Shown piece by piece: positions 1 to 64,000 of a stretch of 64,000 nucleotides of DNA (position 1 is the stretch's first letter; every line of letters starts with the position of its first letter). The position numbers and the translations under genes are program-made. A model generated the notes under the pieces. That model was not told where the DNA came from and did no database searches. It saw only the letters and a list, made by a program, of their open reading frames with translations. Where the stretch lies: positions 21,143,619 through 21,207,618 of the forward strand of contig OZ316892.1 in the NCBI GenBank assembly GCA_973895155.1, given 5' to 3'. The stretch comes from Marsupella aquatica. Its lineage: Eukaryota; Plantae; Marchantiophyta.

Positions 1-771
1 GTCGACCTGGGGTGTTGCTCATAGCGAGCAAGGATTTCAGTGGAAATAAATAATTTGTAGGTTGTGTGGATGCTGCATTTGTCATCAGAGTGAACGCCGG
101 CATCCTTGATGGTGGGTTCTTAGACAGAACCAAATGCTTATTTCTTGGAATTATTGAATGTGGAAAACTTGTTGGAAGTTTGGCGTCGTTGGCGCTATGA
201 TTCAGTGTGTTTTAGTGATGAAGGTAACCAAATAGCCCTAGAATTGTCATACTCTCTGTTGCTTCGAGTTGCCAGTGCTAGAAGCTGGCAAAAACCCTAC
301 CCCTTCTCGGAATTAACAGTTCAGCACGTAGGAATCATGTTGTAATTGAAAGCAGTGCCTCCTCAAAAAATCATTGGCATCAAGCTTTTCTTTTCTCGTC
401 TCATTCTAAGCAAGGAATGGTATTCGCTGGCATTGTAGACTTGCAGCTCCTTCTGCGCATACGAGACCCTTGAATCAACAGAGGGAGAAATGCATGAAAA
501 GCTCCGTTTAAAAAGTCTACTTGCTTGACTCATAAAGACAAGATCCCCGAACAAGTTCACTGCCATATCGCCGTCGATACAAACTTGTTTAAACAACTAG
601 GTGGAGGAGGTGGCTAAACTCCCTGTTCCGAAACTGCTGCAGAAAGAGGATGCGGAACTAGTTCTGGAACATTTTGACATGGGGACAAGGGGATGATGGC
701 ATGGAAGTCGGAGCAGCAGCAGGAGGAGCGGGGGAAGGCGATTGGGCGATCTGAATGAGTCGAGCTGGTTC

Positions 772-3700
772 ATGCATTTTTTTGAAATGTGTGCCAGAAG
801 TGTGTGCTGCACAGCTTCTACGACCCTGTCTCCGTCACCTTGTGTAGGGCGTATTGTGACCTCGCAGTTATGCAGACCCATTTCGTCGGCCCGGAGGGCG
901 ACATTTGAGCAAGTTTTAACTTTACAATATCCATCACTATTGTCGAGTAGGGCATTTTCTCGGCCACGGCGATGGTTTTTGAGTACTTCGACGTCGTGTG
1001 GAAGTGTTTCGCCTTCCTTGTCATGTTTGAGAGGAGCCCACAATCCCTTGAGCATCCGATTCTGCCGAGTTTTGAATGCGGATGCGAATCCTGAGGTTGA
1101 GGTTGAGGTCGATGCGGAGCCTGAGGCAAATGGACATTCTTCGGAGGTTTTTCCCCTCATCTTTCTATTGTGTTCAGTTTTGCTCTTAGTCAATTACATT
1201 TAACGAGCTTGTGGTAGTCTAGCTACCTTATTCATATGAATTCTGTCTTAGACCGCAGATTTACCCATGAGATATGTTGTTATGTGTCCTTTACATCATC
1301 AGTGTAGCATTGAGGGTTTCAAGCTTCACGCTGTACCATAAACGAAGGCTTCCCGTCACATAGAAATGAGGATGGTAGTCATGGGCTCATCAAAGTCCGG
1401 GCTCGAAGGGATGGTAATAGAAGAACTTTTTCATTATTGGATGTCAAGGGATTAATGAAAAGAATTAATCTGAGTACTCAGGATAATGTGAATATTGTTC
1501 GAGCGAACAACTGCTAGGTTTAGTACAGACCTCCTTCAGGAAAGTGGTTGCTGTAAGTTATGACTAACATCCTTAAGTCGTTTATCTCTTGCTTTAGGTT
1601 ACAGATTTCGCGTCGTGTCGGTAGTCGAGATCTTTCCAATGAGTACTTTGATTACTATCGTATTGGATTAGGGAAAATGTTCCCATCCTCTGCTTGCGAA
1701 CCTACCCTCTTAGTATAGCCAACTGTGGTCTGAATAGATCGGGCATCGCTTGATAAATAGCGTACAGACTTACAAGTTCACAGGCTTGCTGGGACTTGTA
1801 ATGTGTCTCTTCTAGTGTTGGCAGATGCACTTGATACATTGCTTTTACTTAAGGCTCCGAGTAAGAGTTTGCGGATTGGTGGTTTATCTCAGGTAGAACT
1901 TTGGACTGAAAGCGAGGAGAAAGATGTTGCATCTCACATAGAGCAGGTACAACATCAAGAGCAACAACAACAGAAACAGAAGAAAATGCTCCAGAACAGA
2001 ATTGTCTTTGGAGCTGGGATCGGAGCAGGGTTTTTAGGAATTGTTCTGGCAGGAGGATGGGTTTTCACTCTGGCTTTTTCATTGGCCATATGGGTAGCAA
2101 CGGGAGAGTATTTTGAGCTAGTCAGAAGCAAGGACAATGTTGCAAGCGGCATGACTCCACCACCACAGGTAGCAGCAAAAGCTTGTGCTGCTATTTGTTC
2201 GCTTATGCCAATTATGACATTGTAAGTGCCATTCATCAAGTTTCCTGTAATACGAAAATAGGAAAGAGGATGATAGTTCGAATGAATGATTATAGTTTAA
2301 ATCCATTTGGCTTCACACTTGCAATCCTTACGATCGGATGATTAGCTGGTGAGCGAGTGAAAGGAATTAACATTGTATGGGGCAGCGCTATAAGGACAAT
2401 TGAAAATAAATGAGGCTAGCGATGACTTCAGTGAACTTTAAATAAATGAAGATGAAAGCTTGAAGGGGCCTGTGACCCTTTACGGAGCCAAGAATTCAAT
2501 GCGTGTAGATAGGTGACTACGAATTTTCTGAATTAGTGTCTGGAGTAATTCACAGAAACGTTGTGATGCCAGAATCCGAACTAATTCATTTGTAGCCGAT
2601 GGATTTGGGCCCTTATAGTTCATGGTGAATGATCTGCCAACATCTCTTTGCGAATTTATTATATTTGCAGGTATTTTGGTGGGCGTATGGGTGTGGTTGT
2701 CACCACCTCAGCATTTGGTCTCGCAGCAGTGCTACTGCTGCAGAAGGGCCCTCGATTTTCTCAGCTTACGAGTGCCATTTTTGGTCTTATTTATTGTGGA
2801 TATCTTCCCAGCTTCTGGATTAAGCTGCGATGTGGGCTTGCTGTTCCAGCACTTAATACAAGTTAGCCTCTACTATGCTTACTCTTGATGTCACTGATCA
2901 ACTGCTTCCTGTTCCGTACGGTATAATCTGCTGAAGCATGCCTCACTGATCAGCCTGGAGCATTGTCACATCGCTGTAGGGGTCATTTTTTTTGCCGAAT
3001 TAAGAGTATCTCCCTTGCACCTGGATCTGCAGGGGTAGCAGCAGGGTGGCCTATACTATTTGGAGGACAAGCTCATTGGACAGTGGGTCTGGTGGCTACC
3101 ATCATTTCTTGCTCTGCCATTGCTGCGGCTGATACCTTTTCTTTCCTTGGTGGCAAGGTATGATTTTTTTGCGACCGTTCGTGATATTCTTTTGTCGACG
3201 AATTGCGTCTCATGTGGCCAAATGCAAGTCCGCTAGATTGTTTGATCATCTGTACGTTGATATTGTTTTGGGAAAGGGATGTGATATCTCCTACTCGCGT
3301 GGCTCGTTTGTTGCAGACATTTGGAAAAACCCCGTTGATTGCTATAAGCCCAAAGAAGACGCTGGAAGGGGCTGCGGTGGGTTTAAGCTGCACCGTTGCA
3401 GTTACTATTTTACTTTCAAAGTTGCTTCAGTGGCCTTCTTCGACTCCAAGGTTTGATTCCACTCTATTCATGATCAGTTTGTTTGTCTCTGTAGCAAATG
3501 TAAGTATGACTGGGTCATATGCTAGTTGATGCATTCGTATATTCGTTGATACCTGTTGAGGTAGTTCCTGCATAAGGTTATTGAATCAGATTTTAACAAA
3601 GGCAAGTGTTCTCAGGAATCCGACGTGCCCTGAAATTCTTAATAAGGTTGATGCAGAAATTGTGGTTTATTTTCTGTTGATTAATTGAAGATTATGGATT

Positions 3701-4319
3701 GTTCTCTGATATTTGTGAATGCTGTGGTGCTTGATAACTGGATGGCCTCTTTCAATCATCAGTGCTGCAGTGCTGGCTGTCCTTGTGTTTATGGCATCAC
3801 TCTTTGGTGACTTGACGGAGTCTATGATCAAGCGCGATGCTGGTGTGAAGGACTCTGGAAAGTTGATTCCTGGGCATGGTAGTAGTCTGTCTTTGCCTTC
3901 CTTGTTCCCATTTGTAACAATGCATACCTGTTTAGGACGTTGATCACGTTTTTGTCTCCGCTGAAGAGTCTGTCAAACCATTTCAATACATTGTTATGAA
4001 AGTGGTTAAGCATCTTACCCTCTTCATGATCCAGCCGCGGTTTTCGTGACCTCCTCACCGGTGGTTAGAGAGAATTTCCATGAAATTACATATTTGTATT
4101 TGTTCTAGTTTTCTGAACCTCGGTCCTATATTCTTGGGCGACTATTTCAAGAAGCTTGCGCAGTTCGTGTAGAAACGCGCTGTTGATGTTCACCCTCTTG
4201 CTGACACCTTTCCTATCGAATTGACAGGTGGAATTTTGGATAGAGTTGACAGCTATATTTTTACTGGAGCTTTGGTGTACTCCTTTGTGAAGATTGGATT
4301 ACCGTTGTTTGGAGTTTAG
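772..4319 (+). CDS. Phosphatidate cytidylyltransferase (CDP-diacylglycerol synthase), plastid CDS4/5-like, 7 exons
   Basis: Phase-consistent GT-AG exons: 772(or 787)-1146, 1893-2221, 2671-2861, 3033-3157, 3317-3450, 3763-3878, 4228-4319. CTP_transf_1 signature motifs [28 protein letters not shown] and [33 protein letters not shown]. Exon 1 is Ser/Arg-rich like a transit peptide. Start codon uncertain. Confidence 0.93.
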
Positions 4320-5738
4320 GCCCCTTTTAAAGAAAAGAGGGAAGGCAATTCAGGCAAGAATCTCGCAGAGCGCGACTCTTTCCTGCTTTGAGTAGAAGAC
4401 ATTCTTTGTGCATGTATTTTAGCCTCCAACAACAGGCATCTGTAATCCACTATTCATATTTGTATTGCTCTACAGAGCGAGCAAGAAAATCTCCCCACTG
4501 GTAAATGCAGTTTTCAAGTGGTATGAAGGGGATTGTCACTTGCAACCTATTCTTACAACCGAGTGTCTGCATCTATCAATCACACATTGGTGTTCGATAC
4601 ACAATCAATTCCACAGTTATTCAGAATGAAAACTACTGTCCAGAGACAATCCTTCTTAGGTGGGAGCAAGCGTCTGGGAGCCCCAGATCTCCTGTTAAAC
4701 CTCTCCCTGGGCTGTAGTGAGAGTACATATGTGAAATTGACAGTGGTCTGCCTTTGGGCGGGTCTTTTCCAACAAATGTCGTTCTCTTGGGACTGAAGGA
4801 CGAAGGCATCCGTATTTTTTGGAGTGTTAGTGGTCGAGGTTGCTGCGGTGGGATTGACATGAGAAGCATTGCGTTTGGTGAGCTCGTCTTGGCTCATGCA
4901 CCTACGAGTTTCCTGTGTTCTTGACTAGTGCAACGGTGAAGATTTTTGTTTTCACGCAGCAGATCACAGACTTTTCTGAAATTCTTTTTCCCTCAGGTTT
5001 GAACGACAGGTTTCATAATGAGCAATATAATTGACGGAAAATTTGGCCGAGATTGCCAGATCCAATCATTTGACCCAAAAGCAAACAGGTGGGGATTCAC
5101 GGAATAACAGCGCTTTGCTAACTCCCAGTGATACCACATTCAGCCTCGTACAACAACCCAGGAACTGTGGCACTGCCAAAGTCATAGTTGGTGTTGGGTT
5201 ATTATGTAGCTCAACTTATGCACCCACCCACCCCTATTTTGAACCACTCCAGAATGCTGTTGTGAAGAAGTCTTTTAGAAGTCAAAACTGACTAACCTAC
5301 TACCTGAGGAAATTTAGAGTTTATTCACTGGTCCACTTGCTACACAATCACCACTCATGCACTGCACACCCAGGATTGAGACTGTTTGTAAAATCTACAC
5401 TTACCATATTGTCAAAAGACCACCCAAGATGCACAATTTTTTGTGTTACTCGGTTTGTGCTCGTATTGGTTTTGGTGGTATGGAAGTCACACCTAGGTGG
5501 AGATTGATAAATATGTGGTCTTGCTTTGTGTACTGGTTATACGGAAATCATGGTTATGTGTATACTTAACACCGAGTAGGACTGTACCAAAGATTTGTAA
5601 AAGTACTAAAGAGTTCTTGCCCAAGGGCATCATGGGAGATAAATGTCTCACAATAATGCCCCGAAAGACCTAATTGTAAATTTCTTCTATTTCGTTTTCG
5701 GTCAAATAGTCATATTTGACGAGTTGGTCATTAAATTT

Positions 5739-6077
5739 AGGTATAGTGGTCAGCTCAGGTGACTAGATTTGGCTCGAAGCTAGGAGGTGTCAAGCTCAAT
5801 CCTGGAGGGTGATTGGGCTATGGGATTTGTCTCTCACAGGAATGCCCTGAGAACGACCTTTTGAAATTGTAAGTTTTCTCTTTTCTTTTGATACTTAATG
5901 AGTTAATTGTTGGAGTGAGGTATAGTGGTCAGCTCAGGTGAATGGATGTGACTTGTAAGTAGGACTCTCTGAAGTTTAATAGGGGCCCTAGATGTGACTT
6001 GTGACTAGGAGGTCTAAAGTTAAATTGTGGCCCCAGATGTGACAAGTGACTAGGAGGTATGAAGTTCAATCCTGGCC
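5739..6077 (+). repeat. Degenerate repeats with tRNA-like boxes (possible SINE remnant)
   Basis: GGTATAGTGGTCAGCTCAGGTG occurs twice (~5740, ~5919). GATGTGAC...GACTAGGAGGT occurs about three times. B-box-like GTTCAATCCTGG at ~6064. Confidence 0.35.
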
Positions 6078-7036
6078 TGACAGTTTTTCTGAGGATTCTG
6101 TTTGTGCATCTAACATAGGTTCTCGGTTTGGAAAACTAACTTTAAGCAGGTCAACTGTGGAGTGCGCAATAGGTGCTTGTGGTAGTCGAAAGAATTCTAT
6201 AAGAAATATAACAAAACTATAAATCAGGGGTTTCCCTGCAAGCTACTGTAGGTGCACTTTGTACAAGAGAGGTACGTTCCCCTTGAAAAATAGAATAATT
6301 CATTGATTTTCATGAGCCAACTTGAAGCCCGATGGTGAGATGGAATGGGGAAGACAAGGAAGCTCTTCAAAGCCATTTACACAGAAATCGGAAAGAAAAT
6401 AAAAGAAGAAGCAGGGAGAGGAATTGTGGAAGGTCAAGGATGGATCCGGACATTGTTCCTGGCCATCCCCAAACAAGGATTGTGACAAGGAGATTCACCA
6501 CTTTTCACCCAATCATGAAAGAAACCCATTGCACATGGATGGTAAACTCTTGCTGCAGGCCCACTAGAATAAAATCAGGCATTGATTGCTATGCTAATTC
6601 TTTTCTTTCTTGGCATTGCTCTGTATGGCAAATTACTCGAAACACTCCTTGTAACAAAAACAATATTCTCTGAAAAACAGAACTCTACAAATAGCTCTCC
6701 CACAAGTCCCAGAGTCGCTTTGCAAAAGATCAAATTGAATGCCAATTGAGCAAACTGCATAAGGCCCTACGAGTGAAAAGTGAAACACTCATTCTATTAA
6801 AGGCCTAAAGAATTGAAACTTATAGTCACTTGCAATCTGGAGGCTTACAGGATAGGGTTGGGACAAAGTTGTAAACAACAATATTCAAGCAAATTTGTGT
6901 GTTTGGTTCAAGTCCATCCAAGCTTTACAAATCCATATGAGCTTCACAAACAATGTCCCGGTGCATCTGGGCTAAACTTTTGAGAATTGTGCTCTCCAAA
7001 CCTTTGGAAAACTATTTAAATCCATGGACTATTTGT

Positions 7037-7319
7037 CTTGGGGTCCTCACTTTTTTTTCTGACCCATCGCATGCAAAGAAGTTAAGGGTTTTTTAATTCA
7101 ATTGGGCGAAATATTTTAAGAAAATTGTCAAAGAAAAATGAGGGTGTTTAATACCCAATTATAAAAACTATTATGTTTTTAATACCAAATTTGAGAATAT
7201 TCCATACACTTAGGGATTAAAAATAGGAAATTTTTGCTTTATTTTCTTAAATTTTAGGGTGTTTATTACTTGAAAACTTTGCACTTAATGTGGGATTTCC
7301 CTTGGAGTGAGGCCCCCAG
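7037..7319. mobile_element. hAT-type MITE (family A), copy 1
   Basis: Imperfect TIRs CTTGGGGTCCTCACT / AGTGAGGCCCCCAG with 8-bp TSD CTATTTGT (7029-7036, 7320-7327). AT-rich interior is homologous, inverted, to 39435-39740. Confidence 0.8.
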
Positions 7320-8280
7320 CTATTTGTCTCTTCCTATATATTTGAAATTTATGGACTAGATGCCCATCCCACAAGGTGTAAGGGCAGTTCGAAAACTTTC
7401 CTCTAGTTGTCTTCTTGTAAAGAAACTAAAATCTGAACTTGGATACAATTTGGATCTATCTGCAAGTGCTAGAAAGGAGATACTAGAAAGGGTCCCAAAT
7501 GGGTAGGCACCAAGTCAGTGGTCTAAATTAGATCATGAGGGGGACCTGGGCTATGCTACAAATGAACCCACCATCTCTGCTAGGGACAAGGGAATATAGT
7601 AGTCTTAGTTGACTTGACCAATAGCCAAGGGGCTGTCACTCCATGCATAAAACCTTTTTTTTTGTCAATGGAATTGATACGCATTCCACATTCTTGAGCT
7701 CCTGGATTGTTTTCTTTTATTTATTTGAGCTAAAGCACTCAGTTCTGGGGTATTATAGCCCAGGACATTATTATATATAAATTGGGGAAAAACAGGGATT
7801 TCTGAGAAACTTCTACATTACTTGACTTGGAAAGATCAGGGTCAACATATAGTAATAATATATAGACCAGGGCATCATGGGACATAACACCCCAGAAAAC
7901 AAGCCCTTTAGCTCAAGTTTGTAGTAGCCATTATTGCCCACAATGCACTCCTAAGGGTTAATCATAATTTCTATCCAAATGGGGACTGTGCATTCTTCCT
8001 CATAAAAATACAGCAAATTTGAAAGAGAAAAAACACCCAGGGCATTCACTATGTTGTAAAGTCCTGTTTATCACTGCATGCCATAATGCACTAAAATAGA
8101 GTGCTTCAACGAGAGTTTGAAGGGAGTTATTATCGTCCATTATGTTCTCGTCACAGTACAGTAATAAATTTAAACATTAGTAAAAATGATAATCTATTAG
8201 GTTTTAAGTTTTTTAATACACTCTTACGAGAACATAATCCAAATGAAAACCCTCCTATAAATCCATAAATCCTAGAGCGT

Positions 8281-8433
8281 CGATCACGAAACTCATCCCT
8301 GTGCGAAAACGACGATCGCGAAACTCATCACTGTGCAATGAAAGCGATCGCGAAAACTCATCACTGTGCGAAAACGACGATCGCGAAACTCATCACTGTG
8401 AGAAAACGAAGATCGCGAAACTCATCACTGTGC
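8281..8433. repeat. Minisatellite, ~32-bp unit x ~5
   Basis: Unit CGATCGCGAAACTCATCACTGTGCGAAAACGA. It is followed by a ~75-bp two-copy duplication (TTCTCAAATTCTCTGAC...) at ~8441-8572. Confidence 0.85.
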
Positions 8434-10891
8434 GCGAAACTTCTCAAATTCTCTGACGGGAGCACGAAGTCTCGATGTCAACCGACGACGCGCAGATCTC
8501 GAGTCTCGGCCCCATTCTCAAATTCTCTGACTGGAGCACGAGGTCATGACGATTGTCAACCGAGGGCGCGCATTTTTGTATCCCATCGATGGGGAGAGAA
8601 AATCTAGGCTCGGCCCTTCTCATTCTCTGGTATCTTTGCTGCTGCTGTACGTACCCAACTACTTATGCAGCATCGAGCCGGTTGAATGAAATCACCGTTA
8701 CCGCCTAGATCATTTATGAAGTAGGTGGCTGACTGCTGTGATTGAAATCATGAATCAGGGTCCCAGGGTCTCAGACTCTCAGGGCGGTCACCGTTGTTGG
8801 CGCATGTGGAGAAAGAAGAATTGAAAGAGCTGGCCTCCCTCAAAACGCTAAAAATGGTGGTACGACACTGTGCAGCTTTCATGGAAACTCTCTAAGAATA
8901 AGGTATGACCATTCCCGGGAAGAAAGTCGAGGAGATCGATGGCATTCGTTTCGGCCATAACGAATTGTGTTTCCTTGTACGACCTTCCCTGAATTGAAAA
9001 ATGACTGTCACAGTGTTGAGAACTTTAGCTTTCCTTGGCAGCGAGTGAGCTACTTCCTACTGTCTGCAGGCCGGCTGACAAGACACTTTAAGGTACTCTC
9101 CACTATCTCTTCGAACCAGCGTTCTCGAGCTCTCTGCCGCTCTCTACTGTAGTCCCTACTTGTGCAGATCCGGCCGGGTCAATGACTGGTCGTTGCGGTA
9201 CTGGATAACATGATGACACCATGAAACATTGAAACTCCTGCAATCCTGCTAGTCTTCTTCGTCCTCAGAACGCCATATCTCGATAGTACTTTCCAGCTTC
9301 GGTCGTAGTACTGACTACTCAATCACCTTCTCGGAATCAAGAGGTGTGACCAAACTCCAAGGCAATGCAAGGAAATTAAATTGAAGAAAAGTACAGAACC
9401 AAAGATGATCTGAGAACGCGGCACATACACTTAGATCTTACTCATCACTGGATAACGCAGTGCCTTGCCTCGAATAAAGATAGGCACAAAAACGTGTCGT
9501 GAGGTTTGCGGTGGATCCCTTTCAAGGGTAGAGGTTTACTAGGTAATGATTAGAGCTGAACTGAATTGAGCTGCGATGATAATATTCGTGTTCAGCTTGC
9601 GCCAGAGTGTAACCTGAAGTCCATAACATTTCATTCTTTTGACCGAACCTGAGTGAAATGTGCTGAGAACTTCGATCAGGCTACCAAACTGATGTACGTT
9701 TCATCACCATGACTCAACCTGAATGAAATGTGTCGAGAAGTGAGGTTACAATAACATAACCTGATTGTATTTAGCATTTTATAATACTGTACTTTTATGT
9801 GAATGTACAAGTTGGTGTAGCCTGGAGCCTCAAAGCTAGAAAATCAGTAAGTGGAGTGAATTGGATGGCAATCGAGCAGCCGTAGGCCTCGATGAATACT
9901 CATGGGCGTGCTAGAATCGAGTGGTACCAGGCTCCTGTCTGGAACTTACACTAGAATCTCGAGCTCCGTTTCTCTCGTACAGGCAGGTGAAACGAAGAAC
10001 TTCCGGCGCATTGATAAGTGCGTATATGTCATGGCCCCGTTCAACGGTTCCAAAATCTCCGACAAAACTCAATTCAAGGCATCACCACCTCATGCAGCTG
10101 GTGTATCGTTTTTCCTACTGAGGACGATCTCTTTGTCATGCCGTAGGCGCTCGATCAAGCGATTGCAAGCTAGTTAGACCTGAAAGACGGTTCCCATCTC
10201 ACTCCAATGTGAAAGCACCAGTGTTTCTAATACGTAGACGTACACAGTTATTTGGTTGCTACATTGGAGACCTGAAGTACACTGACAAGAGTGGGAAGCA
10301 CTCACGCAAGTTCCATGAATTGTTTTACAATCTCCCCTCCTGACAGAAGTGCAGGAAAATGTTTAGTTGGTAGAAAATACGCAAGACTTTTCGAAATCAA
10401 TAGTTGCGTGCAGCATCAAATCTGAAGGTTTCGAAGGTCACGATAGGATCCTGGTTCGGAGCGCACGAGAAGAAAGCTTGCGGACGTCACACAGTTATTG
10501 GCGACCATTTCCAATTCAGATGCGTCGTAGCATATGCAATTTCAAGAATCTTGCATTGGTAGTTATTCTCACGTATCGTTCCTAAACGGAGAAGGTTGGC
10601 GTTGCGCTAACCCATAACTCTTCCATTGCAGAGCAATGATTGGCAGGAGAGACGACTCGAGGTGAAGGAGACCGGCGCGGACTCAATCATTGGACTAAGG
10701 TAGCTTGAAAATGACGGGCAGAGGAGACGGGTTACACTATGAGACTGCACTAATGAAAGACTTGGTGTAAGTTGTGGAAGTGTACTAATGGAGAGTCTGG
10801 ATTAGAAAGTTCGAACTTCGAACGGTGTCTGCGCGCTTTGCTGTCCATTGCCAGACGTCTCGCGACATTTTCATGGTACTGTAGGATCTAC

Positions 10892-11034
10892 AGTGACGAG
10901 GCGTTCTATGGAAGCACACGTTAATTCCACGGCGAACAAACTTTAGGACGAGATTTTCGACCGAAGCCCCTAACCTGTCCGTAGGAGCATCTCCAGGGTG
11001 ACGAGGTTTTCTATGGAAACACACGTAAATTCCA
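10892..11034. repeat. Short direct duplication (~37-bp core, 2 copies)
   Basis: GTGACGAGGCGTTCTATGGAAGCACACGTTAATTCCA versus GTGACGAGGTTTTCTATGGAAACACACGTAAATTCCA, ~105 bp apart. Confidence 0.6.
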
Positions 11035-14000
11035 AGAGCAGCAGATTTTTAGTCGATACTTTCAACGGAAGCCTAACGATCTTCATGGCACATTAATCTC
11101 CAGATAAAAGTGGTGTTTGGACGGAGAATTCCAGTCGAGGGCCATGAAACGACCATTGAAGCGAAACGAGGCGTAAAGACAAGCTCGTGAAGCCCATAAG
11201 ACTATCTGCAAAGCGAGAAGCTTGTGGGCGGAAGAGCTCCACGGCTTCGAAAACATGTACAACGATCTACAGACTGACGCCAGATGTTAGGACTTTACCC
11301 GCAATCTCGGGTCGCAAGCCATGTCTGTAAAGCCTCCAAAGCTTTACAAAGCAGTTCTTTGCGGCGAAGCAAATGAAATGAAAAGCTTCAGCAAAAGGTG
11401 AGGCTCCCTACCAGATCAACCTACTCTACACTGCGCTTTGACTCTTTCTCTGAAAAGCAATTATTGCCATGATTTTTTTGCAACTGCAATCATCATAACT
11501 CTCCTGACTCGACCCTCATTTGCTCGACGACATTATTTTATAAACTCTAGCTTGGCGCAGGACGTAGACTCCTACTGTAGGCTCGCTCGTCGTCCACTAA
11601 ACATTCTAGAGATAGCATCTCCGTAGCTCCACTAGTTGTCAGAAACCAATCTAGCGGTTGCACTCCTATGATCAGCGAGGAAAATCTCAACCAGCACAGG
11701 CGCATTTTTCTACGTACATATATACGTACAATAGTCTGCTTCAGGTCTGGGCGCTGAGCTGAGATGAGCTGAGCTGCTCAGGGCGGAGGCCCATACCACC
11801 ACCACCTGCGAGATGGCCTTGTCTGGTGGTCTCTACAATATGCACCATTACGAGGGATGCAACGACCGTAGAGCAGGTACAGACAGATGATTCCGCTTTC
11901 CAGCTAGATATGCTGCGAATTTCCGTATCGATCCCACACGAGTTTATTAGTCTACTCAGAATCTGGAGAGGCTACCTGCTTAGGTGGGTTCGCAACACTA
12001 GCTTTCGACAACTTACTGAAGGGAGAGTCTGTGTAGGCTATCCATGCACCTTCACTTTACACCGTTGCTCGCAGCGCTGTCTGGGCAGCTTCGTACCATA
12101 GCTCCAAATTTCACGCCGTACCTCTGGGTTGAACTCTGAGCTAGCGCTTCTCACCTGTTGTGGACTGTGGAGGCGGGTTGTTGTCGAGAGAGCCAGGCCG
12201 CCATTCCGGATCCTTCGTTCGAGCTTGCGATCAGGTTTTGCGCTCTTGACCGAACCTTTCTCCTTGATTGTCTGTCTAGACAGTGGTAGGGCCGGCGGTT
12301 GACTGACAGACGCAGCCTCTTCTTACACCCAGAACGCCTTTAGATGCCCAATTCTAGGCCACGCGCACGCTTGCAGACAGTCGCCACTCGCCACTCGCGG
12401 AAAACCTGAGAAAAGCTCCAAGGGGACTACTGGAGATTCGGGGTAGTTTCTCGAAAACAGGGAGAATCTGGCTACAACTAAGGCGCGATAAGGTTGACCC
12501 CGAAGGTCATTGTCTCCGAATGGCTGACTCGAGGAATTTACCGATGCTTCTATTTCAGATGTTGGTGGCGGAGGCGCAGATATTTTACCAGGTCAGGACG
12601 ATGGCGATGTATGATCGAGGGAGGTGTGATGAGGCAGGAAAGTGAGCTAGAGGTTGCTACCGGCGCATCGGCGGGGGATGGTTTAGAGTTGGTATACAGG
12701 TGATGGTGACAATAGGTGAGCTCAATCTCAATGAACCGAACCAGCTTTGCCGCTTAAACGAGGAAATGAGTTGGTAGGGGTCACTTTTACTTACTTCCTG
12801 ATCGGCGTCCGTGTCGGCACAAGTGATTGCTTAGTAATTCATAGACCACGCCAATTCGATTTTGCGGCATACATCCTCGAAGACCTGTGGAATTGTGATA
12901 GAATTTTGTGGCAGACGCTCAATTCGCCCCCTCCTTGAAGATGTCATTCCAGGAATCCAGGTGAGCTCAACTTCAGCCTTTTCAGGAGCACAAGAGCGCA
13001 GGAAACCTGAGCCCCTGTAGGGTATTGGAAGCAGCAGCAATCTGCAAGTGTTAGAGAGAGGGATCGAGGCCATCGTCAAATTTTCAGGCGTAATGTGATG
13101 ACTACGCGGATCTCGAACAGTGTATTTTCGTCATACTTTCGTTCTGGACAAAGCGTTCGTTAAAACCCTTTTTCAAATACGTTCTGTCGACGAGAGTGGA
13201 ATGGAATGCAGCAAGCGGTTGCAACGAGGCCTGGACAGGAAGTGGCATGTGGAGATCGTCCCCTACAGACTGCGGTGAAGGATCTATTTGGCGGGCAGGA
13301 CCATCTCACCAGTGAGAAACGAAAACAATATCGTAGTTACGGATGGGTGGCTCGCTGGCTACAAGGACAGTGATGACGATGCCGATGATGGATTACCAAG
13401 CTCCGGAAAAGCCAGCGCTCATGGGCAAGAAGAGTATTACTGATTAGTTTACTTGGTCGTCGACCGTCAGTCGCGGCGGATTGCTAGGAGACGGATGTGA
13501 CTTGTTGTAGAGGGAGGAACTATTGCGGCGCGTAGAATTGTGTGGCGGATGACTGGGAAAAAAACACTACTGGAGATGTCAATAGTCAGAGCAAACTGCC
13601 ACTTGAGGTTCACAGAGACGGCTCTCCGGGTTCATTACTTTCAAGGCGCCCGAATTCGGAATGCTCCTGGCTTTTTCAAGGCTGGAGGGGGGCAACACTG
13701 AAGGGAGCTGGCTCGCCGAATGTCCATTTGGACACCTAATTTCAGGGTGAGAATTGCGGGGAAGTCCAATGCCGACCACAACGAAACCCCTTGCGGATGA
13801 GATGAGAGTTACTAATTTGGAGATAGTAAACACACAAAAATGTCATTTCATTTACTTTGGATCCTCTTGTCCACTCGTTGATATAATCGTAGAATTTGCA
13901 TTGTCCAGACTTTGAGACATTCTGTTGACGACAACTACTAACCCTTTCACTTCTGCGTCTGTGCTGATGCTAGTGCGCTTTCGATTCTACAATGGTTTCT

Positions 14001-14119
14001 GAGTAGATTGTATATGATCATCCTCTTCGGCGGTTTTGTCAATGATGGTGGATGATTTTGTTGTTCTTCAGGTTTTGAGGTGAAGAAGACTCTCCAGCAG
14101 CACCGGATTTTGCTGTTTG

Positions 14120-17100
14120 ATGCTCCTAATGACAGGAACAAACTGTAGGACGTCGTCGTGGGTGGCTTTGGTATTGTGTCTAGGATTGATTGCAGCGAGT
14201 GCGGCGGACGAGGCTGACCTGGTGACAGACCTTCCGGGACAACCGGACGGCGTTGGCTTCAACCATTATGCGGGTTACGTGACTGTTGACCCCGGAAGCC
14301 CCAAGGAGCGGGAGCTTTTCTACTGGTTCTTCGAGGCCGATCATCCAAATGCTAGCAGTCGTCCAGTTGCGCTATGGCTTCAGGGAGGTGTGTGCATTCG
14401 GCGGTGACCTTTTTCTAGCGTCTTGTTCGCTCGCTCTATATCTACCAATTAATGCGTACTTCAAGCTCTGCTTCGGCCACGCGATATTCTCGCTGTGAAA
14501 TTCCTTCGAATGGGAGCGGAAATTTCAAATTCCATTCAGAGCGCATTGTTACTGGCAAACATAAATGTCACCTTCTTAATTGCGTCACTGTCATCAATGG
14601 TAGTTCCCATGGACTTGAGCAGCTGGGTAATACTTGCATACAGTCATTTGAGCAGTGACCCAATAAAAATTTGCTGTAAATTGTAATGCGCATCGCAAGC
14701 TGTTGGAGATTGGTGATCATTCTGGAGAAGTAGGTCTTGGGTGAAATAATTAAGGATTGCCACCATCTGCCGGAGTCATAGAAGATGGGAAAAATTTGTC
14801 ATTGCTCGAAGTACGTCTGTCAACGGATGAGAGCATTTGGCTTCTTTCGTTAGTAGACACAAGAGCTGGCATTCAAGGGAAATTCCAAGCTTACCCCGAC
14901 CGGGTCCGGATGTTCCATACCTGGATGTCACATGAATCACTTGGACATGTCCACTTAGAAGCATAGCTGGAATCCCCCAAAGTAAGGAATTCGATCTATC
15001 CGCTGACACATCGTGCTGCGTTGGAATTCAGGGCCGGGATGCTCGGCCACCGGATATGGAGCACTCAGTGAAGTGGGGCCCTTCCTGATTAAGAACGGAA
15101 ACCTCGTCGCCAACCAGTACTCTTGGAATAAAGGTAAGAGGGCTTTTTACTTTCCGTATCGCTTTGAAGAGTAATGAAGACAGTGAGAAACTTTGCCGAT
15201 TGCTCGAATCATTTGGCAATGTTTTTTTCTGGGGAAGGTCGTTGATGTCGTCTTTATGTACAAGGGAGCCTTTTCGAAGTTTTGATAGTCAATAACAGCT
15301 TGGTGAAAACGTACACTGCAATCAAACCCTGTAGCCAGCTGAAAACGATGAAAGTCTTTCGTTTGCCTGATCGGCCAAACTGACGTTTGACTCTCCTTGT
15401 CTGCGCATGAACAGAAGTAAATTTGATCTTTGTGGACTCACCAGTCGAGGTGGGCTTTTCTTACACCAACGACAGCAGCAGCTATGAGTTCAACGACAAC
15501 AACACTGGTAAGCGCGCTGCCGCTTGCTGCGCCCTACATGTCGTGCCATGGGAAACGGACGGGAGAGAGTGAGGTAGTCAAATTTATGCTATCATCGTGA
15601 AGACAGTACCAGTACAGTCATGGTGTAGCTAGCTTTGTTTGCTTGCTTGCTGCTGTCCTTGCAAATTCCCGCCCGTCCTTTCGTGGTTCTTGTCCGGTTG
15701 ACTAACACGAATCACATATTCTGCGATCTTCGCGTGGTGTGGCTCCTGCTGCTGCCTCGGTGTACTCTCTGCGTCATGGTCAGCGCTGGATTCGTACAAG
15801 TTTCTGGTGGGCTGGTTCGAAAAGTTCCCACAGTACAGCACAAACGAGCTTTACTTACTGGGCGAAAGCTATGCAGGTACCGTCCCCTCAACCTCCCGTG
15901 GCTAGCGAAGCGATGTGTACATAGGGAGTCGTACTCGGGCTCCGTTCTCTTGTTTATTTCGCCCCCGTTACGGTCTATCCATCACAACTGCTATCCGCTC
16001 AATCGCTCAGACCAAAAATGTCGCAAGCCATGAACCGACCGACATTGCCGTAACGTCGTTCGAGGAACGATGTTGCCTCACGTTCAGAGGACGCCTTGAG
16101 AGAGTTGCCTCCCGTTCAGAGGGAGGTCACCGTACGCTCTCGTGGCTGGGAAGGTACTCGAACATTGCGGACTCTAGTTGTCCCTTAGAACTTGCCTTGC
16201 AGACCATGACCGAGGAAGGACGAACTTGGCCAAAACGTTCTCGATAGATCATTGCATCGATTGTGCTTCGGGCTCGCTGAAAGACGGAAGATTAGATTGT
16301 ATAGTTTTCTGACATCGGACATTTCCTCACGGTCGAGACGATCCGAGGAGACCTAATGGAGAAGTGGATTTTGAATCCATGGCCGCCTTTTGTCAGTGTG
16401 ACCGAAGAATTTACCCAGATTTCAGCACTAGTGGACACCTGCTGTAGCTGCCGGCGTTCATTAAGCACCACGAGACACAATTTTGGTGCCCATGGCTGAA
16501 GACATGGGCCCGGCACCAGCCTCGTAGCTCACCGCTGATTTCATTGAATTTTCCAAGCTTTTTAAACCGCGCGGCGAGCTGCAAGGAACTGGGCTTCTTC
16601 CTTTACACCTTCTTGAGAGGAGCAACCCTTATACAACATATGCTTTATTATTCATGATTCCTCGTTATGAGGAAAGAGAATGGCGATGAAGTGACACGGT
16701 GGCTTCGAAAAATGTCGATTTCTCGTTAATAACCATCTAAATCCTTCCTGACATATTTTATTTTACTTTTTAAAGATATGGTTGAAATCGTCTAATTGAA
16801 TCTCGTTGTGTACCGCTGTGGAATGCAGGACACTACGGCCCTGAGTTAGCTCTGCAAATTCTCAGCGAGAACCAGAAAAGCTCGGATTTCCAATTGAATT
16901 TCAGCGGCTTTAATGTAAGGTGACCTCAAAGTTGTGTCATTAATTAGAAGGGTCCATCCGGGCTAAAAAGCTATTTAGTGTCGTTGCACTGAACATCTGA
17001 AAGCGATGAATGCATCAATTGCAGCATTCTGAAACTAGCTTTTCCCATTTTTTCTCTACTTGCAGCTGGGCAACCCGTGGACGGATTCCTACTTGGACAA

Positions 17101-18558
17101 CTCAGGCACGTTGCAATGGTATCTCTCCCACTCGCTGATCTCAGAAGAGACTTTCAACCTCGCGCTCTCAAATTGCAACCTGACGTCCTCATATTACATT
17201 GGAGATGTGGGGAACGCAGCGTGCAAAGAGGCAGAAACAGAGATCTTCAATGTAGACCTGAGAGAACTAGATATTGACAATGTATACGAAAATACATGCA
17301 ATATCGAAAACACCACAATCAGCAGCACTATGCTGTTTAACGTAAGTTATAGCCATTAACTCAAGGACCGACTAGCGCGTGACGAAGTCTCCTTCGATTG
17401 TAATTTTGGGGGGACTAGTGTCGTTGCCCTGACTACTTGGATGGATTGTCTATCGGGAAACCAGAATATCGGATGTCATTTTTCTTTGAGCGTGGCTACA
17501 TGGTCTTGCAAGTGTGTCCCGAGATCTTGTTCAAGTTGAGTGGCCTGTGTAATTGACCTTTGACTGTGGTAGTTCTTGTGGTGCGTAACTGCAAAGCATT
17601 TTGGTCTGACTTCCGTTTGAAATCAGCAGAGAATGCCATCAAAACGCCAGAGGTTGACTTCCTCTTGGCACCACGGACAAAATGCCTGCGCGCCAGATGG
17701 AGTTTTCAAGTATCTCAACACTCCAGAAGTACAGAAGGCCCTGCATGTTCCAACTTATGTGAACTGGACATATTGCAAGTAAGATTTGCTTTGAGCAGAC
17801 GTGTGGAGACTAGGAAATCGAAATTATACAGGAAAGCATCTTACATTATTGTGTTAAAAGCCATTCAGTTTCAAGTTCAATTTTAACCATAGTGCCAACT
17901 ACTGACTCTGTTCGATTGGGCTTGAAACAGCAATACGGTAGGATATCTATATAGTCATGTGGATTCGGTCGCCAGCATGTTGCCTGTGTATCGACAATTA
18001 CTGAAGACTGGCATCAAGATGTGGATCTACAGGTGAGAGAGCTAAACTATACTTACTCGTTGGGGAGCAAACAAGTAATGTATTGTTTCCTCCTCAGCAT
18101 TCAGAAACTGTTAGCTGATGTATGGCTAAGGGGAATCTCGGTCTTTGAACTGCTCTTCTTTTTATACACCCTAGACTGTTGTCAATAGACCACAAGTGAA
18201 AGGATCTCACAGGATGTTCGATTGACACCCTTTCAGTTGTAATCCAGACTGACCTCACTTATATTTGTTCTCGTGATAATGCCGCAGTGGGGATTGGGAT
18301 GGAAACGTACCAACTACAGGCACAAGAGCTTGGATCAAGAGCCTAGAGCTCCCAATCGTCATGAAATGGCGTCCATGGGATTACTTATCCCAGGTCGGAG
18401 GGTGGACACAGGTGTACAAAGGATTGACCTTCACGACAGTAAGAGGGGCTGGGCATATGGTCCCCACCGACCAACCCGGAAAAGCATTAGAAGTCCTCCG
18501 AAGCTTTTTGACCGGGGAACCCCTTCCCATGTTCCATCTAATCTCGAACCGTAGATAG
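14120..18558 (+). CDS. Serine carboxypeptidase-like protein (peptidase S10, clade II type), 9 exons
   Basis: Exons: 14120(or 14129)-14387, 15032-15133, 15415-15507, 15784-15876, 16829-16914, 17066-17341, 17627/17630-17778, 17931-18032, 18288-18558. N-terminal signal peptide; WLQGGPGCS; catalytic Ser (GESYAGHY), Asp (YSGDWDG) and His (GAGHMVP) all intact. Confidence 0.95.
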
Positions 18559-19849
18559 CCCAGGTCACCTGGGCATGTTCAAGTTGTCATTCTAACTTGG
18601 CATTGTACAAAATTGCATCCCAGCCATTCTAAGGCTGGCCTTAGAATACTAAAGGAGGAATCAATGGGCATTTATGCTGACGAGTCTCATATTTCAGTCA
18701 AGAGAAGTCCTCCATGATTCTGGAAGCGCAATATGAGAGTTCTCAGGAGGTGAGTCAGTGTCATTTCTGTGACTCATTTACAATAAAATTTCCACTGACC
18801 TTCCACGCCCTGCATTCGAAGGGGCTCCAATTCTGAATTAGAAGGGGAAGGTTCTTCAGGATAATTCCGCCTCTTTGGATTCTAAGGGAGACGGATCAAT
18901 GGCACTGATGTTTCACTCATCTACAGCTTTAGGCGCTACTGTAGGAGCTTGCAATGAGATGGATATAATCCGGATTAGAAGATCACACATCCGGTTTCTT
19001 GAATCTCATTTTCTCGGGCATACTTACCATCAAGTAGCCATCATTCTCGCCTAAAATCTTATTTTTATATTGCACCAGCATTACTGAAGGATTGCTTCGT
19101 TCTACCGACAGAGAACAGATGAATTAATGAGGATGTTATTAGTGTGTCACGAGTCTGGAATCATTCCCTTTTAGTACGGAAGCAATTGTGATGAGCCACA
19201 AAGGGTACACACCGATGTACACAGGCAGAGCAGGGTCATAGACTGCTTTGACGATAAGCCGAGAAGTTCCTAGTGTTTAATTGCCACACTACCAGAACCG
19301 AACTCTGTCTTGACATCTCTATATCCAAACTCTGCCTTCGTCTGGAAGGTTGGGTGATACAATGGCAATCTGCCTGGTTCTTATCAAGGTTGAAGTGAAT
19401 GACACAGCACATGCTAAGCACATCTAATTTCGGTGACATCCGTTGCCTTTCTGCTTTCTTACTGAGAGCTCCACGATCTGTTCTCCATGATCTGTTCCAC
19501 TCGCGTGGGTTCACATTCCAAGCGTCAACAACAGCCTCCTGTCTTGTGAAATGAATAACGCAAGGTCGGAACGGATGGATCTAAAGAGTGCGAGTGAGAG
19601 TGACAACAACGATGTGAGAGAGAAGGCGGCTCAGAGTCACATGACGCACATGAAAGAGGATGTATACATCTTGAATTGCCTGAATGGTGTAAGGCAATGA
19701 TGTGATCAACACGATGCAATATAATTTGAAAGGTTGGCCTGATTGGAAAGTATGGCAGAAAGTACAAAGTGCCGCAACGTTGAAAGAGACTTCAATCACT
19801 TTCCAGTCCTGTACAAGGTGGTGCATTCAATCTCAACCTCTAGATTTCG

Positions 19850-20215
19850 TGCAATCTTACACAAACTTTCTCCCTCGAGCTTCGTAATCCCTTCACAAAA
19901 TTCTTTCAAAATCTCTACTGTAGTTCCTGTAATCCTGCACAAAATTATCCCTGGAGCTTCTTCATCCATCCATAAAATTCTTTCAAGACCCTCTACTGTA
20001 CTTACTGTAATGCTGCACAAAAGTTCTTCCTCTGGAGCTTCTACTACCATCCATCCATAAAATCTTGTTGTTCTTTCTTTTGGTGACAAAATCCCTGGAG
20101 CTTCTTCTACAATCCGTAAAATTCTTTCAAGATCCTCTACTGTATTTCCTGTAATCCTGCACAAAACTTACTCCTCTGGAGCTTCGTCATCCATCCATCC
20201 ATCCATAGAATTCTA
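19850..20215. repeat. Degenerate tandem repeat (~77-bp modules)
   Basis: Recurring CTCTACTGTAxTTCCTGTAATCCTGCACAAAA, CCTGGAGCTTC and CATCCATCCATAAAATTCTTTCAAGA blocks, about 4 copies. Confidence 0.7.
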
Positions 20216-22666
20216 GTGTACTTCTCGTTCTTTCTTTTGGTGGCAACAGGGGTAGTGATTTCTGGCAAGGGATCAACAGGAAATTCCGTCACTTGGGCGG
20301 GCTGAATAGTCTCAGGATGCATGAGAAGGTTCCAAAATGAGCATACTTGGCATCAACACAAGGGACGCTAACCCAGAACCATATTTCTTCATTTGTTAGC
20401 ATTGCTCAATCAGACCTCGTTATGTGCTGACCTGTAGCAAGCAGCATTGAATGGCAGAACCCAATAGGCACCAATCAATGGGTTCTGTGTTGGCCTGAAA
20501 GCCTCATCCAAGCTCATGGGCTCACTGTTCAGGGTTATCATTAATTCACAGGTGTTCTAGCGATTGCAGGTTTGGGGTCAAATTGCCATCTGCAGTGAGT
20601 ATTTTTTACCATTTCTATGTGAAGAACGATTGTCTATGGTCATTTGCATTCTTTTGATAAAGTATCAACGTCAAATGATGATTTGGCGGTTTAGCACATT
20701 ATTTATTGAGATTCACCTTGATTGTTTTTGAAATCGGACAAAGCAAGAAGGGTGGTCACTTAGTTTGGTCAGTCATTGTGTTAAAGTCAAAGGATCCAAA
20801 GGCCCTGAGCTGAATAAGACACAAGAAAAACCACCAACATAGAGGGGTCATGATTTCAGTATGAATATGTAAGCAGTATATACTAATAATAACAAAAGAG
20901 AGAAAAGCAAGAAAAAGTTTGAAAGTGGAAGAAGTGAAAAAGGTAATAAGAAGCATTTAATGACGTACTTGGTCATGAAAAAGGACTGGATGGACCGAAG
21001 GGTTTTCTCTGGAGCCCAGATGGCACAGAATCTCTAAACAATTCCGGTAGCTGACCTCTTTTAGTTCTAACTGAAATGTGACCTGTAAACTTTTGAGGGC
21101 ATCCTTTCCAAAAACAAGTGGAACCTTAGTGCTCATGCTCAAACTAGGTACTCAGGGCCTCCTTCACAAAACTACACCCAACAATTACATTAAATCATAG
21201 AATAACATCAAATGTTTTATTATCATTATAATATGTCACAAACAAGAAGTTCTGAACTTTGATGAGAATCACAAACAAGACAAATCTTTGGCTAACCAAA
21301 GTTGTTTTTTGTGTCATTATGAGATGGTCGTGGGGGTCTCCACACATCTGAAACTGCAACAATTTCAAGTCAGGTGCACCTTAAGAAAAACATTGAATTG
21401 TCTTACCCCCACTAGTTTAGAATATTCTTGGAAGATACAGAACTTTGGTTTTACAAAAGATATGGCTCCTTATCAACCTCAACTTTTGATTTACAAGACC
21501 TTAAAGTTCTTGATCAAATTTTTGTAAGTCTTCCCTTGGAATCAGTAAAACAATCTTATGTTCTGTCGCATTATATGCCTTTATTGCAAAACTGATATCC
21601 CCAACAAGACAAGATGGTGTAACCAGTAAAATCCTTTTTTCCCTTGTAGATAAACAGTTTTGATTTTGGGTTGATGTAAAAAATTCACCGTGGATACCTT
21701 GCATGAATTGGAGTTTTTGCCATCAATTTGCTTCAATCCCTCTCTTTCTTGAACATGCTGATGTAGAGATTTACTACTCTCTGCCCCCTCGTCATACAGT
21801 TTGCTTGACTGACTCTTCATTCCAGAGAAAATGAACTCAAAAACACCACTATGCAAAGAGGTAAAGAGGTGTTTTTGAACTCTTTGCTCTCCCGCTCGTT
21901 TTAATAAATAATTATCCAATCAGATTGTCTGTGGAACGTCATTAGTCTCACCTAAGTATGTAATAACGAGCACTGAAAAGGTCATGTCAAGAGGCAATGC
22001 GCTGTGATGTCGTTCTGCTATTTTGATTGGTTGCCAAGTTTCATCAGTCTGTAAGGCAATTATGAAGATTCTAGTTGTTCAGAGCAAGGAATCTATTGTA
22101 GCTATGGTGGTCAATTTGTTGAGTCTTTTTATGGGGGATTTGAACTACATAGGCTTTTCAGGTCTCTGCTCACTAGGATGTCAGCCTTCTGGTCTTCATT
22201 GTAGGTTCTTTATTTCTGTCGTTGTTCATTTGCTGTTGTGGGGGACCCCGTGACTTGCTGGACCTTCTTGGGGCCTTTTCCCCTCCTTTCTCTCCCTTTC
22301 ATTGGGTTGTTTGCGAGTGGGATTCTGTCTCCTGGTTTGGCGTTTTTGCCTTTGGCACTCTGATTTATTTTCATAGAGGAATCACTTGAAAATGTTTTGT
22401 AAGATCAGAAGGAATCAGATGAAGCTCGTGTTGGTTGCTGGGCTAGATGTGAAGTCTAGAGTAGTGTCATATTTAAGACTTTTTCTTTGCCTTGCCTCAA
22501 ACACAAATAATCATGTTTGGTTGTTCTACTATAATTAGGTGTTCTTGTTTTTGATCAATAATGTTGATGTGGCTGCATATGCTTTTGGAAGGAGCTTTCC
22601 ATGAAAATGTAATGAACTATCTCAATAATCACAACAGTCAAGTCGTGTAATGCCTAGAACTCCAAT

Positions 22667-22987
22667 CTAGTGGGCCTCACTCCAAGGGAGGCACATATGA
22701 TGCAGAAAATTTTGGGGGACAAACACCCTTAAACATAAGTAAATGAAGTTGGGGGCTTTTTCCTCTAACTTTTTGGAATATCTTGGAATAGTCCCATATT
22801 TGATTAAAAAACCCCTATGATTCTTATAAATTCTCAATCTATATTTCATTGAATAAATATATTGAATTAGTAGTAGTAATTTTTATTGAAGTAGTGTATA
22901 TTTATATTGAATAAATAATATTTTTTAGTAATAAAATTTGAAGTTCTTACATCTAAGAGTAGCATAGGAACTTATGTGCATGATGGT
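22667..22987. mobile_element. hAT-type MITE (family A), partial copy
   Basis: Begins GGGCCTCACTCCAAGGG and shares CCCATATTTGAT(T)TAAAAAACCCCTATGATTCTTATAA and GCATGATGG with 39435-39740. No right TIR or TSD found. Confidence 0.65.
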
Positions 22988-24863
22988 AAGGTAATAGATT
23001 TTTAATTTAGAATTGATCCCGTCAAGAAATGAGTTAGTTTTGGAAAGGTACATAAAACTGATTTACTTCCTGGTCTCTCAAGGGTTAGCACACTCAAACC
23101 TACAATTTAAATCTTTAACTCACAAGTTCCTATAAAGTACTCCAGTGAACTAATAGTACTCATTTCACATAGAGTACAATAGTGCACTATAATAGCAATT
23201 CAATTTTTAATTTTTAGGCATCAATGTCATCTCAGCAATGTCATCTCATCAGTTCACCATAGGTGGCAATCTATCGTTCAAAACATAGATCTTGGTTCTA
23301 CGTTCAAAAAATTAGAACCGCATCTAAAAATAGTTCATATTTTTAAGAAATCATATTAAAAATAATAATTCTAGGGTACGATGGTCCTACAATGGGAAGT
23401 GAGTGGCAGAACCTGGAGGGTAGGTCTATTATTCACCTAGGAAAATGAAGAGTGACTTGTTAGAGGCAGGGGGCACCGCCCTTCTTACAGTGGCAGCTGT
23501 CGTCTAAGGCTTAGTTTGTCTTAGTTTCAATCCCTTCCCCCCTCGTCACCTAGCCCACAACTGAACCCTCTTGGCACAACTTGATATAGGAGCATAGGTG
23601 GTGGTGATCAGAGGTGGGGGCACGAGCTGGCTTGGATTTCAGGGAAAAGGGGGCAGTATAAAGGGGTGCTAGCTGAGTGGGCTGGCACTGGACAAGGGGA
23701 CCCGCACCATCCAGATGTGCATGCAAGGGGCAGGGTGAGTGCCAGGGCCAGAAGAAGTTTGGTGTAGCCATATAGTCCCAGGTTTGCTTGCAACGGTCTT
23801 GCATAGGCAGGGGGTGAGGGGTGAGCGTTGGGGAAGGGTGAGCTCATATTGGTTGGGGTAGGCAGTGGGGCAACAGGAGGTCAATGTGTGCAGTGTTTCA
23901 TCTACACACGGTGGTGGTCTTGACCTGCCGGGCAAAGTGTATTTTTCCTTCCATTTGTCTTGTCTAGACCCGCCTTCTGAATCTGATGGTTTGCCAAGTC
24001 AGAAGCCTATTCAATACATTCGATGGCCTGTGTTTGTTCCCTGCCTTTCAGATTTTGTATAATTATTGATCAAACCCATGATAGAGGGTGCATATAAGGA
24101 GGTCTGACCTTGCTATAGTTGTAAGGTATACATGAGACACTGACATGACTTGAAGTAAAATAAGCAAATAAAAAACTAAACAATTTTTGGGGTTTTTGCT
24201 GGACACACCTTTACTCAGGAGTGATCCAAAAGTTTTGGACACCATACAAACATTAATAATCGTGAATAAACTCAGAATGCACACTACGCCTGAAGACACT
24301 TCCCTTTTTTAAGATGGATGCCAAGATATCAATAGCACCAATAGTAAAAATCCACTCTACATGATGAGTGGGTGTACTTTTTTCTGAAAACACCTATTTG
24401 GGAGACTAATTGCAGAAACTTCACTATTACCATCTAGCTGGAGTGATTTTCAGGGTTTGTGCAATGGCACCCCCAAACACTAATTTCACAAATATCCAGA
24501 CTAAACGAGAATTTTATTCCACACATTTCTCATATGTACACTCAGAAGGCAGTGTTTGCATGCAAATGCTTATGATGTTCATATAGTACATCCATGTTTC
24601 TTTCTAGGTTCACAAAAGCACTCTAAAATTTGGTTTCCTTGTTTTTTTACAAAATATATAACTTGAAATTGGTCAGCGGCTCCTATGTCAGCTGAAATTT
24701 TGATAACTGTGCAAACCAGAGAATATTTGAAGTTGAAAGCCAAATGGACCACAACAAAACCCTCCCTTCTGCTCATATTGTACATATTACAATGGCAAGT
24801 GAAATGTGACAAGAAAATGAGATGCTTATCTTTGGAAATTCTTAGGTCTCATTATTCTCAATA

Positions 24864-25343
24864 GGGTGTCTCAAAGCATGGTTGTAACAAGGTACAAGTT
24901 GCACTAAGGACTGAGTTACGGGAACAGCCATAAAAGTTGGGGGAGGCCAAAGTAAGTTGGGTTCCGTACCCGGTTCCATAAGAATGTGCCACTGACCGAA
25001 ACCTGTAACTTTAACTCTGAGACTTTGAATTTGCGTTATCACAACATAGAGTCATCATAACATTGTGTCATCCAGGGACAGAAACAACATGCTAGTCATT
25101 GTATTATTAGAATGCTATCGTACGTGACCGCTTGTTGAGGTAATACACTTGTGCTTTTCGAACAGGGACGGGCCAAAAGCACCTACTTTTAGCGGGAGTA
25201 CCCATAACTCATCCTTTATGGCACTGGTCCATGCATATCCCCCCTGCAACCAATGGCCTGTAAAGTCTGGTCATAAGGTGTTTTATGGGCACAACTGGTG
25301 TCCCCTAACTTTTCCTTACGGCCCTGCTTAATTTGAGACACCC
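24864..25343. mobile_element. MITE with GGGTGTCTCAAA TIRs (Tc1/mariner-like, TA flanks)
   Basis: TA|GGGTGTCTCAAA at 24862 and TTTGAGACACCC|TA ending 25345; ~480 bp with no coding capacity. Superfamily assignment is inferred. Confidence 0.6.
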
Positions 25344-26079
25344 TAAAAATGTGACTATATTTGGCTCATTGAAAGGATATTTCCAAGCCACTAGTAATTA
25401 ACAAGCCTAGAAACAGCCAACTCCACTAGGTGTCAAAAGATATAAGCTCCAAAATGTTCTGAGGTGCAAAGTGTGGACAATAAATGATTGATATACTCTT
25501 TAGAAATTCATAGCTCTGTCAGTTCTTATGAAAACTAACTTTCTTAGACCAGTAGGAAAGGTCATTCCAAACCACTTCTAACTAACACAATAACAACACA
25601 TTCCAAGGCCAAAATTTGCTCTTCAAACCTGGCCACAGTAGCTTTTTGAAAATGAGAAGGGTGTCAACAAGTGAACATGGAAAGGGTGTCTCTGCTCGTC
25701 AAACCTTTTAGGAAACAAGAAAGGTGTCAACAAGTGAAGATGTAAAAGGGTGTTACGGTGCATGGGGTTGCATGGTTCAAGCCTCTGTCCATCCCCACTT
25801 CAACTTCAGGATTACTGTATATACTCAGGTTGCATGGTTCAGGCCTCGTCCATACACTATTCTAACCTTCATTTTGTTAGAAGAATGTTTTTTGAAGAAA
25901 TCCCTACTTTTGGCTGGTGTATTTTTTTGAGGAATTTAAACGTAGGGCCATGTAAAGCACTTTAAGGAAAGGAACGTTGGACAGAGTTATCAGTCAAGAT
26001 ATTCAAAACACAGGAGGAGAAAGCAGGTTGACTGGAGTAAAGTCCAGAGTCATAAATGTTTGATTTACCGTACTCCAAC

Positions 26080-27410
26080 ACTTTACAGATTACACCTGAA
26101 CTACGCTTGGCAGATTACATTACCTTATCACGTTGCTCGCTGACTAATAGGAAACAGGCGTCACGGCCAAGATCAATCGACTGCCTGTCATGCTCGTAAC
26201 ATACCAATTTGCCTTATTGCAATTTGTCATCTCAGATTATCCTTGACTGTAGCTTACACTTTACAGTAGTAAGGAATGTAGGTGCGACGGACTACTTTCA
26301 GACATATTGGTTGCCTTATCAGAAATATTGTCTTGTCTTATCAGCAGTTTGCCTTCTCAGATTACACTTGATATCATATTGCTTGCCTTCTCAGAAACAT
26401 TGCCTCATCACAGAAGAAAAGGCAGTTATGGACATTTCATTTTTGCGTTATCGCAATTTGCCTTATCTTTAGTTTTTAAGATTGGACTGGCCACAGCAAC
26501 CTTTACTGATTACACTTGATCAGCTTACACTGTACAAATTACAGTAGTAAGGGATTCAATGAGATGGAACGTCACTAGTTACTGCTATGTTGTCACCTTA
26601 TCGCAAATATTTTGTAATCAGAGAAGAGGAGCAGACATGGATTACCATTCCCATTTGGCCTTATGGCAATTTTCTAAGATTGGTTTAGTTTTTAAGATTG
26701 GACTTTACACAGCAACTGTTACTGGTCACAATTGATGAGCTCACACTTTACAGATTGCAGTAGTTGGGAAGGTAGCTGCGATGGAACGTTACTAGTTTCT
26801 ATCATGTTGTTTGCCTCATCGAATGTATTTTTGAATCCCAGAGAGGAAGCAGACATGGGTAAGAATTTCATTTTTTGCCTTATTGCAATTTTCTAAGATT
26901 GGACTTTACACAACCACCGTTACTGATGACACTTGATCAGCTTACATTTTACAGATTACGTAGCAGATGAGGTCGCTGAGATGGAACGGTACTAGCTACA
27001 CTCAATGTGGCTTGCCTTATCAGGAATATTGTCTAATCAGAGGAGAGGAAGCAGTGATTTAACATTTCATTTTTAGCCACTAAAGATATTCTAATTGATA
27101 ATATTGTCACATTTTTTTTATAATTATAAAAATGTCATTTGTATATGGATGACAAGTTCACTTATATGCTAAAATCATGACATTTCTATAAATACAAAAA
27201 AAAACAATGATAGTGACTATGTACTTAAAAGCTGCTTTGCGCCTTATGGCAATTTTCTAAGATTGGACTTTACACAGCAACCTTACTGATGACACTAGAT
27301 GAGGTTACACTTTACAGATGACCTTAGCAAGGGAGGTCGCTGGATGGAACGTTACTAGGTACTGTCATGTTGTTTGCCTTATCAAAAAAATTGTCTAATC
27401 ACAGCAGAGG
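26080..27410. repeat. Degenerate ~190-220-bp repeat array upstream of the F-box gene
   Basis: About 5-6 copies of GCCTTATxGCAATTTTCTAAGATTGGACT...CTTACACTTTACAGATT...GATGGAACGTTACTAG (e.g. ~26478, 26695, 26894, 27257), interrupted by an AT-rich block at ~27080-27235. Confidence 0.75.
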
Positions 27411-27884
27411 AGGAGGAGAAAGACATGGATTAGATTCGCTGACCACTCACTCGACAGCAGCCTGCAGAATGCTACACCACGAGAGTCAGAATGGAGAAAC
27501 CGAGAATGCGAGGGAAGAACGAAATAGCGATGGAATGAAGTTCAATGGAGTGGAGGCAGAGCGCAGTGGAGAAGCGTAGAGGAGGAGAGACGCAGAGCGA
27601 TGGAGAGGAGATGGAGAACAGGAGGTGGATGTACACGAGACCGTCATTCTGTTTCTGACTTTCCGCCCGAGCGCCATCGCCAGGCCCTCAGTCGATTGAC
27701 CGGCAATCAGCTGGACAGCAATCTCCCTGTGGGTCATTTCGATTCGCAGGTCGTAGAATAGCGGAGTAATCTGTGTGTCTCTCTCATTTCGAATCCAAAG
27801 CAAGGAAGCAAGGAGAGAGAGGGAGGGAGGCAAGCTGGCTGAGTCCTGGGGGCCGGGCAGAAGTGGAGGGGGAGGCTGCATGCG

Positions 27885-30800
27885 ATGCAGCCGTGGGGAA
27901 AGAATTTTGTGAGCAAGCTCAACCCGTATGCGGAGGAGTTCGTTCCGGCAGCGAAGCGGATGAAATTGTCCCATGAAGGTCGTTTGGCTGACCTTGATGA
28001 TATAATATAATTCGCCTTCACGAGTTGTCCGCCTGTCCGTCTGTCCGTTCGTCATCTCCTGTGTGATCCTCCGTCTTCTCGTCGTTTTCCTCGTCGTTGT
28101 GCTTCTCCTCCTCCTCCTCGTCCTCCTTCCACGGATGTTTTTCAACGTGAATGATCACGAGTAGAAGCTTGCTACTGGATAACAGCAATTTTAAGCACTC
28201 GCTCGACGACGCAAGTCCATGGCCGAAAGGTTTGTCAGGTGTCCTGCTGAATTCTGCCGTGTTTGTCGTCGATGTTGGAAGTCCGAAAGGCTTGTGAGGT
28301 GTCCTCTGTTTATGTCAATTCCATGTTTGGTTGGTCCTCGAAGTCCGAAAGTTTGCTAGGTGTCCTACACTTTTCTTAATTCCGTGTCTCTCGTCGATGG
28401 TCCGAGTTGAGGTTCGCCGAGCGTCTATCGGTGGTGATAATTCTATGTCTCGTCGATGTTCGTCGTAAATACCTCACCAATTTCGGTCTGAGCAAATTTA
28501 GGTTGCGGTTGGTCGGGGCTTTCTAAATCCCTCTTCTGCAAAGCACTTCTCGTGTCCTCCTATCGGCCAGTGTTCGGTTTGCCCATATCGTGAGGTCAAT
28601 TGGAAGTTCTTGCCCGGTCCAGAAGTGACTACCAGAATTAGCACATACCCTCAGCTGAGTTGGGATACTAAAACATGAGCCAAAGTCCCCGGGGCTCGTC
28701 TCGCAAGATGTGAATGAGCCTACTCTAGGTGCCAACTATTTTGTAATTTTTCTGGGTGAGTTCACTCTTTTTCCTCTTGGGGGCACTATGAATCACTTCT
28801 TGCTCTTCTCCTCTCGTCCTCGCTCTTTTCCTGCCCTCCAGTTGAGGAGTGTTCGCTCCCTTATTATGTCTCCTCACTCAAAAGCCTCTTGTCCACTGCC
28901 CTTTCGCTCGCTGTCAACTTAATGAGGCAGCAACCGTCCAATCTCGTTCTCCATAACTTTCTGTTTGGACTTCCTCGGCCTCCCCTCGACTTTCGAGCGG
29001 GCAGGCTGCTCAATTTGGGAATGACAGTCCTTGGAATACCTTCTTAACTGAAAGAGCATGCTCGTGTAACTCGTCGGTGATATTGTCTGGAATTCGTAAA
29101 TTCTCTCGCCTCACAGTTCTCCATTCCTACGAACTTATCCAAGCTGAAATGGACTGCAACTGTGTACGGAATATCTATTCACAACAGGGACAGTCGTGCC
29201 AGTGATCAAACTAGTTGCAGAGCACTCTCGTTGTTTTTCTCTCTCATTATGGCGCATGGTTTTTTCAAGAATTTTTTACTTCTTCAAGCTGACCCTATTT
29301 ATTGCGCCCAAATCTTGAGACGTTTAGCTTAATTGGCGTTGCAAGGAAGGACCCGTGAACTGGAAGTCGGTTGCCCAGCTTCCTTGAAGTAGTTACAGTG
29401 ATAGTCAGAGAAGATACCTTTTTGTTGGCCATGGTCATCTTCTATACCATTATAGGTATTGAAAAGACAACATTATTCCAGCAATCTCGACGATACGGGT
29501 TGCATAGCGGAATTGTGGCGGCTAGGGGATATGCAGCTAATCAGAATACCTCAGCTAATTCCTTGAATTGTGTGTGTGCAGGAGAAGGTAGTTCTTCTTC
29601 TTCTCACTTCAGACCCAGTCCCGACGAACCAACTTACGTCAACTTATTCAAGCCAGGCAGTTACTTCAGCAGTTACAAGAGAGTGACCAGCAAGCGGGAG
29701 AGAGAAGAGTGGAGGGACCATGCCGACATCGAACCCTTCAGGTGGCATGATCCGTCCAGCCCCTGTGATTGTATAGACCGGTGGCGCCGTCCTCCAATAA
29801 TGCTGGGGTACTCTCATTCCCCTCCCGTGCACGAAGACGTTGAAGAATTTTCCTCTGACGAAGAATGTCTTGCAGTGGAAATAGATGACAGAGAAGCCTT
29901 CAGGTGGAGTGAAGATGATTCTGATGATGCCAGCGATTCAGGGATTTGGTGTGGTAGAAGTGGATCTAAAATTGAACCTGTGAGGAAAATCAACAGGAGT
30001 AGGGTTGTGACCAGATTATCAAAGACCTTGGAAACCAGGCAGGAATGGATGGACCCGAGTCTATGGAAAGGGTTGCAGGAAGATCTCCTGCTGCAGATAT
30101 TTGCCAAGTTGCCTTTCAGAAGCTTGAGTCGACTCCGCATGGTCTGTAAGTCCTGGAATTCTGTAATTTACAACCGGGAATTTCTAGACCTCTGCCCTAG
30201 ACTTCCAGCGGAAGCACCGTTCTGCATCATATTTGACCATTTAGTGCAAGGGTATTCAATTTACAATCCTGCCTCACATACATGGTATCGTCTTCCCCGC
30301 TCGTTCTTCTCATTTAGTGCGAAGAAAGCTTGCCTGCTCGCGTCGGCTGGAGGGCTCTGCTTGTTTGAAGCGTTTGGGCACACGGAAAGAGCTCTCTATG
30401 TTGTGAACCCAATGAACAAGACGGAGAGAAAACTACCATCAATGCTTGGGAGTGGAAATGCGGACGAGTTTGTGTATGTAGAGATGGCCATCGACCGGGA
30501 AACTGATTCTTTCAGGGTTATTGCCGTAGAGTCGATCATTTATCCCAACAATGATACGGAGGATGAAGACGAAGATGACACTGACAACGACGAGGATAAC
30601 CCCTCCGTTAACCTGCATGTCATTGTGAGTTTTCAAGTCTACAATTCACGGAGGAATTCGTGGGAGACGAGGTTGATGGAGGTCGATGAGAAGTACAAAG
30701 AGATCCTGAGCACTGCTTTGTATGATGGTGAATTGTACTGCTTGATACGGACGTTAGATAATCGATACGTTGTCTACCTTATGGGACAGGAGGCAGAAGA

Positions 30801-31254
30801 CCAACACAAATTTGAGAGGAAGGTAGGCGACGTCGTTGAGCTGTCTCAATTTGACCATGACATGCCTTTCTTACACCTTTTCGAACAGCGAGGACATCTA
30901 ATGATATGTGGCAAATCAAGGTCGGCTCCTGGATTAGGTGTTCGCATTTGGCAGCTTGATGCACAGAGAATGAAGTGGAAGGAAGTGCAGAGAGTTCCGA
31001 AGAAGCTGCGTAGCAAATTCGTAAAACTTAGCTGGAGGTCCCGGGTGTTTGTTCATGGGAATTACATGTGGGTAAGTGGGGTAAACAAGGAATTGGTTAT
31101 GGCTAATATAGCAAACAAGTCGTGGTGTCCTGTGCCTCGGTACACTTTGGGCTGTGCTCAGGACTGTAGCTGGAGTCCTAGCCCGAAGCGTAGGACCTCC
31201 AGGTACCGATGCACTCTTTTCTTGTTTGAGCCTAGATTGGACCTGGTGGCCTAG
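27885..31254 (+). CDS. F-box protein with kelch/FBA-like C-terminal region and N-terminal PAM2 motif, 2 exons, ~588 aa
   Basis: Exon 1 27885-27978 (MQPWGKNFVSKLNPYAEEFVPAAKRMKLSHE, phase 1, GT donor; in-frame stop upstream at 27840). Exon 2 29582-31254 after a TGCAG acceptor, phase matches. F-box LWKGLQEDLLLQIFAKLPFRSLSRLRMVCKSW followed by LLASAGGLCL...LYVVNPM and a terminal FLFEPRLD. Confidence 0.88.
28220..28400. repeat. Intronic degenerate ~60-bp repeat x3
   Basis: CCGAAAG(G)TTTG..AGGTGTCCT...AATTC..TGT..GTCGATG recurs at ~28223, 28283 and 28344. Confidence 0.6.
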
Positions 31255-34123
31255 TAAAGGCTTCTTCTTCATAAATTTGATGACATTCCAAGGTTTGTTG
31301 AATTTTCTCTGAAAGTAACGAGGGAAAATTAGGGGTCAAGATGCGGTTCGAGGATATCATAAAGGGAGTTACGCAGTTAGCCTCGATATGTGTTGGCTGC
31401 TCCCAGGGCAGGCCGAAATTTTAGCTTGACGAGCTCCTCAGCGTACTGGGCACCCGATATGTTTAGCTGTCTGGAGAAACCATATTGTTGAAGTGCGCTC
31501 ACCGGACGCTACCTGTTCTGCCTCTCAAAGTACCGCTTTGGGTGGACGTAGAGACAGTGTATCTCACCGCCATTATGACGAGAATTGTTGCAAGGAAGAT
31601 TGTCTCCTCTGAGGACAGTAGCTGGAAGTATTTATGGACATCATCTGTAAGGTACCGCTACGCCTATTGCTGTTTAATCATAGATAGGACTTGGCGTCCT
31701 ACCAAAGGTTCACTTGAGAGGTTTTGGCAGTCATTCCATTTTGCGTCGTAGGGCAGAGCATTAATTTGGAGAAGTTCAACTTATGTATATCCCTTAGCAA
31801 ATTCTGTTTCCTCCACCGCTCTTGGCGTGTGATTTGGATGAAATTGGCCCTGAATCACAGAGGTTGCACTGAAGGTCGTGTTTAAGAGCACAGCAATGTA
31901 AAGAAGACCCCTTGGTATGCTGGACTACTTTAACTGATTTGGACTCCAGATAGTTGTACTGAAAGCTTTTCATGAGGTGGTTTTCAGTGAAAGAATTTCA
32001 GTAGGTGTTTTAAGTTGTTTTGGGGATTTCTGAGGTTCTGCTTGTAACTCTTCATGGTGAATAACTTATCATGAAGACCGAAAATCTTCAGACATGAATC
32101 ATGATCTGTACGCCAGCTGTCGTTCACCCAACGTTCCGCCTTCAGGCCACTCAGGTTTGGTTGAGCAATTCCTGAGAAGCCCAATTCCTTTCGAATTCTT
32201 TGTTCGGAATGGACTCTTGCCTTGACGAATTAGGAGACCTGATGTGTAGTGTAAGCTGTCCAGGAGGTGATGTAGGTTTTCTAGTGAAAATACTGGCAAT
32301 CTGTATGGATTCCATTGCCTTTGCCCTTTCATGAACGGGGAAGGAAGCATTTTTTTTAAGCAATGACAGTCTCACAACGTTTTGGTAGCCTCACAACCCC
32401 TTGCCGCAAATTTCCTTTTACTTGGAGCACGGTCTTCCTTCTGGCCAGCACAAGTGGTAAAATCCACAGTTTAGGGCGACGTCAAGTTTCTTCTCAATGA
32501 TCTCCAATGGACCAGTTGAATGGATATGGCACACTGCCCTTTATGCTCGTCACCTGTTGATTACTTACCATCAATTTTGGTTCTCACTCACTTGTGTTTC
32601 ATATGTTGAGGTTGACAATGATGGTCGTCCCCGGTGGATGCCCAGAACGTCATCCAATCTTAGTTATCATGTCAGCTTCTGGAGTATCCTCAGTACCTGC
32701 ATCGAGCAAGGTGTGAGGTTCGTGGAACGGTTTTTTCATGATGCCAGTGGAGTCGGTGAACCTAGACGAATGGAAAACCATCACCATCACTCTTGGTTAA
32801 AGAATGGAATTCCACCTTGTACGTCAACGCTAGATACACTAATGGTCAGATTCATTTTCTCGATATCCTGATCATGCTTTGGCACTGCTGTGGACTGTCA
32901 CAAGGTCTAAGTGGGCTGTGTAATTTTCCCTTCGCACATAACTTTCCCTTCAGCACATATTACGCGGTCCACACTATTAGAGGGCAACTGGGGACAATTT
33001 TCTAAACTCTGTCCAAATTTTGCCTTCACGAGGGACTTGAGAGTTTCAGAGCATGTTACTTGATGGTTCGTGCGAAGAGTTGCACTTCCATGACTCATCA
33101 CAACACACATTTCGCAGTACTAGACTGCACAGCTTGTATGTCAGTAGCTCTGGAGCTCTTGAGGACATGCTACTGCCAGTAGGAATGAAATGACTTCGTT
33201 ACGACCCGACCCAGTACATATTCTCGCCTTCCACATTGCTTGATTACACCAGTGGCAGCATTGTCCCTTTGGATCCATCTTATTCTTGGGACTTACTCCC
33301 TTGGAATCTCTAGACTTGTTCTCATTTTGGCCCAAATTTCGCACACTGCGTGTAGAGATTTTAATGTCGAGAATTTCACACTTTCGAGCCTATCAAAACT
33401 CGCAGCCATGTGTGGATTGCCTTCCAAAACTACACATGCTTTATAAATACATGGGGTGACCCTGAGTTGGCATTTATTATTTATTGCATTTGTGGACAGG
33501 CGCTCTCTGATAGCCCTTCAATCCAGCCTCGCTGCAATCTGTTCTGTTGACAAAATGTTGTGATCTATGGCGAAAATGTAATGTGTGGTTAATCTTACAA
33601 AAAATGGTGCTAAAAAATATTGAAAAGCAAGGGCAAAAAAATAGTAAAATGACTGGATTTAACCAATTGGCTTTGGTGAGTTGGCAAGGGGATGAGACTA
33701 GAACTGAGAGGTCCAGGGTCAATCCTCCCTCCACACTCAAGGGGTGTGTGTGCAGTGGTGAGACTATAATTGGTTATCTCCTACTTTGGTGCCTTGGTTT
33801 AACCCTCTCTCCCTCCTGGTCTGTGGCCGTGTCGGACCCCGGGTATTGTCATCTTGTGGCTACCGTACATAGAATCACATGCTCCAGAGTAGGACGTCTA
33901 TCCTATCTGACATCTCACCCGTTTTTGAAATACATCAAATGTGATACATTCCTGCCTCATTCCCCGTTCCTTGAAACTAAATAGAGATGAGACAGAAAAC
34001 CTTGAAGAAAGAGGATTCCTCTTACTTCCTGTTCATCGTTGCCCTCATCCTTGCTTCTAGTCTGCACCCTCACTTTGAATGATGCCCTCACTTAGAGTTA
34101 AGGTCTAGAGGCTTCGCTCTCGA

Positions 34124-34189
34124 CAGTAAGTCCAGGAACTAGCTTCAGTAAGTCCAGGAACTAGCTTCAGTAAGTCCAGGAACTAGCTT
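34124..34189. repeat. Perfect 22-bp tandem repeat x3
   Basis: CAGTAAGTCCAGGAACTAGCTT repeated three times. Confidence 0.95.
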
Positions 34190-35717
34190 TCCATCGCACT
34201 TTATTTGTTAAATAAGCAAGTTAACTACTTTCAAAGTTGTCTCAGAGGTTTTGAGTACACAATTTTATTATAGCATCTTGAGCCCTACATTATGAGAAAC
34301 GTCATTTACAACTCAAGTTTAAACATCAAGTAACTTGGGTCCAAAGTATTGGCCCCAGAATACAGAAGTAATGTAGGAACAATGAATCATAGGCTGGATG
34401 TAAATTAATGCTCAGGTCAGCCCGTGTAAGTGCTAACACTTCAGAAAGACCAACCAAAATGAACATCATCTGGTTTTATAGATTCGTGCATGCAAAAACC
34501 TTGTGGAAGGTGGAGGTCAAAACTTTTGTGAAATTGAATCCCCATAGGAGTTCCAACGCAACCACTTTTGACCAGTATGGCATGTCTAAATAGTATTTTC
34601 TCTTTTAAAACATTTGAAAAATATATAACTGATTGGTGTCAACATTCATGTACAGGTGCTGCATAGATATATTCATTTCCTCGTATCCACCTCACATCTT
34701 TGGAGGTGTAACCTTGTCCTGGAATCATAACAAGAAAGACAGATTGGATTGTGGTAATTCTTAGGTTGATAAATAATTGGCAAGCATCATTATCTGCATC
34801 ATTGAAACAACAGGATTGAGTAACAATCTCCAATCATCTAGTGAGAACATTAATACCTCAAATGACTTAAAGTCGGGCATGGGGTACTACTATCCAGGGA
34901 GATTTTGATTCCTGTTGATCAAGATTTAGCCAAAAGAACCCTGACCCAACCTTCCAAACTTTCAATCCGATCCGATTGTAAAACGATGCATACCGACAAA
35001 ATTCTGGCAAGATCATTCTGTCCTCCATCACTAATATCACCAAATATGAGCGGTTCAGAACATCGGCCACCATGAGCAACCGCCATTTGCATCACCACAT
35101 ATCCAACTCAACTGTTGTATGGCCTAGTTACAACATCTCCTGTCTTAGATAGAAAGTGCAGTATCCTATAACAATACAGAACATAGCTTCTTTCAGCATT
35201 GCCGTAATTGGCTTAGGCATTACGATTCTCCTGAGTAAATCCCTTGGTCCTTCTTTATAGACTTTAAGGTACTGAACGAGTTAGAGGCTTCTAAGACATC
35301 ACAAGGCAAAGTCCGATAAATTGATAAACTCACGTGCTCATTCAACTTGAGCCTGGCTGAATCCTTTGACAGCCAAAAAACTTACCGAGCCTCCCGGGAG
35401 CAGATGGCTGAAGGCATGCCAGTCAAAACGTAGGAAAAGGTGTGCCAGTAGTATGTGGCAAGCCTCATGCACTATAGTAACCTCTTATTCTCTTCTGGCA
35501 TCTGTAGGGGTGCGATCAATATGCAACTATTCTCAAACTTGGGGGTTGTAGCAACAATGCTTTAAACGTGTGATTGTGTTGACCCCAGAGTACAGAGCAG
35601 AAAGAAAACAAAGACTGGCAGAAAAAGCAGAAAAGACACAATTTCAAGTCTTTGATCTTTTTCTGTTGCTTGAGTGGGGCTTGAATAAGTTTTAGTACCT
35701 AATATGTGGGTGCTGTA

Positions 35718-36059
35718 TGAAGAATTTTTCTGATAATGCTTGATTAGCCCTCGTGATTGAGGGGAATTATACACAGAGAAAGAGACTGCCGTTAAGCGAC
35801 AACTAAGAATCACCGTAGGATTAGAACCATCAGAGGGATGGGAGACAGCCATCACAGCGGAGCAAGTGGTTGGAATCCTAGGTGGGATTTGTCCTAAGGA
35901 ACTAATTTTGTGATCGTTGATCTGCCTAGCGACCATAATAATGGATTGCTTAACAAACATGAATTAATTACAGCTAATCACCGGCTCACTAATTAAGTGA
36001 GGCAGTAGGCGTGATGAAGACAGAACCCGAGGACAATGTAGCTCCGTAGATTTTCAACA
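35718..36059 (-). repeat. Copia 3' LTR
   Basis: TG...CA ends; adjacent to the PPT; near-identical to 41280-41621. Confidence 0.95.
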
Positions 36060-36153
36060 CCCCCTCTTGATCTCATCACGCATAGAGGAGAAGAGAAGAC
36101 ACAACGCCAACAGGCAACAGGGAGAATAATCAGAACAGATAGAAAGCGAGAGA

Positions 36154-36618
36154 ATGGCGCAAGCAGATATCACACTGCGCGATACGTCAATCCAGTTCTT
36201 TCTAGCAATGTTGGACTTCCTGTCAGCTTTGGCACGGTACTTGATAGACTCCCTTCGATGTGGTCGAGAAGAGAGGTCGAGTTCAGGAGAATGTGAAGAA
36301 CGTGAGGTCCCGGCAACTCGTAGGCCAGAAGCTGTCCGTTCAGCGGTGGAGTTGTCACCGATTCCAGTTCCCTCGGATTCAGACGCAGCTCATGTCTCCT
36401 GGCCTCCGGTTATGGGAATTCCGGTTGCAGTAGTTCCAAAGGTATCGATAGAGCCTCCTCATAGATATTATGCAGTGGCAAGAGGTCGACGGCCAGGAGT
36501 ATACACGACTTGGGAGGAGACAGAGCCGCTGGTCAGTGGCTATAGAGGGAACAAGTTCAAATCGTTCAGAACTAGGCAGGAGGCGGAGATATATCTGCTA
36601 CGTAACGGTGCCCGCTAA
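36154..36618 (+). CDS. Antisense accessory ORF of the Copia element: hydrophobic N-terminal helix, Pro-rich linker, RNase H1 N-terminal hybrid-binding (Cauli_VI/viroplasmin-like) domain
   Basis: Intact ATG-to-TAA ORF of 154 aa. C-terminus YYAVARGRRPGVYTTWEETEPLVSGYRGNKFKSFRTRQEAEIYL fits the HBD consensus (FYAV..GR..GIY..W.EC...V.G...A..K.F.T..EA..Y). No RNase H catalytic domain follows. Confidence 0.85.
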   Translation: MAQADITLRDTSIQFFLAMLDFLSALARYLIDSLRCGREERSSSGECEEREVPATRRPEAVRSAVELSPIPVPSDSDAAHVSWPPVMGIPVAVVPKVSIEPPHRYYAVARGRRPGVYTTWEETEPLVSGYRGNKFKSFRTRQEAEIYLLRNGAR

Positions 36619-36693
36619 GCTTAGAATGAGAGATTGAGTAGCTGAGTATCATGATTTTGTCAGCAGAGCTTGGGCTAGGGGTCTCATGCCTAG

Positions 36694-39600
36694 CTAGTCA
36701 CGGTTTCTGCAGAATTTTGCTTTAGGAAGAGCTTTAGTCAGAATGTCGGCAACCTGTTCATCCGACCTTACATGTTGTACTGAGATTTCTCCCTCTAATA
36801 CTCTCTCCCTAATAAAGTGGTGGTGTATCTCGAGATGCTTAGTTCTGGCGTGAAATACCGGATTTTTGGCCAGTTTGATTGCACTCATATTATCGCAGTG
36901 CATGTGCAAGTCCTGTAGAGTAGGAACGATGGACCTTTCGAGATTGACTGATATTTCCGAGTTTGTGTGCTTGAGATTGCTCAGAGCAATTCTATGTTGT
37001 TGTAGTTCTTCGATGAGTCTTTTCAGATAGACTCCTTCCTGAGCACCGTCGGATAGTGCTCTGTACTCAGCTTCCGTTGTTGAGAGGGAAACTGTGGGCT
37101 GCCTATTGCTGCTCCAGGCCACGGGACCCATTGCAACTTTGTGAATGTATCCGCCTGTGGATCTACGTGTGTCTGGGCAAGAGTTGCCCCAATCTGCATC
37201 TGTGTACCCTTGAATTTCCAGTGAGCTCCCCCTCAGCTTGCAGTATGTCGTGACATCCATTTCCGGAGTATTAGTTTCGGCAGATAGTTCCAGACCTTCT
37301 GGCAGAGGTGTAGCAGTAGGTTGACAGTCCTCCATCCCGTATTCATGGACCAGTTGGTCTGCATAGAATTTTTGATGTAGTAATATGCCGGCATCAGACT
37401 GATGGAAGTCTACTCCGAGGTAGCGTCTGGCAGTGCCGAGATCTTTCATTTCATACTTGGATTGCAGCTGCTTTTTGAGTTTGGTGATGAGGTGTCCTCC
37501 GCTCCCAGTGATAAGCAAGTCATCTACAAATAGTAGAATAATTGTTGTTTTTCCATCTTGCTCCTTGAAGTATAGATTTGGATCGAGAGAGCTTCTGGTG
37601 CATCCGATTGACCTGAGAAATGCATCCATTTCCTTGTACCATTCCCTGGGACTTTGCTTTAGACCGTAGATGGACCTTCGTAATTGGCAGACCAGTTCTT
37701 CATGACTTGGAATGATGAAGCCTGGTGGTTGTTTCATGTAAATGAGTTCCCGTAGGGTGCTATTGAGGAACGTTGTTACCACGTCCATATGCAGCAGGGG
37801 CCATTTGAGTGCAGCGGCTAGAGCAACTATGAGACGAACTGTTGACCATCTAACCACCAGGGCAAATGTTTCATCATAATCAAGCCGTTCTCTTTGTTTG
37901 TTGCCATAGGCCACTACTCGAGCTTTAAGTTTTGAGTTTCCTGCATGGTCAATCTTCTCCCTTAGTACCCATCGAGCGGATAGGGCCTTCTCCCCAGGAG
38001 GAAGATTGACGAGATCCCATGTGCCATTTTTCTCGTGAGCTTGTCTGAAGCTCTAGTTGCATTGCCTCAATCCAGCGAGGATCCTGAAGAGCGTCACTGA
38101 GTTGAATGTCGTTACTGGAGTCAACAATAAAGGCAGTGCACAACGCTGATATTTCAGCTTCGAGTGAGACATGAAAGTCATCGTACTTGCGAGGGAAGGA
38201 GGTTAGTCGCTCAGAGGGAGGTCGTGTGCATTCAGGATTTCGGTGGCGAGCCCGCCGTATTGGTGGAGGAGGAGGGGTCGGGAATGGATCTAGGGAGGCA
38301 GCATTGGGAGATGTAGATGGATCAGTTGGTAGATAAATAGGATCGATGGGATTTGAAGGAACTGTGGAGTCGTCGGAGGGTTGTGAGTCAGTAGCATCAA
38401 ATGAAAATAGATCGAATAGACTCTCAGAGTGGCCCGTTGGTGACGGAAGGAAGTCACCAGGAGTGGACTCGTCAACAATGACGTCGTGAGAGATGAGGAT
38501 TTTTCGAGTGGCTGGGTCGAAGCAGCGGTAGGCCTTGCTTTGGTCATCGTAGCCGAGTAGAACGCACTTGATGGACCTGGCTTCCAGCTTGTTGCATAAG
38601 GCGGACGGAACATGGACATATGCTATGCTGCCTATGACCCAAAAGTGATTAAGCTTAGGCTTTGTAGACGTCAAACATTCAAATGGTGTAGAGAGATTGA
38701 GAGCACGAGTGCTGCAGCGGTTGTTGATGTGATTGGCAGTGCAAACTAATTCCTCCCAAAGATATGCGGGGCATTTGACCCAAACAATAATGATCTAGCG
38801 ATATCCAGGAGGGTGTGATTCTTCCTTTCAACAACCCCATTTTGATGAGGGGTTCTAGCAACCGTCAGTTGCCGAGATATGCCATGGGTTAGATAGAAGG
38901 AGCGAAAGAGCTCAGATGTGTATTCCCCGTCCCTATCGCTACGTACGCAGGCAATCTTGGAGTCAAATGCCACTTCAACATGGGATTTAAAGAATTTAAA
39001 TGACTCTAGTGCCTCGCTTTTGAGCTTGAGAAACTTGACCCACGTAAATCTGGAATAGTCGTCAGTGAAAGTAATAATGTACCTTGCGCCGGAGAGTGCT
39101 GGTATGGGAAATGGTCCACATAAGTCCGTGTGAATCAGCTCCAGAGGTTTGTGTGATTTGGAGGCGGTAGCCTTGGGAATTTTGTGACGAGTTGTTTCCC
39201 CTTCACGCATGTCTCGCAGACGTGGTCCTCAGATGTCAATGGAGGGACTCCAGTAACAAGGTTATGCCGAGTCATGTGAGCAATTCTCTGAGAGCTGGAG
39301 TGCCCCAGTCATTGATGCCATAGTTGAGACGTAGAGAGTGGTGATTCGGACAGATGACATTGGGCCAATAGACTTGGGTGCATGAGAAGTCTACGTTGAG
39401 AACATTTGGTCGGGTCGACTGTGCTGGGAAGTTGCTCGGAGGCCTCAATCCAAGGGTTGTCCCATATCATGCTCGAAGTTTTGGGGGAATAAACACCCTA
39501 AAAGTTAAGTCAATAAAGTTTTTTTAGGAATTTTTTTACCCCTAACTTAATAGAATATTCCAAGAATATTCCCATATTTGATTTAAAAAACCCCTATGAT

Positions 39601-41219
39601 TCTTATAATTCTCAAAATTGGATTAAAATAACCCTAATGTTCTTCAACAAAAATTTAAAAGTATTTCACTAAACCTAATAAAAAAACCCTATACTTATTC
39701 GCGCATGATGGATCAGAAGAAAAGAAGTGAGGACCCCGAGGGAAGTTGTAGTTTGTACAACTTACTCAAAGGATCCCGTGTTCCTTTGAGACGTACTTTG
39801 TGAGGTCGTTGTTGATCAAGAACATAGCAGTTCGATGTTGGCGAGCTTCCCGATAGATAAGAGATTCCTGGTAATACTAGGAACGTAGAGAACATCAGAC
39901 ACTATTTTATTGCTTGAAATCGGAATACATCCAGATCCGGACACAGGCATCTTGGATCTGCTGGCACTTAGGACGTTGGACTTAGACGAGCTGCCATGAA
40001 GTGTGGTAAAGTTGCTTTTATCACGGCTAATGTGGGTGGAAGCTCCGCTATCAAGAATCCAAGTGTGATTGTCAGGACATGTGTTGTCAAACTCACTGAG
40101 CATTGCTTCAACCGTGAGAGCTGACTGGTTGTCAGTGGGGACACTGTTCTTCTTAGAGTCGCTATCACCAATGTCGCTATGAGTAGCCAGGTAGGACTTG
40201 GGTCCAAGACCCTTGATGTCTTTGATGCTTTGAGTTAGCTCTCGCATCTGAGTGGGAGACATATACTTAATATCAGCATAAGCCTGTTTTTCAAAACAGT
40301 CAGGTTCCCAGTGTCCTTTCTTACCGCAGTAGTTGCAGGAGGGTCTGCTAGCAAAAACTCATGGTGTAGCATTCCTGGGCCCCCATCGGTTGAGCCTGCC
40401 ACGACCACGATCCCTTCCTTGATTGTAGTCTCGTCGCTGATCTCCATGATGGGATATCTGGGCTTCGCGCCGGTTGTCGCTAGATGCAGCAAGTAGTGAC
40501 TGTTCCACAAGGTCTCCAAAAGGCTTTCGGCTAAACTCCTCTGCCTGAAGGTACTCCTCAAAGTCTGCAAAGGTAGTGGTAGTATCTTTCGAGTACAAGA
40601 CACCATAAACAGATTTAAACGACGCCCAGCTAGCAGGAAGGTTACGCAGTACTATCTGAATAAGTTCCTTGTCAGGTATCTCTTCATCTATTGATGCAAG
40701 CTGCATCACGTGATGATCAATTTTCTTGAGGTATTCCTCAACTGATGCTCTTTCGTGCATCTTGAACTCAACAAGGGCAGTTTTAAGATCTAACTTCCGC
40801 TGAATGGCAGTGGATTCAAACTTCTGCTTAAGAGTGACCCAGAGTTTAGCTGGGTCCTTGCATAGTTTCCTAATGATAGGAAATATAGAGACATTGGAGG
40901 CTTTGGTAAGAATTATGATTACCCGCTCCTTGTCTTTCTGAACCGGGTCTGCAATGTTAGCGAGTCCTGTTGCAGCTGTGCTGCTGGTGGCTCCTGACGT
41001 GCTGGTGGTGGCTGTGGTCGACCCTGAGGGTGATGGATTCCCTCCCCCGGCTCCGGGTAGCCCATTGGTGACAGGCTGAGCCGAAGGGTCGGCGATGTAC
41101 CACAGCCCTCTCTCCCGCAGAATCTGCTCAACATGGAAGGCCCAGATGATGTAGTTCAGTGCTCCTACCAACTTTTCACTCTCGGAGAAGGAGATCTTCG
41201 TGGTGTTGGAGGAAGACAT
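36694..41219 (-). pseudogene. Copia gag-pol, frameshifted and interrupted
   Basis: gag ATG at 41219; zinc knuckle CNYCGKKGHWEPDC (~40300-40335); protease WILDSGASTHI; integrase HTDLCGP...DDYSR...RSD...QNGVVERKN; RT LLFVDDLLITG; RNase H YTDADW/TEAEY/CDN/QVADILTK. Several frameshifts, a MITE insertion, and an apparent deletion between TTYCKL and RGSSLEI. Confidence 0.93.
39435..39740. mobile_element. hAT-type MITE (family A) nested in Copia pol
   Basis: TIRs CTCGGAGGCCTCAAT / AGTGAGGACCCCGAG; exact 8-bp TSD GGAAGTTG (39427-39434, 39741-39748); 306 bp. Confidence 0.88.
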
Positions 41220-41279
41220 GGTGGGGCCTTGGAATGTCGTGGAGTGAAGAGTCTCAGAAATCTGGTAGCTCTGATACCA

Positions 41280-41621
41280 TGAAGAAATTTTCTGATAATG
41301 CTTGATTAGCCCTCGTGATTGAGGGGAATTATACACAGAGAAAGAGACTGCCGTTAAGCGGCAACTAAGAATCACCGTAGGATCAGAACCATCAGAGGGA
41401 TGGGAGACAGCCATCACAGCGGAGCAAGTGGTTGGAATCCTAGGTGGGATTTGTCCTAAGGAACTAATTCTGTGATCGTTGATCTGCCTAGCGACCATAA
41501 TAATGGATTGCTTAACAGACATGAATTAATTACAGCTAATCACCGGCTCACTAATTAAGTGAGGCAGTAGGCGTGATGAAGACAGAACCCGAGGACAATG
41601 TAGCTCCGTAGATTTTCAACA
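41280..41621 (-). repeat. Copia LTR adjacent to the PBS
   Basis: Directly abuts the PBS. Followed on + by a second PPT, ~247 bp of duplicated internal sequence and a terminal ~55-bp LTR fragment. Confidence 0.93.
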
Positions 41622-42099
41622 CCCCCTCTTGATCTCATCACGCATAGAGGAGAAGAGAAGACACAGCGCCAACAGGCAACAGGGAGAATAATCAGAACAG
41701 ATAGAAAGCGAAAGAATGGCGCAAGCAGATATCACACTACGCGATACGTCAATCCAGTTCTTTCAAGCGATGTTGGACTTCCTGTCAGCTTTGGCACGGT
41801 ACTTGATAGACTCCCTTCGATGTGGTCGAGAAGAGAGGTCGAGTTCAGGAGAATGTGAAGAACGTGAGGTAGGCGTGATGAAGACAGAACCCGAGGACAA
41901 TGTAGCTCCGTAGATTTTCAACACTGTAGTACGAAGTGAGGAAAGGGCATGATCTCATTACCCAACAAGACGTTGTAGACGTGTTGGATAAGGTGCAGCT
42001 TGTGCTAATGGACCAAGAACAGAAGTAAGCCGAGCAAAAAGAATTGTGTGAATGTCAACAACAGTCTGTGAAAGGAATGTTTTGTGGAGCTTGTTGAAC

Positions 42100-42330
42100 G
42101 TCGACTTTGTTTGGAATGGTATTCAGGCACATTCTCCAAGAGGAGATTGTAACTTTGTTGGGAGTGGTATTAATTCCCCGTTGTCACGTGTATCAGCGGA
42201 GTTTCTTGAGTTCCTCGAATTTCCTAACACTTGTGGAGGATTAGGCCTGATTGATCTTATGCTGCAAGCTCGTCCTTTACAATCGTGGATTCCGATTTCA
42301 GCTGTAGGGCCCTCCATGGTTTTCTGTTGA
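42100..42330 (+). mobile_element. Possible LINE endonuclease (EEP) remnant
   Basis: Translation RGDCNFVG...EFLEF...LGLIDL loosely resembles the L1 endonuclease GGDFN...GLxDL pattern; heavily decayed. Confidence 0.35.
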
Positions 42331-42889
42331 TCCAACTACTTTGCATCTCTTTAATTTGTGACAAGAAAGGCAAGCCCATTATAACACCGATGTGTTTCAT
42401 GATGCTGGCCTTTTGTGTTTTATGGTCGAAAGAGTGGGTTATCCTTCCAGTATAGATACAACATCAACAACGGGGTAAAACCAAGTATGGAAACATAAGA
42501 AAAAGTTGTCATATTTCCCAATATGGATACTTGAGATATTATGACCCCAACTTGTATACTCTCTCAGATTTTTCCGATGTAGACTGCATCTCAATCCAAA
42601 TGCGCCGGATAGAACTTTGATTTAGCTCTGCAGACGCAAAAGCGTCCTTCTAGGCATGGGCCCCAATTCTCAAAATGATTATTACATAAGAGTTGAGACA
42701 ATCATAAGCCAGAGCTGTGCTAATCTTCAGGTATGAACAAATGGTTTTGGGCATCTCGATCTTCAGGCACTCACACCTGAGCACATTCAACAACCTTCAG
42801 TCTCAATGCCACTACAAGAAAGTATCATACAGTACAAATATAAGACAGTTGATCTGATGTGCATTCACCACATTGGTTGGAACAATCTG

Positions 42890-45245
42890 TTAGAATGAAC
42901 GAGGCTTCCTCCAGAAAGCTCTCTCAGATGATTTGAAGAGCTGTCCTATTGCTTCCAGACCGCTTATGTTCCAGCTCTCTACATGCTTCACAATCTGCAC
43001 CCAATATCATTGTGAGATTCCGACTTTGGAGGAACTGGGGAGCTCAGACTTATGTAGGACACAGAAGGAAGAAGGGCCGGACTAGTGACGTCAGCTGTCA
43101 TTGAGTTACGAGCTATACTAACACAGCTAAAACCTGTCCAGTTCAGTTCAGTACAGTGCAATTGCAGTCACCTACTGTACATCGTCCATCTTCTAGGCCC
43201 AAAGAGAATGGATTTGCTGGAAACAAAATGAGTTGAATTCTGGTTGCACAGAAGTGAGACTCAGGAGGTTAACTGCAAGTTGTATGAATCAGATTCAGGA
43301 GTTCGCGTCCTTACTTTACCACTGGCGTCCAATTCGTACTTTGTGGAACCATCAACTGCAATGAAGGGCTTCCAGGGCAACTTCAAGTAAACCCTACTTC
43401 CAAAGAAGAATCAATTGAAGTTAGAATATTTCAGAAAGATTGCGAATCTGCATCACCAGAGCCGCATGCATTGTAATTGTCTCTGCCTCTAGAGCGAAAC
43501 GACAATTGCAGGCATCAACCAAACAGACGGCTAAATCGTGACAGAAAACTGCGAAGGGAACTCATTATATGCTGAGAAAAACAGTTTCATATGAGTTGGG
43601 GAAAATACCTCAATTTCCAAAACGCTTGTATGAACTTTGATTCACCATCACCGACCTGGAAGCATATGCGGAATGCTTTTCATTAGTCAAGACTCACGCG
43701 AATTAGAAACATTCAGCTAAATCAAGTACAGATGATTCTTCACCTGAAGCGACTTATCGAAACCACGACTTACCGGTCAGGGTGAGGTCTAACCTCTTGG
43801 ATGTCATCAAGGACGAGTGAAGGATCCTCGTAGAACGGGACCAGCAACTTCAAGTTACGCTTATACAAATCTCGTCCTACAAGTGAGATAAGCTTTTGCA
43901 CAGTCAATTCATGCAAAATCGGTAACTGGACTTGCTTTTCATCAACACTCACAACGAATGTTAATAGTAACCACAACACAATCTGATACCTTACTCTAGA
44001 GCTCAGCCACAAACCTCAAGCAACCACTGGAAGCAGATTAGTTCCAACTTATTCACCTGAGAATTGGACCGTAGGATCAGCAAAAAAGCAGTTGTCGGCG
44101 TACAGCGCATCATTAAAGTCCCCTGCATTCCTGCCAGATAGTAATTAACTTCCATTTGGGAACTCGATCCTCAAAAGTTTTAAAAATATTTCGTTCTCGT
44201 CAGGCTGACAGTGAGTCTCTTTGGGACAGCCTTCTCGAATTGGATTCAGTTTCAGCGTCTAAAATGACTCTTTGTTCGATGCGAAGGGTTCGAACCCAAT
44301 ACAAGCAAAGGACGAGCTGAAGCTAAAGGTTTCTCCATTTCGCATCGAACAAAGAGTCTTTTGTGAACGTGGTAGTGTGAAGTTGTTTTAAGAGGGGACC
44401 ACATAAAGAACCACCACATCCTCAGACTTCGAGAAGGGCTGCAGCACTATCGAGGTATACCTGTCAGGAAATAGGACACGACATAATCAGCGCGTAGAGC
44501 TCCGACGAGGTCTTCAGGGACACTTTTCGAACCGCTGACCGCTTCGGTGCTGGGCTGTACGCTGCTGAGCTCAAAACAACCGGAATTCAAACATTGCTCA
44601 TCAAATTACTGTGTGCAATTCCCCAATTCCTGTGCTCAAGCCCGCCCTATTTCGATTCACAAGTGTGAGCTAGTGTGGTCCTCCAATTGGACCTCTCCGA
44701 TTTCGTACAAATCGAGATGGAGTTGGTTTCATAGTCGTCATCTACAATTCAGTGTTAATTGCGTAGCTGAAAACATGAGAATCTCCTGGAAGACTAAAAT
44801 GTACATGGGCAATACTAAATCTACGTATCAAGACACGATCCGGTCCAAGTAGTCGGTGGAAAACTAAACCTTCCCTTCGCATTACAAATTCTGTTTTTGA
44901 AACATGACCAAGACCTAATGCACTTGGGGAATTGACCGTTCATCGGCACCACCCACTCTGCTGCCTTCAGGCTGGACCGTGGGACGACGAGTGTGAGCAA
45001 TTGACAAACCTGTCTTTGCTGAAGACTCGGAGCAGCTCCGTCGCTGCCGACACTGCAGCTCGCAGGACTGGCGGCTCCTCCTCCTTTGTCGAGCAGCACC
45101 TCACATACGGCATCGAGGGTCTGGTAGCCCGGAGCCGGTTCAGTCGACTTCCATGAACTTCAGCAGAATTAGAGGGGCAGAACTTAGCATGGTGGTTCGA
45201 GAACCTGCACCTCCACTGGAAATGTACAAGAGACGCGCCTGCCAT
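42890..45245 (-). CDS. DUF2358 / NTF2-like (SnoaL-like) protein, probably plastid-targeted, 7 exons
   Basis: Phase-consistent exons (-): 45245-45010, 44564-44461, 44122-44057, 43876-43794, 43655-43609, 43393-43315, 42994-42890. Translation: ...PPVLRAAVSAATELLRVFS...LRADYVVSYFLTGDFNDALYADNCFFADPTVQFSGRDLYKRNLKLLVPFYEDPS...AFWKLRVYLKLPWKPFIAVDGSTKYELDASGKIVKHVESWNISGLEAIGQLF. Start codon tentative. Confidence 0.88.
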
Positions 45246-46515
45246 CGCCACATGAAGGAGCTTCAGCGACGTGCGGTGCTCCAACAAAGACTTGTAAAGG
45301 GAGTGTGTGCTTTTCTAGAATTGCGAAAGCTCTTCGTTAACTTTGATAGTAGTAAAAGCGTGAATTGCAAAATAATGAGAATGAACGGACTCACAAGAGA
45401 GCGCAGCGCAATCCGCATCCTCTTGAGTCTGCGGACCTGCAGAGCCTCAGGTGATATGGTGGGCCAGGGTCCGATTTTGAATCCGTCAGGTATTAGAACA
45501 AATCATGGATTCCACAATCTTCTACCTGCCAAGACTCGAAGCGCCGAAAAGACCTCTCCTACTCTTTCATGTCTTTCAAGTTATCCTGAAGTTTAAGAAA
45601 AAACTTAGTCAGGCAAGACACACTTCCTCACTATGTCCTGCCAATATTAGCAACGACCAGATCTGAAAAAAACTTCAATGATGGCTTCATTATAAAATTT
45701 TCCAGAGTAAACGTTTACCCACTTTCGTCTAGTCAATGAACCAAACCTGCCTTGCAGACAAAATTGACGTCATTTGCTCACAACGTGGATATTGGTTTAG
45801 TTCCCATCAGCAGATGCTAAATTCTGTGAAGTGATGAATAACGGTCTTAGAATTTGCTCACTTCCTGTAGAATGGAATGGGAAAAGTTTTCTTGTGGCCG
45901 GTGAAATACAATCTTGCCCTCTGCTCGTTTACTCATGGTGAGCAAAAGCTACTGACAGTACTGTAGATAGATACTCTTATGAGGTGTTTCATAACTTATC
46001 TGTAGGAATATGTTTCACTCTGAATAAAATTTTACTGGACCATACCAGAACAATTGCATTTTATGACTTTATGGGACTGGTTGTAGTTCTATGACGATCG
46101 TAAAGTGCTTGAAAGAATTCAACATTGTCCGACTGGCAACCACCACATCCAATAGATCATTCACATCAGCTCGAGCATTCAAATATGACTAGTCTGTGGG
46201 TTTCACAAGTCCTTGAGATCAATGACCGATCTGAAGGACCAGCGTCCGGGCCCGGGTCATCGCTATTCAAGCCTTGGGGGTCATTCTTATAGACACAATT
46301 GTCCTTCATATAACTTTGACAAATCCAAGATTTCGTTCAAGCTTCGCATAGGAGTTGGACCTTAGGCTGGTCCTTTGCAACTGATAATTCCACGCTGCTA
46401 GATAGTAAACTACGCCACATAAATCGCTGGATAACTGTGCTCTAGTTGGTATTCACATCCCAGTCTTGAAACTAAGGTATTTCGATCTCCAACAATTTCT
46501 AACCATAACGCTGAT

Positions 46516-49500
46516 CTACCTCAAGATTCTCCAAAGCCAGTTGTGCTGGTCTACCTCAAGATTCTCCAAAGCCAGTTGTGCTTCCTTTCGAAGCTCATTT
46601 TCACCCTCGGCCGCAGACTTGGTCAGAGCAGCCAACCAGACCTCCTCGGACCTCACTTTCAGCTTGATTGATGAGTTTTGTGTATGCGCCAAGTTGACCA
46701 AAGCCCACGCAACGTTTTTCTGCAAAAGAGCTTTGTCGCCTTCCGAGTAAGCCCTCATAAGGCCTGCAAGTACCCCTTCCTTGTTCACAATTGAAAGTTT
46801 TGTTGAGTCCCCTCCCATGGCTAGATTAGCAAAGGCCAATGCTGCATTCTTTTCCAATTCGGGATTCAGGTCCTTGGACAACCCTCCCACAAGGCCCTCA
46901 ACTGCCCCATCTTCACTCAAAATTCTGAGCTTGATTGTGTCCTGTCCACTGGCTAGATTTCTTAAAGCCCATGCTGCATTTTCCTGCAATTTTTGGTTGT
47001 TGTCGTTGGAGAGAGACTTGACCAGGCCTGCAAGTGCCCCCTCTCCACCTGAAATTTGGAGCTTCATGGACTCCCCTCCTACAGCTAGATTGGACAACGC
47101 CCTTGCTGCCTGTTCTTGAAAACTGGGATTCCGGGCCTTTGACAGAGATCCAACCAGGCCCTCCAAGGCCCCATGTTCATCCAAAATTCTGAGCTTGATT
47201 GCCTCCGATCCACTGGCTAGATTTGTTAAAGCGGATGCTGCATATTTCTGCAATTCTGGGTTTTGGTCAATGGAGAGAGACTTCACCAGGCCTGCAAGTG
47301 CCCCATCTTCACCTGAAATTTGTGGTTTCATGGACTCCCCTCCTGCAGCTAGGTTGGACAACGACCCCGATGCCTGTTCTTGTAAATTGGGATTCCAGGC
47401 CTTTGACAAAGCTCCAACCAGGCCCTCCAGGGCCCCATGTTCATCCAAAATTCTGAGCTTGATAACCTCTGATCCAGTGGCTAGAATATTTAAAGCCCAT
47501 GCTGCATATTTCTGCAATTCTGGGTTTTGGTCGTTAGAGAGAGACTTGACCAGGCCTGCAAGTGCCCCATCTCCACCCAAAATTTGGAGTTTCATAGACT
47601 CCCCTCCTACAGCTAGATTGCACAATGTCGCTGCAACCTGTTCTTGTAAATTGGGATTCTGGGACTTTGACAGAGCTTCAACCAGGCCCTCCAAAGCCCT
47701 ATTTTCATCCAAAATCCTGAGCTTGATTGTCTCTGATTTATTGACTAGATTTCTTAAGGCCGATGCTGCATTTTCCTGTAATTTTTGGTTGTTGTTGTTG
47801 GAGAGAGACTTGACCAGGCCTTCAAGTGCCACCTCTGTACCCAGAATTTGGAGTTTCATGGACTCCCCTCCTGCAACTAGGTTGCGCAAAGTTGCCACTG
47901 CGTGTTCTTGTAAATTGGGATTCTGGGCCTTTGACAGAGCTCCAACCAAGCCCTCCAAGGTCCCGTGTGCATCCAAAATCCTGAGCTTGATTGTCTCTGA
48001 TTTATTGACTAGATTTCTTAAGGCCGATGCTGCATTTTCCTGTAATTTTTGGTTGTTGTTGTTGGAGAGAGACTTGACCAGGCCTTCAAGTGCCACCTCT
48101 GTACCCAGAATTTGGAGTTTCATGGACTCCCCTCCTGCAACTAGGTTGCGCAAAGTTGCCACTGCGTGTTCTTGTAAATTGGGATTCTGGGCCTTTGATA
48201 GAGCTCCAACCAGGCCCTCCAAGGCCCCATATTCATCCAAAATCCTGAGCTTGATTGCCTCTGATCCATTGACTAGATTTCTTAAAGCCAATGCTGCATA
48301 TTTCTGCAAATCTGGGGTTTGGTCGTTGCAGAGAGAGTTGACCAGGCCTGCAAGTGCCCCCTCTGCACCCAAAACTTGGAGTTTCATGGACTCCCCTCCT
48401 ATAGCTAGATTGCACAAAGTTGCCGCTGCGTGTACTTGTAGATTGGGATTTTCAGCCTTTGACAGAGCTCCAACCAAGCCCTCCAAGGCCCCATGTTCAT
48501 CCAAAATCCTGAGCTTGATTGTCTCTGATTCATCGACTAGATTTCTTAAAGCCGATGCTGCATTTTTCTGTAATTTTTGGTTGTTGTTGTTGGAGAGAGA
48601 CTTGACCAGGCCTTCAAGTGCCCCCTCTGTACCCAAAATTTGGAGTTTCATGGACTCCCCTCCTGCAACTAGGTTGCGCAAAGTTGCCACTGCGTGTTCT
48701 TGTAAATTGGGATTCTGGGCCTTTGACAGAGCTCCAACGAGGCCCTCCAAGGCCCATGTTCATCCAAAATCCTGAGCTTGATTGCCTCTGATCCATTGAC
48801 TAGATTTCTTAAAGCCGATGCTGCATATTTCTGCAATTCTGGGTTTTGGTTGTTGGAAAGAGACTTGACCAGGCCCGCAAGTGCCCCTTCTGCACCCAAA
48901 ATTTGGAGTTTCATGGACTCCCCTCCTATAGCTAGGTTGCACAAAGTCGGTGCTGCGTGTTCTTGTAGATTGGGATTCTGGGCCATTGACAAAGCTCCAA
49001 CGAGGCCCTCCAAGGCCCCATGTTCATCCAAAATCCTGAGCTTGATTGCCTGTGATGCACTAACTACATTTCGTAATGCCGCTGCTACAGATTTTTGTAG
49101 TACAGGGTTCTCTTCCTTGGAGAGAGCCTTTAGAAGGCTTTCGAGCAATCCAGCCCCATTTGCAATTTGAATGTGGTGGCAAATTGAGTCACTTCCATCA
49201 TATGACAGGGACCACAAAATCGATGCAGACTTTGTTGCACGCGCATCTGAATCTTGAAGAGAGCATTGCAATGTCGGCAAAAGATCTGGCGTGCGTCGTA
49301 CATTAAATCTGATTGCCTTTCCCGACTTGATTTCACTGCAACTTTAGCTAGTGCTTCCCAAGTAGCGGTTTGAATATTTGAATTGAAATCTACATTCGAT
49401 TTCAAAATGTGCACTAGTGGTTGCAAAAAAGTCAGACGATCACTTTTTAGCAAAGGTATTTCTTCGATGTCAAGAATGTCGGCAAGCGCGACGAGCATTG

Positions 49501-51932
49501 CCAGCTGCGCTGATGGACAACTCGTCAGTTTCAACAGGATAGAGATGTTGTTGTCATCGAGCTCGTTGAAACAAATGTACCTTAGAAATACCTGTAATCA
49601 TGAGAAATAAAACTCATACAAGTTAAACATGGGGACGGAGATTCTATTGTTGGAATCTCGATGAGACAAATTTGTCTTGTTTGGAAATATGGCAAACTGT
49701 AATGTACAGAAGAACTTCAGGAAACTCCATTGAGGCCGCCTTGGATTAACGCAAGCTCAAATTCACTCATTTCTATTTCTAGTGTTTCTTTCAGGTTTTC
49801 TTCAGTAAACCCAGGAAGATAGCTCAGCTGGAGGTGCAGTGTTCAGGGGAGAAGTGCATGCTGTTCTTTGACAAATTTCTTACAACCAAATGAATGTAGT
49901 TGTGGTCTTAGAGTTTCTATGGCTTGACAGTAAGTTAACAAACTGCACAAATGAATCTTGTGTACTATGTGAAAGTCGGCCGCGGCAGAAAATAAAACAC
50001 TTAAAACGCAGCCGGAGGTACCTGTCTCAGACACCGGATATGTGATTCTCTCCATGTAGGGTCGTCTTCTTCTGTCTGGTCCAGCAACCAGATTAGGGGC
50101 TCAATCGCCTTTCGTCTCCGATCTTTAATAGTAGCAGTCCAGTCGTTCATGTGTGATGCTTTGCAAGCCCAAGTTGCAGCTTCTTTCACAACTTTATCAG
50201 TGTGATCTCTATCGAAGTACAATGCACACACAGCGATTGCCACTTTGTTCTTCCCGTTTTCCATTGATTCTGCTTCAGAGCCCCGCTCATGTTTGACATT
50301 AGAAACCACTTTAATTTCACCTTCCCCTTGCAAAAAACTGAAAAGGGACCTCATTTCCTGGTCACTAGCCAAATGCTGGTCAATGTAAAGCTTCAGTGTA
50401 GTCAACATGGACCATGACTTGGACTTTATTTGGTCCTTACTATCAAAATTCAGCTTGGCTGCTATACTATTGGTACTGTCTTTCAAGAGTTCCCTGGACC
50501 ACAACTCTGCAATTGACTTGGAAAACATGCCACCCGAAGTCTTTGCAGTAGCATGTACAATTCTTAACACCTCCTCTGGGACTGATTCTCCTTCACAAGC
50601 GTACATCAAGAACAAAATATCTTTAGCATTTCGGCTCTCCAAATAATCAATGCAGATTTTCATGGCAGCCCAAAGACTTCTTGGCGGAGTATCATCAGAA
50701 GTGCCCCCGAGAACAATTATTTTCTCTGGATCGCCAAGTATCTGACACAGTGCATTGTAGGCTTCATTCCATGCACGCACATCTGTCTTGTCTTGGTTGT
50801 TAGCAAAATTACTTGCCAAACAAGCGAGAGCTAATGGGTTGCCACCCGTAGCCTTTATCATCTGATCTCCAATGCGCTGCATGTCAAGAAAATAATACAC
50901 GACTAGTTAAATGCTGCAAAACCAATATTGATAAGGAAGGTTTAACATATAATAACTTGTTAAATGATTCAATTCTACACAAAAACGAAATAGGAATACC
51001 GAACTGTTGTAAATTGTAGAGTCCATGTAAACTCTGGAATATGGTAAGGAACAAACCAACAAAAGGGCTCAAACCGATTTTCAGAAACGGACCTGTAACT
51101 TTTGAGGAATTAAGTTGTCCTTCAGTCCAACAAGGGTTGCAAGAATGGTCTTCGCCTCATCATGTTTGGGATCACTCATGGGAATAGGAAAAGAGTAATT
51201 CGTACAGCTGTGACACAAATTGCGATATTGGGAAGTAACCAAGTACTTCACTTGGGTACCACCTTGAGAAGCTTTCAACATCTCATGTATGAAAAGAGGG
51301 TCGGACACATCGTCCAGAATAATTAAGATCTTGCTGCCGCTAAAAAAAAACTCATGGAGGGATTCTGCAATTCTAAATTTAAAGTCCCCCCTTTCTCTCT
51401 CTGGATTAGTGGTTAAGCTGGCGGGAGAAAGTCTCCTCAAGATGTCAGAAATTCTTGTCGGGATAGGCTTAAGGTCGGCATCCTGTTGCACAAGAGTTGC
51501 TAGTTCTATACCCTCCTTGATGATTTTGATGATGTCCTCTAAGGTGTTATTCACAGATCGAATTGGCTCATCCAGTTTAGCTGGGAAAGACGTCATATAT
51601 AATTTGACAGACAACCACCATCGCAAGAAACAACACGTATTGCTGTCAAATCTTTTCTTCAGTTCTCGTATGTCCGATTCGGCCTTTAATAGTGTGGATT
51701 TTGCGGTCTTCAGCTTCTTCACCACGTTGATATTCACACGTTCTCCACGATTCCTAAGTTGCTCCTCAACAGCCTCGATCCTTGAGTGAAGGGTTTCAAT
51801 GTCAGACGGAAAATTGGCCGAAGTCCCTCCCAGAGTCTTTAAATAAGACGCAATATCGGTGATCGATTTGCATATGTTAACGATCTGGTTCACCAACGCC
51901 AGAACCTCGTTGATAACTGCCACAGTGGCCAT
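46516..51932 (-). CDS. NLR-like protein copy 1: N-terminal helical bundle, NB-ARC (P-loop missing), ~19 armadillo repeats; two 1-nt frameshifts
   Basis: Phase-0 exons 51932-51093, 50876-50022 and 49591-46516. Walker B KILIILDDV, RNBS-B VKYLVTSQ, GLPL-like GGNPLAL, degenerate RNBS-D/MHD regions. Exon 3 is 3076 nt; restoring one base at ~49301 and one at ~48753 gives a single ~1590-aa ORF. Real pseudogene versus assembly error cannot be decided here. Confidence 0.8.
46620..49145 (-). repeat. Coding tandem repeat array, 132-bp (44-aa) ARM units alternating A/B (264-bp period)
   Basis: For example CTGAGCTTGATTGTCTCTGATTTATTGAC at 47717 and 47981 (offset 264). A = EGLVGALSK...GGESMKLQILG; B = xGLVKSLSN...IKLRILDEHGAL. 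Confidence 0.95.
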
Positions 51933-54117
51933 TATTCTCTATAATAAGACATGCAATAAAATTTAATCAGGATCTACATGTCCGAGACGGGTAACTGGAC
52001 TCGTCCATAGATTACCTACCCTTCGCAAACAATGGAGTGCCAATCAAATCTCTGATGTGTAGGCAAACAGAGAGCTGAACTGATAACTCGTGTGCAAAAA
52101 TGGAAATGGATACAGGCTATATACCTTGATATAACACTTAGTATTCCAACCTGAGAGAAAGTGTGGACTGCAACAACTTTTCGAGCTTACCTGTAGATCT
52201 TTGGATGATTTCAGGCGAAATCGGTATATATGATGTGCGCACACCGACTATGGTATCGAGCCTTTGGCCAGGAGATCAGGGTTAGCGCATCTTAATTTAC
52301 CCCCAAGTGGGTAGACTCAGAAGACACTCAAGTTTGGGTCGATGATTGACCTGTTAGACAAAACCCACCAAAGTATGGTAATATCCAGCTACATTGAGAC
52401 AGGGCCCGTAACTAGCATTTTGGCCCCAATGAATGGACAAGCATAAAGCTCTCGATGAACAAATGTTCAACAACCCAGAATTCGGTGACACAGTAGATGT
52501 AAATTTCCGTAACGATATTACGACCCGACGATAAATTTATCGGTGAAAATGATAAATTTATCGGTGGAAATGCCCTCCCTCAGATGATAGCCATGAGTAT
52601 TGTTGTGAAGCTGAACAACATCCGTGGATGGCAGTAATCAAAGAAAGAGCAGATCTACGATACACGAAAAGTCTAGGGCAAGGACAAGGTATACAGAGCC
52701 CATCTACAAACCCACCAAACAGAAATTCTACATGAATGATTGTGTGATGAAGGAAACAATTAATCAAAGAAGCTAGGGATGGAATGCGAACGGCAAGAGC
52801 GAAGAGTACATGGAAGAGAGCTTGCTTGCCCAGAAGGCCGTAATGATGGCCGATCAACAATTAAGCCGATTTTCAGTCGGACCCACCCCCAAAAGGAAGC
52901 GAACGGGAAATCAATTATTCTAGGCAGCCAGTGGCCAACTCCTCGTAACAGAAGACAATGCTCATAGGCACTTGAGGAAGGGAAGGGGAACTAAGGGTAC
53001 AGCATGGTATCAAGTGGTACACCTCGTGGGACTACTGCAGCTGCAGGCACGTACGTGTAGGTTCCCGGGTTCCCGGGTTCCCGGCTGGAACCAGACTGCT
53101 GTCATTGAGACAATGCCCACTCCATTGGGCCCGCCCAGAATCCTCCTCCATAGGCATCCTTGAGCGTCTTGTGTACTTCCGTCTTGCGCATTCAATCTGC
53201 AAAGGTCAGAGAATTGAGCCGGGGAGTCTGGAGTGTATGTGACCCTTCAAATTGTTCTTCAGTGTAGTTCATCTAGTCACAACTTAGCAGAATCGATCTG
53301 ACCTGACCCTCTCCCCGAACATGAAGCTTCGGCCTCCAGTGACACGTACGGTGCGTTGAGACAGACGCATTGTAAAGCACGATCGAGACGTAGTACTTGG
53401 CAGGTAGATCGATCGCATCGGTTCCTCGGCAAAATGGAGTAACCGCGCAGGACTGTCCCGTGGCATCCACTACCCCAGACGACCAGCTAGAAGTATTCTT
53501 CTGCCATCTCTTCGTTGTACACTCAAGCGAAGTGGATTGCTTGTGGAAGCAGCTTTCTCGTAGATTCCAATCTATCGGCCGAGGTACCGCGAAGTAAAAA
53601 GTTTTTAGACGCGGAACCTTTGGGAACACATCGGCACCTGGCATGTACCTTTTGAGGTCGAACAGAAAGTATGTGTTGTAGACGACAGAAACGAGGGCTG
53701 ATACCGTAACATCATAAGAGTCGCTGGAACAAATCACAACTGAAACGCTTTGTCGGTGTCAAAAGTCCAGAGACGCAAGACTTCATAATTCTAGCAATTA
53801 TGCGGTGACTAAGAGAGATCAGGGTCCTGATGAGTAGCTTTGCTTGATCTCCCTTCTCCAGTGATCGGATTCGGAATTACTCTGGGATGCTTAATTACGC
53901 AAGTAGTAATGTTCAGTCTGTGGATGTTTCCAAGGGACTGGTAAATGATTCCTCACGTTAGCCACGTCCACGGTCGAGAATTTTCTTACTACTTCCACGC
54001 GGATCAACATGACCATCTACAGTAAGGTTTCATTATTTTATTTCTGTGGAATCGTTCACAATTAAATATTTTTAAAAATCAGTCATCAATGTAAAAGTCT
54101 GGTTTGAAAAGGATATG

Positions 54118-54180
54118 ACGCTCCAAGGTCCAAGGGGCACGCGCACTGCGCTCCAAGGTCCAAGGGGCACGCACACTGCG
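54118..54180. repeat. 30-bp tandem duplication
   Basis: CGCTCCAAGGTCCAAGGGGCACGC(G/A)CACTG twice. Confidence 0.85.
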
Positions 54181-54405
54181 TAATCCCTGCTGGTAATCAC
54201 ACATCAAAATGTGGTTGCATTCATTGATTGAAAGGAAAAAACTAGTATTATCACTGTATGCAGGGGTATCGTACATATATCGTACATAGTATATGTCATA
54301 TTTTGATGTGCAGTTATGGAGACCCCTACGCAATGGGGTGGAAAATCCATGGCCCGGCAAGGCGCAGACCAGCTGGATATTCGGGCACCGCTGAGTGTAT
54401 ATTAA

Positions 54406-54811
54406 GGGGGCTTTACAAGAACTTGGGGGCAGCCATTCCATTTTTTCTAAGTGAAAGATGCAATCCTAGCCATTCATATGTGGGAACTGGCCACACTTCA
54501 CTTTACATGAACTTGGGGGCACAATGAACCAAAAACATTACCTAACCTAGTCATCTGTCAGTGGGCCCCTTGTGGGTCCCTTTTTTTGCTGAGTTGTGCA
54601 AGCTTTTTTGTCAAAAACTTAGACCTCCTCTTGAGGTGGTCTAAAAACTTGGAGCAAACGGCCGCTTGGTTTCAGGGAATTACATTGATTACTTCCATAC
54701 CTGACACATTTTGGCTCAGGCATTTTAACTTTTGTGGAAGGAAATGGCCATCAGCTTTGCTCTGGATGGAGAGAGAGAGTGAACGGCCCCCATCTTCTTG
54801 TAAAGCCCCCC
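54406..54811. mobile_element. PIF/Harbinger (Tourist-like) MITE
   Basis: ~25-bp TIRs GGGGGCTTTACAAGAA(CT/GA)TGGGGGC; TAA TSD at 54403-54405 and 54812-54814. Confidence 0.82.
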
Positions 54812-56959
54812 TAAGGTTGCATTCTTTAACAACGGACGGACACAAGACTGAGGTGCTACTCTGATGCCATCCGCAACTTACTGACCTTGCACATAAATCA
54901 TGTATGTAACAAACCTGAAAGGCACCAGGGTCAAGGGCAGGGTAAACGTTCAGGATTCTCTATATTTGGCCATTTTATTTCAAGGACCTGATGCTAAGAA
55001 ATAGTTTCTGTATATTTATTTTGAAAGTTAGATCTAGGACCCTAGATTTAAGTAGAGCCATCAAATTGTAACCCCGGGATGGTAACTGTTAGACCTGTGG
55101 CCGGGTGTGAAACTGACTAATGAAGCCCGAAATATCTTACGAATTGGAGCCAAAAGACCAACGACTCTGATGAAGGAGGAATTTGGCTAATTTTGACCAC
55201 CAAAACAGGAATAGGCGTTAGAGTACGGTAGCCAGAGCAGCTATGTATCCACAGAGTACAAGACACTCTAGTAAAAAGATTACCGACAGTGTGGGGCACA
55301 GAAACTCATCATATTCTTGACTTTGTACAGGACTCTCGGCCTGGACCACCCAAATCAGCCCACTCCTCCAACCAATAATTTTGTTTTGCTTTTGGGACTA
55401 TTTGTTGACGACGAATACAGTTGCTTCTCTGACCTTCTAGGAAGCTGCATTTAGGACGGCCTGATCTTAGTACGTTGCTCATCTAAAGTAGGTTGTGACT
55501 TGTGACCCACGTCAAGGTGGCGGTGTCTCCAGTCGCATATGCACTCTGAGTTCTTAATTAATGTTAAAAATAATCAAACGATTCCCTGTACGCGTTCAGT
55601 CTGCTGCAAGCCAAGGTATGACGTCAACGTGGTATTCCGGGTAGTATACCCATCAGTGTTAATTTCCTTTCTGTGCTCCCAGATCGAGAGGGCTACCGTG
55701 TACAATATGTTATCGCGTGTTTTTCTGTGAAAAAAGGTGGCTCGGGTGTGAAAAATCAGACCAATTTTGTACTTTTTGTAAAAAAAAACTGAACATGATT
55801 TATGCCCCAAAATTGCACCCGAGTCATATGCAAAAACAAATTCACACTTTAGAACCAGGTAGCCAAAAAAATCTTGCAGTGACTCTTCTATAAAAAAAAG
55901 TTAACACTTGAGAAGATATTCTAAACTTAAAAAAAAAAACACATCCCCCGAGAATTACAGAAAAACTTGCACGCACACAAAAAAACTGGAGGAAAAACAC
56001 ATGGCAATATATTGTACTAAGTGCAATCCCATGGTAAGTGAAACTATAAGTTGTAATCTAGTAAAGGGTTTCCACTTATAAATTCATTATTTAGTCAGAC
56101 CTTTATGCACATTAAAACATTGCAAGGGGGCAAAGGGCAGAAACTGGGCGCAGATAAGCCCACGTATGGAATAATGCAGGTTGGCAGCCTGGGAGAGCTT
56201 GGCAGAATTGGATAAAGCAAAGTATTGGAGTTATGGCCCTTAACAAGAGTCTCCTCCATTTAGTGCAATCCCTTTATAAGTGCAAGGAAACTGTGAAAGC
56301 CAAAAAAGTCTACAAGGGCATTTCTGCTCCCTTGTTATAATGCCAGGGTTCTTGGAAATATGAGAAGACTAATTGCATTCGACAAATCAACATTCAAGTG
56401 CAATCTCTTAGTAAGCAAAATTTCATTTTATATTGCATTTATTGCTAAAGGTCATTATCCTAAAAAAGTGCACTGCACTCTGAATCATGTTGTCGACATG
56501 GAAGTGTTATCATCAATACAAAAGACGGTGAAAGCTAAAGATTGAATTTCCAAACATAATTGAAAAAGAAAGCATGAGTTGCATAGAGTGAAGAGAAACA
56601 AAAGTTGTTTGTGGACAGGGTGGAGAATCAAAAGAGAGTGTTAGATAGGAATTTCGTATCTAGAATTGGAACATCAAGTGGAAATTGCATGGAGGAGAGC
56701 CAGAAAATTCTGGGAAGTCAGCTCCTCTTTGCCAAATACACTTACAGTGGAAGCATGCCTAAGGTAGGCACCAGCATAGAAAATCTCAGTCCTAACAAAT
56801 GTAAGCTGACAAAGTTATGACCAAAAAACTGCAAGGAAATCTGAGATTCAAAAACATCTGACTGTGTTTAACGTGCTCTGTTGAGCACTTTTTAATGTTC
56901 ATGTATCCCAATAGCACAGACATGGCAGTAAGAGAACTCATTCAAAAAGACACCTGACC

Positions 56960-57238
56960 AACTTAAAGTACCAGTTGCGCAAAGAGCACATTGTTGTTGC
57001 TGGTGTTCAGTGTCCAATCATGCATGTCAGTTGATCTAGAACATCCGACGGCTCGTCCCTAGCCTCATGACTGTTGCCGGCTATAATTGTCCATCATCCT
57101 CTGTGCTAGCCAGCGCAAGATTGCATTCACCAATCTTCTGAATCCAACAGCTGGATCTTTAGGATGGATGAACATTATCAAGGACTAACAATTCAAGTTC
57201 ATGGTGTGCTGTTTAAGCCAATCATGGTACTTTAAGTT
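56960..57238. mobile_element. Candidate MITE bounded by a perfect 14-bp inverted repeat
   Basis: AACTTAAAGTACCA ... TGGTACTTTAAGTT. The internal TTAA/TAA may be the TSD. Single copy in this window. Confidence 0.4.
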
Positions 57239-57531
57239 TGTACTAGCCAGGGTGCTCACTTCGAGTATTTTTTGTGTTATGTTGGTACTCATAGGGGTCT
57301 CTTCTCGGTTTTGGGTCCAGTCAAGGTCACACAGGTTTTCCTAGAAATAAAGTAACAGACTTGCAAATGGTTGGTGTACCACTTGTGAGCAACAAACCAC
57401 AAGGTTTTTGAGTTGCAGTATTTGGATGCAACTTTGTCATCTTCAATCTGTCTGGGCCAAGATTTTGTTTGCAGGTGCCTAGCAAAGTTGTGCCAAGACT
57501 CGAAGAGCTAGAAAGGGGCATCCACTTTTTC

Positions 57532-60500
57532 TGTCTTTCAAGTTATCCTGAAATTTAAGAAAAATTTCCCTCCAGTCAATTTGTCCCCTAGTTGATGAAC
57601 CAAGTCTGCCTTGCAGGCGAAATTGACATCATGGTTCACAAAGTGGATTTTGGTCGAGTTCACATGAGAATGATAATAACTCCTGTTCCAGTGATGAACT
57701 GCAGTTTTAGAAATTGCAATCATCTGATTTCAGGGAAAAAATTCTTCTGTGGTGAACGAGACAATCTTGTCCTCTGCTCACTTCCTCATTTTGACGAACA
57801 ATTGAGGAAGTGTTGATATTGTACTGTATCATTTTATGGCACAAGTTGTAGTTCTGTGAGGATTGCAACCCGCCTGAACGAATTCAACAGCAGTGTCTGA
57901 CTGGCAACCACCACATGCAATAGATCATATACATCAGCTAGAGCATGCAAATGTAGTCTGTGGGTTTGTGAAGTCCTTCAGATCAATCACCGATGGTGAA
58001 TTATAAGAACTAGAGTTTGATCAAAACGCCCTTGATTCGTTGAATGGCAAACCCAAAATTGATCCACGGAAGTTAGATTACCACCGGGATTACCACCAAA
58101 GAAATGCCACATAGATCAAGCAAAGTACTAACAGAAAACATACTGCCCATGTGAGGCCGGAAGAACTGTGCACCAGATGAGCTTTCTGAGATTATCCCGA
58201 GTGTTCTTTGAAATTCTAACAAGGCTCTCAGCAACGGACAACTGAGAGTGAATCAATTTTCCCAAGCCTACGGAATGCCAAATCGGGGAACTTACGGACA
58301 GGACAAGCCGGAAAGTGACCTTGCCAGTGAAAGGAGAAAACCAATAGTCTCGCGAAAATGCAAGGAGCACTTGAGCAAAAACAGGTTAGCAACGGGTTAC
58401 GAGATTTCTTATCTCTAACTTGGTGATTGTCCAGCCAACCTAGCGAACAAAGCAAGGTCTTCGTGAGCAAGGAACTTCTTCACAAATATAGGTAGCTGAG
58501 CGAGTGCTGTACAAGCAGTGGGTGAGGCCATAGTTTAGACACGTGTGGCACCAACATGGAGTAATCTGAGTCTGATGTTTGTGATGTAACCATCAAACTT
58601 TAGCCGTAAACGGGAACAATTGTCTAGACAACCAGGAGCTCCACCATAACCTTGTTCAAATGGAATTTACCTACTTGCTACCAAATGCTTCAATCAATCT
58701 TGGCGTTCTCAAGCTTGGGAGACTAATGTGACTACCTGTTGATTTGAGACAAGTGAACAGTAAGCCCGGGTCATAGATATTCAAGATTTTGGGTGACTCT
58801 TATAGACACAATTGTCCTTCATATGATTTTGACAAATCCAAGATTGCGTTCAACCTTGCATAGGAGTTGGACGTTAGACCGGTCCTTTCCACCTGATAAA
58901 TTCCACGCTGCTGAGATAGTAAAATACGCCACAAAAATCGATACTTTTGCTCTAGTTGGTCTTCATCAGCCCAGTCTTAAAAGATATATTTCAAACTCCA
59001 ACAATCTCTAGCCATAAGGCTAAGATTCTCCAAAGCTAGTTGTACATTGTGAACGTACTCGTTTTCACCCTCGGCCGCAGACTTGGTCAGAGCAGCCAAC
59101 AACTCCTCGGCCCTCGCTTGAATCTTGATTGATGGGTCTTGTGTGTGTGCCAATTTGACCAAAGCCGACGCAGCGTTCTTTTGCAAAAGAGGTTGGTTGC
59201 CTTCCGAGTAAGCCCACAGAAAGCCTGCAAGTGCCCTTCCTTTTTCACAATTGAAAGTTTTGTTGAGTCTTCTCCCATGGCTAGATTAGCTAAAGCCAAT
59301 GTTGCACTGTTCTCCAATTCGGGATTCCGGTCCTTAGAAAACCCTCCCACAAGGCCCTCAAGTGCCCAATCTTGATCCAAGATTCTGGGCTGCATTGCCT
59401 CCGGTCCCCTGGCTAAATATTTTAAAGCCCGGCTGTAGAGTCTGTAGTTTTGGGTTCTCATCGTTGGAGAGAGACTTGACCAAGGTTGCAGGTCAAGTCT
59501 CCTCTCCTGCAGCTAGATTCACAGACAACCTTGCTGCTGCTCCTTGCAATTTGGGATTCTGGTCCTTAGATAGAGCCCCCACCAGGCCCTCCAGCGCCCC
59601 ATCTTGACCCAAGATTCTGAGCTGGACTTGCTCCCGTCCACTGTCTACATTTTCTAAAGCATATGCTGCATTTTTCTGTAGTTTTGGGTTCTCATCGTCG
59701 GAGAGAGACTTGACCAGGCCTGCAAGTGCCCTTTCTGCACCAGAAGCATAGAGTTTCATGGAGTCCTCTCCTGCAGCTAGCTTCCTAAACACCCTTGCTG
59801 CTGCTCCTTGCAATTTAGAATTCTGGTCCTTTGATAGAGTTCCTACCAGGCCCTCCAACGCCCCATCTTGACCCAAGATTATGAACTGGACTTTCTCCGG
59901 TCCACTGGCTAGCTTTCCTAAAGCACATGCTGCACTTTGCTGTAGTTTTGGGTTCTCATCGTTGGAGAGGCACTTGACCAGGCCTGCAAGTGCCCCCTCT
60001 GCACCCGAAGATAGAGTTTCATGGACGGCCATCTTGCAGCTAGACACCGCAGCACCTCTGCTGCCTGTTCTTGCATTTTGGGATTCCAATCCTTTGACAG
60101 AGCCCCCACCAGGCCCTCCACCGCCCTATCTCTTCACCCAAAATTAGAAATTGGATGGACTCCAAGTTCGCAAGTAGATTCCGCAAAGCCCCTGCTGCCG
60201 CTTCTTGCAATCCGGGATTCCGGTCCTTTGATAGAGCCCCCACGAGGCCCTCCAGCACCCGACATTTACCCAACATTCTGAGCTTGACTGTCTCCTGTCC
60301 AATTAATATATTTCTTAATGCCCATCCTGCATTTACCTGAGGATTAGGGTTCGTGTCCATGGAGAGGGACTTGACAAGGAGTTCGAGCAACCCAGCCCTA
60401 TTTTCATTCAGAATGTAAAGGTGAATTGATTCTGCACCCGGGTGTGACAGCTTTCACATAATCGACGCAGCATGTTTGCACGCCCATCTGAATCTTGGAG

Positions 60501-63262
60501 AGAGCTTTCCAATATGGGCAAATGATCTGGAGTGCTTCTCACCACAGAATCTGGTTGCCTTTCCACATTAGATTTCAAGGCAACTTTAGATAGCGCTTCC
60601 CAGGCCGCGGTTTGAATATTTTGATTAAAATCTGCAGTCGATTTCAAAATGTGCACTATTGGTCGCAAAACATTCAGACGATCACTTTTAAGCAAAGGTA
60701 TTTCTTCGATATGAAAAATGTCTGTAAGAGCGACGAGCATTGCCAACTGTGCTGATGGACAACTCGTCAACTTCAATAGGATAGCGATATTGCTGTATGT
60801 CATCAAGCTCGTTGAAACAAATGAACATCAGAAATACCTGTAATCATGACACGAAATAAAACTCATACAAGTCATGCGGACGAAGATTCTATCGTTGGAA
60901 TCTCGATGATACAAGTTTCTCTCCAGACCTTTGATAATAACGCAAACTGTAATGTACTGACAAGGTTCAGCAACTCCATTATCGCCGTTTTGGATTTCTA
61001 TTCCCAGTTTTTCTTCAGTTTATTTTTCAGTAAATCCTGGAAGATAGCTCAGCTGGAGGTGAAGTGTTCAGGAGACAAAAGCATGCTGTTCTTTGACGAA
61101 TTTCCTTAAACCAATAATGTGGTTTTAAAGCCCGTTTTAAAGTTTTGATGGGTTAACGGTAAGTTAACAACACGCACAAATAAATCTTCTGTATCGTGTG
61201 ACCAACGACAGTGGCGGAAACGGAAACACTTAGGGCAGCCGGAGGTACCTGTCTCAGACACTGGATATATGATTCTCTCCATGTAGGGTCGACTTCGTCT
61301 GTCTTGTCCAGCAACCAGATTATGGGCTCGATGGCCTTTCGTCTCCGATCTTTGATAGTAGCATTCCAGTCCTTCATATTCGATGCTTTGCAAGCCCTAG
61401 TTGCAGCTTCTTTAACAGCTTTATGAGTATGATCTCCATGCATCGAAGTGCACACAGAGCGATAATTGCCACTTTGTTCTTCTCGTTTTCCGTTGGTTCT
61501 GCTTCAGAGCCCCGTTCATGTTTGACACTAGACTCCGCTTTAATTTCACCCTCCCCTTGCAGAAAAACGCAAAAGAGACCTTATCTCCTGACCACTAGCC
61601 AAATGCTGGTCATGTAGAGCTTCAGTGTAGTCAACATGGACCATGACTTGGACTTCATTAGGTCCTCACTATCAAAATTCAGCTTGAGCGCTATAGTACT
61701 ATTGCTATCTTTCAAGAGTTCTTTGGACCATAATTCGGCAATCGACTTGGAGAACATGCCACCCGAAGTCTATTGCAGTGGCATGCATAATTCTTAACAC
61801 CTCCTCTGGGACTGATTCTCCTTCACAGGCGTACATCAAGAACAAAATATCTTTGGCATCTCGGCTTCCAAACAATCTATAAATTTTCATGGCAGCCCAA
61901 AGACTTCTTGGCAGAGTATCATCAGAAGTGCCGATAAGGACAATCATATTCTCTCGATCGCCAAGTATCTGACACAGTGCATTGTAGGCTTCATTCCATG
62001 CACGCACATCTGTCTTGTCTTGGTTGTTAGCAAAATAACTCGCCAAATATGCACGAGCTAACGGGTTGCCACCTGTAGCCTTTATCATCTGATCTCCAAT
62101 TGGCTGCATGCCAAAGAAAATAATGCAGTACTCGTTAAACGCTGCAAAACCAATATTCATAAAGAAGCTTTAACATATACTAAATTGTTACATGATTCAA
62201 TTCTGCACAAAAATGAAATAGATTTTCCAGCACTGTTGTGAATTGTACAGTCAATGTAAAACCAGAAAACTATAAGGAACAAACCAAAATAAGATTCGAA
62301 AGTGGTATTCAGAAACGGACCTGTAACTTGTCAGGAATCAAATTGTCCTTCAGTCCAACTAGTCGCAAGAATGGTCTTCGCCTCATCATGTTTGGGATCG
62401 GTCATAGGAATAGGGAAAGAATGTTTCCTACAGATGTAACACAAAGTGGGATCTTGAGAAGTAACCAAGTACTTGACTCGTTTACGACCTTCAGAAGCTT
62501 TCAACATCTCATCTATAAAAATACTGTGGGACACATCGTCCAGAATGATTAACATCTTGTTGCCACTCAAAAAAAACTCACGGAGGGATTCTGCAATCCT
62601 AAATTAAAAGGCACTGTGTTCTTTCTCTGGATGACTGGCTAAGCTGGCGGGAGAAAGTCTCCTCAAGATTTCATAGTGCTTGTTTGAAGGATCAAATTTG
62701 GAGCTACGTGCACAATTGACAAGGAGCACGTATTGAAACACTTCCTTTCTGTTTTGATAGATCTTATGCACATATCTGGCAAGAGTAGATTTCCCTGAGC
62801 CCAGCTGCCCACCAAACAGAGATTCTACATGATTGTGAGATGAAAGAAAGAATTATTCAAAAAATGGATGGAAAAAATATTGAAGTCCAAGGAATCCGAA
62901 CGGAAACAAGAGTGAAGGTTTGAAGAGTGTTTGCCTACTAGCTCAGAAGGCCCTAAGGATTGGCCGAACAAACAGATTTTGAGTCCGACCCACCCCACAA
63001 AGGACGCGAACGGGAAATCAATCAATCTAGGCAGCCAGCTAGTGACCACCTCGCATAACAGAAGACAATTCATCCTCCCATTCCTCGTTGTATCGGACTG
63101 ACAATGGATAGTTTCTTTAAGCGAGTGGCTCTGAATGCATTTTCGATATCGTAGAGTTGTACATGAAACAAAGCACTTGAGGAAGGAGCGGGGAAGGGCA
63201 AGCGTGGCATACCGTGGTGGGTACACCTCGTGAGAATACAGCAGTTGCAGGTACGTACGTGT
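57532..63262. repeat. Second unit of a diverged tandem segmental duplication (paralogous to ~45570-53060)
   Basis: Shared anchors: TGTCTTTCAAGTTATCCTGAA (45570/57532), CTGGCAACCACCACAT (~46132/57901), TATAGACACAATTGTCCTTCATA (~46288/58801), matching introns and exons, and the upstream block ~52711-53060 / ~62808-63262. Confidence 0.9.
58977..62813 (-). pseudogene. NLR-like copy 2: NB-ARC with P-loop, ~10 ARM repeats; 5'-truncated pseudogene
   Basis: Walker A GQLGSGKST at 62810-62784; in-frame TAA at 62606-62604; KMLIILDDV, VKYLVTSQ, GGNPLA; same intron positions as copy 1; many frameshifts in the ARM region. Confidence 0.88.
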
Positions 63263-64000
63263 AATTTCGGCAGGAACAAGACTGCAGTTATTTCGACATG
63301 CCATGAAATGTGATCAGCTGAACCTCTGCGATTCAGGAGCTACATTTTTGAGACGGGTAATTAGACTCGTCCAATTATATACTAACCCTTTGCAAACAGT
63401 ACACTGACAATCAAATCTCGGATGTAGAGGCGGACAGAGAGCTCAACTGATCACTGCGAGTGTATCGATACCTTGATATAGCAGGTTCCCGTCCTGACGG
63501 AATATGTGGGCAAGAAGACAAAACTAAACACATGTTTTGGGCAAATATGTTTGGGAGATAGCATAAAATTCCCCAAATTAATGTTGGTAATCCAGATGGA
63601 GATGGGGCAAATATAAATGTGAGAGCATATAATTGTTTTTTTTGCAAGATTTTTTATGGTCATCATCTCTATTTACGTTCAAGGAATGGGTAAATCAGGC
63701 TAATAAGATAAATTTAACAATCACATTTCATTTTAGATTGCATTTATTGGTAAATGTAATTTTCCCTGAAAAATGCACTTAGGGAGGGACTATTGGAAAC
63801 CAAACAAACCCATATAACCTCATGCACTACAAGAGGCATGCACGAAAGCACTGACATGCCCTGTTAAAAATTGCACAATGTTGTCCAAGTGGAAGTGCTT
63901 AATCCAGGGGTTCACCTTATGAAGTTGTTGTATACCTTGTGCAAACTACTCTCATAAACCCAAGCAAATACCACCCCCTCTCACAGGTATAGGAAGCTCA

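Follow-up and report, generated by a model that had tools for sequence, protein, structure and literature searches.

Does the gene on the reverse strand at positions 46,516 to 51,932 of the window (the whole stretch of DNA analysed here, 64,000 nucleotides from the liverwort Marsupella aquatica) encode a working NLR-like receptor in which armadillo (ARM) repeats take the place of LRRs, as an earlier note had proposed? This copy does not: it is a pseudogene, with the Walker A and RNBS-A motifs deleted and the third exon twice frameshifted. We consider it probable that this locus represents an inactivated member of a multi-copy family of liverwort type with the architecture head-NB-ARC-ARM(-TPR), whose intact members are likely to be NLR-type non-self sensors. 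The components of the gene and its neighbour are:

51093..51932, reverse strand: exon 1, 280 codons; an open frame, aligned to the relative P0004, with the helical head and an NB domain lacking the P-loop.
51474..51932, reverse strand: head (residues ~3-153), predicted to be a CC-like four-helix bundle whose first helix is amphipathic.
50877..51092, reverse strand: intron 1, 216 nt; GT-AG, phase 0.
50022..50876, reverse strand: exon 2, 285 codons; GNPL motif, winged helix with a degenerate MHD, and helical domain 2.
49592..50021, reverse strand: intron 2, 430 nt; GT-AG, phase 0.
46516..49591, reverse strand: exon 3; helical linker and ARM array, with two frameshifts within.
46642..49148, reverse strand: 19 ARM repeats of exactly 44 aa each; A and B types alternate (an 88-aa unit), with high internal conservation.
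58975..62860 (about), reverse strand: decayed tandem paralog; P-loop retained, many stops and indels.

The three-exon structure proposed from the letters alone holds: both introns are of the GT-AG type and in phase 0, and the exon junctions align without gaps with the intact relative P0004. The N-terminal sequence is the same as that quoted in the earlier note, the count of about 19 ARM repeats stands, and the listed NB-ARC motifs are present in the focal copy: Walker B (ILIILDDV), RNBS-B (YLVTSQ), GGNPLAL and a degenerate MHD (WSMLTT). The suggested Pfam check recovers NB-ARC on exon 1 (E=1.4e-5; 24.9 bits, the cut-off being 23.5) and Arm (E=9.6e-66). Pfam matches neither LRR, in place of which there are ARM repeats, nor TIR in the focal exons or the relatives, and NCBIfam and PADLOC return weak generic ATPase, TPR and repeat matches alone. 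Exon 2 is 42% identical to P0001 (E=3e-59) and 61.5% identical to P0004. Most of the contig-predicted relatives stop at or shortly past the position of intron 1.

The Walker A P-loop, deleted in the focal copy, is present in the tandem paralog and in all eight full-length relatives scanned (P0001-P0005, P0014, P0020 and P0024), and Pfam scores NB-ARC in relatives at 42-83 bits. The fold of P0024 aligns with Apaf-1 (Z 25.3, rmsd 3.9, 362 aligned), the NRC1 NB-ARC (Z 25.2, rmsd 3.7, 326 aligned) and a designed ARM protein (Z 27.6, rmsd 2.0, 325 aligned); its Foldseek matches include ZAR1, NRC2/3, CED-4 and Apaf-1. Judged from this relative rather than from the focal copy, the family appears to possess the NBD-HD1-WHD fold, and the match to Apaf-1 and NRC1 is of the NB-ARC/STAND kind that had been sought. 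At the MHD position P0024 has WSLHSL, and MHD itself is absent from all seven relatives in which that motif position was located. The tandem paralog, which the earlier note had placed 12 kb away, is real (81% DNA identity over 2.6 kb), but the offset is 11.2 kb and the copy is decayed. Its P-loop piece matches the Pfam NACHT (E=1.8e-4) and NB-ARC (E=0.037) models; comparison with the focal head gave no match to a helical head in the paralog region. Besides this paralog there are many paralogous contigs.

The head had been expected to be a bundle of the CC/RPW8/MLKL/HeLo type. An AlphaFold2 model of moderate confidence (pLDDT 68.4, pTM 0.52) does predict a four-helix bundle, with a hydrophobic moment of 0.38, but there is no specific match to RPW8, MLKL or HeLo among the matches listed in the Pfam scans, the profile search and the fold searches of the head. 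These fold searches return generic four-helix bundles, the best of them a designed bundle (Z 11.8, rmsd 3.1, 126 aligned). The head alone finds NRC3 at a Foldseek E of 1.0; Rx_N is matched by 2 of the 16 members, at E=0.11 at best, and profile and Pfam scans with the head find no NLR executor at a significant level. A profile of head plus NB domain places ZAR1 on top (E=2.2e-14), followed by NRC3 and NRC2, with the alignment running through their CC; the head, taken with the NB domain, aligns best with the ZAR1/NRC coiled coils and is putatively CC-like. Two other CC-like domains of Marchantia did not kill cells (PMC12512272).

The ARM array of the focal gene shows 95 identities in 100 aa at a shift of 88, and its units are 81-97% identical as DNA. 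Internal identity, tested as an ungapped self-match (not T-REKS) of at least 85% over 100 aa in the repeat domain, reaches this level in three of nine proteins: the focal copy (95), P0002 (94) and P0004 (91). The other six fall below, among them P0003 (83) and P0001, P0020 and P0024 (24-42). Repeat number and unit size vary among paralogs, with units of 45, 88 and 135 aa among the proteins tested for groove bias. In all four proteins so tested, differences are about two times as frequent at groove positions as at the remaining exposed ones (p of 0.003, 0.044, 0.012 and <0.001; pooled 3.5e-4); the groove set, which we take to be that of designed-ARM work, was fixed only after the repeats had been inspected, and the repeats are not mutually independent. 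At groove codons the focal gene has an excess of amino-acid-changing substitutions (p=0.002) but not of synonymous ones (p=0.75), while the repeat outside the groove is under purifying selection (p=0.007). The groove dN/dS is 1.7, which is not significantly above 1 (p=0.30), so that relaxed constraint may also account for the groove changes.

The named closest relatives all come from the leafy liverwort Calypogeia fissa, in agreement with the suggested non-seed-plant origin; it is the sole source of the intact full-length relatives found. A TPR tail is present in five of the eight full-length relatives and a hydrolase-like head in two. One of the latter, P0002, has a Cys at the nucleophile position; its NB-ARC is 81.2% identical to that of P0003, which has a helical head, and the two are sisters at 100/100. 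A single clade of the two hydrolase-head members is rejected (p-AU 1.3e-9) in a tree of the focal copy and seven full-length relatives, P0014 being left out: the hydrolase heads are not monophyletic. The hydrolase-NB fusions are automated gene models from one genome, and Pfam finds no hydrolase domain in the relatives. The head-NB-ARC-ARM architecture and the multi-copy turnover claimed from the window are both supported across these proteins. The first trees were built without P0022 and P0027-P0029, and also without P0010, P0015, P0016, P0017 and P0023, which have no NB domain or are too short; P0022 is an LRR repeat protein and was dismissed as a spurious relative. The single locus from a metagenome scan was set aside as a chance match, and P0004 does not match it. 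A search among proteins of 2716-5000 aa gave three ARM-only proteins, which were not used.

We propose that in intact members the ARM superhelix would bind a target peptide in its helix-3 groove, with one pocket per repeat. Binding would free the NB-ARC switch, with its intact GxxxxGKS P-loop and Walker B, for ADP to ATP exchange and oligomerisation, which would bring the heads together: either the CC-like four-helix bundle or the alpha/beta-hydrolase-like domain. The former, with its amphipathic first helix, is predicted to damage membranes, as in ZAR1/NRC. New specificities would arise as near-identical repeats are duplicated and homogenised and change falls mainly on the groove residues, and output would be altered through head swaps.

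Several known systems share parts of this organisation. Fungal NLRs, such as Podospora HET-D/HET-E and the sesB/NB-ARC/TPR proteins (PMC4986451, PMC13449251), likewise have near-identical sensor repeats, variable ligand-face positions and variation in repeat number, which in the present family is seen among paralogs, its contigs being shorter than an array; their helical and hydrolase heads are exchanged on NODs that are >80% identical, and intact and broken alleles coexist, as the X3 sister sequence suggests for the family. The family's repeat identity, groove bias and head exchange all agree with the descriptions of these NLRs (PMC4986451). Their repeats, however, are WD40, ANK or TPR rather than ARM; the family's NB-ARC profile puts plant CNLs first among solved structures; and its groove change, while enriched, falls short of a dN/dS significantly above 1. 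A 2026 survey took in ANK, TPR, WD40 and LRR only (PMC13449251). The CC-NLRs ZAR1 and NRC2/3/4 (PDB 6j5t, 9ri9, 8rfh) are the best profile matches, colinear over head and NB domain, with four helices of which the first is amphipathic; the family differs from them in having no LRR, no clear EDVID motif and a degenerate MHD, and in that its head alone is not significant. TNP proteins (TIR-NB-ARC-TPR; PMC9806590) share the TPR tail, and Marchantia hydrolase-NLRs (10.1101/2022.10.19.512840) share the hydrolase-like head; the family has neither TIR nor LRR, and is set apart by an ARM array between NB-ARC and TPR.

The architecture itself is not undescribed, as had been thought possible: CC-NB-ARM is named as a conserved plant class that includes rice RLS1 (PMC10030324, PMC12512272), and NB-ARM proteins of Selaginella are in print. 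Those of Selaginella moellendorffii (PMC8559963, PMC7145615) similarly combine NB-ARC with ARM-type repeats and are expanded in a non-seed plant; comparing by description, the available parts of these sources mention no internal conservation, groove variation or head swapping. The fungal-NLR-like behaviour, i.e. repeat identity, groove-biased change, repeat variation, head exchange and the TPR tail taken together, we have not found in print, and further cases may be listed in surveys.

The most probable alternative, which we nevertheless regard as unlikely, is that the family represents no more than the known CC-NB-ARM lineage (RLS1/Selaginella) expanded in liverworts, its repeat identity having come from recent neutral slippage. 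RLS1 has the same domain order (PMC10030324), with a helical head, NB-ARC and C-terminal ARM repeats replacing LRRs, and the same GxxxxGKS P-loop (PMC13621481). The nearest Atlas cluster of P0004 is a Streptophyta NB-ARC cluster of 52 members and 1051 aa, with Arm in 21% and a score of 0.96, though this cluster may be the family's own; P0024 scores 0.87, and RLS1 is 1040 aa long. A groove dN/dS not significantly above 1 would fit this lineage and slippage as well. RLS1, however, contains three ARM motifs, and in Oryza it is mostly a single-copy gene, 27 of 29 homologues being singletons (PMC10030324, PMC13621481), whereas arrays in the family reach 19 regular, near-identical repeats; by description, many copies and pseudogenes, head swaps and a frequent TPR tail set the family apart as well. 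None of the 20 relatives looked up (with an exon-1 query lacking the P-loop) is an angiosperm-named protein, and neutral slippage does not predict a groove bias shared by four of four paralogs with units of 45, 88 and 135 aa. Descent from the RLS1 lineage would in any case be compatible with a non-self sensor.

A role outside immunity, with the family acting as a STAND scaffold in development, stress or within-species self-recognition, seems to us improbable. RLS1 was first linked to senescence (PMC10030324), fungal NLRs alike in behaviour serve allorecognition, and the repeats of the divergent members P0020 and P0024 are non-identical; a housekeeping scaffold, however, is not expected to turn over its copies, leave pseudogenes, swap heads or change preferentially at the groove.

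The lesions of the focal copy are three:

51444..51449, reverse strand: deletion junction, ~81 residues lost in frame; Walker A and RNBS-A gone, corresponding to P0004 residues ~169-249.
49303..49305, reverse strand: frameshift 1, lacking one base; over this site the X1 and X2 contigs are identical to the window.
48751..48753, reverse strand: frameshift 2, a single base missing from a G run where ARM repeat 4 begins.

With frameshift 1 the encoded frame ends after 718 aa, ahead of the first ARM repeat. The deletion is bridged by an X1 contig (51408-51815) with 0 differences to the window, and independent contigs confirm both it and frameshift 1; run X1 may be the source sample, its contigs being a separate assembly. 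Run X3 holds a sister sequence, ~98% identical and free of both lesions, in separate short contigs that are unphaseable: one, with 5 differences in 340 nt, continues into the pre-P-loop motif at the deletion site, and at frameshift 1 the X3 contig carries one base more. An X4 contig, from organism B in another study, shares frameshift 1. At frameshift 2, where there is no X1 or X2 contig cover, the X4 contig is without the extra base and X3 has both forms, the contigs being ambiguous owing to repeats. The earlier hint that the protein needed frame correction was sound as to the frameshifts but missed the P-loop deletion. Tiny introns at the frameshifts, or a hidden exon for the P-loop, were rejected as explanations, since the sister contigs are colinear and simply contain the bases that the focal copy lacks.

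Truncated and P-loop-degenerate NLR regulators are known, and the focal copy could in principle be alive, its 718-aa protein without P-loop or sensor acting as a dominant regulator or decoy of intact members; we judge this very improbable. The in-frame deletion and the 565 open codons of exons 1-2 would fit such a role, as would the occurrence of lesions in the X4 contig as well, which makes them not private to one sample. With a difference of only about 2-4% from the sister, however, few stops are expected even without selection, one deletion in three will be in frame by chance, there is a further frameshift downstream, and the neighbouring paralog has decayed likewise. That the lesions are assembly errors in an intact gene is scarcely credible and largely refuted: frameshift 2 does lie in a homopolymer uncovered in X1 or X2, but X1 and X2 contigs cross frameshift 1 and X1 bridges the deletion, all with 0 differences, and X4 shares frameshift 1.

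As a pseudogene, the focal locus matters only in pointing to the family. Plant immune receptors without LRRs are hardly characterised, and RLS1 is the sole NB-ARM protein with a described phenotype that we found in print. Tentatively, and at a lower level of confidence than a non-self-sensor role as such, we suggest that leafy liverworts may possess a fungal-style, diversity-generating receptor family built on ARM repeats: each module of 44-45 aa would read part of a foreign peptide via 4-5 variable groove residues, modules would be copied and reshuffled for new specificities, and pore-type and hydrolase heads would be exchanged on one NB-ARC switch. If true, nature would have its own version of the modular ARM binders made by design, here coupled to a cell-death switch, and plants would have a second NLR-like class that carries TPRs. 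Since the ARM modules are regular and designed ARM proteins have shown which positions bind, the recognition code would be directly testable, and the family would offer a programmable sensor already joined to an NLR switch. It would also mean that a land plant, using another kind of repeat, had evolved the repeat-shuffling and head-swapping regime known from fungal NLRs.

The three-exon gene predicted by the earlier note, with an NB-ARC domain and about 19 ARM repeats, is borne out. Its exons lie on the minus strand and the window is eukaryotic DNA:

51932-51093, minus strand, exon 1, NB-ARC by Pfam (E=1.4e-5)
50876-50022, minus strand, exon 2
49591-46516, minus strand, exon 3, Arm by Pfam (E=9.6e-66)

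The two introns (216 and 430 nt) are both GT-AG and both in phase 0, and the alignment to P0004, an intact protein found by homology search, is gap-free at both exon junctions. The ARM array comprises 19 repeats, each of exactly 44 aa and of two alternating types; at the 3' end of the gene a 35-bp tandem duplication (46511-46580, minus strand) alters the final residues. Other features of the window include an F-box gene at 29434-31251, plus strand, whose single frame of 606 aa is intact (F-box E=2.3e-9; weak Kelch signal), and open frames with a hydrophobic stretch at 697-2225, plus strand, which resemble exons of another gene.

By its sequence this copy is most simply read as a pseudogene, with no P-loop for ATP binding and no encoded sensor. 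Alignment to P0004 indicates an in-frame loss of the latter's residues about 169-249, comprising Walker A and RNBS-A, while two one-base frameshifts in exon 3, near 49304 and near 48752, stop the encoded frame at 718 aa, ahead of every ARM repeat. The earlier proposal is thus supported in part: the head-NB-ARC-ARM architecture stands, but this copy is probably no working receptor. The lesions were checked by comparing the window with contigs from four of the five listed sequencing runs. An X1 contig spans the deletion with 0 differences, and an X4 contig (a run with another organism label, from another study) crosses it with just 30 letters on one side; another X4 contig has the first frameshift, across which X1 and X2 contigs are identical to the window (0 differences). 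No X1 or X2 contig lies over the second frameshift. In one X3 contig (5 differences in 340 nt) the head is followed by the motif that comes ahead of the P-loop, another has an extra base at the first frameshift, and 49137-49271 occurs in two versions in X3 and two in X4 (0 and 5 differences); these short, unphased contigs thus point to coexisting broken and unbroken sister sequences. Loose contig ends at 51447 and many differing contigs at 85% likeness indicate a multi-copy family.

The tandem paralog, claimed to lie 12 kb away, is present at about 58,975-62,860, offset by 11.2 kb and 81% identical to the focal gene over 2.6 kb. It retains the P-loop, carries stops and many indels, and in comparison with the focal gene has no match to the head-coding stretch; judged from these alignments, the two copies have lost complementary parts. 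On the paralog side, 63333-63455 and 62808-63069 match the focal upstream 51967-52088 and a piece like 52711-52959. The region 35717-41870 (minus strand) does not hold this paralog; it is an LTR retrotransposon, labelled Ty1/copia-type from motifs, with broken gag, integrase and RT/RNase H frames, and its two LTRs, each some 592 bp long, share 98.3% identity.

For the head, the four helices of the suggested executor-like bundle were recovered in a model built with 19 sequences (four long helices; pLDDT 68.4, pTM 0.52), and a specific executor fold was not, as fold searches returned generic bundles only (best Z 11.8). Among solved structures a head+NB profile places ZAR1 (E=2.2e-14), NRC3 and NRC2 at the top, with an alignment that runs through each helix of their CC; against this profile tomato NRC2 reaches 38.1 bits with the CC versus 28.6 without. 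Yet the head-only profile found no NLR, and Rx_N matched 2/16 members at E=0.11. CC-like is therefore the best, albeit unproven, label. In a full-length model of the relative P0024 (pLDDT 73.3) the NB-ARC matches Apaf-1 and NRC1 and the repeats match designed ARM proteins.

A phmmer search over 1.84 billion proteins gave 21 matches; word-based searches retrieved 1/3725 and 5/7993 candidates, every one from the leafy liverwort Calypogeia fissa. This species accounts for nine of the 20 relatives looked up, one other being labelled 'hypothetical'. The relatives suggest that the window, too, comes from a liverwort. All eight full-length relatives scanned possess NB-ARC and Arm, with a helical head in six, a hydrolase-like head in two and a C-terminal TPR by Pfam in five. 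The closest, P0004, has 62% NB-ARC identity and joins the focal copy in the tree at 98/96. The most divergent, P0021 (a JGI/IMG record with 11 contigs, ending near the intron 1 position), hints at a family range wider than one liverwort genus. P0016 and P0023, family proteins that have the head but no NB domain, are either stand-alone executors or the product of truncated models.

The heads of P0001 and P0002 are labelled hydrolase-like from their motif (GHSxGG and GHCxGG, respectively); Pfam matched no hydrolase domain in them. P0002 and the helical-headed P0003 share 81% NB-ARC identity, and their alignment begins within the last helix of the P0003 head, which suggests that a hydrolase took the place of most of a helical head, as far as automated gene models allow. 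The two hydrolase-headed members do not form a clade (p-AU 1.3e-9).

Best ungapped self-identity per 100 aa ranges from 95 in the focal copy through P0002 (94), P0004 (91), P0003 (83), P0014 (73), P0005 (59), P0001 (42) and P0024 (29) to 24 in P0020. The repeating unit differs by lineage: the focal copy has units of 88 aa, P0002/P0003 of 45 aa and P0004 of 135 aa, so homogenisation occurred separately in each. As the peptide-binding groove we assume eight repeat positions (16, 19, 20, 23, 26, 27, 30 and 31), a set chosen after the repeats had been inspected. In 4/4 proteins tested the groove changed more than other exposed positions (difference rates 0.48 vs 0.23, 0.39 vs 0.16, 0.46 vs 0.22 and 0.51 vs 0.15), the pooled top five variable positions being 20, 23, 30, 19 and 26. 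In the focal DNA, dN/dS by minimal-change counts is 1.72 in the groove (enrichment p=0.002; not significantly above 1, p=0.30) and 0.52 elsewhere (purifying selection p=0.007). Alignment to designed ARM proteins equates positions 20, 23, 26, 27 and 30 with E, W, S, N and S of 'QEALWALSNIASGG'; in those proteins helix 3 and its Trp bind peptide (PMC10684580). Position numbers were not found in the available part of PMC11228518.

By the established STAND cycle, the ARM groove of intact members would likely bind a target; this would trigger nucleotide exchange and then oligomerisation, clustering heads that would act as membrane-active bundles or hydrolases. While such a cycle is likely by analogy, the established part of the model is the anatomy and evolutionary pattern alone.

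The architecture, earlier thought possibly undescribed, is known already: CC-NB-ARM is described as a conserved class (PMC12512272), Selaginella NB-ARMs are mentioned (PMC8559963, PMC7145615) and ARM sensors are noted in non-flowering plants (PMC10586772). Rice RLS1, whose activated form causes cell death, is a CC-NB-ARC protein with three ARM motifs (PMC10030324) and mostly singleton homologues (PMC13621481), in contrast to the 19 repeats of the focal copy and its multi-copy family. TNP is described as the sole TPR-bearing NLR-like class in plants (PMC9806590), a domain shared by the C-termini of the five relatives. High internal repeat conservation and head swaps are common to this family and fungal NLRs, in which ligand-face selection is also reported (PMC4986451); a 2026 survey, covering ANK, TPR, WD40 and LRR only, extended the high conservation to plants (PMC13449251). 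'ARM' and 'armadillo' are absent from the main text of Chia et al. (10.1101/2022.10.19.512840), so far as available. Literature searches with sparse coverage of subscription journals listed no publication about NB-ARM proteins as a liverwort family, and 'Calypogeia' is absent among the matches listed on this theme. In the Atlas protein-cluster resource P0004 is linked (score 0.96) to a plant NB-ARC/Arm cluster of 52 members; this could be P0004's own cluster or one resembling RLS1. The repeat and head dynamics of the family appear undescribed and are testable, the focal locus itself being a pseudogene.
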